From Deltaproteobacteria bacterium (GTDB lineage: Bacteria > Myxococcota > Kuafuiibacteriia > Kuafuiibacteriales > Kuafuiibacteriaceae): a stretch of 64,000 nucleotides of DNA. How positions within the stretch are numbered: the stretch's first letter is position 1; each line of letters opens with the position of its first letter. Under the pieces are notes generated by a model, which saw nothing but the letters and a program-made list of their open reading frames with translations, was not told the origin of the DNA and did not search any database. Both the position numbers and the translations under genes were made by a program. Positions 1-64,000 of the stretch are shown here, one piece after another. The stretch covers positions 192,001 to 256,000 of the forward strand of contig JAVJQW010000043.1 of the NCBI GenBank assembly GCA_040218735.1. Reading direction: 5' to 3'.

Positions 1-1455
1 GTACGTGAAGACCTGCTGCGCCGTGCAGTTCTGAATTTCACCCGAGTCCGTGAGGAGACGCGCGAGCTCTCGCGGCCCCGAGAAGGTAGCGCCGCCGGGG
101 AGGTTTCCGACGCCCTCGATCGTGCACTCCTCGCGCCCGTCGTCGTGCGTTCGGTACTGGCCGGCGATGTCGTAACGCTCCAGTCCGAAGCCGATCGGGT
201 CCATCTGCGAGTGGCAGCCCACACAACCGCTCGCACCCATGTGCGCCAGGTAACGCTCCGTCTTGCAGTCGTCCGGGTCTCCCTCCGGCGGTTGATCCAC
301 GTCGACGTTCGCGGGCGGCGAATCGATGACGTCACACATCAAGCGGTTCCGAACGAAAATCCCTCGCTGCGTGGGGCTCGTGTCGGTGAATTTCGAAAAG
401 GCCGCGAGCACTGCGCCGTGCGACAGGATCCCCGCGCGGTCCTCGTCGTACGCGACCCAGCCCGAACCGTCCGCCGGACGCTCGAGGCCGTAGTGATCCG
501 CGAGCATGTCGTCGACGAACGTCTCCTGCAGCAGGAACAGGTCCGAGTACGGGCGCTGCTCTTCGAAGACCACGCGATCGATCAGCGCGTTGGTCTCGTC
601 GTTGAAGCGCCCCGCCAGCTCGGCGCCGTGCGGGATCGTTCGGTACCCGAGCCACATCGCGTGGAAGCGATAGAGGTGCCGCTTCGCCCGGGCGTCGCCG
701 AGCATCCGCTCCGCCGCCGCCCGGCGCCCCGCGGCGTCGTCGAGGCGCCCCGCCGCCGCGTCGTCGAGCAGCGTGTCGTCCGGCATCGATCCCCACAGGA
801 AGTACGACAGGCGGGACGCGACCTCGTACCCGTTCAAGCGCCGCGCCCCGTTGGCCTCCTCCGCGCCGACTTCGATGCGGTACAAAAACTCCGGGTCCTG
901 CAGCACCGCGCGGATCACGAGGCCGACCGCGGTGTAGAAGTCGTTGTCGACACCCTCCACCTGCTCGGTCGCGTAAGGGAGCAGCGCTACGTAAGGCTCG
1001 ACGTCCGCGTCGGTGATCGCGCGGCGGAACGCACGCCGCAGGAACCGACGTGTGAACGCGCGGAAGCAGTCTTCGTCGCCGTCGTTCTCCGGCGTGCAGC
1101 CGACGACCGTGTCGCGCCGCGCCGAGTCCTCGACGAGTCGATCCGCGACGTCCCCGGCGAGGACCTCCAACCCGTCGATCAGCGCCATCGACGCCTGCTG
1201 CAGGGTGTAGTCGTTGTCGTACGGGCTGAACTCGTCCTCCGACAGGTAGCGGACCGCCGGTCCGGACGTGTCGAGGAGGAGGTCCGCGAGCGTCGCGTCG
1301 AGCTCCGCTTGCGAGAGGCGTCGCGCGACCGATTCGGAGGCCACGTAGTTCGAAACGGTCGGCGGTGGCGGCGGGTTCTGCGCGGGAGGGTCACCGACCT
1401 GTCCTTTGCAGCCCACGACCAGCGCGAGCCCGAAGAGCCCGGTCAGCGCACGCAC
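1..1455 (-). CDS. DUF1592/DUF1588/DUF1595-family lipoprotein (3' end runs off the window)
   Basis: Not in the ORF track because it has no stop within the window. Manual translation from GTG 1455 gives MRALTGLFGLALVVGC (lipobox), RRLSQAEL, RRAFRR, LQDPEFLYR, YEVASRLSYFLWGSMPD, SPTQRG and CVGCH..MDPIGFGLERYD, the typical motifs of this planctomycete/myxobacterial family. Confidence 0.9.
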   Translation of the reverse strand, partial: MRALTGLFGLALVVGCKGQVGDPPAQNPPPPPTVSNYVASESVARRLSQAELDATLADLLLDTSGPAVRYLSEDEFSPYDNDYTLQQASMALIDGLEVLAGDVADRLVEDSARRDTVVGCTPENDGDEDCFRAFTRRFLRRAFRRAITDADVEPYVALLPYATEQVEGVDNDFYTAVGLVIRAVLQDPEFLYRIEVGAEEANGARRLNGYEVASRLSYFLWGSMPDDTLLDDAAAGRLDDAAGRRAAAERMLGDARAKRHLYRFHAMWLGYRTIPHGAELAGRFNDETNALIDRVVFEEQRPYSDLFLLQETFVDDMLADHYGLERPADGSGWVAYDEDRAGILSHGAVLAAFSKFTDTSPTQRGIFVRNRLMCDVIDSPPANVDVDQPPEGDPDDCKTERYLAHMGASGCVGCHSQMDPIGFGLERYDIAGQYRTHDDGREECTIEGVGNLPGGATFSGPRELARLLTDSGEIQNCTAQQVFTY

Positions 1456-1519
1456 CCCTTCAGGGTAGTGGATCCGGCGGCGCGCTGTCGCCTGGGGGCT
1501 CGTCACCCCACGATTGCAG

Positions 1520-2617
1520 TTACACGACCCCGCGGTCCTTCACCGCCTGCAGCGCCATGCGCGAGACGGCGGTCCACGCCGGCGGCGAAGGATATTGGGG
1601 CTGTGCGGGGGGCGGCGGGAGCGTCGCCTTCCACCGCTCGAGCGGGAGGTCGCGGAACGTCGCGACGCGGAAGCGATCGGGGTGCGCCGCGAGGTGGCGA
1701 AGGAACGCGCGCAGCCGATGGAGGTTGAACCAGTCGAGCCGCGCGTCGGTGTACTGGTAGTTCGTCGTCCGAATGAGCCGGAACGAGTGCGTGAGCGTGC
1801 AGCACACGCGCATGCCGAGCTCGTACATCTCGTCGACCGCGGCGATCATCTCGGCCGCGTTGAGCGACGACAGCTCGAACGGTCGCATCGCGCGCTTGGG
1901 GCCGCGGGTGAACAGGTTCGTGGTCGGCACCTCCAGCACGCCGTTGTCGAGCATCGCGACGTCGTTGAGCTTCGGCGTCAGCGAGAACGGGCTGACGCCG
2001 TTCGCCACCGCCCAGACGTTGTAGCTGGAGTCGATCGGGATCTGGAGCGCCGCGCACGCCTCGGTCGCGACCTCGTCGCTCGCAAAACCTCCGGAGCGAA
2101 ACGCGATCGGCCGCACGCCCGTCCAACGCTCGAGGTCCGCCGCGCCCTCTTCGAGGTACGCGCGCTGCGCCGCGGCGTCGTAGGAATGGAGGTGGGCCGA
2201 GGGCTTCGTCATCTCGCCCGCGCGCACCGCCTCGAGGTTCATCTTGAACTCGGGGTGCACGTGGAGCTCGACGCTGTGGCCGCGGTCGACGATCGCCTTC
2301 GCCGCGGCCGCGAGCGGCGCCTCGCCGACGATGTTCTTCGCGAAAGGCTCGTAGAAGAACACCCCGCGCATGCCGTGCGCCTCGAAGGCGTCCATGAAGC
2401 ACTCGATCCCGAACGTCCCGGAGTCGAGGCGCCCCCAGATGCGGACGTCCGGTCCGATCGGTTGCACGCTGTGGTCGTTCAGCGCGCCGCCCATCGAGAT
2501 CTCCGTGTCGATCGTGAACAACACGTAGAGCGGCTCGCCGTCGGGGCGCGGGTGTGGGGGTGGCCGGCGCCGCGAGAGATCCAGCAGCGTCTGGCGCGCG
2601 CGATCCGCGAGTTTCAT
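1520..2617 (-). CDS. Polysaccharide deacetylase (CE4/NodB-like) family protein
   Basis: C-terminal part of ORF 1520..3874. The ATG at 2617 overlaps the mpl stop (ATGA). Motifs FTIDTE, ELHVHP, AFRSGG, IDSS and LTHSF. Confidence 0.75.
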   Translation of the reverse strand: MKLADRARQTLLDLSRRRPPPHPRPDGEPLYVLFTIDTEISMGGALNDHSVQPIGPDVRIWGRLDSGTFGIECFMDAFEAHGMRGVFFYEPFAKNIVGEAPLAAAAKAIVDRGHSVELHVHPEFKMNLEAVRAGEMTKPSAHLHSYDAAAQRAYLEEGAADLERWTGVRPIAFRSGGFASDEVATEACAALQIPIDSSYNVWAVANGVSPFSLTPKLNDVAMLDNGVLEVPTTNLFTRGPKRAMRPFELSSLNAAEMIAAVDEMYELGMRVCCTLTHSFRLIRTTNYQYTDARLDWFNLHRLRAFLRHLAAHPDRFRVATFRDLPLERWKATLPPPPAQPQYPSPPAWTAVSRMALQAVKDRGVV

Positions 2618-4011
2618 CGCGACCTCAGAGCCTCCTCGATCTTCGCGTAGATCCCGCCGAAGCCCCCGTTGCTCATGAAGAGGAGGGTGTCGCCTGCGCG
2701 TGCTTCGGCCTCGAGCGTCGCGACGATCGCGTCGACCTCTTCGATGTGCCGCGCCGTGCTCCCGTTCCCGCGTATCGCCTCGACCAACGCGCCGGTGTCG
2801 AGCTTCTCGGCGGCGTCGAGCTCCTTGCGCCCGACCGCTGCGATGATCGTCTCGGACGCTGCGGCGAACGCCGTCGCGTATGCGTCCTGGAAGAACTTCC
2901 GCGACGACGTCGCGGTGCGCGGCTCGAAGATCGCGAACAGCCGCCCCTCCGGGTAACGGGCGCGCACCGCCGCGATCGTCTCCGCGACGGCGGTGGGGTG
3001 GTGCGCGAAGTCGTCGATCACCCGCACGCCGTCGATCACCGCGCGCACCGTCTGGCGCCGCGCGACCCCCTGGAAGGACTCGAAGCCCTCGCGGATCTCG
3101 GAGACCGACAGCCCCGCCGACAAACCGAACGCCGCGGCGACCACCGCGTTCTCGACGTTGTGGGTGCCGGCGAGCGGGAGGTCGAAGCGCCCCAGCCGCA
3201 CGTTGCCGTTGAACAGCGAGAACGACGAGCCCTCCGGCGTCGTCTCGACGTCGCGCGCGGCCCAATTCGCATCGCCGCGCGCCGAGTAGGTCACGACGTC
3301 GGCGCGCGCGGCGCGCACCTGCTGAAGCGCGCGGGGCGCCGTGGCGCAGACGTAGATCTTCCCGTCGGGCGGGACGAGCGCGACGACCTTCGCGAACTCG
3401 CGCTCGATCGATTCGACGTCGTCGTAGATGTCGGCGTGGTCGAACTCGAGCGAAGTGATGATCAGCGTCTGCGGTCGGTAGTGGAGGAACTTGGGGACCT
3501 TGTCGAAGTACGCGGTGTCGTACTCGTCGCCCTCGACGACGAAGTGCTCGCCGCCGCCGAGCCGGAAGCCTTCGTCGAAGTTGCCCGGGACGCCACCGAC
3601 CAGCATCCCTGGATCGCGTCCGGCCGAGGCGAGGAGCCAAGCGATGAGGCTCGTGGTGGTCGTCTTGCCGTGTGTGCCGGACACCACGACGCTGTGTTTG
3701 TCGGCGAGGAACAGATCGCCGAGCGCCTTCGGGAACGAGGTGTACTCGAGCTCGCGCGCGACGACCGCTTCGGCTTCGGGGTTGGTGCGGCGGATGACGT
3801 TGCCGACGACGACGAGGTCGGGGCCCCAGTCGAGGTTCTCGGGCCGGTAGCCCTTCATCACGTCGATGCCCCACGCCGCGAGTTTGTCGGACATCGGCGG
3901 GTAGACGTTTTCGTCGCTGCCGCGCACTTCGTAGCCGGCGCGTTGCAGGAGGCCAGCGAAGCTCCCCATGCCGGTGCCGCAGATCCCCATCAGGTGGATG
4001 GTTCGAACCAC
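2614..4011 (-). CDS. mpl: UDP-N-acetylmuramate:L-alanyl-gamma-D-glutamyl-meso-DAP ligase (murein peptide ligase)
   Basis: IHLMGICGTGMG, GSDENVYPPMS, GTHGKTTT (P-loop), EGDEYDTAYFDK, DDFAHHPT, FEPR and MSNGGFGG. Confidence 0.93.
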   Translation of the reverse strand: MVRTIHLMGICGTGMGSFAGLLQRAGYEVRGSDENVYPPMSDKLAAWGIDVMKGYRPENLDWGPDLVVVGNVIRRTNPEAEAVVARELEYTSFPKALGDLFLADKHSVVVSGTHGKTTTTSLIAWLLASAGRDPGMLVGGVPGNFDEGFRLGGGEHFVVEGDEYDTAYFDKVPKFLHYRPQTLIITSLEFDHADIYDDVESIEREFAKVVALVPPDGKIYVCATAPRALQQVRAARADVVTYSARGDANWAARDVETTPEGSSFSLFNGNVRLGRFDLPLAGTHNVENAVVAAAFGLSAGLSVSEIREGFESFQGVARRQTVRAVIDGVRVIDDFAHHPTAVAETIAAVRARYPEGRLFAIFEPRTATSSRKFFQDAYATAFAAASETIIAAVGRKELDAAEKLDTGALVEAIRGNGSTARHIEEVDAIVATLEAEARAGDTLLFMSNGGFGGIYAKIEEALRSR

Positions 4012-4058
4012 GGACCGGAGCTTACCGCCCGACGTTCGTCAGGCCCAACGTCGACGAG

Positions 4059-4904
4059 CTAACGGCGGAAAGACCGACGGCGATTGTCGTAGGCCTTCAT
4101 GATCGCATCGAACTCCGCCGCGCTGGCGGGGGCTTTCTCGATGCCGAACTTGGGCTCGCCGTTCTCCGGCTGGTTCCACCACATGACGTGGACGTTGTCC
4201 TCGCCGTCCTGGGGCGCCACGAAGCGCATCCCGCGGCGCGACTCTTCGTTCGTGCCGAGCTGGTGGCGGCCGACGACCTCCGGTTGGCCCTGGGCGTCGT
4301 CGACCCAGAGGTCGAACCACGACTTGTCGGGCTTGGCGCCCATGCCGGACTCCGCGGCCTTGCGCGCGTCGACGAAGGAGCCGTGCTCGCGTGCGACGAC
4401 GTCCGGCGTCTGCCCCTGCTCACCCATCGCGGTGACGTGCCCGACGAGCCGCGTGAGCGCGAGCTGTCCGGCGTCGACCGCGGCCTTTTCGAGTTTCTTG
4501 CGGGTCTTCGGATCCGAGAGCTGATCCGTGAGGGCGCGGCTGGACGCGCTCCACAGGCGCGCCGCGGTCGCGGAGAACGTCTGCTCGGCCGCCTCCGCCG
4601 CGACCTTCTCGCCGACCTTGACGCCCGCCTTCGTCCCGACCTTCGAAGCCGTGGTCCCGGCCTTACCGACGGCGCCCGCGACGGGGATCAGCTGGATGAT
4701 CCCGCCGATCAGTCGCCCGGCGTCGCCGTCCCGGACCCCCGCGAAGATGTCCTTGGCGCCTTTGACTTCGCCGAGGCCCGGTACGAGCGCTCCGGCGATG
4801 TCGCCCGCGATGCGCGCGGCGCTCGATCCCTCGGGGGCTTCTCCCACGAAGCCGCCCAGGAAGTCGGCCACGGCATTCGGGGATTTGTTGACGGCGTCCG
4901 CCAC
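4059..4904 (-). CDS. Putative polymorphic-toxin-like protein (pre-toxin-TG-like segment plus Ntox47-like C-terminus)
   Basis: 3' part of ORF 4059..7181, with a GTG start at 4904 and TACAAT upstream. GALVPGLGEVKGAKDI...QLIPVAGAVGKAG resembles pre-toxin TG helices. C-terminus is SFVDARKAA..VVGR..GMRF..HVMWWN. Confidence 0.5.
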   Translation of the reverse strand: MADAVNKSPNAVADFLGGFVGEAPEGSSAARIAGDIAGALVPGLGEVKGAKDIFAGVRDGDAGRLIGGIIQLIPVAGAVGKAGTTASKVGTKAGVKVGEKVAAEAAEQTFSATAARLWSASSRALTDQLSDPKTRKKLEKAAVDAGQLALTRLVGHVTAMGEQGQTPDVVAREHGSFVDARKAAESGMGAKPDKSWFDLWVDDAQGQPEVVGRHQLGTNEESRRGMRFVAPQDGEDNVHVMWWNQPENGEPKFGIEKAPASAAEFDAIMKAYDNRRRSFRR

Positions 4905-5057
4905 GTGTCCGGCATTGTAGCAGATTCGAGCACCACGGGAACGACGATCACTGAAGCCCCCTGAATCACGGGGCGATCCCGGCGGCCGAGGGGCGGACTG
5001 TCGTTGTTGTCCGGATCCCCGTAGCGTCGTATTCGGGCAGTGGAGCGCCTGAACCGG

Positions 5058-7700
5058 ATGGCGAACACCGAGCTGACTTCGAACCACGCGGTCGCGGAGC
5101 TGATCAACCTCGCGGACCGCGCGGAGGCGCAGGGCGATCTCGCCGAGCGCCGTGCGTTCGTCGAGCGCGCCACGGAGCTGCTCGTCCAATCCGGAGACGT
5201 TCAAGCTGCGATCGATCTCGCCGCCGCCAAGAACGAAGCCGAGCTCGGCGCCGAGATCGCCGAACGCGCGGGCGATGAACGCCGCGCCGCGCAGCTGTAC
5301 GCAGAGACCGGCAACAACGTACGCGCCGCACGCGCCCGCGAGCGCAACGGTGAACCGGCGCTCGCCGCGGAGCTGTGGGAACGCGCCGGTCGCTTCGCGC
5401 GCGCGGCGTCCATTCACGAGACACTCGGCGACTTCGTCCGCGCCTCCAAACTGTACGACAAGAGCGGTGAGAAGAAGCGCGCCGCCGACCTTCTGGTTCG
5501 CGCGCTGTCCGGGGACGGAACACGACGGCTCCTCGGTCCCGCTGCGAACGAAGCGTGTCGCGAGGCCGGGAAACTCTACGCCGACGACGGCCACCTCGAC
5601 CTCGCGGTACGCGTCCTGAAGTGGGGCCGCGAGATGGTCCTCGCGAGTCAGCTCCTTCTGCGCGAAGGGCGGCACGATGACGCCGTCGATCTCCTCGTCG
5701 AAGCCGGTCACCTCCTCGACGCCGCCGAAGCCGCGCGCCAGGCGGGCGACGAAAAACGTGCGCATCGACTCCTCGCGAAGCGGGCCGAAGAGGAGGGGCG
5801 TCTCAAGGAGGCCGCGGAGCACCTCGAGGAGGCGGAAGACTTCGAGCGCGCGGGCGGACTGTACGAGCTCGCCGAAGCGCTCGACCGCGCCGCCGCCGCC
5901 TTCGAGCGCGCGGGGCGCTTCGAGACCGCCGCGCAGCACTACCAACGCATCGGTCGCCCTAACGAGGCCGCGCGTTGCCTCCGTGCGGCCGGTCGGACGA
6001 GCGACGCGATGGACGTCGAGACGCAGAGCGGCTCCGACGACTCCCTCGAACGGCTCGTCGCGCGGGGCGCGTACCTCGACGCCGCGAAGGCAGCGCTCGC
6101 GCACGCCCGTGCCGGTGAAACAGAGCGGTACGTCGACGCGGTCCAGTATCTGGAGCGCGTGCCGAACGATCACGCCGACGGCCTCGCCGCGCGCACGTTG
6201 CTCGCCGAGGTCCTCGCGGAGTCGGGTGAGCCGAAGCGCGCGTTGATGGTGCTCCAGCGGATGTTCGTCGGGCTGCGCCCCACCGCCGCGCACGTCCCCG
6301 CGATGTACCAGTACGGACGGCTGCTCGAGCGCGAGGGTTATCTGGCCGGCGCGCGTAACGCGTACCGCACGGCGGCGTCGTTCGGCGCGCCGCACCGTGA
6401 TCTCGAAGAGCGGCTCGCGCGCCTCGCGAACGAACAGGCGGAGACGCCGAAGCCGGAGCACGTGGTGGCCTCGATGCGTCCCGTGCCGACCGCGCCGATG
6501 GTCGTCGGAGGACCGCGGGTCCCGCGCGCCGCGTCGAGCGTCGCGCACCTGATGCCGCCGATCGCGGCGGAGACCTCGTCCGCGTCGGACACGATGTCGC
6601 TGATCGATCAGGAGCTGCGGTCGCTGACCGGCAACTTCCGGATCGACGCGCCGGACGACGCACGTCCCGGCATGCGCTCCAGCGGGTCGTCGCCGGAGGT
6701 CGAGGCCGAGGAGGAGCCCGACGTCCTCCCCGCCGAGGACGTGGTCGAGGTCCTCGAAGAGCAGTCCTCCGAGACTGCGCGACCGGACGCGTTGATGGGG
6801 CGCGTGCTGCGCGGGCGCTTCCGGATCGAGAAGAAGCTCGGCCGCGGCGCGCAGGCGCTCGTCTACCTCGCGCGCGACCAGGTGCTCGACCGCGCCGTTG
6901 CGATCAAGGTGCTCAACGAGTCGGTCGCGGCGGACGAGACCGCGCTCGATCGTTTCCTCCGCGAAGCGCGCATGGCGGCGCGCGTGCACCACGTCGGCTG
7001 CCTCGCGATCTACGACTTCGGTCAGGAGTCCGGGCTGACCTTCATGGCGATGGAGTACTTCAAGGGGCGCACCGTGCGTGACCTCGTGAAGCGCGGCCCG
7101 ATGGACGTGTATCTCGTGCTGCGGATCGCCGGCGACGTCGCGTCGGCGCTCGGCGCGGTGCACGAGGCCGGCATCATCCACCGCGACGTGAAGCCGACGA
7201 ACGTGATGGTCGACCGCAACGGCAACGTTCGGCTCACCGACTTCGGCGTCGCGCGCTCGCAGGGTGACGAGAGCTCCAGCGGGATGATGGTCGGGACGAT
7301 GAAGTACATGGCGCCCGAGCAGGCGCGCGGCAAGGAAGCCGACCAGCGCGCCGACATCTTCAGCCTCGGCGTCATGATGTTCGAGATGCTCGTCGGCAAG
7401 CCGCCTTTCGGGGGCTCGCTCGACGCGCTGATCGCCCGCGTCACGAAGCCACCGCCTCCGCTCCCCGAGGAGCTCGACATACCCGAGGACGTCACGAAGA
7501 TCGTGATGAAGTGCATGCAGCGCAAGCCGACGCAGCGCTACCGGAACGTGTCGCAGCTGGTGGACGCGATGTCGGCGGCGCGCACGCGCATCAAGGCGGA
7601 GCGCGCGACGAGCGCGGACCTGCGCTCGGACGACATCGAAGTCGCCGACGACGACTCCGAGGATCCGACGCAGGACGGCTACCCGGGGCTCGAAGAGTAG
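5058..7700 (+). CDS. Ser/Thr protein kinase with N-terminal TPR/alpha-solenoid repeats
   Basis: Repeats of the AAELWERAG type. Kinase motifs LGRGAQALVY, VAIKVL, HRDVKPTN, DFG, GTMKYMAPE and DIFSLG. No TM segment. Confidence 0.92.
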   Translation: MANTELTSNHAVAELINLADRAEAQGDLAERRAFVERATELLVQSGDVQAAIDLAAAKNEAELGAEIAERAGDERRAAQLYAETGNNVRAARARERNGEPALAAELWERAGRFARAASIHETLGDFVRASKLYDKSGEKKRAADLLVRALSGDGTRRLLGPAANEACREAGKLYADDGHLDLAVRVLKWGREMVLASQLLLREGRHDDAVDLLVEAGHLLDAAEAARQAGDEKRAHRLLAKRAEEEGRLKEAAEHLEEAEDFERAGGLYELAEALDRAAAAFERAGRFETAAQHYQRIGRPNEAARCLRAAGRTSDAMDVETQSGSDDSLERLVARGAYLDAAKAALAHARAGETERYVDAVQYLERVPNDHADGLAARTLLAEVLAESGEPKRALMVLQRMFVGLRPTAAHVPAMYQYGRLLEREGYLAGARNAYRTAASFGAPHRDLEERLARLANEQAETPKPEHVVASMRPVPTAPMVVGGPRVPRAASSVAHLMPPIAAETSSASDTMSLIDQELRSLTGNFRIDAPDDARPGMRSSGSSPEVEAEEEPDVLPAEDVVEVLEEQSSETARPDALMGRVLRGRFRIEKKLGRGAQALVYLARDQVLDRAVAIKVLNESVAADETALDRFLREARMAARVHHVGCLAIYDFGQESGLTFMAMEYFKGRTVRDLVKRGPMDVYLVLRIAGDVASALGAVHEAGIIHRDVKPTNVMVDRNGNVRLTDFGVARSQGDESSSGMMVGTMKYMAPEQARGKEADQRADIFSLGVMMFEMLVGKPPFGGSLDALIARVTKPPPPLPEELDIPEDVTKIVMKCMQRKPTQRYRNVSQLVDAMSAARTRIKAERATSADLRSDDIEVADDDSEDPTQDGYPGLEE

Positions 7701-7761
7701 GTCAGGGGCGCTCGACGTCCCTCAGCATTTCGCTCGCGCGGCTGTCCGACGGACGCGCACC

Positions 7762-8523
7762 TCAGAGCTCGGTGGGCTCGAGGATCTCATCCCATAACAC
7801 GAACGCCTCGCCACACTTGGGACAGTGCACGGTTCCCATCAGCGAGCGCAGCTTCGCTGCGAGCGTCGGGTAGCCGTGATGCTCCGCGATGCCTGCCATC
7901 TGCGCGGGGGCCGTCGGGTCGGTCCACTCCGTGTCGGCTTCGAGGTGATTCGGTGGTTCGATCGGTGACGAGGGGCCGAACTCGTTGCCGGGGAGGAAGA
8001 GTGGCGTCCATCCATCGCCGTGATGGTCGAGGTAGAGCTCGACGCCGCAGCTGTCCCCCGGACAGCGCGTCTGAATCGTAGAGCCATCGACGAAGGTCAT
8101 CAGGGCCTCCGCCGCCCGATGGACTCCGCGCAGAGCCAGCGCCGTCCATACAAGGGCTGCGGCTTCGTCGTCCGTGACGTCGGCGCGGAGCGCTTCGACC
8201 ACCAACTCGCGCGCGCTCGCACATGCGCGGTCGTAGGCCTCGGCGAGCTTCGACGGCACCTCGACATCCCCAGCCGCTACCATGCCGACGAACGTGAGGT
8301 GCTCGACGCGTTCGTTTGCGGCGCGTAGCGACGCGATCGACACGACGTGCGGGACCGCGGCGAACGCAGCCTCGAACGGAGTGCCCTGCGGGCACAGTGA
8401 ACCGTACAGCTCCGACCAGACGTCTGCGCGCCGTGCGAGCGCAAGCAGCAGCGAAGGAACCTCGCTTGCGTTGCCGTAGGCGTCGGCGAGGTTCGCCCAG
8501 GAGTGTGCGTCAAGCGGAAGCAT
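7762..8523 (-). CDS. Hypothetical helical protein with C-terminal Zn-ribbon-like Cys pairs
   Basis: 253 aa ORF with a W..L.DAYG.A..VP.LL N-terminal motif, plus CPGDSC and CPKC. Confidence 0.7.
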   Translation of the reverse strand: MLPLDAHSWANLADAYGNASEVPSLLLALARRADVWSELYGSLCPQGTPFEAAFAAVPHVVSIASLRAANERVEHLTFVGMVAAGDVEVPSKLAEAYDRACASARELVVEALRADVTDDEAAALVWTALALRGVHRAAEALMTFVDGSTIQTRCPGDSCGVELYLDHHGDGWTPLFLPGNEFGPSSPIEPPNHLEADTEWTDPTAPAQMAGIAEHHGYPTLAAKLRSLMGTVHCPKCGEAFVLWDEILEPTEL

Positions 8524-8529
8524 GGCCTG

Positions 8530-9939
8530 TTAGCGGTCGCCGACCAACACGCGCACGCGTCCGCGCCCCGGCCACCGAATCGGGGATGACAAGGCGATCG
8601 CCACGCAGCGGCGGAAGCGCTCCGCGTTTGCGTCGCGCGGAGCGACGGACAGCGACGTGCCGGAGGCGTTCACGTCGAACGTGAGCGCGAGCCTTCGGCC
8701 TTCGTCTTCACCGCGCTGCGTAGTCTCGTGGCACTCGAAGAACTTCGGCGCTGCGGTGCGGACCGCGAAGTCCAACGCTTCGGCGTCCGCGAAGCCCTCG
8801 GCGCCCTCGATCGCGATGACGCGCAAGCCCTCTTGCACGCCGGCGTCGCGGAAGATCTCGACGGAGGTCGTCGTGCCAGTCTCCGTCCCGTCGAGTTGAT
8901 CCGACGACACCGCGTCGACCTGCGTCCCTCCGTCGCGCGCGATACGTTCGATCGGCGGCGTCTCGACGCGAGGCTCCAGCGCGACGTACGCGGCCACCGC
9001 CGCCGCCGCCGCGAGGATCGGCGCGAGCCACAGCAGCGGGGAGGGGCCGCGGTGCTCTTCGCGGTCCTCGAGCATCGCTTCGATCTCCCCGGCGAGCGCC
9101 GCCGCGCTCGGGCCACGGTTTTCGGGCTCCTTGTCGAGGAGGCGGAGGATCAGCGCTTCGACGTCGGAGGGGAGGTCCGGCCTCGCGCCGACCTGACTCG
9201 GGCGCGGCGGGGTCTCCAGGCCGTGCCCCGCGATCTGCGCGATGGGCTCGCCGCCGAACGGCACCTCGCCGGTGAGGCAGTGGAACGCGACCACGGCGAG
9301 GCTGTAGAGATCCGCGCGACCGTCGAGCGGCTTCGCAAACGCCTGCTCCGGCGACAGATACGCCGGCGTCCCGAGCACCACGCCGGCCATCGTGGGGGGC
9401 GTCGCGCCGGGGCCCTTGCGGGGCTCGATCTTCTGACCCGGCGTGACCTTCGCGACCCCGAAGTCGAGGACCTTCACGACCTCCTGCGCCATGACGTCCT
9501 GCAGGAAGATGTTCGCGGGTTTGAGGTCGCGGTGGACGACGCCGACCGCGTGCGCCTCCGCGAGGGAGCGGCACACGTCGCGCATCAGGCCAAGCACCCG
9601 GCGCCACGGCAGAGGCCCCTCGTCGCGGATGACCTTCGACAGCGGCCGGCCCTCCAGAAGCTCGGTGACCAGGTAGAGCAGGCCGTCGGTGGTCGCGCCG
9701 TAGTCGATCAGCTTGAGCGTGTTGGGGTGATTGAGGCGCGAGATGATCTTCGCTTCGCTCTCGAAGCGCGCGACGAGTTTGTCGTCGCCGCGATCCTCGG
9801 GGAGCATCACCTTGATCGCGACGGCGCGATCCACGTTGAGCTGGCGGCCACGGTACACCGTGGCCATGCCGCCGATCGCGAGCGGTTCGACGATTTCGTA
9901 GCGGCCGTCGAGGACGCGTCCGACGAGCTCGTCGGCCAT
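8530..9939 (-). CDS. Membrane Ser/Thr protein kinase
   Basis: LAIGGMATVY, VAIKVM, HRDLKPAN, DFG and GTPAYLSPE. TM segment LLWLAPILAAAAAVAAYVAL, then a C-terminal extracytoplasmic domain. Confidence 0.92.
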   Translation of the reverse strand: MADELVGRVLDGRYEIVEPLAIGGMATVYRGRQLNVDRAVAIKVMLPEDRGDDKLVARFESEAKIISRLNHPNTLKLIDYGATTDGLLYLVTELLEGRPLSKVIRDEGPLPWRRVLGLMRDVCRSLAEAHAVGVVHRDLKPANIFLQDVMAQEVVKVLDFGVAKVTPGQKIEPRKGPGATPPTMAGVVLGTPAYLSPEQAFAKPLDGRADLYSLAVVAFHCLTGEVPFGGEPIAQIAGHGLETPPRPSQVGARPDLPSDVEALILRLLDKEPENRGPSAAALAGEIEAMLEDREEHRGPSPLLWLAPILAAAAAVAAYVALEPRVETPPIERIARDGGTQVDAVSSDQLDGTETGTTTSVEIFRDAGVQEGLRVIAIEGAEGFADAEALDFAVRTAAPKFFECHETTQRGEDEGRRLALTFDVNASGTSLSVAPRDANAERFRRCVAIALSSPIRWPGRGRVRVLVGDR

Positions 9940-9949
9940 GTCGTGCGGT

Positions 9950-10951
9950 TCAGCCCTTGAGCGATTCGGCGCCCGAGACGATCTCCATCAGCTCCGTGGT
10001 GATGGTCGCCTGACGCACGCGGTTCGCCTGCAGTGTGAGCTTGCCGATGAGGTCCTTTGCGTTGCGCGAGGCGGCGTCCATCGCGCTCATGCGCGCACCG
10101 TGCTCGGCCGCGGTGGACTCGAGGAGCGCACGCCAGATCTGCACGCCCATGTGCTGCGGGAGGAGTGTGTCGAGGACCTCGACCTGGCTCGGCTCGTAGA
10201 CGTGGTCGAAGCCGACCTGGTCGACCTCCAGGACCTCGGACGGGTTCCAGTCGCTGTCCGCGACCTCGAGCTGCTCGGCGGCGTTGTCGTGGCCAGCGAC
10301 GGCCGCGACGTTGCCCGACACCGCGGCGAGCTCGCCGACGCGCACGTTCGGGTCGTCCTTCCAGCCTTCGAGCGGGCGGATCGGGAGGAGCTGGTTGAGC
10401 GTGATGTTCTGCGAGATCGCGCTCTTGAACTCGTTGAACATCAGGTAGACCGCGTCGAGCTCACCGGTGCGGAAGCGCGTGGAGAGGTCGTCGGCGATCT
10501 CGGACGCGCGCTCGTAGGTGAGGTCGTCCCAGATGTCGTCGTAGGTCGCGGTGAGCGTGTAGCCCTTGCGACGGAAGTGGTCGCGCGCCTTGCGGCCGAT
10601 CGTCGAGACGCGGATCTCGTCGAACTCGTTCTCGTTCCGCTTCAGCCAGCGCTCCGCCGAACGGAGGATCGACGAGTTGAAGCCGCCGCACAGACCGCGG
10701 TTGGAGGACATCACCACGATCTCGACCCGGTGCGGCACGCGCAGCGAGAGGAGCGGGTGCGCCGAGACGTCCGCGGTGTTGACGATGTGCTGGAGCACCT
10801 CGTCCATGCGCATCGCGTAGGGGCGGGCCTGGATGATGGCGTTCTGGGCGCGGCGGAGCTTGGACGCCGCGACCATCTTCATCGCCTTGGTGATCTTCTC
10901 GGTGTTCTTGACCGCCTTGAGACGTTTGCGAAGGTCACGAAGGGTCGCCAT
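9950..10951 (-). CDS. atpG: F0F1 ATP synthase subunit gamma
   Basis: KITKAMKMVAASKLRRAQ, SNRGLCGGFN, EHGARMSAMDAASRNA and RQATITTELMEIVSGA. Confidence 0.97.
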   Translation of the reverse strand: MATLRDLRKRLKAVKNTEKITKAMKMVAASKLRRAQNAIIQARPYAMRMDEVLQHIVNTADVSAHPLLSLRVPHRVEIVVMSSNRGLCGGFNSSILRSAERWLKRNENEFDEIRVSTIGRKARDHFRRKGYTLTATYDDIWDDLTYERASEIADDLSTRFRTGELDAVYLMFNEFKSAISQNITLNQLLPIRPLEGWKDDPNVRVGELAAVSGNVAAVAGHDNAAEQLEVADSDWNPSEVLEVDQVGFDHVYEPSQVEVLDTLLPQHMGVQIWRALLESTAAEHGARMSAMDAASRNAKDLIGKLTLQANRVRQATITTELMEIVSGAESLKG

Positions 10952-11001
10952 CGTGGGGCGCGATTAATGAATGGCGGCGCCCCGGTCAACCACTTTGGCG
11001 T

Positions 11002-12105
11002 CTAGCCGTCCCGAACCCCCCGTCGGTAGGCGAGAATCCAGGCCCAGGCGGCGAAAAGCCCCAGCGCCGAGGCCATCAGCGGGGCCGCCGCCTCCGCCCC
11101 GATCGCCGCCGTCGAGGCCAGGGTCATCGCCACCTCGTCCACGATCCAGGCCGCGAACCCCAGGCCCGTCCCGATCCCGAGGGCCAGCGCCAGCCCCGGC
11201 CGGCGCCCCAGACGCAGGGTGAGTCCGGCCGCGAGGAGGATCGCAAACGCGACCGCGAGCGGGTGCATCCCGCGGCGGTAGAGCTCCAGGCGGTGTAGCG
11301 TCGCCGGCTGACCGAGCCGTTCGCGCGCTCGGGTCGAGGCGTACAGCCGCGCGAAGGGGAGCCGATCCGGATCCCCGACGCTCCGCACGAAGTCCGCCGG
11401 CTCCTCCACGAGGTCCAGCGACAACGTGTCCGCGACCGAGGTCGTCATCGTGGCGCCGTCGAAGCGGCGGTAGAGGACCCGCTCCGCGCGCCACCCGTCT
11501 TCGTAGCGGAGGCGCCCGGCGTCGAGGCGCTCGACGAGGCGCCCGCCGCGCACCGTCAGCATCAAGACGCCGCCGAGCGCGCGGCCTTCGGGGTCTTCGA
11601 GGCGCTCCACGCGGTAGATCCGATCCCGGCCGCGAAACCACATCCGTCCGCGTCGCAGGACGTCGGTGTTGCGCACCGGGAGACCGAGTCGCCGCCGAAG
11701 CCGCGCGGTCGTCGCCTGTGCCTCGGGCACGACCCACTCCGTCACCGACGCGTACAGCGCGGCGAGCACGAGCCCCGCGAGGAGCGCCGGCTTGAGGAGC
11801 GCGGTGGGCCCGGCGCCGGCCGCGAGGAACGCGACGAGCTCCTGTCGACGGGCGAGCGAAGCCATCGCGGTCGACGCGCCGATCAGCGCGCAGAAGATCG
11901 CGATCTGCTGGTAGACGACGGGGAGGTTCGACAGCTCGAGGAGCGCGACGTCGGCGGCGGTCCCCTCGATGTAACCGATGTTGCCGGTCTCGACGAAGTC
12001 GACCGCGATGAACAGCGACAACCCCGCGATGGTCGCGATGGCCACGTGGGCGAGCATGTCGCGCACGATCTGACGCGCGAAGCGGCCGAGCCACGGCGAT
12101 CTCAA
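11002..12105 (-). CDS. lptG: LPS export ABC transporter permease LptG
   Basis: Six-TM YjgP/Q architecture with LARRQELVAFLAAG. Lies after lptF, and the TTG at 12105 overlaps the lptF stop (alternative start 12135). Confidence 0.82.
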   Translation of the reverse strand: MRSPWLGRFARQIVRDMLAHVAIATIAGLSLFIAVDFVETGNIGYIEGTAADVALLELSNLPVVYQQIAIFCALIGASTAMASLARRQELVAFLAAGAGPTALLKPALLAGLVLAALYASVTEWVVPEAQATTARLRRRLGLPVRNTDVLRRGRMWFRGRDRIYRVERLEDPEGRALGGVLMLTVRGGRLVERLDAGRLRYEDGWRAERVLYRRFDGATMTTSVADTLSLDLVEEPADFVRSVGDPDRLPFARLYASTRARERLGQPATLHRLELYRRGMHPLAVAFAILLAAGLTLRLGRRPGLALALGIGTGLGFAAWIVDEVAMTLASTAAIGAEAAAPLMASALGLFAAWAWILAYRRGVRDG

Positions 12106-13232
12106 CGCGGCCTCCCGCTGCGATGCACGCCCCACGCGCCGACCGCGATCGCGATGACGTTCGGCAGCCAGGCGCCGACGAACGACAGCCCGTCGTAGCG
12201 GATCACGACGATGTCGGCGATGCGCGTGAGGAGGTAGTAACCGAGCACCGCGAGCACGCCCAGCACCGCGTTGCGCGCGCGCGTTCGGGGCCCACCGGAG
12301 AGCGCGATGGCGGCGCCGATGAGGCCGAACACCAGCGCCATAGACGGGAAGGCGTAGCGCCGCCAGTACTGTTTGAGGATGCGTCGGCCGAGCGGAGTCG
12401 ACAGCTTCGCTTCGTAGGCCGCGTCGTGCATCTGCTGCATCGTCATCTGCCCGAGCATCGAGACGAAGCGTGCCTTGCGGAACAGGTCGTCGCTCACGTC
12501 GACGCCCATGACGACGCGTTCGAACGACAGCCGGTCGTAACGATCCGCGACGCCGACGAGGCCGAGGTGCATCTCGCCGTCCTCCAGCGAGAACTCGATC
12601 GACTGCGCGTCGATCGTGAACTTCCCGCGCGACGACACGACGAGCATCGGGCGGTCGCGGTTGCGCTCGTCGAAGACGACGACGTCCTCGAGCGAGCCGT
12701 CGTCGTTTCGTTTCGCCGCGTACACCGCGCTACCCACGAAGTCCTCGTTGAAGACCCCGGGTTGGATCGCGCGCGTGAGGTTTCTGAGGCCGACGTCGAC
12801 GAGGCGCCGGTGCAGCATCCGCAGCCCGTACGGCTCGCCGTACATCGCGATCGGAAGACACACGAGGGTCACGGCGATCCCGAGCCCGATGGGCACGCGC
12901 GCGAGGCGCCACGGCGAGGCGCCGGCGGCGCGCAACGCGATCAGCTCGCGGTCCTGCGCCAGTCGCCCCAGGCCGACGAGCACCGCGAGCAGGTACGCGA
13001 TCGGGATCGCGAGGACGAGGAACGGGGGGAGGGCGGAGACGAAGATCACCGCGACGTCGTCGAGGCGCAGCCCGAGGCCGAGCGCCGCGCTCGCGAGGCG
13101 CCGCGCCTGGAAGAGGAACACGACCATCGCCACCGCGACGACCGCGACGAGCAGCGGGAGGAGGATCTCCCGCAGGAGGTATCGGTCCGCGCGGCGCAGG
13201 GGTCCCCGATACCGCGTCGTACGGAATTTCAC
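12102..13232 (-). CDS. lptF: LPS export ABC transporter permease LptF
   Basis: DRYLLREIL, LGRLAQDRELIALRAAG, IQPGVFNE and AWLPN. Confidence 0.85.
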   Translation of the reverse strand: MKFRTTRYRGPLRRADRYLLREILLPLLVAVVAVAMVVFLFQARRLASAALGLGLRLDDVAVIFVSALPPFLVLAIPIAYLLAVLVGLGRLAQDRELIALRAAGASPWRLARVPIGLGIAVTLVCLPIAMYGEPYGLRMLHRRLVDVGLRNLTRAIQPGVFNEDFVGSAVYAAKRNDDGSLEDVVVFDERNRDRPMLVVSSRGKFTIDAQSIEFSLEDGEMHLGLVGVADRYDRLSFERVVMGVDVSDDLFRKARFVSMLGQMTMQQMHDAAYEAKLSTPLGRRILKQYWRRYAFPSMALVFGLIGAAIALSGGPRTRARNAVLGVLAVLGYYLLTRIADIVVIRYDGLSFVGAWLPNVIAIAVGAWGVHRSGRPR

Positions 13233-13285
13233 GAGTCGAAGTCGCGATTGCCGGGTCGTCGACGTTCGAAGGATGCTCGTCCGGC

Positions 13286-14998
13286 GTGACGCCCTGGTTC
13301 GTGCTGCTCGTCGCCGCGACGTCGACGATCGACGTCGAGATCACGCTCGATCGCGTGGCGCGGATCGAGGTGAGCGGCTGCCGCGACTCCGATCGCGAGG
13401 TCGACGAGCTCCGCGTCGGCGCGGCGGGCGTCACGGCCTGCGCGAAGCGGCGTTGCAAGACGAAGAAACGCGTCGAGCTGTCGTGCACCGACGGCGTCGC
13501 GAAGACCGCCGCCGGGGACAAACGCCTCCCGGAGCGCGTCACGGTCCACGTCGACACCGGCCGCCTCGTCGTCGTCGCGCCGGTGGAGCTCGAGCGATAC
13601 GTCGCGGGCGTCGTGCGCGCGGAGCTGGGCGAGGCGCCGGACGCGGCGCGCGGGGCGCAGGCGATCGTCTCGCGGACCTACGCGATGAATGCGCTCGTCG
13701 CGCCGCGCCACGAACACAGCCACGTCTGCGATCTGACGCACTGCCAGGTCTTCCGCCCGACCGCACGCGTCGCGGCCGAGCCGGGGCGCATCCTCCTCGA
13801 CGACCGGGGCCGCGTCGCCGAGGTGTACTTCCACGGCGCGTGCGGCGGACGGACGATCGCGGCGCGCGAGGCTTGGCCGCGATCGTCGGCGACCGCGCCG
13901 GGGGTCGACGACCGGCGCGAAGACGGTGAGCCGTGGTGCCGCGACGGACGCGCCTCGTGGTCGTACACGATCGACGTCGAAGCGCTCGCCACGCTCCTGT
14001 CGAAGTCGCTCGGCCGCACGCTGGATCCCAAGACCCTCGCCGTCGAAGTCCGAGGCGCCGAGGCGATGGTCGGTGACGAACGCGCGCAGCGTCGTGTCCC
14101 CGCGCGTGACCTCGCGCGCACCATCGCCAAGGCGCGCGGCTGGAACACCGTCGAGTCCTCGCGCTTCACCGTCACACGGCGTGGTCGTCAGGTGCGCTTC
14201 GAAGGGACGGGGCGCGGACACGGCGTCGGGCTGTGCCAGTCCGGCGGGATCGCCAGGGCGCAGGCGGGCTGGACCACCGAGCGGATCCTCGACGCGTACT
14301 TCCCGACGTACGCCGTGCAGGAGGTCGCCGGGCCGCCGCTGCGCGTCGCCACGACCGGAGACTATCCGCCGTTCTCGGAGTCGAAGCCCACCGGCGACGA
14401 GGGCGTCGACATCGACCTCGCGCGGCGGATCGGTGCGCGGTTGAAGCGCCCGGTCGTCTTCGTGCGCACGACGTGGCCGACGCTGATGGCGGACCTCGCC
14501 GCCGGGCGCTACGACCTCGCGCTCAGCGGCATCACCGTGACCGACGCGCGCCGCCGCGTGGCGTCCTTCTCGCGTCCGTACTACCGAGGCGCGAAGCGTG
14601 CGGTCGTGCGGTGCGTGGATGAGGAGCGGCTCGCGTCCCTCGCGGCGATCGATCGTCCGAAGCACCGCGTCGTCGTGAACCCCGGCGGCACCAACGAGAA
14701 GTTCGTCCGCCGCCACGTGAAGAAGGCGAAGATCCGCGTCACGAAGACCAACCTCGAGATCTACGACGTCCTGGAAGCCGGCGGCGCCGACGCGCTGTTC
14801 ACCGACGCCATCGAAGCCGACTACCAGACCAAGCGGCGCGAAGCGCTGTGCATCGGTGCGGGCGGCGAGCGGTTCGATCCGTTCGACATCGCCGCGATGG
14901 CGCCGAAGGGCTCACCGCTCATCGAGGCGGTCGACGCGACGCTCGCCGCGCTCGCGTCGAGCGGCGAGCTGGCGCGGATCTTCGCGCGCCATCAGTGA
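13286..14998 (+). CDS. SpoIID/LytB lytic-transglycosylase domain fused to a family-3 solute-binding / cyclohexadienyl dehydratase-like domain
   Basis: SpoIID motifs LERYVAGVVRAE, AQAIVSRTYA, CDLTHCQVF and GRGHGVGLCQ. SBP3/PheC motifs TTGDYPPFS, VNPGGTNEKF and TDAIEA. Confidence 0.85.
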   Translation: MTPWFVLLVAATSTIDVEITLDRVARIEVSGCRDSDREVDELRVGAAGVTACAKRRCKTKKRVELSCTDGVAKTAAGDKRLPERVTVHVDTGRLVVVAPVELERYVAGVVRAELGEAPDAARGAQAIVSRTYAMNALVAPRHEHSHVCDLTHCQVFRPTARVAAEPGRILLDDRGRVAEVYFHGACGGRTIAAREAWPRSSATAPGVDDRREDGEPWCRDGRASWSYTIDVEALATLLSKSLGRTLDPKTLAVEVRGAEAMVGDERAQRRVPARDLARTIAKARGWNTVESSRFTVTRRGRQVRFEGTGRGHGVGLCQSGGIARAQAGWTTERILDAYFPTYAVQEVAGPPLRVATTGDYPPFSESKPTGDEGVDIDLARRIGARLKRPVVFVRTTWPTLMADLAAGRYDLALSGITVTDARRRVASFSRPYYRGAKRAVVRCVDEERLASLAAIDRPKHRVVVNPGGTNEKFVRRHVKKAKIRVTKTNLEIYDVLEAGGADALFTDAIEADYQTKRREALCIGAGGERFDPFDIAAMAPKGSPLIEAVDATLAALASSGELARIFARHQ

Positions 14999-16383
14999 GT
15001 CGACGCGAAGACGTGTCCCACCGTATGCGGCAAGGTGGGTTGCGGGTTCCCGGAGAAACGACGCTCCAGGCCGTCCACCACACTGTCGAACGCGTCGGGT
15101 GAGACCGCTGTGTCGGAGAGGCGAATGCTCGCCACACCCTCGTCGACCTGCGGGCGCGCCCAGAGGTTCGCGACGACCGTCCCGCCGTCCTTCGTGATCC
15201 GCCGCGCCTGGTCGAACACGTGTTTCATCGACGCCACCGCGGCGTCGGCGGCTTCGGGCGTCGCGAGCGCCGCGGCGCCGACGAAGTCGTCGTAGCCCTG
15301 GTAGCCGCCGTGGGTCTCGGCGATCGCGGTGGTCAGCGGGCCGAGGTGCATCGACCCCGCGACGAACGGGAGGTGCACGGCGTCGAAGGCATCGGTCGCG
15401 AAGTCGACGTCGGTCTGGTGGCGCCCCGCGGCGACCGCCGAGAACCAGTCGCGTGTCACCTCACCCAGCGACGTACCCGAAGCGAGCAACGCATCGGCGG
15501 CGTCGCTCTGCGCGCGAGCGTCCTGGCCCGAGAAGTCCGCGACCTTCACCTTCAGCTTCCGCGCCTGCGGGTGGTGCGCGTACTTGTCCGCGACGGTCCG
15601 TGCGCCCTGCTCGGACAGGTCTGCGACGACGACCTCCCCGACGCGATCCGAAGCGAGGAGATCTTCGAGGGGGGTCTCGTAGCCCGTGACGAGGAGGACC
15701 CGCGCGTCGCGGACGTCGCGATCTTCGAGACCCTCCAGGATCTGCGCGACCCCATACTGGTTATAGGCGTGACGCGTGAGGGTGTTGATGTTGTCGCCGC
15801 CCTCGACGCCGCGCGCCTGCAGGAAGCCCCACTGCGTAGTCATCGCGGAGGACAGTCGCCGACCGGCGGCGGTGTCGAGCAGGGACGTGTCGACGTCGAC
15901 GGGGTAGGCCGTCTTGCGTTTGTCGCCGACGCCCATCTCGGCGTGGACCGTCGTGCCCGGCGGCGTGAACGCGAAGCGCCCGGCGTCGAGGAAGTCCTTG
16001 CTCCCCACCGCTTCGCTCGGGCTCGTCTTCGCGCCCGTCGCATCCCGACCGAGCTGGAAGAGGAAGTCGACGAGCGTCGCGCGGTTCGCCTGCGCGGCCG
16101 TTGCGCCCGGCAGGCGAGCGACGGCTTCGATCTGCGACGCGAGCCCGTGCAGGACCTCGCGGTTGTCCTTCAGGAACGCGTGCGCCTGCGTGCGAAGCGC
16201 GGACGGCGTGAGGTCCGCCGTCCACCGGCCGAGCGCGCCCTGCCACCCGTCGGTCTCGACCCCCTGCGAAGCGAGCGTCTGCGCGAAGTCCGCCGCGAAC
16301 GTCTCGACCTGCGCGGCGTCGGTCTGCCCCGTCGCGAGCGCCGCGGCGACCGCGAGCTCGACCGGGTTCGCGGCGACCCTCAT
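14992..16383 (-). CDS. Hypothetical protein with a C-terminal class I SAM-methyltransferase-like fold
   Basis: VLLVTGYE..VVVADLS..VADFS..DAFDAVHL..RRITKDGGTVV pattern. Motif I is degenerate. ATGA overlap with the upstream gene. Confidence 0.55.
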   Translation of the reverse strand: MRVAANPVELAVAAALATGQTDAAQVETFAADFAQTLASQGVETDGWQGALGRWTADLTPSALRTQAHAFLKDNREVLHGLASQIEAVARLPGATAAQANRATLVDFLFQLGRDATGAKTSPSEAVGSKDFLDAGRFAFTPPGTTVHAEMGVGDKRKTAYPVDVDTSLLDTAAGRRLSSAMTTQWGFLQARGVEGGDNINTLTRHAYNQYGVAQILEGLEDRDVRDARVLLVTGYETPLEDLLASDRVGEVVVADLSEQGARTVADKYAHHPQARKLKVKVADFSGQDARAQSDAADALLASGTSLGEVTRDWFSAVAAGRHQTDVDFATDAFDAVHLPFVAGSMHLGPLTTAIAETHGGYQGYDDFVGAAALATPEAADAAVASMKHVFDQARRITKDGGTVVANLWARPQVDEGVASIRLSDTAVSPDAFDSVVDGLERRFSGNPQPTLPHTVGHVFASTH

Positions 16384-16736
16384 CGCGCACCTCGTGTCAT
16401 CGCGTGGAGGCGCAGGCCCATCGCGCCTTGGCGGCGTACGAAGCGCGACGCAAAACGATCGAGCAGCGCGATGTCGCCGAAGGTCTGGAGCGGTCGCGCT
16501 TCACCGCCCGCGAGCTGACGCGCGACGCCGGCCTCGTCGAGGAGGAGCGCGGCGTCACACCCGTCGGGTGCGTCGACGCTGCGGCGGAGCGCGGTCGTGT
16601 CGCCGAAGTCCGCGACCCACCACGCGGCGCGTTCCCCGAGGACGCCGACACCGATCCGCCCCCGCAGGCCGGCCGGCCCCGAGTCCGCGGTGACACACGC
16701 GTCGAGCAGCGAGAAGAAGGTGTCGACCACGTCCAC
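16380..16736 (-). CDS. Small SCP2 (sterol carrier)-like protein
   Basis: 118 aa with a DAALLL...LAGG...FGDIALLDRF pattern reminiscent of SCP2 domains. Starts 3 bp after the menB stop. Confidence 0.5.
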   Translation of the reverse strand: MDVVDTFFSLLDACVTADSGPAGLRGRIGVGVLGERAAWWVADFGDTTALRRSVDAPDGCDAALLLDEAGVARQLAGGEARPLQTFGDIALLDRFASRFVRRQGAMGLRLHAMTRGAR

Positions 16737-16739
16737 GCC

Positions 16740-17639
16740 TCAATAGTGCCAGGGGAACTTCTTGTAGTCTTGCGGACGTTTCTCGAGGAACGCGTCGCGC
16801 CCCTCGCGGGCCTCCTCGGTGCCGTAAGCGAGGCGGGTCGCCTCCCCCGCGAAGAGCTGCTGGCCGACCATGCCGTCGTCCGGGAGGTTGAAGCCGTACT
16901 TCAGCATGCGCATCGCGGTCGGGCTCTTGGAGTTGATCAGCTCCGCCCACTCCAGCGCGACGTTCTCCAGCTCCGCGTGGGGCACGACCTTGTTCACCAT
17001 GCCCATCGCGGCCGCCTCCTCGGCGGAGTAGTTCAGGCCGAGGAAGAAGATTTCGCGCGCCTTCTTCTGCCCGACCTGGCGCGCGAGCAGCGCCGATCCG
17101 TACCCGCTGTCGAAGCTGGCGACGTCCGGGTCCGTCTGCTTGAAGATCGCGTGCTCGGCGCTCGCGAGCGTCATGTCGCAGACCACGTGCAGCGAGTGAC
17201 CGCCGCCGACCGCCCACCCCGGCACCACCGCGATCACGATCTTCGGCATGAAGCGGATCAGGCGCTGGACCTCCAGGATGTGCAGGCGCCCGAGCTTCGC
17301 GCGCGCGATGGGGTCGTCGGAGTCGACGCCCGCGTACTGGTAGCCGTCCTTGCCGCGGATGCGCTGGTCGCCGCCGGAGCAGAACGCCCAGCCCCCGTCC
17401 TTGGGCGAGGGGCCGTTGCCCGTCAGCAGCACACACCCGACGTCCGGCGTCTGGCGGGCGTGATCGAGGACGGCGAACAGCTCGTCGACGGTCTGGGGAC
17501 GGAACGCGTTCCGGCAGTCGGGGCGATCGAAGGCGACCCGGACCGTCCCGCCCTCCTTGGCGCGGTGGTAGGTGAGGTCCTTCAGGTCGAATCCCGGCAC
17601 CTGAGTCCAGCGAGAGGCGTCGAACAGCTCGGAGACCAT
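16740..17639 (-). CDS. menB: 1,4-dihydroxy-2-naphthoyl-CoA synthase
   Basis: RNAFRPQTVDEL, GPSPKDGGWAFCSGGDQRIRG, GWAVGGGHSLHVVCD, SFDSGYGS and QQLFAGEATRLAY. Confidence 0.96.
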   Translation of the reverse strand: MVSELFDASRWTQVPGFDLKDLTYHRAKEGGTVRVAFDRPDCRNAFRPQTVDELFAVLDHARQTPDVGCVLLTGNGPSPKDGGWAFCSGGDQRIRGKDGYQYAGVDSDDPIARAKLGRLHILEVQRLIRFMPKIVIAVVPGWAVGGGHSLHVVCDMTLASAEHAIFKQTDPDVASFDSGYGSALLARQVGQKKAREIFFLGLNYSAEEAAAMGMVNKVVPHAELENVALEWAELINSKSPTAMRMLKYGFNLPDDGMVGQQLFAGEATRLAYGTEEAREGRDAFLEKRPQDYKKFPWHY

Positions 17640-17718
17640 GCGGCGCGTCATACCTTCGTCGTCGGCCTGTCGAAAAGGCTCAACCTGAGCCGAGTATCGT
17701 CCGAAGACACGCCTGGAA

Positions 17719-19215
17719 GTGGTCTACGCGAACCAATTCGGGGAGGAAACCCTGGCAACTCTGCCCGGCACCGTCCTGCCCACGGGCGATCTGCGGCTCT
17801 CGCAGGAGTCCAGCCTCATCGTTCTGTCCGGGCCGAACGCGGGTCAGCGCGTCGAGCTCGACGAGCAGCTCATCATCGGGCGGGGCGAGACGTGCGGGAT
17901 GCGCCTCCTGGATCCCGACATCTCGCGCGAACACGCACGGGTCACGCGCAACCGCGACGGCGCCTACCTCCTCGAGGATCTGCGGAGCCGCAACGGGACG
18001 ATGGTCGACGCCGTCCCGGTCACGCGCCACATGCTGCGCGTCGGCGACCGCATCCGGTTCGGTCGGAGCACGGTCGTCCTGTTCACGAACTTCGGCGACG
18101 TCGAGGATCAGATCCTCCACAAACAAAAGCTCGAGGCGCTCGGCCGCCTCGCGGGCGGCGTCGCGCACGACTTCAACAACCTCCTCGGCGCGGTCCTCTC
18201 GAACGTCGCGTACCTCCTCGAAGAGCAGGGTGAGCTGGAGGCCGGCGAGGTCACGGCCACGCTCGACGACATCCAGAGCGCGGCCCTGCGCGCGGCGGAC
18301 CTGACGCGGCAGCTCCTCGGTTTCGCGCGGAAGGGCAAGTACGAGCACCGACCGACGAACGTGCACGAGCTCGTCGGCGAGGTCGTCAACATCCTCGGGC
18401 GCACGATCGATCCGGCGGTGCGCTTCCACGTGAACGGCGACCCTTCGCTTTGGGTGCTCGGCGATCGATCGCAGCTGCACCAGGTCTTCCTCAACCTGTG
18501 CATCAACGCGCGCGACGCGATGCCGCACGGCGGGAACCTCCGCATCGACACCTTCTGCCGCGACGACTTCGTCATCGTCGAGTTCACCGACGACGGTTGC
18601 GGGATGCCGCCCGACGTCCGCGAGCGGGTCTTCGAGCCCTTCTTCACCACGAAGGACGTCGGTCGCGGCACGGGCCTCGGGCTCGCCACGGTCTACGGCG
18701 TCGTGAAGAACCACGGAGGCGAGATCCACGTGGAGAGCGAAGTGGGACGCGGCACGACGTTCCGCATCTTCCTCCCGCGACACGAAACGCCGGAGCCGAA
18801 GACCGAGGTCGTCGAGATGACCTCACCCGGCGTGGAGCAGACCGTCCTCGTCGTCGATGACGAGCAGCTCGCGCGCCGCGGCTGCGCGCGCAACCTGCGG
18901 AGCGGCGGGTTCAAGGTGCTCACCGCGGAGGACGGCCCGGAGGCGATTCGCCTCTACGAGGAGCACAAGGACCACATCGACGTCGTGCTCCTCGACGTCC
19001 TCATGCCGGGCATGTCGGGCGAGCAGGTCGCGGAGCGTCTCTACGCGATGGACCCACACGTTCGCATCGTCGCGATCTCCGGTTTTGCCGACATGCGCGA
19101 CGCCGATCTTCTGTTTCAGGGGCGCTCGGTCGGGTTCCTGCGCAAGCCCTTCACACCGGTCGGGCTCAACGACACGATCATGCGCGCGCTGCGCAAACCT
19201 ATGAGTCGTCGGTGA
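17719..19215 (+). CDS. FHA-domain hybrid sensor histidine kinase / response regulator
   Basis: FHA (IGR, ISREHA, DLRSRNGT), H-box GGVAHDFNNLL, N/G1/F/G2 boxes (NARDAM, DDGCGM, FEPFFTTK, GTGLGL) and REC (VVDDE, LLDVLMP, KP). Confidence 0.93.
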   Translation: MVYANQFGEETLATLPGTVLPTGDLRLSQESSLIVLSGPNAGQRVELDEQLIIGRGETCGMRLLDPDISREHARVTRNRDGAYLLEDLRSRNGTMVDAVPVTRHMLRVGDRIRFGRSTVVLFTNFGDVEDQILHKQKLEALGRLAGGVAHDFNNLLGAVLSNVAYLLEEQGELEAGEVTATLDDIQSAALRAADLTRQLLGFARKGKYEHRPTNVHELVGEVVNILGRTIDPAVRFHVNGDPSLWVLGDRSQLHQVFLNLCINARDAMPHGGNLRIDTFCRDDFVIVEFTDDGCGMPPDVRERVFEPFFTTKDVGRGTGLGLATVYGVVKNHGGEIHVESEVGRGTTFRIFLPRHETPEPKTEVVEMTSPGVEQTVLVVDDEQLARRGCARNLRSGGFKVLTAEDGPEAIRLYEEHKDHIDVVLLDVLMPGMSGEQVAERLYAMDPHVRIVAISGFADMRDADLLFQGRSVGFLRKPFTPVGLNDTIMRALRKPMSRR

Positions 19216-21358
19216 CCTCGGCCGTGCGTGCGGTGTCGCCGGCCGTCGGTGCCTGCGGCGCCGAGTAGCGCGCGTACACCAGCGAACCCAACGCTGCGAT
19301 CACGATGAGCAACACGACGATCGCGATCGGATAGAACGAGCTCTTCTTCGGCGGCGGCGCCATCCCCGGGAGGATCGACGTCGGCTTGTACGCCGCGGGG
19401 GCGCCGTCGGCCGTCGCACCCTGGTCGCTCGACACCCGCACCTGTGGGAGCCGCGGCACACTCGGGACAGAGGTCGGGACCGTCGGCTGCATGGGATCCG
19501 CCGTGTCCTCGTCGTCGGGGACCGGCGCGGTCTCCTCCGCGAGGTCGTGGTCGAGCACCGGCCGCGTCGCGGGCAGCAACGACTCCGGCGGCGCCATCGG
19601 CTCGAGCGCGACCACGGGCGGGAGCGGACTCCCCGGAACGATCGGCGCGATCGCGTCCTCCGGGAGCTCGACGTCCGCGGGGAGGTCGACGTCCTCCGGG
19701 AGCATGGTGTCGTCCGCGTCGTTCGGGGGCTCCGTCGCCACCGATGACGTGTCGAGCTTCTCGCCCACGACGACCTGCGGCCGGTGGTCGAAGCCCAGCT
19801 CCGCGGAGAGCTGATCCGGGTTGATGGTCAGCAGCGCCGGATCGACGTCCGGCTCCATCCGGAAGTCGACCTGCGTCGGCCCCGCTTCGTCGACGATCGG
19901 ACCGTCGCCGGGGCGCGCCGGCTCGTACAACATGTCCGAGTCCGTCGGTGCGTCGATCGCCGGCCGCACCACCGCTTCCACGCCGATGTCGGGCGTCACC
20001 ACGAGATCCGACGTGTCGACCTTGCCCGTCTCGCGATCCCGCACGATCCACGTGGACTGCACGGGATTGCGACCGGTGTCGTCGAGCGCGACCGGCTGCG
20101 TACCGCGGTGATCTTCGACGAGGTGCGCCTCGGGGTGGAGCGAGTCGGGATCGACGGTCTCGGCCGCGCCCCACGTCGAGCCCCACTCCTCGTGCTCGTC
20201 GGCGCCGAGCGTCGGAAACGCGTCGTCCGAAGTGAGCACCGGGACGTCCGGCGGGGTCGGCCGCTCGGCGCGCGCCGCCGCGATCAGCTCCGCTTCGCTC
20301 GGACCGTCGGTGCCGTCGAGGAGCGTGTGGTTGGTCGGCGCGGAGTGGAACCCGTCCTCGTCGATCTGCGCGGAGGAGAGGCCGCGCGGCGCGGTCGACG
20401 ACAGTCGCGGCAGCACCCCTCCGGGCATCGGCATGAGGCCGAGCTCCAGCGCCTCGATCGCGTGCACTACCTCGGCCGCCGACTGCGGACGATCCTCCGG
20501 GTGTTTCGTCATCATCTTCGCGACGAGGTGTTCGAGCCCGCGGCTCGGTGGTGCGACCGGCGCCGGCGAGGTGATGTGCTGCACCATCACCTCGGCGCGT
20601 GAGTTGCCGGTGAACGGGACGGAGCCCGAGAGCATCTCGTACACCACGCAGCCGAGCGCGTAGAGATCCGCGGTCGGACCGACGCTCGGATCCTGCGTCT
20701 GCTCCGGAGCCATGTACGCCGGCGTGCCGATGATGTGACCGATCGTCGTGAGGCGCTCCTGCACCGGGATCGCGCGGAGGCTCACCGCGCCGAAGTCGAG
20801 GATCTTCACGAACTCGCCGTCGTAGACGTCGGTCTTGAGGAGCATGATGTTCGACGGCTTCACGTCGCGGTGCACGAAGCCGAGCTCGTGCGCGGCGTGA
20901 AGACCGGCCGCGACCTGACGCACGATCCCCGCGACGCGCGTCGGCGACATCGGCGCTTCGGTGGAGATGACGTCCTCGAGCGTGCGCCCGCGGACGAGCT
21001 CCATCGCGAGGAAGGTGAGGCCGTTCGACGTGGTGCCGAAGTCTTCGACCTGCACGATGTTCGGGTGGCGGATCTTGCTGATCGATTGCGCTTCGCGTTT
21101 GAAGCGCGCGCGGAACTTCTCGTCGCCCGCGAAGTCGCCGTACAGGACCTTGATCGCGTAGTCCCGGTCGATCACGGCGTGCTTGGCCGCGTAGACGCAG
21201 CCCATGCCGCCCACGCCGAGGCGCTCGACGATCTCGTAACGCTCGATCGCATTACCCACGAGGGGGTCCTGCTCCGTTTGGACCAGCGCCTCCCCGTCGA
21301 TCCCACACCACGGCACGTTAGCCATGTAGACCGAGCCACAACGCGGACAGACCCGCAC
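19199..21358 (-). CDS. Ser/Thr protein kinase with N-terminal Zn-ribbon, acidic/Pro-rich linker and C-terminal TM
   Basis: CPRC..C, LGVGGMGCVY, HRDVKPSN, DFG, GTPAYMAPE and TM IAIVVLLIVIAALGSLVY. Start is uncertain (21358 or 21409). Confidence 0.9.
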   Translation of the reverse strand: MRVCPRCGSVYMANVPWCGIDGEALVQTEQDPLVGNAIERYEIVERLGVGGMGCVYAAKHAVIDRDYAIKVLYGDFAGDEKFRARFKREAQSISKIRHPNIVQVEDFGTTSNGLTFLAMELVRGRTLEDVISTEAPMSPTRVAGIVRQVAAGLHAAHELGFVHRDVKPSNIMLLKTDVYDGEFVKILDFGAVSLRAIPVQERLTTIGHIIGTPAYMAPEQTQDPSVGPTADLYALGCVVYEMLSGSVPFTGNSRAEVMVQHITSPAPVAPPSRGLEHLVAKMMTKHPEDRPQSAAEVVHAIEALELGLMPMPGGVLPRLSSTAPRGLSSAQIDEDGFHSAPTNHTLLDGTDGPSEAELIAAARAERPTPPDVPVLTSDDAFPTLGADEHEEWGSTWGAAETVDPDSLHPEAHLVEDHRGTQPVALDDTGRNPVQSTWIVRDRETGKVDTSDLVVTPDIGVEAVVRPAIDAPTDSDMLYEPARPGDGPIVDEAGPTQVDFRMEPDVDPALLTINPDQLSAELGFDHRPQVVVGEKLDTSSVATEPPNDADDTMLPEDVDLPADVELPEDAIAPIVPGSPLPPVVALEPMAPPESLLPATRPVLDHDLAEETAPVPDDEDTADPMQPTVPTSVPSVPRLPQVRVSSDQGATADGAPAAYKPTSILPGMAPPPKKSSFYPIAIVVLLIVIAALGSLVYARYSAPQAPTAGDTARTAEVTDDS

Positions 21359-21456
21359 CTGGTGAGCTTGCCCCCCTTCGGCGCTCCGTACCAGCCCGGG
21401 GTCCCCCAACGTCCTACCTTGTTGCCCATGCCGCAGCGCGGGTACAAGCCCGCCCC

Positions 21457-22710
21457 GTGCCCCTGAGGATCGCCGCCGTCGCCTACACCCACTACGAGTC
21501 GGATCCGCGGGTGAAACGCGAGGCCGAGGCGTTGGCCGCCCGGGGCGACGACGTCACCGTCTTCGCGCTCGCCTCCGAGGGGCGCCCGGCCGAGGCGACC
21601 GAGAACGGGGTGAAGGTCGTCCGCCTCGCCATGCCGCGTTATCGGGGCGGGGCCGCGGCGCAGTACGTCGCGTCCTACGGCGCGTTCATGGCGCGCGTGC
21701 ACCTGCCGCTGATCGCCGCGCACCTGAAGGAGCGCTTCGACGTCGTGCACATCCACACCATGCCGGACGCGATGGTGTTCTGCGCGCTCGTGCCGCGCCT
21801 GTCCGGCGCGAAGGTCGTCCTCGACATGCACGACCTCATGCCCGACCTGTTCCGCGTGAAGTTCGAGGGGCGTGTCGGCGACGCCGTCGGCACCGCGCTC
21901 GAGCTCGTGCAGCAAGCCGCGACGACGTTCGCCGACGCGGTGATCGCCGTGCACGAGAACCAATACGAGCTGCTCCTCGACGCGGGGGTGCCGGCGCACA
22001 AACTCGCGATCGTGATGAACGCCGCCGACCCCACGCTGTTCCCGCCGCGGAAGAAGGAGCCGCGCGTGAAGGACGAGGTTCGCGTCATCTATCACGGCAC
22101 CGTCCTGCACCGGTACGGCTGCGACCTCGCGGTGCGTGCGTTCGCGAAGGCCCACGCCCAGGAGCCGAAGCTCACGATGCGGATGCTCGGCGGCGGGGAC
22201 TACGTCGGCGACGTCCGCGCGCTCGCGGACTCCCTCGGTCTCTCAGAGCCGGCGTTCTCGATGAGCGGTGCGCACGTCCCGCTCGAAGAGATCGCGGCGG
22301 CGATCCGGGACGCACACATCGGTCTGATCCCGAACCGCGACGACCACGTCGATTCGGTTCTTCCGACCAAGCTGCTCGAATACGTCGCGGTCGGAATCCC
22401 CGCGGTCGCAGCGAACACCCGAACGATCGGGCGCTTCTTCGACGGCGACACCGTCGAGATGTTCGAGGTCGGCGACGTCGACGCGATGGCCGAAGCCTTG
22501 GTGCGGCTCGCGCGGGACGGGGCGCGGCGCAAGGCGCTGGTCGCCGCAGGGCGCGCCTGGGAGGCGGAGTACGGCTGGGACGTGAACCGCCAGCACCTGC
22601 TCCGGACGATGGATGCGCTCTGCTACGAGAAGATCGCCGCGGAGCGCAAAGCGCGCCAAAAGGCGAAGGAAGGCAAGAAGACCGGGACGATCCAGACCCC
22701 GGCCAAGTAA
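21457..22710 (+). CDS. Glycosyltransferase family 4
   Basis: DPRVKREAEALAARG, HIHTMPD, LDMHDLMP and LPTKLLEYVAVGIP. Confidence 0.9.
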   Translation: MPLRIAAVAYTHYESDPRVKREAEALAARGDDVTVFALASEGRPAEATENGVKVVRLAMPRYRGGAAAQYVASYGAFMARVHLPLIAAHLKERFDVVHIHTMPDAMVFCALVPRLSGAKVVLDMHDLMPDLFRVKFEGRVGDAVGTALELVQQAATTFADAVIAVHENQYELLLDAGVPAHKLAIVMNAADPTLFPPRKKEPRVKDEVRVIYHGTVLHRYGCDLAVRAFAKAHAQEPKLTMRMLGGGDYVGDVRALADSLGLSEPAFSMSGAHVPLEEIAAAIRDAHIGLIPNRDDHVDSVLPTKLLEYVAVGIPAVAANTRTIGRFFDGDTVEMFEVGDVDAMAEALVRLARDGARRKALVAAGRAWEAEYGWDVNRQHLLRTMDALCYEKIAAERKARQKAKEGKKTGTIQTPAK

Positions 22711-22769
22711 CGCACCTCGTCAGGTTTGGGATTGCTCCGGACCTCCGCGGCGGCTATTCACCCCCCGAG

Positions 22770-24905
22770 ATGCTCACGGCCTACTCGGACCTGAAGCCGA
22801 TCCTGTTCACGCTGTTCTTCGCGGCGGCCATGGGGGCGTTCTCGTACTCCGTCTGGCGCATGGCGCGGCTCGCGCGCCTCGGCAAGGACATCGAAGGGCT
22901 CTTCGACGACCCGGTCGATCGCTTCGGGAAGGTCATCTACCTCGTCTTCTTCCAGCGCAAGGTCGTGCAGGAGAAGTTCGGCTGGAACCACGTCGTCTTC
23001 TTCTGGGGCTTCATGATCATCACCGTCGGGCACGCCGAGTTCTTCATGCGCGGCATGATCCCGTCGTTCTCGCTCGGCTTCCTCGGCGACACCGTCTACG
23101 GCGCCATACTGTTCGGCGGTGACCTCATGGCGTTCGTCGTCATGTTCGCGGTGGGCGTCGCGCTGTTCCGCCGCCTCGTCATCCGGCCCAACCACATCCA
23201 CTACATGTCGGTCGATGGCTTCCGGATCCTCGGCCTCATCTTCTGGGTGATGTTCACGTACTTCCTCGCCACCTCGTTCGGCCTCCGCGGCGGACACCCG
23301 GACGTCGCGAACCACAGCGGGCCGCTGGTCATCTCGAGCTGGATCTCGGGGGTGTGGTCGAGCGTCCCGCAGGAGCGCGCGGCGACGCTCTGGTACGAGC
23401 TGTTCTGGTGGGCGCACGCGGTCGTGCTGCTCACCTTCCTCAACGTGATCCCGCACTCCAAGCACATCCACCTGCTCGGCGCGATCCCGAACATCTACGT
23501 CCACAAGCGCAAGAAACACAAAGCGGAGCTCACGCGGATCGACTTCGAGACGGCCGAGACCTACGGCAACGGTCGCGCGGTCGACTTCACGTGGAAAGCG
23601 CTGCTCGACACGTACGCGTGCACGGAGTGCGGTCGCTGCGACAAGTACTGCCCGGCGCGCCGCACCGGCAAACCGCTCGAGCCGCAGACGGTCATCCACG
23701 AGATCCGCCACAACCTCTACGCGAACGGCGATCCGCTCCTGAAGGAGCGCGGCATCTTCGCGTTCGACCAGGCGCCGGACGACTTCGCCCCCGAGCTCCC
23801 GCTGATCGCGGAGAGCGAAGAGGTGAAGCAGTACGGGCAGACGTCGCCCGAGGTGCTGTGGGCGTGCACGAGCTGCGGCGCGTGTGTGAACGCGTGCCCG
23901 GTGCTGATCGATCACGTCGACGCGATCATGGACATGCGCCGGCACATGACCCTCATGGAGGGCAACATCTCGCCGGAGCTCGCGACGACGTTCAAGAACA
24001 TCGAGAACAACTACAACCCGTGGGGCATCGGTCACGACAAACGCGCGGACTGGGCGGAGGACCTCGGGCTGAAGTACTGGGGCGGCAGCGACTCTGCGAA
24101 CGAGTTCGAGTACCTGTTCTGGGTCGGCTGCGCCGGCAGCTACGACAACCGCGCGCAGAAGACGATGAAGGCGTTGACCAAGGTGCTCGACGCCGGCGGC
24201 GTCTCGTACGCGATCCTCGGGCAGCACGAGAAGTGCACCGGTGATTCGTTGCGCCGCACCGGCAATGAGTACGCGTTCGACGCGCTCGCGCAGGAGAACG
24301 TGCAGACGCTCAACGACTTCGGCGTGAAGAAGATCGTGACGGCGTGCCCGCACTGCTTCAACACGCTCCGCAACGAGTACCCCGCGTTCGGCGGGCACTA
24401 CGAGGTGCTGCACCACTCGCAGCTGATCGCCGAGCTCCTCGACGCCGGCCGCATCAAGGTCGACGACGAGACCGCCAAGCGCGTGACCTTCCACGACCCG
24501 TGTTTCCTCGGGCGCTGGAATGACGAGACCGAGGCCCCCCGCAAGACCCTCGCCGCGATTCGCCGGCTGAACGTCGTCGAGATGGAGGAGTCCAAGGAGA
24601 AGTCGTTCTGCTGCGGCGCGGGCGGCGGTCAGATGTGGATGGAGGAGCACACCGGCAAGCGCGTGAACATCGAGCGCACCGAGCAGGCGCTCGCCGTCGA
24701 GCCCGACATCATCGCCGTCGGTTGCCCGTTCTGCATGACGATGATCGAGGACGGCGTGAAGTCGTTCGACCGCGAGGGCGACGTGCAGGTCCTCGACCTC
24801 GCCGAGGTCGTCGCGGACGCGCTCGTGCCGATGCCGTCGAAGAAGGCGGCGCCGAAGGACCCCGAGCCTCCGCAGGAGGTCGAGGTCCCGGCTTCCGTGA
24901 CCTAG
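22770..24905 (+). CDS. Membrane Fe-S oxidoreductase (FadF/HdrD-like)
   Basis: N-terminal TM helices, two 4Fe-4S motifs (CTECGRCDKYCP, CTSCGACVNACP) and CCG domains (TACPHC, HDPC, CCGAGGG, CPFC). Confidence 0.92.
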   Translation: MLTAYSDLKPILFTLFFAAAMGAFSYSVWRMARLARLGKDIEGLFDDPVDRFGKVIYLVFFQRKVVQEKFGWNHVVFFWGFMIITVGHAEFFMRGMIPSFSLGFLGDTVYGAILFGGDLMAFVVMFAVGVALFRRLVIRPNHIHYMSVDGFRILGLIFWVMFTYFLATSFGLRGGHPDVANHSGPLVISSWISGVWSSVPQERAATLWYELFWWAHAVVLLTFLNVIPHSKHIHLLGAIPNIYVHKRKKHKAELTRIDFETAETYGNGRAVDFTWKALLDTYACTECGRCDKYCPARRTGKPLEPQTVIHEIRHNLYANGDPLLKERGIFAFDQAPDDFAPELPLIAESEEVKQYGQTSPEVLWACTSCGACVNACPVLIDHVDAIMDMRRHMTLMEGNISPELATTFKNIENNYNPWGIGHDKRADWAEDLGLKYWGGSDSANEFEYLFWVGCAGSYDNRAQKTMKALTKVLDAGGVSYAILGQHEKCTGDSLRRTGNEYAFDALAQENVQTLNDFGVKKIVTACPHCFNTLRNEYPAFGGHYEVLHHSQLIAELLDAGRIKVDDETAKRVTFHDPCFLGRWNDETEAPRKTLAAIRRLNVVEMEESKEKSFCCGAGGGQMWMEEHTGKRVNIERTEQALAVEPDIIAVGCPFCMTMIEDGVKSFDREGDVQVLDLAEVVADALVPMPSKKAAPKDPEPPQEVEVPASVT

Positions 24906-24912
24906 GAGGCCG

Positions 24913-25257
24913 TCAGGCCTTCGTCGCGATGCGCTCGTCGAGGGCGGCCTCCAGGGTCGCCTTCGGCACGGCACCGACGATCTGCTTCACCGGCGTACCG
25001 CCGTCGAACACCAACAGCGTCGGCAGCCCCGACACGTGGTACCTCGACGCGATCTCCGGGTTCGCGTCCGCGTCGATCTTCGCGACGTAGGCGCGGCCTT
25101 CGTACGCCTCCGCGATCGACTCCAGCGCCGGCGCGATCGCGCGGCAGGGCGCGCACCACGTCGCCCAGAAATCGACGAGCACCGGGCGGTCGGCGTTCAA
25201 CACCGCCGCCTCGAAGTTGTTCGTGTCCACGTGCAGGGTTTTGTTCGTCAAAGTCAT
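24913..25257 (-). CDS. trxA: Thioredoxin
   Basis: PVLVDFWATWCAPCR and GLPTLL. GGAGG SD upstream of the ATG. Confidence 0.93.
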   Translation of the reverse strand: MTLTNKTLHVDTNNFEAAVLNADRPVLVDFWATWCAPCRAIAPALESIAEAYEGRAYVAKIDADANPEIASRYHVSGLPTLLVFDGGTPVKQIVGAVPKATLEAALDERIATKA

Positions 25258-25300
25258 CAACCTCCGAGGACGGAGGTCGTGAGCGGGCGGATCATTACAC

Positions 25301-25855
25301 TCAGCCGATCATGCACTGATACAGCGCCTTCTTCGCGCGGTGGAGCAGCACGGCGACGTGGCCGGGCGTGAGGTCGAGCGCTGCGGCGGCCTCGGTGCCG
25401 CTGAGCTCCTCGAGCATTCGCAGGTGGACGACGTTGCGTTGGACGTCGCCCAGTTTGTTCACGCAGCCGACGAGGCGCACGTGGTCCTCGGCTTCCAGCA
25501 CCAGGGCCTCGGCGTCGGGGAGGGCGTCGGCGACCGCGGTGTCTTCGATGGCTTCGTGTGGTTTCGACCGGTGGTGCCGCCGCCGCATGTTCCGCGCCGC
25601 GTTCCTCACGATCACACGCATCAAGGCGCGGCTGTCGTCGGGGGCGCCCACCAGCTCGCGCGCCTGCGGGAGGCCGAGGAAGGTGTGGAACGCCTCCTGG
25701 ACCGCGTCGAGCGCCTCGTCCGCGGTGAGGCCCTCGCTGCGGGCGACCTGCGCGAGCGCAGTGGTGTGTTCGCGGGCGAGGGTGGTCACCCACCCGGTGA
25801 AGGTGATCGAGCTTTCGGATTCGACGTGCACGGGTCCGTAGGTAGAGGTCGCCAT
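25301..25855 (-). CDS. ECF-type RNA polymerase sigma factor
   Basis: sigma2 (ALDAVQEAF, IVRNAARNMRRR) and sigma4 (EELSGTEAAAALDLTPGHVAVLLHRAKKAL). Confidence 0.88.
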   Translation of the reverse strand: MATSTYGPVHVESESSITFTGWVTTLAREHTTALAQVARSEGLTADEALDAVQEAFHTFLGLPQARELVGAPDDSRALMRVIVRNAARNMRRRHHRSKPHEAIEDTAVADALPDAEALVLEAEDHVRLVGCVNKLGDVQRNVVHLRMLEELSGTEAAAALDLTPGHVAVLLHRAKKALYQCMIG

Positions 25856-25866
25856 CCGCCCTGAAA

Positions 25867-26853
25867 TTACAAGGGCAGCGATCGTCTTGGGCGCAGGGTC
25901 ACGACGATGGGCCAGTGGTCCGTCACCCGGATCCCCTCATGGCGTTGGGACAGCGTCTGCGCGGCGATCGGCTCGAGGTCTCGGGACGTGAGCACCCAGT
26001 CGATCCGCACGGCGTCTACGAAGCACTCCGACTTCGGGCACAGCATCCGCGCGGGGTTATCAGGCTGGAGCACGGCTTGGGCGTCGACGTACCGGGCGAT
26101 GAAGTGCGCGTAGGTACCGGACCGAAAGGGCGCGGCCCACGCGGGGGCCTCGTCCCATGTCGCTTCGGTGAAGGGGAGGGCGTTGAAGTCTCCGGTGAGG
26201 ACGACGCTGCGTCCTGGGTAGCGTGTCCGCAGTCGGCCGGTGAGGATCCGCGCCGAGGCCTCGTTGACCCGACGGTCGCCGTCGAAGTGGGTGTTGCAGA
26301 ACACGAGCTGTCGGCCGTCGTGTTCGCGCAAGAGGGCGCAGCTGACGGAGCGCGGTCCGTGTCCGGGGACCGCGCGCGGGAGGTCGTCGGAGCGCGGGAC
26401 ATCCGGGGTCGTGCTGAGCCAGAAGTGGTGCGCTTCGACCAGCGCGTAGCGGTCCTTCCTGAAGAACAGGAGCGAGTCGTGCTGCTCGGGCGCGAGCTTC
26501 GTGGCGACGGAGACGCCCGTGTACGCGGGGAGCGCGGCTTCGAGATCGTCGGCTTGGCGCCGGGTGGCCTCTTGTGTGCCGACGAGGTCGGCGTTCGCCG
26601 ACGCGATGATCGCGATGGCGCCCGCGCGCCGGTGCGCCCAGGTCGCCGCGCCCGTGACGTCGGGATCGTCCCAGCGGACGTTGAAGGTCAGGACGGTGGT
26701 CGTCGGCGCCGCGCGCGCCGCCGTGACGCGTGGCGTGCTGACGTCTGCGGCGTAGGAGGCTGGCCTCGCGTACAGGACGTCGTCGGCGGTGCTTTGCGCG
26801 CGGGGCGCGGGGCCGCACGCGACGAGCGCGGTGAGGACGAAGAGGCGACGCAC
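25867..26853 (-). CDS. Endonuclease/exonuclease/phosphatase family lipoprotein
   Basis: Lipobox LVAC, plus TFNVR, GTQE, NTHFD, GDFN, IDWV and TDHWP. Confidence 0.9.
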   Translation of the reverse strand: MRRLFVLTALVACGPAPRAQSTADDVLYARPASYAADVSTPRVTAARAAPTTTVLTFNVRWDDPDVTGAATWAHRRAGAIAIIASANADLVGTQEATRRQADDLEAALPAYTGVSVATKLAPEQHDSLLFFRKDRYALVEAHHFWLSTTPDVPRSDDLPRAVPGHGPRSVSCALLREHDGRQLVFCNTHFDGDRRVNEASARILTGRLRTRYPGRSVVLTGDFNALPFTEATWDEAPAWAAPFRSGTYAHFIARYVDAQAVLQPDNPARMLCPKSECFVDAVRIDWVLTSRDLEPIAAQTLSQRHEGIRVTDHWPIVVTLRPRRSLPL

Positions 26854-27155
26854 GCCCCCGCCAAGAGCAAGGGCCTCGCCACCGCCGGCCGGTCCTCAAT
26901 GGATTTCAGTCGCAGTGGGATCACCGCTGGAACCGGCGAGTTGGCTGTTCTGTGGGCTCCCCAAAGAAATTCGGCGTTGTTCGGCCGGGCGAAGGTTCGT
27001 CCGAGCGTCCGCCGATTCGTCCGAAATCCGAACGCACGGCGCTTCGTCATCGCGGGCCGCCACGACGGGTTTCGAGCGCGGTTCGAGAATACGTCGACTC
27101 CGCTGTTCTCGTACGAGGATGGGCGGCTCACTCCAGGAATGTTATCCGGTCGCCC

Positions 27156-27791
27156 GTGTCGCTCCTGTCGGTCCTGCTCGCGAGGCTCGACCCCGACGCC
27201 GACGCACGTCGTGTCGCACGTGTCTTGGCCGGCGACGCGCGCGAGACCGACGCGCTCGTGGATCAGCTGATGGGTCCGATCCAGCGGCGCGTCGCCTGGG
27301 TGCTCAGCAAGGGGAGGCGGTCGGCCAGTCGCAACGACGTCCTCGACTACACCCAAGACGTCCTCGTGAAGCTCTTCGAGGACGACCACCGGATCCTGCG
27401 GTCGTGGTCCCCGGACAAGGGGGCGTCCTTGGAGTCCTTCGTGCAGCTCGTGGCGCAGCGCTTGGTGCTCTCGTCGCTCCGCAGCGGGCGAAAGAGCGGC
27501 TGGGCCGAGGATCCGACGCTCAACGAAGATCTCGAGCGACAGGTTTCGACGACTGACGTCGAACAGCAGGCATGGAGCAAGGACACGCTGCACACCATCC
27601 TCGATCGTATGGAGGCGGAGCTGACCCCGCGCAGCTGGGCGTTGTTCCGCGCGCTCTTCGTGGAGGAGCAGGAGCCGGCTGAGGTCGCCAAGAAACACGA
27701 CATGAGCCTCAACGCCCTCTACTCCTGGCGGAGCCGCTTTCGCACGCAAGCGCGGGCCTGGGCCGAGAAGGGCGAAGGGACGGATTCATGA
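27156..27791 (+). CDS. ECF-type RNA polymerase sigma factor
   Basis: DVLDYTQDVLVKLF..LRSW.P.KGASLESFV and the sigma4 segment EVAKKHDMSLNALYSWRSR. The GTG start at 27156 is inferred. Confidence 0.85.
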   Translation: MSLLSVLLARLDPDADARRVARVLAGDARETDALVDQLMGPIQRRVAWVLSKGRRSASRNDVLDYTQDVLVKLFEDDHRILRSWSPDKGASLESFVQLVAQRLVLSSLRSGRKSGWAEDPTLNEDLERQVSTTDVEQQAWSKDTLHTILDRMEAELTPRSWALFRALFVEEQEPAEVAKKHDMSLNALYSWRSRFRTQARAWAEKGEGTDS

Positions 27792-28444
27792 GCTCGGACG
27801 ACGACCTCGAGGCGCTCGCGCGTCTCAGCCGCGAACGCGACGCGGAGCGCGACGCGTGGGAGGCCGACGCCGCCAACGCGCCGGACCTGCTGGCCCCGCT
27901 CACGGATCTCGAGCGCCAGCGGATCAAGAACGCCGTGCGCGCCGGTCGCGCGCCGGCCTCGCGCCGGAGGGTGTGGGCGGGCGTCGCGGGCGTCGTCGCG
28001 ATCGCTGCGGCGATCCTCCTCGCGCTGCGGCTCGGTCCGCAGGGTGCCGCCGTACCGGAGTATGGGTTCGAGCTGAGATCACAAGGCTTCTCGGAGGTCC
28101 GGAGCGCCACCGTCGCGGACGCGTGGACCTACGCCGACGGGATGACCGTGGACATCGTGCTCCGCCCCGTGAGCGCGGCGCCCGGGAGCACGTGGGCCGC
28201 GGTGTACCGACGTGACGGCGCGGCGGTGACCCGTTTGGACTGGACGCCGGTGCGCTCCGAAGGTGGGAGCCTCCGCTTCAAGGGCGCGGTCGGTGCTCAG
28301 CTGAAGCTGCCGACCGGGGCGTCGCAGCTCGTGTTCGTGGTGGGGGCGCGTGACGTGGTCGAGCGGTGGGATCCGAAGAGCGACGTCGACGTGCAGGTGT
28401 TCGAACGGGTGATGACGGTGCGGGAGGGAGATGCTCGTGAGTAG
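27788..28444 (+). CDS. Putative single-pass membrane anti-sigma factor
   Basis: ATGA overlap with the sigma gene. Short cytoplasmic N-terminus, TM VWAGVAGVVAIAAAILLAL, beta-rich C-terminal domain. Confidence 0.65.
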   Translation: MSSDDDLEALARLSRERDAERDAWEADAANAPDLLAPLTDLERQRIKNAVRAGRAPASRRRVWAGVAGVVAIAAAILLALRLGPQGAAVPEYGFELRSQGFSEVRSATVADAWTYADGMTVDIVLRPVSAAPGSTWAAVYRRDGAAVTRLDWTPVRSEGGSLRFKGAVGAQLKLPTGASQLVFVVGARDVVERWDPKSDVDVQVFERVMTVREGDARE

Positions 28445-29483
28445 AGGTGTCCGAACCAAGACGTGTGTACTCATCATCACCGCGGGGGTGCTCGCTGCGT
28501 GTTCGAGCAACACTCGGCTCCAGCGGATGAACCGGGAGGCCCCGGCGCCGATGCCGCGTGCCGACGATCGCGTCGAGCTCGACGAGCAGATGAAACTCAC
28601 CATCGTCCGCTTCGGGAAGTGCACGGCGACTCACGTGGGCCGTGGTTATTTCCTCACGGCGGGCCACTGCGTCCGTGAGGCGCGTGGGTTCGAAGGCCGC
28701 GACAGCTCACCTTGCCCTCACGCGCTCGCGTGGGGTGACGGTGAAGGCGGGGCGTGTCGGGTGGAGCTCTACCGCTTCGACGACGACCACGACTACGCGC
28801 TGCTGAGGTTGGCGGATCCCGAGCTGGCGGAGGACCTCCCGTTGGCGCCGATCGACTACCAGTTCAGCTGGAAGAAGGCGCGTCGCCGCCCGCTGACCGT
28901 GGCGGGTTATTCGAAGGGCACGGCGCAAGTCGACGAGACGTGCAACGGCCGGGTCGCCACGGGGAATTTGGTCAAACACGACTGCACGACCGAACCCGGT
29001 GACAGCGGTAGCGCGCTCGTCGACAGGGCGACTCAGCACGTCATCGGAGTTCACGGCGGCGCGTTGAACAACGGCGAAAACTACGGCTCGCCGGTCGAGC
29101 TCATCCCGTGGGCGGAGAGTTTGTGTGTGGCCGAGACCGCATCCAAACCCATCCCGATCGTCGCAGGCGAACGCCCGGTCACCTTCAAGGTCTCGACGTC
29201 CCACAAGGGCGGTGCGTTCGGACAGATCGCGATGACGCTGTCGGGCACGATGCAGACGCGGCAGCTCGACATTCGCATCTTCCACCCGCTCGGTGAGCTC
29301 CAGGTCGACACCAGCACCGCGGTGGAGTGGAAGGGTAACGATTGGGTATGGAATGACATGTACTTGCTCGCCGGCGACGACGAGCGAGTCGAAGGACCCT
29401 GGTCTGTCGAGATTTCGAGCAGCGGCAAGGGTGGGAAGGGGACGAAGGGTTATGTGCAGGGTAGAGTTCTGGTCTGTCCTTAG
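28431..29483 (+). CDS. Trypsin-like serine protease lipoprotein with C-terminal beta domain
   Basis: Lipobox LAAC. Catalytic triad motifs LTAGHC, DYALL and GDSGS. Confidence 0.9.
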   Translation: MLVSRGVRTKTCVLIITAGVLAACSSNTRLQRMNREAPAPMPRADDRVELDEQMKLTIVRFGKCTATHVGRGYFLTAGHCVREARGFEGRDSSPCPHALAWGDGEGGACRVELYRFDDDHDYALLRLADPELAEDLPLAPIDYQFSWKKARRRPLTVAGYSKGTAQVDETCNGRVATGNLVKHDCTTEPGDSGSALVDRATQHVIGVHGGALNNGENYGSPVELIPWAESLCVAETASKPIPIVAGERPVTFKVSTSHKGGAFGQIAMTLSGTMQTRQLDIRIFHPLGELQVDTSTAVEWKGNDWVWNDMYLLAGDDERVEGPWSVEISSSGKGGKGTKGYVQGRVLVCP

Positions 29484-29937
29484 TTGTTTGGTGATGAGTT
29501 TGGCGCCGCTGAGCTGCGCGCAGCAGCAGCGCGCCACCGGTGGCGCGTCGGGCGGCGGAGAGGCGACGCCGATGTCCGCGAAGACGCCACAACCGGAGGA
29601 GCTGCCCTGTGGAGTCTGCAACGTCGCGATCAGCGGCCGGGTGACCGGCGCCTGGCAGGAGTCGGTGTGTATCTCGGACCCCGCGAACCCCGGTGATCCC
29701 GGATCGAACCCATCGGTCGCCTATCCGGTGCGGGAGCCACGCATCGAGGTCATCGAGGGTGAGCAGAGCGGGAAGCAGTTTGCGGTGGGCTGCTCGGTCG
29801 AGGAGTTCTCGGCGCCGGAGGTGTTCGAAGGTGAAGTCGAGGACGGCGGTAATCCCAAGGACTGGGTCACCGCGTATCTGTGGGTGACCGACGCAAACGG
29901 CAAGGACTGCTACTCACTCCTCAAATTGGACAAGTGA
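29452..29937 (+). CDS. Cys-rich hypothetical lipoprotein
   Basis: MCRVEFWSVLSCLVMSLAPLSC signal/lipobox, GAAGGG upstream. Start is uncertain (29452 or 29494). Confidence 0.6.
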   Translation: MCRVEFWSVLSCLVMSLAPLSCAQQQRATGGASGGGEATPMSAKTPQPEELPCGVCNVAISGRVTGAWQESVCISDPANPGDPGSNPSVAYPVREPRIEVIEGEQSGKQFAVGCSVEEFSAPEVFEGEVEDGGNPKDWVTAYLWVTDANGKDCYSLLKLDK

Positions 29938-29938
29938 G

Positions 29939-32572
29939 TCATTCCCGAACCCAAACCCGAAACGCGCTCGCGTCCCAAGGTGTTTTGGCGTCCGCGAGTG
30001 AGACGCGTGCCGCACGCAGCGCACGTCCCCAGTCCTCTTGGGTCTCGAGGCTCTCGTAGAACGCGTCGACCCATCGACTCGTGTGCGCGTCGTCGACGGG
30101 GCGCACCGCAGCGACGACGACTTCCGCGCCCTCCACCAAGAACGCCTGCGCCATCGAAAACGCCGCCGTGTCGCGTGATCCGAGGTCACACGCCGCGAGG
30201 ACGACGTGTCGAGGGCCGCCGCCGAGGGAGAGCACATCGACCACTTCGAAGCGTCGCTCGCCGCCGAGCGGGAAGCCACCGTCGAGGCCGTCGAGGCCCA
30301 GCCGGAGCCCGTGGCCGGAGTAGTGAAGGAGCGCGGGCCGGCGCCGAAGCGCTGCGCTGAGTCGAGACACGGTGACTTCCGTCTTTAGGGTCTCGACGGC
30401 GAAACCTCGCGCTTCGAGTGACGCCGCGACGCGTTGCGCCTCCGCGGTTGCGGTCGGGAGCTCGCCGGTCGGGTCGGCGACGATCAGCGCAGTGTGCGTT
30501 GTTTGCTTCACGGGCGGCGGCGGGCCGAGGTCGGCGTGGAACACGATCACCGCGCGGCGGAAGAGCGGCGAGCCATCGATGTCGATCGTGTCCCAGGGGA
30601 GGGCGAGCAGGCCCGGGTGTGCGTAGATCCGGACACGCTCGGCTCCGACCAGCGCCTCACCCAAAGACACGAGACCCGCAGCCGTGCTCGCTGTGGCGAC
30701 GTAGGTGAGCCCGTCGTCCTTCTGCACCCAGGCGTGCATCCCGGTCCGACCCGGGTGGGCGAACACGAGCGCTTCGCCGGGCCGAACGCGAAGGGGAGCG
30801 AGGGGCGACGAGTCGGCGTGTTGGAAGAGCGCGTCGAGGGCGCGCCGGGCTTTCAGCACCTTCGCGGCCGTCGAGCGCTCCACCTCGGGGAGCGCGCTCG
30901 CCGGGAGCGTCCAGGCGCGCTCCAACGCGGCGTCGAGATCCGCGCGTGCGCGTCGGACTTCGACCTGCAGACGTTCGACGGCGTCATTCGTGCCGCCTTC
31001 GCGCCACGCGCTTCGCTGTCGAGCCCACGCGGCGTTACCGCGGATGATATCCCGCATCGCGGCGATCGCCGCCTCGCCGCGGCCGAGACGCGAGAGCGTT
31101 TCGACGAGCGCGATCGCGGAGTCCTCGCGCTTCGCCAACAGGGTGTCGCGGCCCTCCCCCAGCGGCACGCGCCGCGCCCACCCTTGCAAGGCGGCTTGCG
31201 CATCGCGGTACGCGGCGGCGGCGGCGCCGAGATCACCTCGCGCCTCCTCGGACTCACCGCGGCCGAGGTGAGCCTGCCATTCGATGTCCAACGCCTGAAG
31301 CTCCTGGGCGAGCCGCCCGAGCCGCGCATAGCTCTCCACACCACGCTCGGGGGAAGCCGTACGCGCCAACCACGCCGCGGTCAGGTGCTCGAGGTTGAGA
31401 CGGGACGTGACATCCGGTTGCGCGACCGCCGCCTGTGCGGCGTCGAGGTGCTCGCGAGCGCCGTCGCTGTTCCCCTCGAACAGCGCCGCCCACCCCGCGT
31501 TGAGCTCGGCGTTGAAGCGCCGATGCGGCATTGGACACTTCGTTCGGTAGAGCGTCGCGCTCTCGCGGAGCTCGTCGAGCTTCTTTCCGGCGAAGAGGTC
31601 GGGCGCCTGTTGGCGTCCCAGCAGCGTGTGCCAGCCCAGGTTGTTGAGCACCTGGGCGCGCTGACAGGCGGAGAGGGTGGCGTCCGCGAGGTGCAGACGA
31701 AGTCTCTCGAGCTCTTCGGCGAGCTCTCGCCATCGCCCCATCAGTCGAAGGAGGAAGATTTGGTACTGACGCAGGTCGATGACGCTTCGGCCGAGCCGAT
31801 CGTTCAGCGCGATCGCGGTGCGTACGTGGCGAAGCCCCGCGCGCGGGTCGCGCCAACGTACGGCGAGCGTGGTTGCGCCGTAGTGGTACCAGAGCGACGC
31901 CCAGGTATCGTCACGTGCGAGCACCTCCAGGTTGGCCAGCGCCGCTTTGGCGTCGCGCGGCGGGAAGCCCCGCTCGACGAGGAGGTGATTCAGCGCGCCG
32001 AGATCCGCGACCAAGCTCTTCACCCGCCCTCCGCGCTCGTGTTCCCTGATGCTCGCCTCGAACGCCTTACGCGCACGTTCGTTCTCCCCGCGCGCCATCC
32101 AGTTCCGCGCGCGTTGGCCGAGCGCCCCGGCGACCGTTCCCGTGGCGACGATCCGGTCGAGCAGCGCGTCCGCGGCGTCGAGGTCACCCGCGTGCCGGAG
32201 CTTTGCCACCGCGCCGAGGTCGGGGCCTGGAGGGTGGGCCGCGAATCGTACGCGGGATGGTTGGTGCCCTTTGACCTCGATCGCGAGCAAGCCCTCCGGC
32301 GCCGTCACCTCGAAGCGCAAGCCGCCTTGCACCGGTGTGGTGGGGCCGAGGGGCAGGGGGCGGTCGTCGACGCGGAGCGAGACCTTGTCGCGGTTCGGCG
32401 TGTCGACCCAGACCGTGACCGCCGACTTCGACGGCGTGACCTCACACACCGGCCCGACGCGTCGCTCCAGGCACCCGATCATCTCGACGGTGGGCGCGGG
32501 GAGGAGCGGCGCTTTGGGCTCCCAGGTGCAGGCGGCGAGCGTGAGCAACGTCGCCGCGAATCGCCCCCGCAC
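29939..32572 (-). CDS. Lipoprotein TPR-CHAT (caspase-like) protease
   Basis: Lipobox LTLAAC, TPR-like helices, and a CHAT domain with ALIVADPTGELP, His motif LLHYSGHG, Cys motif VVLAACD and AFLVEGA. Confidence 0.9.
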   Translation of the reverse strand: MRGRFAATLLTLAACTWEPKAPLLPAPTVEMIGCLERRVGPVCEVTPSKSAVTVWVDTPNRDKVSLRVDDRPLPLGPTTPVQGGLRFEVTAPEGLLAIEVKGHQPSRVRFAAHPPGPDLGAVAKLRHAGDLDAADALLDRIVATGTVAGALGQRARNWMARGENERARKAFEASIREHERGGRVKSLVADLGALNHLLVERGFPPRDAKAALANLEVLARDDTWASLWYHYGATTLAVRWRDPRAGLRHVRTAIALNDRLGRSVIDLRQYQIFLLRLMGRWRELAEELERLRLHLADATLSACQRAQVLNNLGWHTLLGRQQAPDLFAGKKLDELRESATLYRTKCPMPHRRFNAELNAGWAALFEGNSDGAREHLDAAQAAVAQPDVTSRLNLEHLTAAWLARTASPERGVESYARLGRLAQELQALDIEWQAHLGRGESEEARGDLGAAAAAYRDAQAALQGWARRVPLGEGRDTLLAKREDSAIALVETLSRLGRGEAAIAAMRDIIRGNAAWARQRSAWREGGTNDAVERLQVEVRRARADLDAALERAWTLPASALPEVERSTAAKVLKARRALDALFQHADSSPLAPLRVRPGEALVFAHPGRTGMHAWVQKDDGLTYVATASTAAGLVSLGEALVGAERVRIYAHPGLLALPWDTIDIDGSPLFRRAVIVFHADLGPPPPVKQTTHTALIVADPTGELPTATAEAQRVAASLEARGFAVETLKTEVTVSRLSAALRRRPALLHYSGHGLRLGLDGLDGGFPLGGERRFEVVDVLSLGGGPRHVVLAACDLGSRDTAAFSMAQAFLVEGAEVVVAAVRPVDDAHTSRWVDAFYESLETQEDWGRALRAARVSLADAKTPWDASAFRVWVRE

Positions 32573-32584
32573 ACGCGGACGGTG

Positions 32585-33550
32585 TCAGAGCCGCGAGCGA
32601 GCGTCCAGCGGTCGGGGCGCGTGCACCGCACCCACGGTACGAACCACGGCGCCGATCGCCTTCACGAAGTGACCCGCGCGCATCCGAGGGCGCCGCGCGA
32701 AGACGTCGTAGCCGGACGCCTCGATGTCGTCGAGCGACGCGCGATTCAGCGCGCCGAGCGTCGCGGTCGCAAGCGAAGCCATCCTCGGGAGGCGCGCGAT
32801 GCCCGGCGCCGCGGCGTCGAACAGCGCGCGGTTGTGATCGACGAGGCTGGCCATGAAGGTGCGCCACCCTGTCGACGTCGAATGCTCCGCGAGCGCATTG
32901 GGATCGACGCCGTGCGATCGGAGCTCGTCCTTGGGCAGGTACACGCGGCCCTCTTCGAAGTCGGAGGCGATGTCGCAGATCATGTCCGTGAGCTGCGCCG
33001 CCGTGGCGAACAGCGCCGCATAGCGGAGCGTCTCGCGGTCCGAGGCCCCGAAGAGGCGCGACGTCAGCAGCCCGAGGGGGGCCAGGACGTCGAAGCAGTA
33101 GTCGATGAGGTCGTCGAGCGTCCGGTGGTCCGGCGCGACGTGGTCATCGCCGATGCCCTCGAGCTGGGCTTCGATCCACACACGCGGGATGCGGCGTCGC
33201 TTTCGCACGTCTGCCAACGCGATGAGCAGCGGATCGTCCGGAGGTACGGGCGCGAGGGTGTCGCGGACGAGCTTGGCCCACAGCGCCCGGCCGACGGGGC
33301 TCGGATCCTCGCTCAGCACGTCGACTTCGCGTAACCAGCCGCCCACCACGAAGAAGTCACGACGCTGGTGCGCCGGCAGCAGCAACCCGGCGTAGTACAC
33401 CCGCGGATAGAAGCGTCGCGTGGTGGCGGCGGCGTGCCGATAGGCGTCGTCGAGCTGCGTTCGATTCACCGCCGCCGCGGACACCCCCACCTCACCCGGC
33501 GCGAGCAACGTGTCGATGCGCGCGTCGAGCCGCCGCACCCAAGCACTCAC
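32585..33550 (-). CDS. Squalene/phytoene synthase-family protein (divergent motifs)
   Basis: LIDYCFDV, AAQLTDMICDIASDFEEGRVYLP and IEASGYDVF. The GTG at 33550 overlaps the upstream stop (GTGA). Confidence 0.85.
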   Translation of the reverse strand: MSAWVRRLDARIDTLLAPGEVGVSAAAVNRTQLDDAYRHAAATTRRFYPRVYYAGLLLPAHQRRDFFVVGGWLREVDVLSEDPSPVGRALWAKLVRDTLAPVPPDDPLLIALADVRKRRRIPRVWIEAQLEGIGDDHVAPDHRTLDDLIDYCFDVLAPLGLLTSRLFGASDRETLRYAALFATAAQLTDMICDIASDFEEGRVYLPKDELRSHGVDPNALAEHSTSTGWRTFMASLVDHNRALFDAAAPGIARLPRMASLATATLGALNRASLDDIEASGYDVFARRPRMRAGHFVKAIGAVVRTVGAVHAPRPLDARSRL

Positions 33551-34317
33551 GATGCCACCCGCGCCTGCGTCGGCACCGGCGCTGCTCGGCGGACCCGAAA
33601 CCGTTTCATCGCGAGCTTGGCGAGGGCGCCGAGGAGCATCGGAATGTGTATCGGCACCAACACCAACAGGCCGTAGCCCTCGGCGTAGCGCGGGTTCCGT
33701 TCGAGGTAGAACCGCGCCGCGGCGTTCTGGGTCGCCGTCCACGCCTGGGCTTCGCCGGTCTCCTGACGCGTGCACCACCCGACGTGACAGACGCCCGGCG
33801 CGTCCGCTTCTTCCTCCAGGTGGAAGTGCGTCGCGAGCGCCCCCATCAGCGCTTCGATCTCGGGCGGCGTCTCACGCTCGGGACACGGCCACAGCTCCGT
33901 CGTGTACCGCGCGAGGACCTGGTACGACGCCGGGTTCACGGGGCACGCGAAGCCGTAGAGTCGACGCAGCGGGTACGCCAAACGAACGCACAACCCCTCG
34001 CGCGCGAGGAACGACGAACACAGCGACTGCCGACGGTAGACCGGGCGGAGCGCGACGATCGTTCGGAAGACCAACGGACGCTCGGGGCTGTCGTGCTCGT
34101 AGATCTGCGCGACGGCGTACCCGGCCAAGAAGCCGTCGTCGCGCAGGACCTGGATCCGCACGCGAATCGCCGCGCTCGGAATCAGGTAGCGCTCGAACGC
34201 CGCGCGCTCCACGCCGCCGAAGACGTCGCAGTTGAGCGCGAACAGCTCATCGACGAGCGCGGCGCGGCGCACCGGATCGAGGGACTGGGGATCGATGATT
34301 TGCGATTGAATGCTCAC
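33547..34317 (-). CDS. GNAT-fold-like hypothetical protein (possible acyltransferase)
   Basis: 3' part of ORF 33547..35004. LAGY..., ALRPVYRRQSL (motif-A-like), NPASY and RFYLERNPRY. GTGA overlap with the upstream gene. Confidence 0.6.
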   Translation of the reverse strand: MSIQSQIIDPQSLDPVRRAALVDELFALNCDVFGGVERAAFERYLIPSAAIRVRIQVLRDDGFLAGYAVAQIYEHDSPERPLVFRTIVALRPVYRRQSLCSSFLAREGLCVRLAYPLRRLYGFACPVNPASYQVLARYTTELWPCPERETPPEIEALMGALATHFHLEEEADAPGVCHVGWCTRQETGEAQAWTATQNAAARFYLERNPRYAEGYGLLVLVPIHIPMLLGALAKLAMKRFRVRRAAPVPTQARVAS

Positions 34318-35219
34318 GACAAGGCTCCTTCCCGAGCGGTCTGACGGACCCGAGCGAGCTCGGCCGGCGAATAGAGGCGTTCGAAGGCGCGACGGTCGAC
34401 GCCGATCGCCGCGGTGATGAGGGGCTGCAGTACGCGTCCGAGGACGGGCTGCAGCGCGACCCACTGCGACGCACGGAGCAGCCGCGGGAACGGTCGCTGC
34501 GCGACGCCGGGGCGACGCATCGCGAGCTGCATCCGCTTGAAGGCTTCGCGCAGGCGCGCGCCGTCGGGGTCGAAACGATCGAGCGGCTCGATCACGATGT
34601 CGCGCACGAACGGACGCGCGACCGCCATCATGCGGAGCAGCTCGACCGCACCACGGAGCGACGCTCGCTCGACCGGCCCACGCGCCAGGCGCTCCGACAT
34701 GTAGAAGTCGATCGCGACGTGCCGCGACTCGTCGCGGTTGATGCGCGCCATCGCGTCGCGGCATGTCGGGTCGTCGCAGGCGTCGTCGAGCGCGCGCAGG
34801 AGCGCGATGTCGAGGATCAGCTCGCCGGTCGTGACGTAGACGTTGGCGATCTCCGGCGAGAACGCGCGTGCCGTCGCGACGAGGCGCGGGGCGAAGCGCT
34901 CGAGGTTCGGGTTGATCGTGTACGCGCGGTAGCCGTGCACGTCGTAGTGGCGTGCGAGGCGCTCCGCGACGACGGCGTGCCGCTCCTCCTCCTCGACGAA
35001 ACACCCGTAGATCTCGGCGAGCACCGGCTCGTCGACGCGCGCTTGCATGACCTTGAACAGGTCACGCGCGATACGCTCGATCCCGGCCATGTCGACGAAC
35101 GTCTGCACGAGCGTCATCTCCTCTTCGCGGCCCATCGGACGCGGCGGTCGGCTCCAATCGAGGTCGTCGACGCACCACCGCTCCTGCCGGCACTTCGACA
35201 GCAACTTCTCCAGATTCAT
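34314..35219 (-). CDS. Ferritin-like di-iron protein (acyl-ACP desaturase/AurF-like superfamily)
   Basis: W..DDLDWS N-terminus. Di-iron ligand pattern E...EEERH...E...DESRH. Confidence 0.82.
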   Translation of the reverse strand: MNLEKLLSKCRQERWCVDDLDWSRPPRPMGREEEMTLVQTFVDMAGIERIARDLFKVMQARVDEPVLAEIYGCFVEEEERHAVVAERLARHYDVHGYRAYTINPNLERFAPRLVATARAFSPEIANVYVTTGELILDIALLRALDDACDDPTCRDAMARINRDESRHVAIDFYMSERLARGPVERASLRGAVELLRMMAVARPFVRDIVIEPLDRFDPDGARLREAFKRMQLAMRRPGVAQRPFPRLLRASQWVALQPVLGRVLQPLITAAIGVDRRAFERLYSPAELARVRQTAREGALS

Positions 35220-35230
35220 GGCGAGTGACC

Positions 35231-36187
35231 TCAGGCCGGGACGGCGCCGAAGCGGCGTTGCCGACCGGCGAACCAGGCGATCGCGTTGCGGAGGTGTTCG
35301 GCGCGGTAGTCCGGCCACATCGTGTCGTCGAAGAGCAGCTCGGCGTACGCGTTCTCGACGAGGAGGAAGTCGCTGAGGCGCTGCTCGCCGCCGGTGCGGA
35401 TCAAGAGGTCCACGTCGGGGAGGTCGTGGGTCCACATCGACTGCCGCAGCAGCGCGTCGTCGACGTCCTCGGGGGCGAGCCGACCGTTGCGGCTCTGCTC
35501 GCAGAGGGAACGCACCGCGCTCACGAGATCGGTGCGGGCGCCGTACGCGATCGCGATCGACAGCTGCATCGCGCTGCCGTCCGCGGTGGCGGCCATCGTC
35601 GCCTCCAGGCTCCGCCGCGTCACGTCGGGGACGCGCTCGAGGTCGCCGATGATCTCGAACCGGATCCCCAGCTCGACGAAGTCATCACGCTGACTCGCCG
35701 CGTGCTCCGCGAACAGGCGCATGATCGTCGCGACCTCGTCCTGCGGTCGCTCGAAGTTCGCCGTGCTGAACCCGTAGAGCGTCAGGTGCCGAACCCCCAG
35801 CGCACGCGCGGCGCGGTAGGTACGCGTCGCGGCGTTGGCACCTTCGACGTGCCCCCAGCTCCGCGGCCGTCGGCGTCGCGTCGCCCAGCGACCGTTGCCG
35901 TCCATGATGATCGCCACGTGCGCCGGGACCACGCCCGGCGTGCCTTCCGAGTGTGTCGGCTCCACGTCCGTGACGGCGTCGCGCTCCAGCGCGAGCATCG
36001 CGTCGAACATCGTCCGCGAGATCCGCACCCCGAGCCGAAGCGCGGTGCCGCGGGGGTCGCGGCGGAAGTCTTCGAGGAGTCCGGGCTCTGCGCTCAGGCG
36101 CTGCCAGAGCGCGTCGAGCGCGTGACGGGGGCTCGCGTCGAGGACGCGCTCCACGGGGGGCCGAAGGGGGGACGGTGCGACGTTCAT
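35231..36187 (-). CDS. cis-prenyltransferase (UppS family) with an N-terminal extra helical domain
   Basis: HVAIIMDGNGRWA, GHVEGA, YGFSTANFERP, YGAR, DLLIRTGGEQRLSDFLL, WPDY and RRFG, preceded by an extension of about 85 aa. Confidence 0.92.
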   Translation of the reverse strand: MNVAPSPLRPPVERVLDASPRHALDALWQRLSAEPGLLEDFRRDPRGTALRLGVRISRTMFDAMLALERDAVTDVEPTHSEGTPGVVPAHVAIIMDGNGRWATRRRRPRSWGHVEGANAATRTYRAARALGVRHLTLYGFSTANFERPQDEVATIMRLFAEHAASQRDDFVELGIRFEIIGDLERVPDVTRRSLEATMAATADGSAMQLSIAIAYGARTDLVSAVRSLCEQSRNGRLAPEDVDDALLRQSMWTHDLPDVDLLIRTGGEQRLSDFLLVENAYAELLFDDTMWPDYRAEHLRNAIAWFAGRQRRFGAVPA

Positions 36188-36260
36188 GCGTGCCTCGCAG
36201 ATCCGTTCGCGAGGAGGGTCGCGGACCTTGCACGAAATTCTGCGGAGACGTCGCGATAGC

Positions 36261-36313
36261 CGGGGGGCGAGCCCCCCGCTCCTGGAGGGCGCAGCGGTGT
36301 GGAGCGGGGGCTC
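36261..36313. promoter_or_regulatory. Overlapping inverted repeats in the divergent intergenic region
   Basis: CGGGGGGC-GA-GCCCCCCG at 36261-36278. 36269-36282 can alternatively pair with 36301-36313. Confidence 0.4.
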
Positions 36314-36380
36314 ATCCGGCCGGTGGCGACGGAGGCGGCCGTGGTCGGGCGTCGGCACGATCCCTGCGAATCGACGCCTC

Positions 36381-37742
36381 ATGCCGAACCCCATCCGAAT
36401 GACCCCGATCGCCGTCGCCAGCCTCGCGCTGCTCGCGCTCGGCGCGTGCGCCGGTGAGGAGCCGGCCGACCTCACGCCGACCGCCCCTCGCGACGGCGGC
36501 CCCGGCGGAGCCGAACCGCGTGACGCCGGTGCGCACGACGTGGGTACGCACGACGCGGGCTCACACGACGGCGGCTCGCAGGACGCCGGGAGCCGCGACG
36601 CCGGGCCGCTGAGCCCCCCGGTCTGCAACCCACCGCCGCTCCTCGTGCTCGCCGACATCCCCGACAACCCCTCGCTCGACGACGGCGACCCCGACACCGT
36701 CGCGATCTTCGAGGTCGACGGCCACGCGCTGATCGGCAAACACGTCACGGACGTGGCGGCGGCCGAAGGGGGCCTGAAGCTGTGGCAGGAGCTCACGCTT
36801 CGAATCCCCGAGAACCAGCTCCTGGACCTCGTGCAGTTCGAGATCTCACTCGACACCGACCCCGTCGCCTACTTCAACCGGCGCGGCGCGGTGACCACCG
36901 AGCGCTACGGGCTGAAGCTCGGCTTCTCGGTCGACAACTTCACGCGCAACGACCCCGACCCCTGCGCTCCCCTCGTGCCGCGCCGCGGGACGTTCGACTG
37001 GAGCCTCGTCCACGAGTTCGGTCACCTGCGTGGCTGGGTCGACCGTTCCTGGGACCGCTTCCTCGAAGACTTCGAAGACGTGCGCGGGTCGGGCGAAGGG
37101 TACCCGGAGGACGGGTCACCGTCGCTCGACGGCGACTTCGTCACGTCCTACGCCGAGCGCGCCGACGGCGACGAAGACCACGCCGAGTCCTGGACGACCT
37201 ACGTGATGCTCGCGGAGGACGCCGTCGGTCCGGCGATGCCCGACGAACCCCTCGCGCGCACCAAGGTGCGTTGGATGCGCGACCAGCCGGGCCTCGCCGA
37301 GCTACGCCGGGCCATTCGCATCACCGAACCGGGCGGGGGCGGCGTCGTCGCTCCGGCGCCCCGACTCGCCGAGCGACTCCCGATCGAGCCGCTCGACGTG
37401 CCCGCTTGGTTGCACGGGACGTGGGAGGGGACGTTCGTCGAGGGCGGCGAGACGATCGAGAAGCGCTTCATCTTCACGATGGACGACGTCGTCGAGGTCA
37501 CGCTCTCGGGCGGCGTCGAGGTCGAGCGACAGAGCCTGCAGGCGCTGGTCGACGCCCAGCGCGTCGGGCGCCTCGTCGTGAACCTGCGCGAGCCGACGCT
37601 GTACGGGTACAACGCAGCGGTGTCCCCGAACTACCGCATGCCGCTGGAGGACAGCTTCCTACGCTACACCGATGTGTCCGGGACCGTGCTCTGGAGCCGC
37701 CTCGAAGGCCCACAGGACGCACCCCTCACGAAGATCGACTGA
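36381..37742 (+). CDS. Zinc-metallopeptidase-like lipoprotein
   Basis: Lipobox LGAC, xxDAG linker, HEFGH (HExxH) and FVTSYA...EDHAESW third-ligand motif. Confidence 0.8.
   Translation: MPNPIRMTPIAVASLALLALGACAGEEPADLTPTAPRDGGPGGAEPRDAGAHDVGTHDAGSHDGGSQDAGSRDAGPLSPPVCNPPPLLVLADIPDNPSLDDGDPDTVAIFEVDGHALIGKHVTDVAAAEGGLKLWQELTLRIPENQLLDLVQFEISLDTDPVAYFNRRGAVTTERYGLKLGFSVDNFTRNDPDPCAPLVPRRGTFDWSLVHEFGHLRGWVDRSWDRFLEDFEDVRGSGEGYPEDGSPSLDGDFVTSYAERADGDEDHAESWTTYVMLAEDAVGPAMPDEPLARTKVRWMRDQPGLAELRRAIRITEPGGGGVVAPAPRLAERLPIEPLDVPAWLHGTWEGTFVEGGETIEKRFIFTMDDVVEVTLSGGVEVERQSLQALVDAQRVGRLVVNLREPTLYGYNAAVSPNYRMPLEDSFLRYTDVSGTVLWSRLEGPQDAPLTKID
36519..36606 (+). repeat. Imperfect 15-bp coding repeat (xxDAG/DGG linker, about 6 copies)
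   Basis: Encodes RDAGA HDVGT HDAGS HDGGS QDAGS RDAG. Confidence 0.6.
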
Positions 37743-39321
37743 CGCGATCCAGCGAGAAGACGGTGACCGCACCGCCGCGCGCCGCGTCGACGACGACGAT
37801 CTCCACCACGCCGTCGTCGTCGACGTCCACCACCGCGATCCACGGCCGCTCGTAGGTTCGCTTCAGCACCAACCCCGCCGAGACGGTGCGGCCCCCCGCC
37901 GCGACGACGACGAAGAGCGCGTGTGCGTCGGTTGATACGCGCGACAACGCGACCACCTCCCACGTCCCGTTGCCATCGACGTCACCGAGCTCCACGGCCT
38001 CCGGCGTCCCGGTGATCGGCAACGGAGGCTCCGTCAGCAACCCGTCGCTGGTCGTGACGCGCGGGCGAACGGCCAGCGCGATCGATCGGCCCTCCGCGAC
38101 GGTGGTGAGCGCGACGTCGGGTGCGTCGCTCCACTGCCCGCCGAAGCCGAGGTCGACGATGCGCGGATCGAAGGGCAGGGGGACGAGCCCGTCATCGTTC
38201 ACCCAGAGCGCTCCGCGGTCCGGCGCGAACACGACGCGGCGGTCGTCGACACACCCGCTCCGCGGGGTAGCGCCGAGGTCGGCGACGTCGTGCGGCGCCC
38301 ACGACCCGTCGAACGCGACGGGGCCGCCGTCGAAGCCGACCGCGAAGAATGCCGGTCCACCTCGACAGGGGCTCAGGTCGAGGATCCAACGAGGTGCGCT
38401 CGAGCTCGCGAGGGGAACGGCGGCGCCGACCGATCCGTCGTCGTTCAACGCGCGCCGCGAATCGCTCGACAACAGGAACGCGGAGGAGCCGGCGCGTCCG
38501 AGTCGCCACTGGCCCGCGACCGTCGAGGTGTCCGCGCCGACGAACGTGACCGACGTTTCGTCCGCCCCGCGGACGGCGAAGGCGACGCCACCTCCGAAGA
38601 CGATCGGGTCGACCTCGCCGACGGGGATCGTGAGCTCCTCTTCCGTCCCAGGCACGAACGCGAGCGCGACGCTCTCCCGCGCGCCCCATCGCGAGCGGAC
38701 GCTCACCTCCAAGGGACCGGGGCGTGGATCCGACAGCTCGACGAAGCGCACGACGCGTCCGTTCACTTCGGTGCGTACGATCTCGGTCCCCACGCGCGCC
38801 GCGGTCATCCCGGCGCCGAACGCTTCCCACCGGACGTCGGCGTCCGGTACGGGGCGGTCGAGTCGGTCCTGCACCTCGACGTACCAGCGCTCGAAGTCTC
38901 GTTCGCGGTCGACCGTCAGGCCGAAGCTGCCGCCCTCGACGGTCACGATCGTCACGGGGGCGAGCGCGATCTCGACGGTCGTCGTCGTCTCGATCTTCCC
39001 GACCGAAGCACACCCCGCGACGACCGCTGTGCCTCCTGCATCGAGCCCGCGCACGACGAACAGCTTGGTGCCGACGCGGCGGATGCTCCCGAGGTCGGGC
39101 GCCGAGTCCTCGAACGATCCGCTCAGCTGCGGGAGCGGCGCGACGAGCCCGAACGCCAGGTCGTCGCAGTCGTACGCCGCGTCGTCCGGTTGGTACACCT
39201 CGAGCTCGAAGTGCGCGACGCGCTCCGAGAGCTCGGGATCGTCGAGGTGGACGTCGAGCTCCAGCGAGGGTGCGCCGCAGGCCGAGAGCAGCGCCGATGC
39301 CATCGCGACTTGAACTCTCAC
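37726..39321 (-). CDS. Hypothetical lipoprotein with an FG-GAP-like C-terminus
   Basis: The GTG at 39321 overlaps the upstream stop. Lipobox LLSAC, plus GDVDGNG and DVDDDG motifs. Confidence 0.7.
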   Translation of the reverse strand: MRVQVAMASALLSACGAPSLELDVHLDDPELSERVAHFELEVYQPDDAAYDCDDLAFGLVAPLPQLSGSFEDSAPDLGSIRRVGTKLFVVRGLDAGGTAVVAGCASVGKIETTTTVEIALAPVTIVTVEGGSFGLTVDRERDFERWYVEVQDRLDRPVPDADVRWEAFGAGMTAARVGTEIVRTEVNGRVVRFVELSDPRPGPLEVSVRSRWGARESVALAFVPGTEEELTIPVGEVDPIVFGGGVAFAVRGADETSVTFVGADTSTVAGQWRLGRAGSSAFLLSSDSRRALNDDGSVGAAVPLASSSAPRWILDLSPCRGGPAFFAVGFDGGPVAFDGSWAPHDVADLGATPRSGCVDDRRVVFAPDRGALWVNDDGLVPLPFDPRIVDLGFGGQWSDAPDVALTTVAEGRSIALAVRPRVTTSDGLLTEPPLPITGTPEAVELGDVDGNGTWEVVALSRVSTDAHALFVVVAAGGRTVSAGLVLKRTYERPWIAVVDVDDDGVVEIVVVDAARGGAVTVFSLDRVSRSS

Positions 39322-40100
39322 GGGCGCCGCACCGCCACGCCCAGGTTGATGGTCTCCGGCTCCGGTCGCGTCGCGACGTAGACCGCCGTCGCCGTCCCAG
39401 CCGCGACCGCCGTTCCGATCGCCGCCCACACCCACCAGTTCGAGTGCCACGGCGTCGGCGCGACGTAGCGCTGCGTGACCTTCATCGGCGCGTCGGCGCT
39501 GCCCAGTCGGAGGTGTTCGTCACCGGCGGCGTCGAATGCGGACAGGTAGAGCTCCCGCGTTCGATCTTCGGTGACCTCGGGACCGAAGGCGGGCAACTCG
39601 AACGTGGTGTAACGACCCACGGCGAGGAGCTCGATCTTGGCCGTCGCGAACGGCCCCGCCGAACCGTCGCGCCACCGTAGCTCAGCGCGTTGAACGGTTC
39701 GATCCGGATCGCGCAGGACCTCGACGATGACCGGGAGCGTTTCGTCGGTGCGCTTCCCGCGCGGCCAGCTGAAGTCCAGCGACGGCGGCGGCCCGGCGAC
39801 CTTTCGTGCTCTCTCGAAGAGGAACGTGACGCGGGGCGCGAGGGTGTAGGCGATCGCGTGCCCCGGCGCGATGCGAAGGAGCCGTACGAACGCGTCGAGG
39901 CTCTGCTCCTCTCGCTCCAGGTATGCGTTCGCGATCCCGAGCGCGGCGTAGTACCGCGCGTGGTCCTCCAGCGCGAAGGGCCCAGTGTCGCGTGCTTCGC
40001 TCAGCTTGGTGAGCGCGGTCTCGGCGTCGAAGGCTGCGAGCGCGGTTTCGGCGTCGTCGAGCGGTGCGCTCGCGGCGAGCACGCACGCGATCCAGAGCAC
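39318..40100 (-). CDS. Exported TPR-like protein with C-terminal hydrophobic segment
   Basis: Signal-like N-terminus, TPR-like helix pair and the PWHSNWWVWAAIGTAVAAG tail typical of myxobacterial proteins. Confidence 0.7.
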   Translation of the reverse strand: MLWIACVLAASAPLDDAETALAAFDAETALTKLSEARDTGPFALEDHARYYAALGIANAYLEREEQSLDAFVRLLRIAPGHAIAYTLAPRVTFLFERARKVAGPPPSLDFSWPRGKRTDETLPVIVEVLRDPDRTVQRAELRWRDGSAGPFATAKIELLAVGRYTTFELPAFGPEVTEDRTRELYLSAFDAAGDEHLRLGSADAPMKVTQRYVAPTPWHSNWWVWAAIGTAVAAGTATAVYVATRPEPETINLGVAVRRP

Positions 40101-40109
40101 GGAGGGAGT

Positions 40110-41606
40110 CTATTCGATCCGCGGTGCGGTGACACGGCGATGTTCGTTCGGCGCGAGCTCGATCGACGCGCGGTGCCGGACGGATCCGTCGGCGGGGTGG
40201 ATCAACTCGATGACGTGGTGGCCCGCCGTCGTCTTCACGCGGTAGCGCGGCGTGTTGCCGATGAGCTCACCGTCGATGCGCACCGTCGCGTACGGCTCCG
40301 CGAAGATCGTGAGCGACGCGGGCTCGACCGGCGCGGGCTCCGTCGGCTTGGGTGCGGGGCGTTCGCGACGTTCCGGGCGCTTCGTGACGCGGCGTGGGAT
40401 CTTCCGCCGCGGTGGCGGGGGCGGTGGTTCCTCCGACTTCGTCGCCGTCGCCACCGGCGTGGACGGCGGGGGCGCCGTGGTCTTCGTCACGGGATCTTCT
40501 GCGGTCGGCCGCGAAGCGAAGAACACCCCGGCGGCGAGCACGGCCGCGGCGAGGAGGAGAAACAGCTTCGTCCCTTTTGTCCCAGACGTGGGCTCGGGTG
40601 TCTCGGGGCTCGGGAGGTCCGGCACCGTCGACACGTCCGGCGCGCGTCCCGTCGGCGCGGCGGCGGAGCTCAGCCCGCGAACGAAGGCCTCGTGATCGCG
40701 CCGCTCCTCGTCGAGTGTTTGCGCTACGAGCTCGACGAGCGGGAGGCCGTCGAGGGTCGGGGCGAGCGCCTCGAGCGCTTGCGCCATCTCGAGCGCCGAG
40801 CCGCAGCGCTCCTCGCGATCGCGCGCGAGTGCGTTCATCACGATCGTGTCGAGCGCCGCTGGGACGTTCGCGCCCGCGGCGCTGGGCGGCTCGATGGGCT
40901 GCGAGCACACCGCCATCCCCATCGCGTACGGCGAGTCGCCTTCGAAGAGCCGCGCGCCCGTCAGCAGCTCGTGAAGGACGACCCCCGCTGCGAACACGTC
41001 GACGCGGTGATCGATCTGCAGGCCCTTCCACTGCTCGGGCGCCATGTAACCCGGCTTGCCCTTCACCGTCCCGAACGCGGTCACCGGCTGTTCACGCTCG
41101 AGCGCAAACGCGATGCCGAAGTCGATCAGCTTCACGGAGCCCGCGTACGTGATCATCACGTTGTCGGGGCTGACGTCGCGGTGCACGACGCCGAGCGGTC
41201 GACCGTGTGTGTCTTCGAGGTCGTGCGCGTGCGCCAATCCACGGCACGTCTGGGCCACGGCGTCGACGGCTGCGCGTGGCGTGAGCGGCGCCGCGCGGCG
41301 CGCAAGTAGGTCGAGGGTCACGCCCGCGACGAGCTCCAACACGAGGTAGACCTGCGTGCCTTCCTCGAACACGTCGAGCACCTGCGCGATGTTCGGATGG
41401 TCGAGGCGCGCGAGCAGCCGCGCTTCGTCGCGGAGCGCGAGCCGGTACGCGGGGTCCGCCTGGTACGTCCCGAGCAGTGTCTTGATCGCGACGAGCTTCT
41501 CGAACCCGAACGCGCCGCGGCGGCGCCCGACCGCCACGCGACCCATCCCTCCCGCGTGCAGCTCGGCGAGCACCTCGTACACGCCGAGGATGTCGCCCGG
41601 TCTCAT
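40110..41606 (-). CDS. Membrane Ser/Thr protein kinase with C-terminal PEGA-like domain
   Basis: GGMG, GAFGFEKLVAIK, HRDVSPDN, DFG, GKPGYMAPE, a TM segment and PYATVRIDG..IGNTP. ATGA overlap with the upstream gene. Confidence 0.92.
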   Translation of the reverse strand: MRPGDILGVYEVLAELHAGGMGRVAVGRRRGAFGFEKLVAIKTLLGTYQADPAYRLALRDEARLLARLDHPNIAQVLDVFEEGTQVYLVLELVAGVTLDLLARRAAPLTPRAAVDAVAQTCRGLAHAHDLEDTHGRPLGVVHRDVSPDNVMITYAGSVKLIDFGIAFALEREQPVTAFGTVKGKPGYMAPEQWKGLQIDHRVDVFAAGVVLHELLTGARLFEGDSPYAMGMAVCSQPIEPPSAAGANVPAALDTIVMNALARDREERCGSALEMAQALEALAPTLDGLPLVELVAQTLDEERRDHEAFVRGLSSAAAPTGRAPDVSTVPDLPSPETPEPTSGTKGTKLFLLLAAAVLAAGVFFASRPTAEDPVTKTTAPPPSTPVATATKSEEPPPPPPRRKIPRRVTKRPERRERPAPKPTEPAPVEPASLTIFAEPYATVRIDGELIGNTPRYRVKTTAGHHVIELIHPADGSVRHRASIELAPNEHRRVTAPRIE

Positions 41607-42937
41607 TCGCGTTTGATTCCGTGTTTCTGGAGGAGCTCGCGGAACGTCTTTCGGTTGAGGCCGGCGTGCTCCGCGGCGCGCGTGACGTTGTAGTCGCACT
41701 TCGCCCAGACCGAGGCGAGGTACCGGCGCTCGAAGCGCTCCACGAGGCGCTCCTTCGCTTCCTTGAACGACAGCGCGAGATCGGATGCGCCGTCGTCGTT
41801 CGGCTCGAAGGCGCCCCCGAGCCAGAGGTCGAGCGTTCGAAACGCACGACGCTCGGGAGGCGTCAGCACCCACGCACGCTCCAGGACGTTGCGCAGCTCG
41901 CGCACGTTACCGGGCCACGCGTGTTCGCGGAGGCGGGTGAGGTTGTCGCCGTCGATCGGCCCGGGGTCGATGCCACGCCCGCGGTAGAAGTGCTCGATGA
42001 GGACCGGGAGGTCCTCCAGCCGTTCGCGCAGCGGAGGTAGTCGCACGTGCACGACCGCGATGCGGTGGAAGAGATCGAAGCGGAACGTCTGGGCGTCGAC
42101 CATTGCCGACAGGTCGCGGTGGGTGGCGGCGACGATGCGGGCGTCGACGCTCGTGCGGTGGTCCGCGCCGACCGGTTGCACGGTCTGGTCCTCGAGCGCG
42201 CGGAGCAACTTGGCTTGCTGCGCGAGCGGGAGCTCACCCAGCTCGTCGAGGAACAACGTTCCGCCGCTCGCGGTCACCAGCGCCCCGGCGCGATCGTCGA
42301 GCGCACCGGTGAATGCGCCGCGCCGGTGGCCGAAGAGTTGGCTGTCGACGAGGCTGTCCGCGATCGCGCTGCAGTCGACGACGACGAGCTCGTTCGACGC
42401 ACGCGGCGAGTGGTCGTGCAGCGCGCGGGCGACGAGCTCCTTGCCGGTGCCGGTCTCCCCCTCGACCAGCACGGTCGCGTCGGAGTTTGCGGCGAGCTCG
42501 AGGATCGCGAAGATCTCGCGCATCGTCGCGCTCGTCCCGACGAGCTCTCCGAACCTGCTGCGCTGGCTCGGCGTGACGGAGAGGGCGGGGCGATCCTCGA
42601 CCTTGAGGGTGGTCCCGCCGACGACGATCGACGCACCGAGTGGGACGCGGGCCTCCGTGATCCGGGAGCCCTGGTAGTGGGTGCCGTTGGTGCTGTCGAG
42701 GTCGCGGACGCGGACGCCGTCCGCGGTGAGGGCGAGCTCGGCGTGTCGGCGTGAGACACGGCCGTCCGCGAGGACGAGGTCGCAGCTCGCGTCGGCGCCG
42801 ACGGTGACCGGGCGCGCGCCGATGAGCACCTCCCCGGGCGCCCCGACGACGCGGCACACGGCGCGCTTCGGGGCCCGGCCGACGTTCGAGCTGACGAGCC
42901 CCGTGCTGATCCGGGTAACGCGCAGATCGTCGGCCAT
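41603..42937 (-). CDS. FHA-domain sigma-54 enhancer-binding protein (Fis family)
   Basis: FHA (VSRRHA, DLDSTNGT), GETGTGKE, GAFTGA, LFLDE, WPGNVREL and a C-terminal HTH. Confidence 0.94.
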   Translation of the reverse strand: MADDLRVTRISTGLVSSNVGRAPKRAVCRVVGAPGEVLIGARPVTVGADASCDLVLADGRVSRRHAELALTADGVRVRDLDSTNGTHYQGSRITEARVPLGASIVVGGTTLKVEDRPALSVTPSQRSRFGELVGTSATMREIFAILELAANSDATVLVEGETGTGKELVARALHDHSPRASNELVVVDCSAIADSLVDSQLFGHRRGAFTGALDDRAGALVTASGGTLFLDELGELPLAQQAKLLRALEDQTVQPVGADHRTSVDARIVAATHRDLSAMVDAQTFRFDLFHRIAVVHVRLPPLRERLEDLPVLIEHFYRGRGIDPGPIDGDNLTRLREHAWPGNVRELRNVLERAWVLTPPERRAFRTLDLWLGGAFEPNDDGASDLALSFKEAKERLVERFERRYLASVWAKCDYNVTRAAEHAGLNRKTFRELLQKHGIKRE

Positions 42938-42971
42938 GGAACGGTCGGTAGCGTACCGGTACAATCACGAC

Positions 42972-43664
42972 GTGGCCACACGCGTTCCCGGCGGCGGCGT
43001 CGCCAAGAATCCGTTTGGTCCCACTTGGGTCGGCGGCAAAGAGCAGGCGCAGTCCCTCGGCGACCAGGTGCAGGACAGCCTGTTCGGTCGTCCGAAGCCG
43101 CCGGTGCTCGACGAGGACGACGCCGAGATCAGCGCGCTCATGGCGCGGCTGCACGTGTACCGCAAGAAGCTCGCACGGCTCGTCGGCGACGACGAGTCCG
43201 AGTACGACCTGTGCCTCTCGGCGGGGACGATCGCGGCGATCGACTCGGAGGGGATGATCTACGTCGGGCGCGAGTTCCTGCTCGGCGCCGCCGACAGCCT
43301 CGACACACAGGTCGGCGTCATCGCGCACGAGATCGGCCACCGCCCGAAGCGCTGGGCCGAGTACCGCGAGGCCCGGCCGCAGACCGCGGACGAGCTCGCG
43401 GACCTGTGCCGGCTCGAAGAGACACGCGCGGACTACTTCGCGGGCCACGCGCTCGCGCAGCTCGGCCTCGCGTGTGAACCGCTCTGCGCGTTCCTGATCC
43501 GCATGCAGGTGCACCCGCACCCCGAGTACTTCTCGGGCGAGCTCCGCGCGAAGACGATCCGCGAAGCGCACGGCGCCGGGCTCAGGAAGAAGACGAACCT
43601 GAGGAAGTTCTTCCCGGAGCTCGCGCGGATGACCTCGGCGTCGGGGGACCTGGGCGACGGTTAG
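42972..43664 (+). CDS. M48-like zinc metallopeptidase domain protein (soluble)
   Basis: VIAHEIGH plus EETRADYFAG. GTG start with TACAAT 6 nt upstream. No signal peptide. Confidence 0.7.
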   Translation: MATRVPGGGVAKNPFGPTWVGGKEQAQSLGDQVQDSLFGRPKPPVLDEDDAEISALMARLHVYRKKLARLVGDDESEYDLCLSAGTIAAIDSEGMIYVGREFLLGAADSLDTQVGVIAHEIGHRPKRWAEYREARPQTADELADLCRLEETRADYFAGHALAQLGLACEPLCAFLIRMQVHPHPEYFSGELRAKTIREAHGAGLRKKTNLRKFFPELARMTSASGDLGDG

Positions 43665-44041
43665 GTTTCGGGGCGCGTCGACCACCAGGCGAGCGCCATC
43701 AGCGGCACCTGGAAGACGAACCGCACCCAGTTGAGCGCACCGAGTCCCTCTTCGGCGCCGAACACGGCGACGTTCTCCATCGCGATGTGCAGGTTGGCTG
43801 GCCACACCGCGACCAGCAGCGCGACGACGCCCCACCCGGCGTAGGGCCGGATCCGTTTGACGAGGAGCGCGCCGCCGACGGCGATCTCGGCGACGCCGGA
43901 GAGCAGGATCAACGCGCCGTGCGCCGGGAGGTACGGCGGCATCATGGGCTCGTAGACGGCCGGTGACACGAAGTGCATCGCGCCGGCGAACACGTAGAAG
44001 AGCGCCTGGAAGTAGACGAGGATGAGTTTGAGCTTGGCCAT
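43661..44041 (-). CDS. DoxX-like membrane protein
   Basis: AGAMHF..P..Y..MMPPYLP, SGVAEI, WPAN and RFVFQ. Confidence 0.85.
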   Translation of the reverse strand: MAKLKLILVYFQALFYVFAGAMHFVSPAVYEPMMPPYLPAHGALILLSGVAEIAVGGALLVKRIRPYAGWGVVALLVAVWPANLHIAMENVAVFGAEEGLGALNWVRFVFQVPLMALAWWSTRPET

Positions 44042-44049
44042 GGTCAGAG

Positions 44050-45024
44050 TCAGGGTCGTACGACGACCTTGCCGATCACTTCGCGCCGCTCGAGCGCTTC
44101 GAGCGCCTGGTGGGCGTCGGCGAGCGCGTAGGCCTTCGACACCACCGGCCGAATCTTGCCTTCGTTGCGCCAGGCGATCAGCTCCTCGAGGTGCTTCGTG
44201 TTGCGTTCGATCTCCCGCGCCGCGAACGAACCCCAGAACACCCCCACCACCTGGCATCCTTTCAGTAGAACGAGGTTGAACGGGAGCTTCGGGATGTCCC
44301 CCGCCGCGAACCCCACCACGAGGTAGCGCCCCTCCCACGCGATCGCACGCAGCGCGGGCTCGGCGAAGGGGCCGCCGACCGGATCGTAGATGACGTCCGC
44401 GCCGTTGCCGTCGGTGAGCTCCTTCGTGCGCTTCTTCAGGTCCTCGGAGGTGTAGTCGATCGTCGCGTCGGCACCGGCTTCGACGCACGCCGCGCGCTTC
44501 GCTTCGGTCGACGCCGCGGCGATCACCCGCGCACCCATCGCCTTGCCGATCTGAATCGCCGCGATGCCCACGCCGCCCGCCGCGCCGAGCACGAGGAGCG
44601 TCTCGCCGGCCTTCAGCTGCGCGCGATCTTCGAGCGCGTGTTTCGACGTCGCATACGTGAGGAGGAAGGCCGCGGCCTCGTCGTCCTCCATCCCGTTCGG
44701 GATCTTCAGCGTCACGAGCGCCTCCGCGACGACCTGCTCCGCGAAGCCACCCCACGGCACGGTCGCGAACACCCGGTCGCCCACCGCGAACCCCTCGACG
44801 CGCTCCCCGACGGCGCTCACGACGCCGGCGACCTCGTTCCCCGGCGAGAACGGGAACGGCGGCTTGAACTGGTAGAGGCCCTGCACCATCAACAGGTCGG
44901 GGAAGTTAACGCCCGCGGCGTTCACGTCGATGCGGACCTGCGTCGGTCCGGGCTCGGGCGAGGGCGCCTCCTCCACGACGAGCTGTGAAGGGGGACCGAA
45001 CTGTTTGCAGAGCACCGCTTTCAT
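44050..45024 (-). CDS. NADPH:quinone oxidoreductase (zeta-crystallin/MDR family)
   Basis: GVNFPD, PFSPG.E, LGAAGGVG, YDPVGG, VVGFAAG and GKVV. Confidence 0.93.
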   Translation of the reverse strand: MKAVLCKQFGPPSQLVVEEAPSPEPGPTQVRIDVNAAGVNFPDLLMVQGLYQFKPPFPFSPGNEVAGVVSAVGERVEGFAVGDRVFATVPWGGFAEQVVAEALVTLKIPNGMEDDEAAAFLLTYATSKHALEDRAQLKAGETLLVLGAAGGVGIAAIQIGKAMGARVIAAASTEAKRAACVEAGADATIDYTSEDLKKRTKELTDGNGADVIYDPVGGPFAEPALRAIAWEGRYLVVGFAAGDIPKLPFNLVLLKGCQVVGVFWGSFAAREIERNTKHLEELIAWRNEGKIRPVVSKAYALADAHQALEALERREVIGKVVVRP

Positions 45025-45038
45025 GACGCGGGACCTTA

Positions 45039-45551
45039 CTACAGCGCGGCCGCGACGCTACGCAGCGTCTGCTCGGGCGCTTCGTCGATCACGCGGTGGT
45101 GCGAGACGATCACCCGTCGGAGGCGGGGCGTGGCCGCGAGACCCTCCAACGCGCCCCTGAGCGCGGCGCGGTCCTTCATCATGAACCACCGGAACACCCG
45201 CGACACCCGCGGCCCCCCGGTCGACTGCGTCACGTATTTGAACACGAAGCCCGTGAGCCCCGAGCCGTGCGGCACGTTGAACACGGAGTCGTTGAGGACG
45301 ACCGTCGCGCCCTCTTCGTCCACGACGGTCATCACGCCCTCTCCCTCGGCCACGCCGTCGAGGTGGGCGAGCCGGACGACGTCGTCGCTGTCGTACGCGT
45401 CGTAGGTCAGGTCGACCGGGACGACCTTCTCGACGCGTTTCTTCGCGCCGCGCGGGCACACCATGGCGATGTTCGGGTAGCGCGCCTTGAACGCCGCGGC
45501 GTCCATGCGGTGGTAGCCGTTGGGGACGACGAGGAACGCCGGCTCGGCCAT
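45039..45551 (-). pseudogene. N-terminally truncated metallo-beta-lactamase-fold (DUF4336-like) protein
   Basis: Begins abruptly at EPAFLVVPNGYHRMDA. Retains the ND..FN and VSH motifs. There is no room for the usual N-terminal part before the divergent gene at 45601. Confidence 0.5.
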
Positions 45552-45600
45552 CGCCGCGGGACGATACCCGAAGACGAACCTCGCGGTATGCTCCCCGACA

Positions 45601-48471
45601 GTGCTGGCCCGACTGCTCGGAATCCGCGACGAGGATCGACGCGACACCCTCGTCGCGTTCGCCGTCCTCGCCGCGATGATGGCGGGCCACGCGCTCCTGG
45701 AGACCGCCCGCGACGCCCTGTTCCTGGCCAAGCTCGACGCCGACCGACTGCCGCTCACGTACATCGCGATCGCGGGCCTCGCGCTGGTCGTCGGTGCTGC
45801 CAACCGGCGCCTCCTCGAACGCTTCTCCGCCCGGCGCCTGCTCGCGTTCACGCTCCTCGTCGGCGCCGGGATCACCGCGGCGTTCTACGTCTTCCTCGAT
45901 CCCGCCGACCCGCTGATGCTCGGCGCCTTCTACGTCTGGGTCGGCCTCCTCGCGACGATGGTCGTGCTCCAGTTCTGGCTGCAGCTCGCCGCCGTGTTCG
46001 ACGTGGGGCAGGCGAAGCGTGTCTTCTCCATCGTCGGCGCCGGCGGCCTCGTGGGCGCGACGTTGGGCTCGCTCACTGCGAGCGCCGTGTTGGCGATCGC
46101 GGACGCACGCGCGCTGATGATCGCGGGCGTCGTTTGTTTCGTCGTCGCGGCGGTGCTCCCGATCGGCTTTTCGAAACCGCCGGAGCCGGCGGTGCCGCGT
46201 CGCCGAGCGTCACGTGAGCGCGCGCGCCCGTTCCGCAGCCCTTACCTGAGTCGGCTCTTCGTCGTCGCGCTGACGTCGGCCGTGTTGATCACCGGCGTCG
46301 ACTACCTGTTCAAGGCCGCCGTCGCCGCGGACCACGCCGACGCCGCTTCCCTCGGTGCGTTCTTCGCGCGCTTCTATGCCGTGATCAACGCGGTGTCGCT
46401 CGTCGTGCAGCTCGCCATCGCGCCGCGGTTGCTCCGGTCGCTCGGTGTCCATCGCACGCTCCTCTTCCTCCCGGGCGCGTTGCTGTTCGGCGCTGCGGGG
46501 TTCGCGGTGTTCGGCGGGCTCGTCCCCGCCGTGCTCCTCAAGAGCGCCGACGGCGCGCTGCGGCACTCCGTGAACCGGACCGGCAACGAGATCCTCTACC
46601 TCCCGCTGACCGCCGACGTGCGTGCGCGCTTCAAGAGCTTCGTCGAGGCGGTCGGACAACGCGGCGGGCAGGCGCTCGCGTCCGTGCTCCTCCTCGCGGC
46701 GACGCTCGCGGGCGCCGAGCACTTCCACATCGCCGTGGCGCTCGTGGGGCTCGCGGTCGTGTGGCTCGCCGCGGTGCGCACCATCGAGCCGCACTACCTG
46801 GAGCTGTTTCGTCGGCAGCTCCGCGAGGGCAAGGTCGACACCAACGTCGCGGTCCCGGATCTCGATCTCGGCTCGCTCGAGGCGCTCATCGCGGCGCTCT
46901 CTTCGCCGGACGACAACGAGGTCCTCGCCGCCCTCGACATGTTCGCGGCGTTCAAGAAGACGAACCTGATCCCCGCGCTGATCCTGTTCCACCCGTCGTC
47001 GGCGGTGGTCACGCGCGCTTTCGATCTGTTCTTCGCGACGGAGCGCACCGACGTCCTCCGCGTCGCCGAACGTCTCCTCGACCACTCGGCCGGCGCCGCG
47101 GCTTCGCCGCGCCCCCTGAGCACCTCGCGCGCTTCCCCCCTCACGGGGGGGCGCGCACTCGAGCACCCCGAGCCCGAGGTGCGGGCCGCTGCGCTTCGGC
47201 TGTTCGCGTCGGCCGGTGCGCACGACGACAAACTCGCCAGCCACGTCGACTCCGAGCACCCCGAGCTGCGCGCCGTCGCGCTCGCGTGGCAGGCACGCCG
47301 CGGGCTCGCGTCCGACGAGAGCATCAACGCCGGCCTCGAAGCCCTCGTCGACTCCGATGACGTCCGCGACCGACTCGCCGCGCTCTACGCGGTGCGTGAC
47401 GCGCCGCCGGAGCGCTTCGCGCACATCGCGCTGCGCCTCGCCGACGATCCCGACTGGTCCGTGCCGCCGCGCGTCGCGCGCGCGATGGCCGAGACACCGT
47501 CGCCCGAGTACCTCCCCGCGCTGGTTCGGCTCCTCGCGCACCGCTCCGGTCGCGCGGCTGCGCGCGTCGCGTTGTTGAAGCTCGGCGAGCCCGCCCTGGA
47601 AGCGCTCCGCGCCGCCCTCCTCGATCCCGCCGCGCCGCGCCCGGTTCGGCTGCACGTCCCGCGGACGCTCGCGCGCTTCGACGACCCGCGCGCGTGGGAC
47701 ATCCTCATCGAGCGCGTGCAGGTCGAGCAGGACGATCGAGTGCTCTTCAAGATCCTCCGCGCCCTCAATCGCATGCAGTTCGACGGACGCGACGGCTCCT
47801 TCGACCGTGCCGCGTTGCTGCAGCGCGCGAGGTCGCTCGTCGAGCAGGCGGTCACCGCTCTGTCGTGGCGCCTCTGCGTTTCCGCGTACCTCGAACGCAA
47901 CCCGTCGGCGAAGACCCCGGCCGCGCAACTTCTCTTGCAGCTCACCGAGGAGAAGGAGCAGGGCGCGATGTACCGTACGTTCCGCTTGCTCCCCGTGGTG
48001 CTGCCTCGCGAGGACTTCCGGAGCATCTACTTCGGGCTCCGCAGCGAAGAGGCGAAGACCCGCGCATCCACGCGCGAGCTGCTGTCCCACGTCATCGACC
48101 CGCCCGTGCGTGACCTACTCCTGTGTATGGTCGACGAGCTCTCGGACCTCGGTCGCCTCGAAGCCGCGCAAACGCTGTTCCGACCGCCGCATCGGTCGGC
48201 CTTCGTCGCCGCGCTCGACGCCGACGACGCGACCCTGCACCGCGCCTACGCGAAGGTCCTCCGCGACGTGCTCGACGATCCGAACCTCACGCTCCGCGGC
48301 GTCGCGGGGCACCACATCACGGAGCTCGGGCTCGGCGAGCTCGCGGACGCGGATCGCCGCGCCGAGGACAGCTCGCTCACCTCCCTCGCGGAGCGCGCGT
48401 CGGGGCTGCTCGCCAAGCGACGCCGACCGGTGTCCGTACGAGAAGTACGGGAAGTCGGGCAGGCGCAGTAG
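45601..48471 (+). CDS. Npt/TLC (ATP/ADP translocase-like) MFS transporter fused to HEAT repeats
   Basis: About 12 TM segments with ETARDALFL, QFW...FDVGQAKRVF, DYLFK and EILYLP, followed by a HEAT-repeat tail. Confidence 0.85.
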   Translation: MLARLLGIRDEDRRDTLVAFAVLAAMMAGHALLETARDALFLAKLDADRLPLTYIAIAGLALVVGAANRRLLERFSARRLLAFTLLVGAGITAAFYVFLDPADPLMLGAFYVWVGLLATMVVLQFWLQLAAVFDVGQAKRVFSIVGAGGLVGATLGSLTASAVLAIADARALMIAGVVCFVVAAVLPIGFSKPPEPAVPRRRASRERARPFRSPYLSRLFVVALTSAVLITGVDYLFKAAVAADHADAASLGAFFARFYAVINAVSLVVQLAIAPRLLRSLGVHRTLLFLPGALLFGAAGFAVFGGLVPAVLLKSADGALRHSVNRTGNEILYLPLTADVRARFKSFVEAVGQRGGQALASVLLLAATLAGAEHFHIAVALVGLAVVWLAAVRTIEPHYLELFRRQLREGKVDTNVAVPDLDLGSLEALIAALSSPDDNEVLAALDMFAAFKKTNLIPALILFHPSSAVVTRAFDLFFATERTDVLRVAERLLDHSAGAAASPRPLSTSRASPLTGGRALEHPEPEVRAAALRLFASAGAHDDKLASHVDSEHPELRAVALAWQARRGLASDESINAGLEALVDSDDVRDRLAALYAVRDAPPERFAHIALRLADDPDWSVPPRVARAMAETPSPEYLPALVRLLAHRSGRAAARVALLKLGEPALEALRAALLDPAAPRPVRLHVPRTLARFDDPRAWDILIERVQVEQDDRVLFKILRALNRMQFDGRDGSFDRAALLQRARSLVEQAVTALSWRLCVSAYLERNPSAKTPAAQLLLQLTEEKEQGAMYRTFRLLPVVLPREDFRSIYFGLRSEEAKTRASTRELLSHVIDPPVRDLLLCMVDELSDLGRLEAAQTLFRPPHRSAFVAALDADDATLHRAYAKVLRDVLDDPNLTLRGVAGHHITELGLGELADADRRAEDSSLTSLAERASGLLAKRRRPVSVREVREVGQAQ
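47086..47166. repeat. 81-bp in-frame palindromic insertion (REP/RPE-like)
   Basis: Two hairpins (47097-47111 and 47127-47156) lie between imperfect direct repeats CTCGACCAC (47077-47085) and CTCGAGCAC (47158-47166). Confidence 0.6.
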
Positions 48472-48480
48472 GAGGTATCG

Positions 48481-49410
48481 ATGGTCGCCGTCGCCCAACC
48501 GTCCTCGAACGTCCAGCGGATGCTCACGCTCCGCACCTTCCCCGCGTTCTCGGCGCTCGCGCCCGACGAGCTCGTGGTCATGGCCGAGCAGTGCACCGAT
48601 CACTTCTTCGCGAAGGGGGAGGTGATCTCGAAGGGCGGCGTCCCGGTGCCTGGTCTTCACCTCGTCGTGGAGGGCAAGGTGCAGATCCTCCGTGACGGCA
48701 AACCGTACCGACTGATGAAGGAGCGCGAGTCGGTCGGCGGCATCGCGTCGCTGACGCAGGACCCGCGCGGCGTCGACGCGGTCGCGGTCGAGGACACCAC
48801 GACGCTGGCGCTGACGCGGGAGCGGATGGAGGACGTCTTCGAGGACAACTTCGCGATCATGTCCGCGGTGATGCGGGTCCTCGCGCGGACGCTCGTGGAA
48901 GCGCGGCAGCTCCGCGGTTCGACGGCGGGGTTCGCGGTCGAGAAGGAGCACGAGGGGCAACACCGCGCCGAGCCGCTGGATCTGATGGACCGCATCTTCT
49001 TCCTCACCCGCACGCTCAGCTTCTCCGGCGCGAGCATCGAGAGCCTCGCCGAGCTCGCGAGCGGCGCGCAGGAGGTTCGTTACGCGCCGGGTGACGTGCT
49101 GTGGAACGTGGGGGATCCGGCCGGACACTTCGTCGCGATCCACAGCGGCCTCGTCGCGTGCGCGACGGCCGACGCGAAGCAGCAGTTCGCCCTCGGCGCG
49201 GGCTCCACGGCGGGGGGCATGGACGCTCTGGCGTCGGACCCGCGCTGGTTCGGTGCGACGGCGCAGACCCCGGTCGTCGTGCTGCGCGTGGAAGTCGCAG
49301 ACTTCTTCGATCTGTTCGAGGACAACGTCGAGATGTCGATGGCGATGATGCGCACGCTCGCGTTTGCGATCGAGCGCCAGTACGAAGCGATGATGGCGGG
49401 GCGTGACTAG
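48481..49410 (+). CDS. Tandem cyclic-nucleotide-binding domain protein
   Basis: Two Crp-like cNMP domains (GEVI..G..LHLVVEGKV and GDVLW..GDP..F..I.SG.V), no HTH. AGGAGG SD. Confidence 0.85.
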   Translation: MVAVAQPSSNVQRMLTLRTFPAFSALAPDELVVMAEQCTDHFFAKGEVISKGGVPVPGLHLVVEGKVQILRDGKPYRLMKERESVGGIASLTQDPRGVDAVAVEDTTTLALTRERMEDVFEDNFAIMSAVMRVLARTLVEARQLRGSTAGFAVEKEHEGQHRAEPLDLMDRIFFLTRTLSFSGASIESLAELASGAQEVRYAPGDVLWNVGDPAGHFVAIHSGLVACATADAKQQFALGAGSTAGGMDALASDPRWFGATAQTPVVVLRVEVADFFDLFEDNVEMSMAMMRTLAFAIERQYEAMMAGRD

Positions 49411-50600
49411 AGAGTGACGACGCGCTGCATCCCGGGCTTCTCGGCGAGGGTCTTCGTCTCGCCGTCTTCGGTGCGCAGCAGAAGCGACTTGCCGTCGGTG
49501 TAGACGATCGCGCCCGACGTCGTGTGGTCGTAGTCGAGCACACGCTCCGCGACGACTTCGTCTTCGCCGCCGGGGCGCCGACGCATCAGCTTCCACTCCA
49601 CTGGGACGCGCCACGGATCGTCTTCGTCGCGACCGCTCGGGCGCCCCGTGTACGCGCGATGCATCGGTACCGCCGACACTCTTCGACGCGCGGCGATGTG
49701 CTGCATCCGCGCGAGCTCTTCGTCGCTGTTCTTCGACAGCGACTTGCCGTACCGCGCCGCGAACACGCCGAGGAACGCCGCGCCCGCGAGCACGATGCGG
49801 AACGGCGCGAGGAAGGCGTCGGCGAGGGACGCGCCGAACGATGCTCCCTTGCCGATCGGGTGGTGCGGGCGACGCAGGTAGAACAGCGCGTCGTCGGCGC
49901 CGAACGTCGGCGCGAAGCAGTCGTGGTCGGCGTCCTCGACGAGGGTGTCGATCGCCGCCGTATCGAGCTTCAGCTGTTCGATGCACGACGGGCCGAAGCC
50001 CATGAAGACGTCCTCCGGAGAACGTGCGATCCCCGCCGACTGGTAGACGAGCGTGCGCGGGATTCGGGGGTGCCAGCGTGGCGAGAGATCTTCGGAGTCA
50101 CCTTCCGTGATGGTCCTCAGGTGACGGCCCTCGTCGTCGGTGACGGCGAGGTGCGCTGCGCCGGAGCCGTCGAGCACGGAGCACGCGATGAGCTCGCCGT
50201 CGGGGTGCGCGGCGATGTCGAGGAGTGACAGGTCGTTGTGCGAGGACAGTCGGACTTCGGCTTCGCGGTCGAGGGTCGCGTCGGTCCACGTGTTCGCGAA
50301 GACGCTGCTGACGCGCTCCGCCTGCACGACGTAGATCAGCTCGCCGGGGCGTCGTCCGCGCGCTGCGGAGACGACCGCGGGTTTGCTGACGTGCTGCGAC
50401 GCGCCGCCGCCCCACAGCATCGCGCCGCCGAGGAACGCCTGATCGCGCTGCTCGAACTTCCACGCGTTGCGCGCCTGGGATCGTCGCGAACGCTCGACGT
50501 ACTGGTCGACGAACTTGGTCGGAACCTCGTCGAGCGGCCCGTCGACGGGTCCCGCGAACAGCTCGCCCTGGGCGATGTACGCCACGCGCTCCGGCGCCAT
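49407..50600 (-). CDS. Hypothetical TolB-like beta-propeller protein
   Basis: HPDG, ITEGDSEDLSPRW and APTFG repeats, with one hydrophobic segment. Confidence 0.65.
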   Translation of the reverse strand: MAPERVAYIAQGELFAGPVDGPLDEVPTKFVDQYVERSRRSQARNAWKFEQRDQAFLGGAMLWGGGASQHVSKPAVVSAARGRRPGELIYVVQAERVSSVFANTWTDATLDREAEVRLSSHNDLSLLDIAAHPDGELIACSVLDGSGAAHLAVTDDEGRHLRTITEGDSEDLSPRWHPRIPRTLVYQSAGIARSPEDVFMGFGPSCIEQLKLDTAAIDTLVEDADHDCFAPTFGADDALFYLRRPHHPIGKGASFGASLADAFLAPFRIVLAGAAFLGVFAARYGKSLSKNSDEELARMQHIAARRRVSAVPMHRAYTGRPSGRDEDDPWRVPVEWKLMRRRPGGEDEVVAERVLDYDHTTSGAIVYTDGKSLLLRTEDGETKTLAEKPGMQRVVTL

Positions 50601-50868
50601 CCGCGGACGGTACCCGGGCCGCGGAGCACCGTCGATGTGTCTAGGCCATAACGCCGCTCCGCTTCGCGGACCGCCTTGGCACAGGCTTCGGACCGGCCGC
50701 ATTCGCGCTCGGCCTCAGCCTAGGCCAAGTACTCGTCAGGACTGCGGAATTCGGGAGCACGGCTCGGGTGACCCCGACGGCTCGTTCTGAATCGCGGAGG
50801 CTCGATCTGCGTCCAAAGCCGGCATGCCATGCTTGTTTCGCTCGGGATGCGGCTGGTACGGAACGTCC

Positions 50869-51699
50869 ATGCGGGTGCTCCTCGCGATCGTCACCGTCGC
50901 CGTGACGTGGGCTGGCGCGGCGGAGGCCGCCGATCCGGTGCGCTTCCTGATCTGCCAGCCGGGCGGTCCGGATCTCCGACCGCAGCAGCAGGCGGTGATC
51001 GACCGACTCTACCGCTACATCGAGTCGCAGACCGGGCTGGCCGAGGGGCGCATCGAAGGGGTCTACACAAACGACCGGGCGAAGTGCCTCGACGAGCTCA
51101 CGAAGAAACCCGCCGTGCTGTTCCCGTCGCTCCCGATCTTCTTGGAGTTCAAGTCGAAGTACGCGTTGGAGCCGGTCGCGCAGCTCAAGCAGCAGGGCAA
51201 GGTCGAAGACCACTTCTACCTGCTCGCCGCGAAGGACACGACGTTTGCGTTCGACGCGATGCAGGGCAAGACGGTCACCGGCACGCACCTCGGGTCGACG
51301 CGGTTCGTGTACGACGTCGTGTTCGACAAGAAGCTCTCCGCGAAGGAGCTGAAGCTCGCGCCGCAGAAGCTCGGGCTGCGTGCGATTCGCAACGTGGTGA
51401 AGGGGAAGGCGGACGCCGTGTTGCTCGACGGCGCGCAGTACCGCGCGCTGCAGGGCACGCGCTACGAGAAGAAGCTCCGCCTGCTGCACGCGTCGGGGCC
51501 GCACCCCACGCCGCCGATCACCGTCCTCTCGGGCCAGGCACCGCGTGGCTTCCCGGAGGCGCTCGGCGCCGCGCTCGCGGCGATGAAGAACGACGCCACC
51601 GGGCGTGAGGTCCTCGAGATGTTCCAGATCGAAGGCTTCGCGCGCCCCGGTCCGCGCGCGTTTGCCTCGCTCGAGGCGCGCTTCTCGGGCGCCAACTGA
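50869..51699 (+). CDS. PhnD/SsuA-like periplasmic substrate-binding protein
   Basis: Signal peptide ending AEA, plus LEPVAQ, YLLA, VVKGKADAVLLD and FQIEGF. Confidence 0.75.
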   Translation: MRVLLAIVTVAVTWAGAAEAADPVRFLICQPGGPDLRPQQQAVIDRLYRYIESQTGLAEGRIEGVYTNDRAKCLDELTKKPAVLFPSLPIFLEFKSKYALEPVAQLKQQGKVEDHFYLLAAKDTTFAFDAMQGKTVTGTHLGSTRFVYDVVFDKKLSAKELKLAPQKLGLRAIRNVVKGKADAVLLDGAQYRALQGTRYEKKLRLLHASGPHPTPPITVLSGQAPRGFPEALGAALAAMKNDATGREVLEMFQIEGFARPGPRAFASLEARFSGAN

Positions 51700-51701
51700 A
51701 G

Positions 51702-54506
51702 ATGCGCTGGCTCGCCGAGCGCCTCGTCCGGGTGAAGGTCGCCTGGGCCGTGGTGATCGGCACGATCCTGCTCGCCGGGGTCAGCGCGTTCTTCGCCACG
51801 CAGGTACCGCACGACGACGACGTCCTCGCGTTCCTGCCGCGTTCGGATCCGGACGTCGCGATCTTCTACGACATCAACCGCCGCTTCGGCGGGCTCGACG
51901 TCGCGCTGGTCGGCGTCCAAACCGAGGACGTCCTCGCACCGGACTTCTTCGCGGAGTTGGCGGCCGCGACCAAGGCCCTCGACGAGTCGCCGTCGATCGA
52001 CTTCGCGCTGTCGCTCGCGAACGTCGACGACTTCGTACCGTCGCCCGACGGGGGGATCGAAACGGACCTACTGGTGCGTTCGATCCCCGCCGACGAAGCC
52101 GCGCGTCAGGCGCTCCGCGACAAGGTGCTCTCGCGCGACCTGGTGGTGGGGCAGCTCGTATCGTCCGAGCTCGACGCCGCGTTGGTCCTCGTCTTCCCCG
52201 CGGAGGGGAGCGACCCGCGGGGGTTTGCGAACGAGGTGCAGGCGACGGTCGCGCGCACGATGCCGTCGCGTCGTGTCGCGTTCGGTGGTGCGCCGTTTGT
52301 CTCGAGCTACGTGTTCGAAGCGACGCAGGCCGACCTCGCGCTGCTGACGCCGTGGGCGGTCGCCGCGATCGTGCTGATGATCCTCATCGGCTTCCGCGAT
52401 CCGATCGGCGCCATCGTCGTGCTGTTCTCCACCGGCGCGGGGATCGCGGTTTCGATGGCGCTGATGTTCGTGCTCGGCGTCGAGCACAACATCGTGCTGT
52501 CCTCGATGCCGGTCATCGCGTTCTCGGTGGGGAGCGCGTACGGGCTGCACGTGCTCGCGCGTTACCAGCAGCTGCGCCGCACCCTCGAACGCGACGCCGC
52601 GCTGGTCGAAGCCCTCGTCTCCGTGGGGCCGACCGTCGTCGCGGCGGGCCTCACGACCGTCGCCGGCCTGTTCAGCTTCCTCGCGATGAACATCGTCCCG
52701 ATGCAGACGTTCGGGCTGTTCACCGGGCTCGGCGTACTGGTCGCGCTCGTCCTCGCGTTGACGTTCGTGCCCGCGGCGATCCGCGTCGCGGGCCTCACGC
52801 ACCCGCGCGGGGAGGAGTCCACGTCCGCGGTGCTCGTCGGTGCGGTGGCCTGGCTCCGCGAACGGCGCGCCGCAGGGATGGCGGTCGTCCTCGCGGTGGC
52901 GGCGATCGGTGCGTTCTTCGCGGGGCGCGTCGACACTCGCATGGATCTGTCGGCGTTCTTCGCGGACGACAGCCCTCCGGCGCGGGCCGACGCGTTCCTT
53001 CTGGAGGAGTTCGGCGGGTCGCAGTTCGTGCAAGTTCACTTGCGAGCGGACTTCACTTCGCCGGACGCGCTCTGGCAGCTGTTCCACCTCGCGGATCGGA
53101 TCGAGGCGCTGGACTCCGTGAGCTCCGTGCAGCACGCCGGGCAGGTGGTCGCGCAGCTGAACCTCGCGATGCAGGGCGCGCGGCGGGTTCCGGACGAGCC
53201 CGAGCAAGTTGCCTTGCTCTACCGGTTCCTGACCGGGCGCCCGGCGATCGGGCAGCTCGTGACGGAGGATCGGCAGGAGGTCGTCGTGCACGCGAAGCTC
53301 GCCAAGAGCGACGTCGACTCCGTGGAGCGCGCGCTGCACGACGTGGAGGCGATCGTCGCCGCCGGGCTCGCGGCAACACCGGTGGAGATCGCGTTGGGGC
53401 GCGTCGAGGTCGCGACGCGGCGGGCGGGTGCGAAGTTCGACGCGGACGTCCGCGCGAGGGTGCGCGCCGCGCTCGCCGAGCCCGCGTCGACGCCGCGCCC
53501 GGCGGCGGTGGCGGAGCGGGTCGCGAAGTTCCTCGCGTCGGACGAGAGCCCGGTGACGTTGCCCGAGGCCGTGGCGGCGTCGGCGGCGGCGGTGATCGTC
53601 CCGGGGGATTCGACGCACCGCGAAGGCGGCGCGCCGAGTGATTCAGCGTCCGCGGACGCAGCGCGCTCGTCGACATCCGCCGAAGCGTCGGTCGTGGCGC
53701 GCCTGGTCGGCGTGCTCGCGCCGCACGAGGACGTGATCGGCGAGCCCGTCGAATCGCTGCTCGCGGAGGATCTGATCGCGGCTTCGCAGACGCGCATCAC
53801 CGAAGCGAAGAAGGCGCTCGTCGCAATGGACCGCGCGGCGCGTGTCCGCGCGGCGGTCGATCAACGCATCACGGATCCGCACTGGCGCACGCACGTGATG
53901 GGCGCGATGGCGTTGCTCGAGCGCTCGTCGTCGGCGCCGAAGATCGAGGCGAAGGTCAGCGGCCTCCCGGTGCTGCATCGTGGTCTGTCGCGCAGCACCG
54001 TCGACAATCAGATCACCAGCCTCGCGCTCGCGCTCGTGAGTGTGTTGGTCGTGTTGACGATCGCGTTCCGGAGTGTGCGCGCCGGGTTGCTCGCGGCGAG
54101 CCCGACGGTGATCACGCTGCTCGCGGTGTACGGCGGGATGGGGATCCTCGGCGTGCACCTCGACATGGGGACGGCGATGCTCGCGAGCCTGATCATCGGC
54201 GCGGGGGTCGACTATGCCGTGCATCTGGTGACGGCGTGGCGCACTGCGCCGTCGGTCGCGGCGGCGGTGTCGAAGACCGCGACGGCGATCTGGACCAACG
54301 CGATGATGGTCGGCGCGGGGTTCTTCATTCTCACGCTGGGGGAGGCGAAGACGCTGGAGAACGTCGGGGGACTCACGGCCGCAGCGATGCTGACGGCGGC
54401 GTTGGCGACTTTTGTCTGCGTTCCGGTGTTTTCACGTCGAGGGCCGGCGCTCGTGGAGGCGGCCGCGCCGGCGTCGGCGCCCGAGGGGGCGCCTCAAAAG
54501 TCCTGA
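51702..54506 (+). CDS. MMPL/RND-family lipid transporter
   Basis: Two MMPL repeats with FGG.D, TTVAGLFS, FGLFTGLG and GAGVDYAVH. Confidence 0.9.
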   Translation: MRWLAERLVRVKVAWAVVIGTILLAGVSAFFATQVPHDDDVLAFLPRSDPDVAIFYDINRRFGGLDVALVGVQTEDVLAPDFFAELAAATKALDESPSIDFALSLANVDDFVPSPDGGIETDLLVRSIPADEAARQALRDKVLSRDLVVGQLVSSELDAALVLVFPAEGSDPRGFANEVQATVARTMPSRRVAFGGAPFVSSYVFEATQADLALLTPWAVAAIVLMILIGFRDPIGAIVVLFSTGAGIAVSMALMFVLGVEHNIVLSSMPVIAFSVGSAYGLHVLARYQQLRRTLERDAALVEALVSVGPTVVAAGLTTVAGLFSFLAMNIVPMQTFGLFTGLGVLVALVLALTFVPAAIRVAGLTHPRGEESTSAVLVGAVAWLRERRAAGMAVVLAVAAIGAFFAGRVDTRMDLSAFFADDSPPARADAFLLEEFGGSQFVQVHLRADFTSPDALWQLFHLADRIEALDSVSSVQHAGQVVAQLNLAMQGARRVPDEPEQVALLYRFLTGRPAIGQLVTEDRQEVVVHAKLAKSDVDSVERALHDVEAIVAAGLAATPVEIALGRVEVATRRAGAKFDADVRARVRAALAEPASTPRPAAVAERVAKFLASDESPVTLPEAVAASAAAVIVPGDSTHREGGAPSDSASADAARSSTSAEASVVARLVGVLAPHEDVIGEPVESLLAEDLIAASQTRITEAKKALVAMDRAARVRAAVDQRITDPHWRTHVMGAMALLERSSSAPKIEAKVSGLPVLHRGLSRSTVDNQITSLALALVSVLVVLTIAFRSVRAGLLAASPTVITLLAVYGGMGILGVHLDMGTAMLASLIIGAGVDYAVHLVTAWRTAPSVAAAVSKTATAIWTNAMMVGAGFFILTLGEAKTLENVGGLTAAAMLTAALATFVCVPVFSRRGPALVEAAAPASAPEGAPQKS

Positions 54507-54602
54507 CGGCCCTGGCCAAGTGGTGGTCGGATCCCGCACACTGGAGACGTGCCGAAGGTAGGAACCGAATCCAGTGGAGCACCGGCCATTCCCCCGCGGG
54601 CG

Positions 54603-55046
54603 ATGGACGTCAACCAGGAGCTCCAGGACATCTATCACGCGACGGTGGTCGCCACGAAGGGCGACACCAAGGCGGCCGAGCGCGCGAAGATGCAAGCGGC
54701 GCCGCGTGTGCAGCAGTTCGCAGCGTTGCTCGAGCGCGCGGCGGACGGCGGCTCGGGCGCCGCGAACGCGTTGAAGCAGGCGCGTGAGATCCTCGGGCAG
54801 GGCGGCGACCCGAGCTCGTTGGATCGTTGGATCCACGCGCACGTCGACGAGTCGGTGATGCGCGAGGCGGGCCTGGACCCGACGGAGATCGCGCGGTCGG
54901 CGGGCGTCGAGGTCGAGGAGCCGGACGTCGAGCAGGCGGGCCGCGACTACCGAGAGTTCACGGGCGACGGCAACCAGGTCGCCCATCGGGACGAGCCCGG
55001 CCAGGGCATGAACGTCCGTGACTTTTCTCCCCCCGGTCGCGTCTGA
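54603..55046 (+). CDS. Hypothetical protein
   Basis: 147-aa ORF with GC3-rich codon usage that fills the gap between the MMPL and LolA-like genes. Confidence 0.6.
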   Translation: MDVNQELQDIYHATVVATKGDTKAAERAKMQAAPRVQQFAALLERAADGGSGAANALKQAREILGQGGDPSSLDRWIHAHVDESVMREAGLDPTEIARSAGVEVEEPDVEQAGRDYREFTGDGNQVAHRDEPGQGMNVRDFSPPGRV

Positions 55047-55058
55047 TACGCGACCCTC

Positions 55059-55793
55059 ATGCGACTCCCCATTCTCGTGACGGCCGCGTTGGTTCTCGCG
55101 GCGACCGACGTACGCGCGGACGACGCGCAGGCCCAGCTCGCGCAGGTCGACGAGGCCCTCAACCAGGCGAAGGACCAGTTCCTCGACTACGAGATGGTCG
55201 ACATCAAGGACGGCAAGGAGCGGACGCTTCGGCTGGAGGTGTCGATCAAGGGTGAGAAGCGCCTGACTGCGTTCACGGCGCCGGCGGACCTTCGTGGCAC
55301 GAAGGTCCTGATCGTCTCGCCGACGCAGATGTACATCTACCTGCCCGCGTACAAGAAGGTCCGCCGCATCGCGAGCCACGTGACGGAGCAGGGCTTCATG
55401 GGCACGACGTACTCGAACGACGACCTCGCCCTCACGCGGTACGCGCCGCTGTACGCCGCGAAGGTGGTGTCGAGCGACGAAGAGAAGGCGAAGCTCGAGC
55501 TCACGAAGAAGAGCGGCGCCGAGGCGCCGTACGCGCGCATCGTGATGACGGTGGAGAAGAAGCGCGCGCTGCCACTCGAGATGGAGTACTTCGACGACGC
55601 CGGCAAGAAGGTGAAGACGGAGACCCGCTCGGACTACACCTGCGAGGGCAAGGTCTGCGCGCCGGAGGTGATCGCGATGCGCGACCACACCGACGGCGAC
55701 CACGTGAGCAAGCTGGTGCGGAAGAAGTGGAAGGTGAACGGCGGCCTCTCGGATCGTCTGTTCACGAAGCGAAACCTAGCGCGCGCGCGTTAG
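55059..55793 (+). CDS. LolA-like outer-membrane lipoprotein-sorting protein
   Basis: Signal peptide, F.APADLRGTKVL, YIYLPAYKKVRRIA, FMGT..SNDDL, EYFD..GK..K and LFTKRNL. Confidence 0.9.
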   Translation: MRLPILVTAALVLAATDVRADDAQAQLAQVDEALNQAKDQFLDYEMVDIKDGKERTLRLEVSIKGEKRLTAFTAPADLRGTKVLIVSPTQMYIYLPAYKKVRRIASHVTEQGFMGTTYSNDDLALTRYAPLYAAKVVSSDEEKAKLELTKKSGAEAPYARIVMTVEKKRALPLEMEYFDDAGKKVKTETRSDYTCEGKVCAPEVIAMRDHTDGDHVSKLVRKKWKVNGGLSDRLFTKRNLARAR

Positions 55794-56119
55794 AGGGTGC
55801 CGCCGATCGTCGCCTCGTACACCTCTTGGCTCCACCTGTCGGTGTCCGAGTCGTAGGAGTAGGGGACCGCGAAGCCGATGGTGAAACGTTTGTCGTCCGT
55901 ACCCGCGGATGCCAACGCGCCGCCGAACGCTGACGCGAGGACGACGGGGGCGTCGCCCGGGTAGAGACCGACCATCGCCGAAGCGCCACCACGTAGCGCG
56001 AGGGCAAAGCCGCCGGCTCGAATCGCGGTGAAGCGGAGGGCGGTCGAGCTGTATCCGAGTGCCAACGGCGTCGCCGGGATCGAGAGCTCGAGCTCGTACG
56101 TCAGGCGAGAGAGGTGAGC
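55790..56119 (-). pseudogene. Probable 3' gene remnant without a convincing start
   Basis: An open frame of 109 sense codons begins directly after the stop of the upstream gene. It is beta-strand-like and ends YEATIGGTL. Confidence 0.35.
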
Positions 56120-57844
56120 TCAGCGGCGGCGTCTCAGGAGCGCCCACGCGAGGAGCGCGCAGGCGAGCCAGGCGTTGGACGTGGCGCCCGTCGTAGCCGT
56201 GCAGCTGCAGCCTTCGTCTTCGGCTTCGCGTGGCTCGGGGGTCTCGTCGATGCTCTCGCCGGCGTCGGGGGGCGGACCGCCGTCCCGCACGCTCGCGTCG
56301 TTGATGCCTCCGTCGTCGGCCGGGCTCGCGCCGCTGTCGCGCGCGGGGCCGCCGTCGCGGTTGGGATCGACGGGTCCGCCATCGCGAGGCGGACCGGCGT
56401 CGATGGTGGCGTTTGCGTCCCGCACGCCGGCGTCGCGGGCCGGGCCGTCTTGCAGCTCGTACGCGCCGCGGTCACACGCGGCGCCTGAGGGACGTGGGGA
56501 GCCGCGTTGGTCAGTGATCAGCGGTTGGCCGTTGGCGGTGCAGCCGGCGGGGTCGCCGCTGTCGAGGGCGGGGCTCCCGGGGAGGAGCGGGACGGTGAGG
56601 GTGCCGCCGCCGAAGTCGCCGAGGGTGCCGAGCATCGCGTCGATAGGCGGGGCGTCGCCGACGAGGTTGCCGTTGCCGCCAGACACCGTGCAGCCGGCGC
56701 CGTTCGCGACGAGGACGTAGCCGAGGCTGTCGATCTGACCGCTGCAGTCCGGGCCGGGGCCCGCGTTGCGAGCGACGATCGAGTTTCGCATGCGCAGCGC
56801 GCCGTTCTGTCGCCACACGCCGCCGCCGGAGGTCGCGGCGGTGTTGTCGGTGATCGTGACGTTGGAGAGCGTGGCTTGGCCGGCGACGATCGAGAGGCCG
56901 CCGCCCTGACCGCCTTGGTTGTTGGCGATGGTGGTGTTGATGAGGGTGACATTCGGGTTGCCGTCGAAGAGCCCGCCGATCGTGCCGACGCGGAAACCGC
57001 CGCCCTCACCGGCGGTGGTGTTGCGGGCGATGACGCTGTCGATGAACGTGATGGTGTTGTTGCCGCCGCTCACTTGCAGCGCGGAGAAGCCGCCGGCGCC
57101 GAGCGGGCCGGTGTGGACGTTGTCGATGATCTGCGTGCGAATCGCGGTGAGGCTCCCGGCTGCGCCGGCTCCGCCGCCGACGAGGCCCGTCGCCGTGTTG
57201 TTCCGGACGATAACGTCGGTCACGGAGCCGACGCAGGTCGTGAGGCAGCGGAAGCCGCCGTCGTTCTCGGTGCTGTTGCCTTCGAGGATGACGCGTTCGA
57301 GCGTCATCATCCCGAGCGAGTCGATCCCGCCGCCGCCGAGGTACGACTGGCACGAAGCGACGCGCGCGTCCGCCATCGAGAGGATCGCGCCCTGCGCGAC
57401 GAGCACGCCGCCGCCGTCGTCCTGCCCGGGGTTGCCGTTCACGATCGAGAGCTGCCGCAAGGTACCTTGCACGCCGGCGACGGGGAGGTGGAACGCCCGG
57501 TCGATGCCTTGCGCGTCGATCGTGGTGGAGGACGGCCCCGCGCCCACGATCTCGACGTCTTCGCGAATGTCGAGGTCACCGGCTTCGGCGTTGTCCTCGA
57601 ACATCCCGCCGATGCCGAGCTGGTAGGTCCCCGCGCCGAGCATGATCGTGTCCACGCCGGCCGACCCGGCGCTGCACCCACCGATCCCGGCGTACGACGG
57701 CGCGTTCTGCGCGGTGCGCAGCGCGTCACGGAGCGTGCAGTTCTGTCCGCCGTCGTCCGTAGCCCCGACGACGATCGTGGCGGCGTGGGCGGTGGAGGTG
57801 ACGGCGGTGAAGGCGAGGGCGAACAGGATCGCGGCGATGCGCAT
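56120..57844 (-). CDS. CSLREA / choice-of-anchor-Q beta-helix surface protein with MYXO-CTERM anchor
   Basis: Signal peptide, CTLRDA, GDLDI, GGG/N repeats, LLPGSPALDSG..DQRG..R..CDRGAYE, and GCSC + TM + RRRR. Confidence 0.9.
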   Translation of the reverse strand: MRIAAILFALAFTAVTSTAHAATIVVGATDDGGQNCTLRDALRTAQNAPSYAGIGGCSAGSAGVDTIMLGAGTYQLGIGGMFEDNAEAGDLDIREDVEIVGAGPSSTTIDAQGIDRAFHLPVAGVQGTLRQLSIVNGNPGQDDGGGVLVAQGAILSMADARVASCQSYLGGGGIDSLGMMTLERVILEGNSTENDGGFRCLTTCVGSVTDVIVRNNTATGLVGGGAGAAGSLTAIRTQIIDNVHTGPLGAGGFSALQVSGGNNTITFIDSVIARNTTAGEGGGFRVGTIGGLFDGNPNVTLINTTIANNQGGQGGGLSIVAGQATLSNVTITDNTAATSGGGVWRQNGALRMRNSIVARNAGPGPDCSGQIDSLGYVLVANGAGCTVSGGNGNLVGDAPPIDAMLGTLGDFGGGTLTVPLLPGSPALDSGDPAGCTANGQPLITDQRGSPRPSGAACDRGAYELQDGPARDAGVRDANATIDAGPPRDGGPVDPNRDGGPARDSGASPADDGGINDASVRDGGPPPDAGESIDETPEPREAEDEGCSCTATTGATSNAWLACALLAWALLRRRR

Positions 57845-58006
57845 GGGTGAGCGCGATTGTACGTGAACGGATTGCTTTGACCACGCCAGACAGCGGCCGG
57901 CCGCGCTCCCCGTCCGTCCTGGGGCGGGGTGGTGATCCCGCGTAGAATCCCGGGGCGGGATCTCGGGGCCTGAAGAGCGGCGAGCAGGGGGAGGTGCTGG
58001 CGGTCT

Positions 58007-59722
58007 TCAGAAGTTGTAGACGCCGCGGAACCAGCCGACGTTGCCGCCGGCTGCGGCTTCGCCGAACTTCGTGTAGGACTTGCCGAGCTCGAAGAGCGCG
58101 CCGACGGCGAGCTCGAGCCCCTGCCCGAAGTTGTAGCTCAGCTCGGGGAAGAGCACGGCCGAGAAACCTTCGGGCGACAGCGGGGAGAAGCTGTTGGTGA
58201 TCCGGCGGCCTAGACTCCGGCGGTAGAGGTCTTCCGTGTAACCCGTGAGCTCGAGGATCGTGAACATGCGGAACAGAAGGTTGCCGTCCATGAACCTCAG
58301 GTCCACGCCGGCGACGAGGTAGTCACCGATACGATTGCGAAGGACCTCGCGGGCGCACTCGTCGCCGTTCTGATCGACGAGCGCGCAGGTGTTCGTCGTG
58401 TCGGGGTCGCTGGTCACGCCGCCCTCGCGCACGACCTTGCCGTCGCTGAAGAAGTCCCCGGCGCCGAATTCGTCGGCGAGGCCGTGGACCCACATCACGT
58501 TCACGTAGACGTGTTCGTTGAAGGTGTAGTCGAGACCGAGGGTCCACTTCGCGAACGGGGTGTCGTCGAGGACGAGCGGGCGTTCGCCGTCGGGGTACGC
58601 ATACTCACCGGCGGGGCGCGTCTGGCCGAGGATGACGATCTCACTCTGGCGCATCGCCAGCCGCTGTTGCCGCGGGAAGTACACGCCGACCTCCATGCGG
58701 TATCCGATGGGTGCGATCGACTCACTCGCCCAGCCCAGGAGGTCGACTTCACCGGTGAGGTTCAGCCCCGTGACCTGCATCTTCGGATAGGCGAGGGTGA
58801 CCGTCGTTCCGAGCGTGCCGTCGATGCAGTCCATGGCGTTGGATGGGTTGCACTGCTGACCCATGAGTTGCTGAGTGAAGTTGTCGATGGGTACCGGAAA
58901 GTCAGATCGCCCGTAGTAGTAACTCAGGGAGAGGTCCTGCTCGAAGATCACCGTCGCCGCGCGCAACATGAATTGCATGTTCTCGGCCGTCGGTTCGGGG
59001 AGTTGGATCAGGGCGTCGTCGACCAGGGTCGGGTAGCCGAAGTTCTCGCTCGCGGCGGCCTCGGCGTGCAGGCGGCGGCGGAAGTCGACGTCGAGGTGCG
59101 GGAGGCGGTCCACCGCGCCGACCGCGAGGGGCGCCGAGCTGGGGAGGAGCGCCGGGCGGAAGATCGGGACGAGCGCGCCGGAGAACGTGATGTTGTCGGT
59201 GACGGCGTAGTCGAGGCGCGCCATCAGGTTGGACTGCTGCGTGCCGAAGAGGAGGCGGTCCTCGAGGTCGTCCGCATTGAGGTTGTTCGTGGGGTTGAAC
59301 TGGTCCGCGACGCCCCAGTTGATGATCTGGTAGCCGACGCGCAGGTCGAGGCCTTCGACGAACAGGTCGATGCCCTCCAGGTAGGCGGATTGCGCTTCGA
59401 TGCGGACGGGTTCGTCGACCTCGCGCAGCGACAGGTCGTCGAGCGTCGCGGTGCGCGCGAAGCCGAGCCAGACGAGGTCGACGTCGATGATGCCGGCGAA
59501 GCGCTCCGTGGTCGCGTTCGCCTTGAGCTTGAGGATGTGCTCGTTGCGCGCGAAGCCGTCGGCGAGGACGCGCCGGTCGTAGAAGTCGCCGACGAGCGTC
59601 TCGGACGGACGGTAGCGGATGTTCGACTGGATGCGACCGCCGAGGGTGAGGTCCAGCTCGGCCGAGGCCGCGCGCGGCACGAGCCCGATTACGACGAGGA
59701 TCAGACCCGGCCACCACCGCAT
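58007..59722 (-). CDS. Outer-membrane beta-barrel protein (DUF1302-like)
   Basis: Signal peptide, LRVGYQIINWGVADQFNPTNNLN and a C-terminal aromatic beta-signal (GVYNF). Confidence 0.75.
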   Translation of the reverse strand: MRWWPGLILVVIGLVPRAASAELDLTLGGRIQSNIRYRPSETLVGDFYDRRVLADGFARNEHILKLKANATTERFAGIIDVDLVWLGFARTATLDDLSLREVDEPVRIEAQSAYLEGIDLFVEGLDLRVGYQIINWGVADQFNPTNNLNADDLEDRLLFGTQQSNLMARLDYAVTDNITFSGALVPIFRPALLPSSAPLAVGAVDRLPHLDVDFRRRLHAEAAASENFGYPTLVDDALIQLPEPTAENMQFMLRAATVIFEQDLSLSYYYGRSDFPVPIDNFTQQLMGQQCNPSNAMDCIDGTLGTTVTLAYPKMQVTGLNLTGEVDLLGWASESIAPIGYRMEVGVYFPRQQRLAMRQSEIVILGQTRPAGEYAYPDGERPLVLDDTPFAKWTLGLDYTFNEHVYVNVMWVHGLADEFGAGDFFSDGKVVREGGVTSDPDTTNTCALVDQNGDECAREVLRNRIGDYLVAGVDLRFMDGNLLFRMFTILELTGYTEDLYRRSLGRRITNSFSPLSPEGFSAVLFPELSYNFGQGLELAVGALFELGKSYTKFGEAAAGGNVGWFRGVYNF

Positions 59723-59750
59723 CGCGGGGCTCGTAACACGTTTTTTGGTG

Positions 59751-60821
59751 TCAGATGAACGTGTGCACGTCAGGGCGGTACCCGAGGTAATCGCTGAGCA
59801 GTTGGAACATCTCGGGGCTCGCCGTGCGGAGCGCCTCCGGGTCTTCCGTGAACAGCTTCAGCATCGTCGGGTAGGCCTCGAGACCGTCCGCGTTGAGACC
59901 CTGCTCGGCGAGTAGCCCCTGGACGTCCTCCGAAGCGACCAGCTCGTCGAAGCGCTCGGGGTCGGGGAAGTCGTGCGGGACCACGCCCTTGTCGTGGCGT
60001 CCTCCGTCGAGCGAGGCCCCCTGTTCGACGTGCGCGAGCTCGTGGATCACGAGGTTGTCGCCCTGGTCGACGAGGTGTCCGTACAGGGCGTCGGAGCGGA
60101 GCGTGAGATCGCCGGACGCGGGCGCGCCGCCGGAGTAGCCGAGGTCGCGCTCCGGGGGGAACACGTAGACGTCGAAGGTGCCGGTGCCGTCGACGTCGCG
60201 CACGACACCGTTCGACTGGTCGTCGCCGGCGAAGTCGGGGACTTCGTCGAGCTCGTGGTTGGACGCGGTCTCGATCATGCGGTCGAGCGCCTCGGGGCGA
60301 CCGAACGTCTCGGCGGCGATGCCGCGGAACGTGAGCTCCTCGAGCGCGGCGTCGGGCGTGGCGCCGTCTTCGTAGCGGAAGTTGATGCGGTCGTCGCTGC
60401 GCACCTCGTCGAGGTACGCGTCGTACGCGGCTTGATCTTCCGGCGTCAGGTTCGCGCGGAACGTGTCGACGTCGTCGAACGCCGCCGGGTCCCCCGTCGC
60501 TTCGAAGTCGGTGCGGGCGGTTTCGAGATCGGCGCGTCGTTCTTCGACGGGACGATCGCCGAACGGGACCTCGTTGGCCTCGGGGACGGGGTTCTTTTGC
60601 TCGATGCGATCCCGGATCGTCTGTTCGAGGATTCGGCGCGCCTCGCGAGCGGCTTCGACCAGGCTGGTCGCGGGACGGCGGCGCGTGATCGAGGGCGCCT
60701 CGATCTCCGGCGCCGCTGGCGTTTCGAGCGGTGCTGCGTCGCCGTGCGGCTCGTCGAGCTCGGCGATCGTCTGCGTGGGCTGAAAGGTGGTGCGGGTGTT
60801 GGTCGGTGCATCGACGGACAT
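59751..60821 (-). CDS. Zinc-dependent peptidase (MtfA/M90-like C-terminal domain) with disordered N-terminus
   Basis: GDNLVIHELAH and EAYP..LKLF.EDPEALR..SPEMFQLLSDYL..RP. Start is uncertain. Confidence 0.6.
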   Translation of the reverse strand: MSVDAPTNTRTTFQPTQTIAELDEPHGDAAPLETPAAPEIEAPSITRRRPATSLVEAAREARRILEQTIRDRIEQKNPVPEANEVPFGDRPVEERRADLETARTDFEATGDPAAFDDVDTFRANLTPEDQAAYDAYLDEVRSDDRINFRYEDGATPDAALEELTFRGIAAETFGRPEALDRMIETASNHELDEVPDFAGDDQSNGVVRDVDGTGTFDVYVFPPERDLGYSGGAPASGDLTLRSDALYGHLVDQGDNLVIHELAHVEQGASLDGGRHDKGVVPHDFPDPERFDELVASEDVQGLLAEQGLNADGLEAYPTMLKLFTEDPEALRTASPEMFQLLSDYLGYRPDVHTFI

Positions 60822-60888
60822 GCTGCGACGATGAGGGGGCGCGGCCGTGATCTCGATTACGCTCGCGTTACGCTCTGCCTCGTTTCTT

Positions 60889-63800
60889 TCAGGTGTGTGT
60901 GCGGATGCGTGTCTCTGCTTCACGTGCCGCTTCGCAATCCAGCTTGCGCAGCGCGGGCAACGCCGCCTTCGTCCCGAACGCGCCGAGGGCGTGCGCCGCG
61001 GAGGCGCGGACGTCAGGATCCGTGTGCTCCACGAGGATGTTGATCAGCGCCTGCTCGCGCTGGTGTTCGGCGACGAAGCGCGTGCTCGAGAAGATCGCGA
61101 AGAGCGCAGCGAGGCGGACGCTCGGATCGGGGTCGTAGAGGCGCCGCTCGAGGGATCCGCGCACTTCTCGGACGGACCATCGGCTCCCGAGGAAACGTGT
61201 GGCGCGGGCGCGCGTCTGCGCGGAGGCGGCGTTCTCGGCGACGTGCTCGATCGCCTCGACCGCGGTGTCGCGACGGACCACGGCGGCCTTGAGGGCTTCG
61301 TCTTGGAGATCGGGATCGTCGGACCGCATCGCCCCGGCGAGGAGGCGCCCGACGTCCTCGCGCTCCGGCGCCTGCGCCGCGAGGTGGCGGATCGCCTGGA
61401 TGCGAACCTCGGCGGGGACGCGATCGGAGGCCGCGAGGGTCATCAGCCCGCGGTGCCCGTTCGGTCCCGCGCGCAAGGCAACTTGCAGCGCGGCCCGCGC
61501 GCGTTCGAGCCCGAGCGCGGGCCGCCGCGGCCGAGGCGCGGGACGAACGAGGCGCGCGACGTGCGGGTCGACCGCGGGCAACGCGCCGCCCGCGCGCGAC
61601 GGCGGTGGCGCGTTATGCAGACCGGGAGATTCGCTACGCGGACCGGCAGATTCGTTCTGCGGACCGGCAGATTCGTTCTGCGGACCGGCAGATTCGCTAC
61701 GCGGACCGGGAGATTCGCTACGCGGTCCGGCAGATTCGTTCTGCGGTCCGGGAGATTCGCTACGCGGACCGGCAGATTCGTTCTGCGGACCGGCAGATTC
61801 GTTCTGCGGACCGGCAGATTCGCTCTGCGGTCCGGCAGATCCGCTACGCGGACCGGGAGATTCGCTACGCGGTCCGGCAGATTCGTTCTGCGGTCCGGCA
61901 TATTCGCTACGCGGTCCGGTATATTCGCTCTGCGGTCCGCCCGATGCGTTCTCCGAGTCCGCATATCTCGCGCCGCCGCCGGCTGGCGCCGCGGGGCGCG
62001 TGTCCGCGACATCGAACGCCGGGGCCTCCGGCTGCGTGACGTCCGACCAGAACGTCACCGGGAGCTGCGGCGTCGTTGCGGGCGCTTCTCCGCCCGTGGT
62101 CTCCCGGCGCGCGCGGTCCACGAGCCCCGGCGACGCGGCCTCCAGCGCCGCGAACAGCTGCGCGTGATCCTCCGCCTCGAACGTGCGCTCGATCCACCGC
62201 ACCGCGCGCTGGCGCACCGGCAGCGCCAGGCGCGTGTCGTAGGCGATCGCGCCCGCCGCGCCGTAACCCGCGAGGCCCAAGGCGATCGCGCCGTCGAGCG
62301 CGGCGTCCGCCATCTCCGCGTCGCTCGTTTGGGCAACGCGGTCCAGGAGCCCGGCGCACTCCGCGCCGGCCCGTCGCATCGCGATCGCGGTCGCCGCGAC
62401 CCGAACATCGCGCTCGTCGTCGCGGAGGGCGCGGGTCACCGCGTCGTGCACCAACGTCGGCGTCCCCGATGCGTCCAGTATCTGCAACGCGCGAATCCGC
62501 ACTTCGGCGCGCGGCGCGTGAGCGGCTGCGTCGCGCAGCCCGCCGGCGCCGTGCAGCGTCGCGAGGAGCGCGGCCTCCGCCAACTCGAAGTCGTCGCCGC
62601 TCCACAGCGACCGCAAGGTAGGTTGCGCCGCCGCACCGAACCTCGATCCCAGCGCACGAGTCGCCGCGACACGCACTGCCGTCGCGGCGTCCGAGAGCGC
62701 GAGGCGCGTCAGCGTGCCGGCACCTCTCCGGCCCAGCTTCAGGGCACCGAGCAACACCGCGCGCTCCGCGTCGTCCGCGATCGCCCGCGTCACGGTGTCC
62801 TCGTAGCCCTCGACCGCGATCGACGCCGCGAGCTCGTAGGCCAAACACCGAACCTCGAACGCGTCGTCGACCTGCAGTCGCTCCAGCGCACCGAGCGCCA
62901 CGCGCCACGGCAGCGACTCCGCGATCCGGAGCATCGCCGCCTTCCGTTCCACTAGCAATCCGGTCCGCGCGGCGCGCTCGAGTGTGTCGGCGTCGATGCC
63001 ATCGATCCGCACCAGCGCCGCCGATGAGGCCTGCGCGACACGCGTCGACGCATCGCCCACCCACTTCGCCAACCGAGATGACACCCGCTCCGCCGGCCAG
63101 TCACGCGCGATGCGATCGACGGCGCGTGCCCGTACCTCCACGTCCACGGCCGGCGACGACGCCAGCTCCACCAACGCCTCGAACACCCCATGCTCCGCCG
63201 CGCACTCGTGGGCTGCGTGCGCCGCTTCGAGGCGCACGAACGCCGACGCCGACTGCATTGCCTCCGCGCAAAGCCCCAACGTCAGCGAAGGCTCCAGGTG
63301 CGCCGCGAGGTGACGCATCGCTCGCCCGCGGAGCGGCGCGGGTGCGTCCGTCGTCGCGATCGTCTCGACCAGCGACAGCCCCGCGCGGCCCTGCGCGATC
63401 GCGAGGTCGAGCACCAAGCCATACACGTCCTCGCGCGCGGCCGCGGCGAGGAACCGCTCGAGCGTCGGCACCACCGTGTCCGGCGCAAACGCGTTTGCGA
63501 TGAACGTCAGCGCGCGCGGGTCACCCGTCGCCAGGAGCGCTTCGACGTCGTGCGTGAGCATCGCCCTACGCAGCGCTTCGAGCTCGGGCCGCGGAGCGCC
63601 CAGCCACGTATCGATCTCGTGCAGCCACCCCTCGCGCAGGACGACCACTCGGTCAGGACGCACCGACTGCGGCAGCGCGGGGCGCGTCGCGTCCAGCAAC
63701 ATCGCGCGCCCGCCGAAGCGCTGCACGAGCTCGGCGCCCGAGAGCCCGGGCAACCGCAACGCCGCGATCAGACAGGGCGCGGGCCGCTCCAGGGCCGCCT

Positions 63801-63894
63801 CGGCCGTGGCCACGATGTGGGACGTGTGTCCGTGCGTCTGAGCAAAGACCGCAACGGAAGCAGCGATGCGAGCGTCGAGTCCAACGAGCAGCAC
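60889..63894 (-). CDS. HEAT-repeat protein with N-terminal degenerate receiver-like domain and heptad repeat linker
   Basis: LRLPGLSGAELV (REC-like, but without the acidic residues), many D...VR.AA..AL repeats, and an internal (S/N)ESAGP(Q/R) array. Confidence 0.8.
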   Translation of the reverse strand: MLLVGLDARIAASVAVFAQTHGHTSHIVATAEAALERPAPCLIAALRLPGLSGAELVQRFGGRAMLLDATRPALPQSVRPDRVVVLREGWLHEIDTWLGAPRPELEALRRAMLTHDVEALLATGDPRALTFIANAFAPDTVVPTLERFLAAAAREDVYGLVLDLAIAQGRAGLSLVETIATTDAPAPLRGRAMRHLAAHLEPSLTLGLCAEAMQSASAFVRLEAAHAAHECAAEHGVFEALVELASSPAVDVEVRARAVDRIARDWPAERVSSRLAKWVGDASTRVAQASSAALVRIDGIDADTLERAARTGLLVERKAAMLRIAESLPWRVALGALERLQVDDAFEVRCLAYELAASIAVEGYEDTVTRAIADDAERAVLLGALKLGRRGAGTLTRLALSDAATAVRVAATRALGSRFGAAAQPTLRSLWSGDDFELAEAALLATLHGAGGLRDAAAHAPRAEVRIRALQILDASGTPTLVHDAVTRALRDDERDVRVAATAIAMRRAGAECAGLLDRVAQTSDAEMADAALDGAIALGLAGYGAAGAIAYDTRLALPVRQRAVRWIERTFEAEDHAQLFAALEAASPGLVDRARRETTGGEAPATTPQLPVTFWSDVTQPEAPAFDVADTRPAAPAGGGARYADSENASGGPQSEYTGPRSEYAGPQNESAGPRSESPGPRSGSAGPQSESAGPQNESAGPQNESAGPRSESPGPQNESAGPRSESPGPRSESAGPQNESAGPQNESAGPRSESPGLHNAPPPSRAGGALPAVDPHVARLVRPAPRPRRPALGLERARAALQVALRAGPNGHRGLMTLAASDRVPAEVRIQAIRHLAAQAPEREDVGRLLAGAMRSDDPDLQDEALKAAVVRRDTAVEAIEHVAENAASAQTRARATRFLGSRWSVREVRGSLERRLYDPDPSVRLAALFAIFSSTRFVAEHQREQALINILVEHTDPDVRASAAHALGAFGTKAALPALRKLDCEAAREAETRIRTHT
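61621..61956. repeat. 21-bp tandem repeat, 15 copies plus 1 degenerate copy (coding VNTR)
   Basis: Consensus WCCGGSAGATTCGYTMYGCGG, contiguous and without spacers. Confidence 0.95.
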
Positions 63895-64000
63895 GTGAGC
63901 GGAGTGTAGGCCCAACCGGCCCGCGGGCAAGGTGGGCCCCCTTCGCAAAAAATCGAACGGTGGTAGACACGAGCGCTACCGATTTTCGTGGACCGCGTAG

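Follow-up and report, generated by a model that had tools for sequence, protein, structure and literature searches.

A lineage-restricted four-gene unit in a marine myxobacterium-like genome, pairing a cis-prenyltransferase with a diverged SQS/PSY-family protein, that probably makes a specialised lipid

Four translationally coupled genes (G1 to G4, Table 1) in a 64,000-nucleotide stretch of a large marine myxobacterium-like genome, hereafter the window, encode cytoplasmic enzymes with catalytic motifs intact in all four, and they probably make a specialised lipid. The more specific reading, in which they constitute a lineage-restricted, co-transcribed operon for a lipid derived from isoprenoids, is given an even chance. 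Under that reading, the UPPS-type enzyme G1 would take an allylic primer from one of the three trans-prenyl synthases and add IPP to build a dedicated Z-polyprenyl diphosphate; G4, carrying both Mg-binding acidic motifs, would ionise a prenyl diphosphate that is then coupled or hydrolysed to a hydrocarbon or alcohol backbone; the 2-His/4-carboxylate di-iron site of G2 would desaturate or hydroxylate the lipid chain; and G3, combining a GNAT fold with a hydrophobic C-terminal helix, would act as an acyltransferase at the membrane. The gene for a CHAT-domain lipoprotein would be co-transcribed with G1-G4.

Table 1. Features of the four-gene locus and its surroundings (positions within the window)
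Feature	Position	Strand	Description
G1	35231-36187	-	cis-prenyltransferase (UPPS-like), 318 aa, ATG start
G1 N-terminal extension	35933-36187	-	85 aa, without Pfam match
G2	34314-35219	-	ferritin-like di-iron carboxylate protein, 301 aa, ATG start
G3	33547-34317	-	GNAT-fold protein, hydrophobic C-terminal helix, 256 aa, GTG start (34317-34315)
G4	32585-33550	-	highly diverged SQS/PSY-family protein, 321 aa, GTG start (33550-33548)
CHAT-domain lipoprotein gene	29939-32572	-	877 aa, GTG start at 32572; PF12770 at 1.1e-23
Divergent intergenic region 5' of G1	36188-36380	.	193 bp, presumed promoter region
Lipoprotein gene, divergent from G1	36381-37742	opposite to G1	
ECF-like sigma	27156-27791	+	TIGR02937 34.2 bits, under cut-off
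218-aa protein	27788-28444	+	between ECF-like sigma and protease genes
Trypsin-like protease	28431-29483	+	Trypsin_2 match

Re-derived reading-frame coordinates place G1-G4 and the CHAT gene on one strand, with an 11-bp gap between G1 and G2 (35220-35230), overlaps of the form GTGA between the TGA stop of G2 and the GTG start of G3 and again between the stop of G3 and the GTG start of G4, and 12 nt from G4 to the CHAT gene. The coordinates, spacing and family calls of the initial annotation are correct throughout by reading frames and Pfam/NCBIfam scans, and the coupled unit that it described as running into the CHAT gene is real. Protein lengths of the four genes are identical in public gene calls. 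All 45 genes called in the window were scanned with Pfam; crtI, hpn, shc, frr, cdsA and dxr are all missing from it, as the initial annotation had also stated. Tight packing, collinear relatives, the accessory nature of G1 and G4 and intact motifs in all four genes speak for the operon reading. Nothing points to a mobile island: the flanks hold no tRNA and no meaningful repeats, and GC3 is ordinary (0.88-0.92 in G1-G4, within the window range of 0.83-0.96).

Regulatory signals were sought in the 193-bp region upstream of G1, where a consensus scan gave no sigma-70-like promoter and no notable terminator, and Rfam nothing at E <= 0.1; 4 terminator-like sites were found by consensus scan against 2.5 expected. 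An ECF-type motif was sought by a simple search ahead of G1 and nine CHAT paralogues, whose gene starts are unreliable, and none was found. RNA run X21 contains four short contigs with 91-99% identity to G1, to G2 and to the junction of G3 with G2 (99% for two on G1), together with two more short pieces at about 83%; the library may hold DNA, and these matches do not show transcription.

The CHAT gene, whose product has an N-terminus ending in LTLAAC that looks like a lipobox, is part of a distinct, multi-copy ECF/protease/CHAT module: the genes for the ECF-like sigma, the 218-aa protein and the protease converge on it from the opposite strand, and their paralogues adjoin CHAT paralogues on eight other contigs. 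About ten other copies of the module exist in the genome, all without G1-G4, and no link supports the earlier proposal that the product of the four genes serves as a signal for, or an output of, the CHAT/ECF system.

Both isoprenoid genes of the set are accessory copies, since a housekeeping uppS lies in a pyrH-frr-uppS-cdsA cluster on contig C29, settling the question of a separate uppS, and crtB lies, with crtI, in a carotenoid cluster on contig C59. G1 is the second cis-prenyltransferase (cis-PT) gene of this genome, the only one among 20 of the family to carry two. Three trans-prenyl synthase genes lie elsewhere in the genome and, as a source of primer, favour the operon reading. So does the lack of a squalene sink: genome-wide, squalene-hopene cyclase (SHC) gave only 24-27-bit fragments, OSC had nothing above cut-off, squalene epoxidase had no match, and the highest HpnE score was 75 bits (cut-off 283). 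A role of G4 as squalene synthase for hopanoids or sterols was rejected because searches of the genome yielded neither a cyclase nor an epoxidase nor HpnE.

G1 looks like a true UPPS, a reading that uses similarity ranks and no chain-length rule. It matches PF01255 (8e-71, 238.5 bits, cut-off 27) and TIGR00055 (232.9 bits, cut-off 109.55), gives gap-free alignments with solved UPPS structures, 7jli among them (1e-60 and 5e-56; E. coli UPPS residues 18-244), and scores 193-209 bits against E. coli- and Bacillus-type UPPS, 112 against short-chain Z-FPP synthase and 49 (48.8) against cyclolavandulyl-PP synthase. The diphosphate-binding motif DGNGRWA is kept, its residues being invariant in a 50-sequence alignment, and N98 within it retains the Asn of UPPS position 28, a site that is His in lavandulyl-PP synthase (LPPS His-78; section 13 of PMC7839719). 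A lavandulyl-type synthase was accordingly rejected on this Asn and on the cyclolavandulyl-PP synthase score, and the gap-free alignment, the score ranks and Asn-28 give no sign of the short-Z or irregular product first envisaged for G1.

Other features set G1 apart from the host's own UppS, to which it is 42% identical. Its group is one of cis-PTs that bear Nannocystaceae or Polyangiaceae labels, away from the host UppS; its nearest relatives, at 63-65% identity, are unplaced metagenomic proteins; and G1 and the three nearest share a Trp-to-Phe exchange in the conserved FSxxNW motif (E. coli position 75). The N-terminal 85 aa have no Pfam match, no paralogue in the genome and no counterpart in 119 other cis-PTs, with 77/85 residues identical in a relative on a 64,885-bp contig; the one match, to the NHLP clan (NF038399, E 0.076, 13 bits), is weak and under cut-off.

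G4 is, judged from its alignments and tree, an extreme long-branch outlier of the SQS/PSY family with its acidic motifs kept. It matches PF00494 (1.3e-45, 156.7 bits, cut-off 26) and branches apart from both the HpnC and the HpnD group, with a stem length of 2.28 substitutions per site; scores against HpnD (125.9 bits, cut-off 278.6), HpnC (118.8, cut-off 250.45) and CrtB models (77-84, cut-offs 480-550) all fall short. The acidic motifs D77..E81-D82 and D189..D193..D197 are retained, with D77/E81/D82 and D193/D197 present in all three variants, as is the GRVYLP segment; Val78 replaces the second Asp of the first motif. The label of head-to-head synthase is thus a guess at the level of family, because no HpnC, HpnD or CrtB equivalog fits above cut-off.

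For an SQS/PSY pocket, what a long-chain UPPS makes would be an unusual substrate, which counts against the operon reading. We see little prospect for the boldest reading, in which the Z-polyprenyl diphosphate of G1 would pass straight to G4, with the NHLP-like N-terminal domain docking the two, to yield a new class of isoprenoid, cis-configured and coupled head to head or rearranged in some other way, that G2 desaturates or hydroxylates and G3 acylates; if such a feed were true, G4 would be the first known SQS/PSY-type enzyme acting on a cis-prenyl substrate.

The second gene, G2, is on its ligand set a ferritin-like di-iron protein of the C-H/O-H type, not AurF-like. Its six ligands (E48, E78xxH81, E133 and E164xxH167) form a 2-His/4-carboxylate site and are invariant in seven family members, and the family profile matches an R2-type protein (6qrz, E 0.0085) and DesA2 weakly, in line with the ferritin-like di-iron assignment originally made. 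No Pfam or NCBIfam model passed, AurF (22.3 bits against 29.6) and Metal_hydrol remaining below threshold. In N-oxygenases of the AurF/CmlI type the helix with the second ExxH bears one more His ligand, according to PMC7848743, whereas H167 is the sole His within residues 150-175 of G2; on this ground and the AurF score, an arylamine N-oxygenase was rejected, and with it the N-oxygenation option raised earlier.

For G3, which finds nothing in Pfam or NCBIfam, the predicted structure is a confident GNAT fold (pLDDT 95), confirming membership of the GNAT superfamily by fold and agreeing with the GNAT-like call made before; structural matches to the model cover many acyl-donor and acceptor specificities. 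The family comprises 589 clusters at 50% identity, its alignment is too variable for pattern use, and curated GNAT models reach E <= 1 in few of 82 members (Acetyltransf_1 in 8, _7 in 5, _9 in 4). GNAT enzymes are mainly N-acyltransferases, with amines as the usual acceptors, and no amine-forming step is evident here, which weighs against the operon reading.

The pathway put forward in the initial annotation, in which G1 would make a short-Z or lavandulyl-type diphosphate, G4 couple it head to head, G2 oxidise the product and G3 acylate it, meets this preference for amines as well, together with the UPPS-like score ranks, gap-free alignment and Asn-28 of G1, and is considered unlikely. Its family composition fits, as do the unusual Trp-to-Phe exchange shared by G1 and its three nearest relatives, a very long G4 branch compatible with a new substrate, and the fact that squalene and carotenoid partner genes are not adjacent. 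Its specific chemistry has partial support: the families, the coupling and the accessory status of G1 hold, whereas a lavandulyl or short-Z G1, N-oxygenation by G2 and the CHAT/ECF link find no support.

The genomic neighbours of G3 relatives include lipid-modifying di-iron hydroxylases and desaturases, lipases, GH3 adenylating enzymes and MMPL exporters, and no isoprenoid gene; among 12 annotated short-form loci, GH3 is a neighbour in 8 and FA_hydroxylase or FA_desaturase in 4. Genome G203 has a cis-PT at 4 kb from a G3-like gene, which proved to belong to the housekeeping uppS-cdsA of that genome. Plasmids searched by tblastn gave no match to G3 or G2. The company of lipid-modifying genes favours the operon reading. 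It also suits a rather unlikely alternative, in which two pairs would share one transcript, G2 and G3 acting in acyl-lipid or N-acyl tailoring and G1 and G4 separately, for example with G4 as a YisP-like prenyl-diphosphate phosphatase releasing polyprenol or polyprenyl phosphate from what G1 makes. Such a division would explain why relatives of G3 recur with di-iron enzymes, GH3, lipases and MMPL proteins without isoprenoid genes, why a G2 paralogue is the di-iron member of a conserved module that also holds a TLC/MFS-HEAT protein and a cNMP-binding one, and why a cNMP-binding domain occurs in 16/20 of the longer proteins of the G3 family; B. subtilis YisP is given as an FPP phosphatase in PMC10148934. 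It must be set against the GTGA overlaps that bind G2, G3 and G4 into one translational unit and the presence in G4 of both acidic motifs, typical of coupling enzymes.

The set is collinear in just three very close relatives, near-identical and of one species-level clade. A 36,443-bp contig from another sample covers positions 29000-37998 without gaps and with 164 differences, G1-G4 and the CHAT gene being collinear; on the 64,885-bp contig, from a metagenome-assembled genome, consecutive accession numbers of the G2 and G1 relatives point to collinearity, as do G3 and G4 relatives on contigs of equal size. The four genes do not occur together in 19 same-family genomes, about 400 genomes of the phylum or 80 metagenomic cis-PT loci. 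Co-occurrence thus extends to these near-identical relatives and nowhere beyond; neither the literature searched nor co-location tests produced a described cluster of this composition, as had been asserted. The metagenome scan with P0126 returned 80 ordinary cis-PT loci through the universal IMDGNGRW pattern, none with a relative of G2, G3, G4 or the CHAT gene, and a pattern-based locus search of genome contigs found no relative for G3, P0002 or P0245. Conservation says little on selection for the combination, because the set is known from one species-level clade, a restriction that, along with paralogues of G2 and G3 in unrelated contexts, tells against the operon reading.

Divergence within this clade is uneven. 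Identity to the relative with the 64,885-bp contig is 95.9% for G1, 94.7% for G2, 87.9% for G3 and 86.9% for G4, compared with 96.6-99.1% for neighbouring genes, so that amino-acid changes build up 5-10 times faster in G3 and G4 than in the genes around them, with frames intact; this rapid divergence fits relaxed constraint as well as diversification, a further point against the operon reading. A recent, partly decaying assemblage, in which G1 would be a spare UPPS from another myxobacterial lineage, G3 and G4 relaxed and no coherent product made, could account for the excess of changes, for the grouping of G1 with Nannocystaceae- and Polyangiaceae-labelled cis-PTs, and for the situation in the same-genus genome G001, whose syntenic locus lacks the set and carries in its place a G3-like gene of 36% identity. 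We nevertheless regard such decay as quite unlikely: in four strains none of the four frames is broken or altered in length, the overlaps of start and stop codons persist, the catalytic residues of G4 are untouched among 42 amino-acid changes, and 6/7 listed G4 nucleotide differences, mapped by hand onto codons and checked against the amino-acid changes, are synonymous.

If the four enzymes share one substrate line, cis-prenyl chain synthesis would be linked to an SQS/PSY-fold enzyme, for which no described example was found, and two unnamed families, one of di-iron proteins in Myxococcota and one of GNAT proteins, would gain functions. The organism is present in sponge, aquaculture and biofloc metagenomes, habitats mined for natural products. 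Were the set instead a recent, fast-drifting assemblage, it would amount to an ordinary lineage-specific 'terpene' region.

Compared with known systems, G1 resembles UppS (PF01255/TIGR00055) in its full-length match above cut-offs, gap-free core and DGNGRWA motif with Asn-28, and differs as a second copy outside frr-uppS-cdsA, 42% identical to the host UppS, with an 85-aa N-terminal domain and Trp75-to-Phe. G2 shares the tandem ExxH and two further Glu with acyl-ACP desaturase, R2/R2lox and AurF/CmlI, and lacks the extra His of AurF/CmlI on the second-ExxH helix. The general chemistry of the HpnC/HpnD/HpnE route and the CrtB/CrtM synthases is reviewed in PMC7839719; G4 has their family, fold class, both acidic regions and GRVYLP, but scores 119-126 bits against HpnC/HpnD cut-offs of 250-279, has Val for the second Asp of motif 1 and lies on a very long branch. 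The host genome, unlike hpn and crt pathways, has no HpnE, SHC or OSC, nor a crtI beside G4. YisP, which we take to be an SQS/PSY-fold member, is likened to G4 by family, not by sequence, as a precedent for an enzyme that does not couple two diphosphates. Staphyloxanthin-type operons, presumably composed of a head-to-head synthase, oxidases and an acyltransferase, likewise place synthase, oxidation and acylation in one operon. The role of CrtM in that pathway is covered in PMC7839719; the present locus differs in having no FAD desaturase or glycosyltransferase and in carrying a putative ferritin-like di-iron oxidase, a candidate GNAT acyltransferase and an added cis-prenyltransferase.

Because the high G+C content of the window (about 70%) produces many spurious open reading frames, five minus-strand genes were picked out by third-position G+C together with family matches. 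The first four (G1-G4) encode a cis-prenyltransferase, a ferritin-like di-iron protein, a GNAT-fold protein and an SQS/PSY-family protein, the fifth is the CHAT lipoprotein gene, and the protein lengths of public gene calls equal those found here. Re-reading the sequence agreed exactly with the spacing described in the initial annotation, namely 11 bp between G1 and G2, GTGA start/stop overlaps at the next two junctions and 12 nt before CHAT, and a Pfam scan of the 45 genes called in the window upheld its statement that crtI, hpn, shc, frr, cdsA and dxr are absent there. Given the packing, common strand, collinear relatives and intact active sites, the best explanation, held with roughly even confidence, is that G1-G4 would constitute one operon for a specialised lipid of isoprenoid origin. 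The same genes could alternatively be read as an operon of two pairs, which we regard as unlikely.

Locations of the genes and loci discussed, with amino-acid identity to the window proteins on two contigs of close relatives
Feature	Location	Strand	Description	64,885-bp MAG contig	36,443-bp contig
G1	35231-36187	minus	318 aa; PF01255 8e-71, TIGR00055 over cut-off	95.9%	no comparison
G1 N-terminal extension	35933-36187		85 aa
G2	34314-35219	minus	301 aa; AurF and Metal_hydrol matches, both sub-threshold, nothing else	94.7%	no comparison
G3	33547-34317	minus	256 aa; no Pfam/NCBIfam match	87.9%	96.5%
G4	32585-33550	minus	321 aa; PF00494 1.3e-45; HpnD and HpnC scores less than half of cut-offs	86.9%	95.0%
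CHAT	29939-32572	minus	877 aa; PF12770	no comparison	98.5%
Neighbouring genes				96.6-99.1%	99.3-99.8%
CHAT module	27156-32572
Divergent neighbour	36381-37742		lipoprotein-like
TLC-HEAT and cNMP pair	45601-49410
MMPL and LolA-like pair	51702-55793
CHAT module paralogues	C52, C58, C64, C67, C54, C42, C50, C59
G2 paralogue module	G000:C21:290646-295320 (L028); L029, L030, L031
Syntenic locus, same genus (L015)	G001:C621:14567-17352		36%-identical G3-like gene adjoining PGAP1/LCAT-like lipase and membrane fatty-acid desaturase
Long cNMP-binding G3-family forms	P0249, P0260, P0274 and others; L193-L198
GNAT-GH3 loci	L016, L018, L019, L020, L200, L202, L203, L206

The 36,443-bp contig, which came from a run on a sponge metagenome, covers positions 29000-37998 gap-free, showing 164 differences, and on the 64,885-bp MAG contig the accession numbers of G2 and G1 are consecutive. 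Near-identical sequence occurs in runs of at least nine studies spanning aquaculture, biofloc, sponge, seawater and biofilm, one run being a possible source of the window DNA itself. In the same-genus genome G001, three genes left of CHAT are kept at 66-84% identity, and beyond them come the G3-like gene and genes for a lipase-like protein and a fatty-acid desaturase; the order CHAT-G4-G3-G2-G1 is absent at this syntenic locus of a 75% complete genome. Given the syntenic close relatives and the different G001 locus, the four-gene set is therefore limited to about one species-level clade.

Rates of evolution, measured as amino-acid identity to the window proteins, set two genes apart: on both contigs, G3 and G4 fall below their neighbours, as expected if the four genes were a drifting assemblage of recent origin. 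This is the least probable of the readings considered, as frames and lengths are unchanged for all genes in the compared relatives and the acidic motifs of G4 are untouched by its 42 substitutions. Moreover, six of the seven G4 nucleotide differences among those listed and mapped by hand, a part of the total, fall on codons without amino-acid change. G3 and G4 are thus fast-evolving, but not obviously dead.

Within the 11.6-Mb genome (96.5% complete), which holds two matches each to PF01255 and PF00494, G1 and G4 are both accessory copies. A separate housekeeping uppS, whose presence the initial annotation had left to be confirmed, lies on contig C29 in a pyrH-frr-uppS-cdsA arrangement with an M50 protease two genes beyond, and its product is 42% identical to G1. 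The other SQS_PSY gene, a crtB on contig C59, has crtI on one side and a hydrolase gene on the other; genes for a lycopene cyclase, polyprenyl synthase and MerR/B12 regulator lie close by. Three trans-prenyl synthase genes occur elsewhere in the genome. Neither a squalene-hopene or oxidosqualene cyclase (the sole matches being two fragments at 24-27 bits), nor a squalene epoxidase, nor an HpnE over cut-off (top score 75 bits vs 283) was found in the genome; G4 is therefore not a squalene source for a known pathway.

Two cis-prenyltransferase genes are found in this genome alone of the 20 in its family, the others having one each, 39-46% identical to G1. Across 401 phylum genomes, no cis-prenyltransferase exceeds 48% identity to G1, no SQS_PSY protein exceeds 37% to G4, and G2 relatives occur in five; none of 19 same-family genomes yields a G4 match at E <= 1e-20, and G3-family genes are present in 101 of 301 phylum genomes (a tally that, alone among the results here, draws on the unpublished genome G195). 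A collection of 5.8 billion proteins yielded two close relatives for G4, at 95% and 87%, ahead of a next-best match of 33%; for G3, the relatives stood at 96% and 88%. The co-occurrence of the set expected by the initial annotation was thus borne out in close relatives, where the genes are collinear, and at no other locus examined, the four families never being found together in 17 foreign loci of a first set, 80 metagenomic cis-prenyltransferase loci or 87 further foreign loci. A lone double match among these 87 proved to be housekeeping uppS-cdsA. No description of this gene combination was found in the literature searched.

The CHAT protein, with a lipobox-like signal at its N-terminus, shares its module with an ECF-like sigma factor, a trypsin-like protease and a protein of 218 aa. 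The genome has about ten CHAT paralogues and about ten modules of ECF-like sigma factor, small protein and TPR-CHAT lipoprotein, of which only some include the protease, and G1-G4 lie beside none of the other copies. The divergent neighbour of the operon has an HEFGH motif and no Pfam match, and its product is a possible zinc protease. About 15 kb from the operon, an MMPL/sterol-sensing-domain transporter gene is followed by one for a LolA-like protein, a pair that may form a lipid export system.

The G3 family comprises 589 clusters at E <= 1e-3 (HMMER). An AlphaFold2 model of G3, with 82 family sequences as input, reached a pLDDT of 95.3; the predicted GNAT core takes up about 150 of the 256 residues, and the C-terminal end is a hydrophobic helix (residues 225-245). 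A C-terminal cNMP-binding domain was present in 16 of 20 longer family members scanned, and forms of about 500 aa with this domain occur frequently in large family-f9 genomes. Among 12 annotated loci with short forms (25-31% identical to G3), 8 have a GH3-family adenylating enzyme next to the short form; a Rieske/VanA oxygenase is often present as well, and in some cases an MMPL exporter, a fatty-acid hydroxylase or a 943-aa FG-GAP/ASPIC protein. This GNAT-GH3 arrangement spans three families of the phylum, and no description of such operons was found in the literature searched.

G4 keeps all 15 invariant columns in an alignment of 35 relatives and the host CrtB, including R74, D77, Y151, D193, D197 and RxYLP; in motif 1 the second Asp is Val and the third Glu, and a near-invariant Asn is Asp. 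The top matches of G4 among solved structures are HpnC (3.9e-15), one CrtM and one phytoene synthase. Some relatives at 29-33% identity clear the HpnD or HpnC cut-offs and G4 scores far below all of them; its stem is long (2.28 substitutions per site) and weakly placed by CrtB-like proteins. Given these low scores and this stem, calling G4 a head-to-head synthase is an inference at family level.

G1 aligns gap-free both to 7jli, an isoprenyl transferase of known structure (1e-60), and to residues 18-244 of the E. coli UPPS. Its nearest relatives are three proteins of 245-247 aa, 63-65% identical, with which it clusters in a quick tree (SH-aLRT 96); this group next joins one holding a Nannocystaceae-labelled protein (99), and the host UppS falls in a separate clade. 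In the FSxxNWxRP motif, G1 and these three relatives have Phe in place of Trp, a replacement seen in six of 123 aligned sequences. The N-terminal extension of G1 (77 of 85 residues conserved) has no paralogue in the genome and no counterpart among 119 other cis-prenyltransferases; its weak match to an NHLP-clan, RiPP leader-like model (E 0.076, under cut-off) is a possible lead, not a finding.

The chemistry first proposed, in which a short cis or irregular unit is coupled head to head, is possible but improbable, as it is not favoured by the sequence of G1, which scores 112 bits with short-chain Z-FPP synthase and 49 bits with cyclolavandulyl-PP synthase. Furthermore, G1 keeps DGNGRWA, including the Asn equivalent to UPPS Asn-28, whereas lavandulyl-PP synthase has His at this position (PMC7839719).

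For G2, E48, E78xxH81, E133 and E164xxH167 are invariant in all seven known family members, the family profile gives weak matches to DesA2, designed di-iron bundles and an R2-type protein (E 0.0085), and in a language-model atlas G2 lies close to clusters resembling acyl-ACP desaturases and AurF. A 46-48% identical paralogue lies in a conserved three-gene module found in four genomes of the host family, alongside a membrane protein of TLC/MFS-HEAT type (about 916 aa) and a 311-aa protein with two cNMP-binding domains. A diverged TLC-HEAT and cNMP pair, at 34% and 25% identity, is also present in the window, where it lacks an adjoining di-iron gene. In the ferritin-like N-oxygenases AurF and CmlI, the helix carrying the second ExxH bears one more His (PMC7848743); G2, in contrast, lacks this residue, so that its predicted 2-His/4-carboxylate set matches that of the C-H/O-H-cleaving members.
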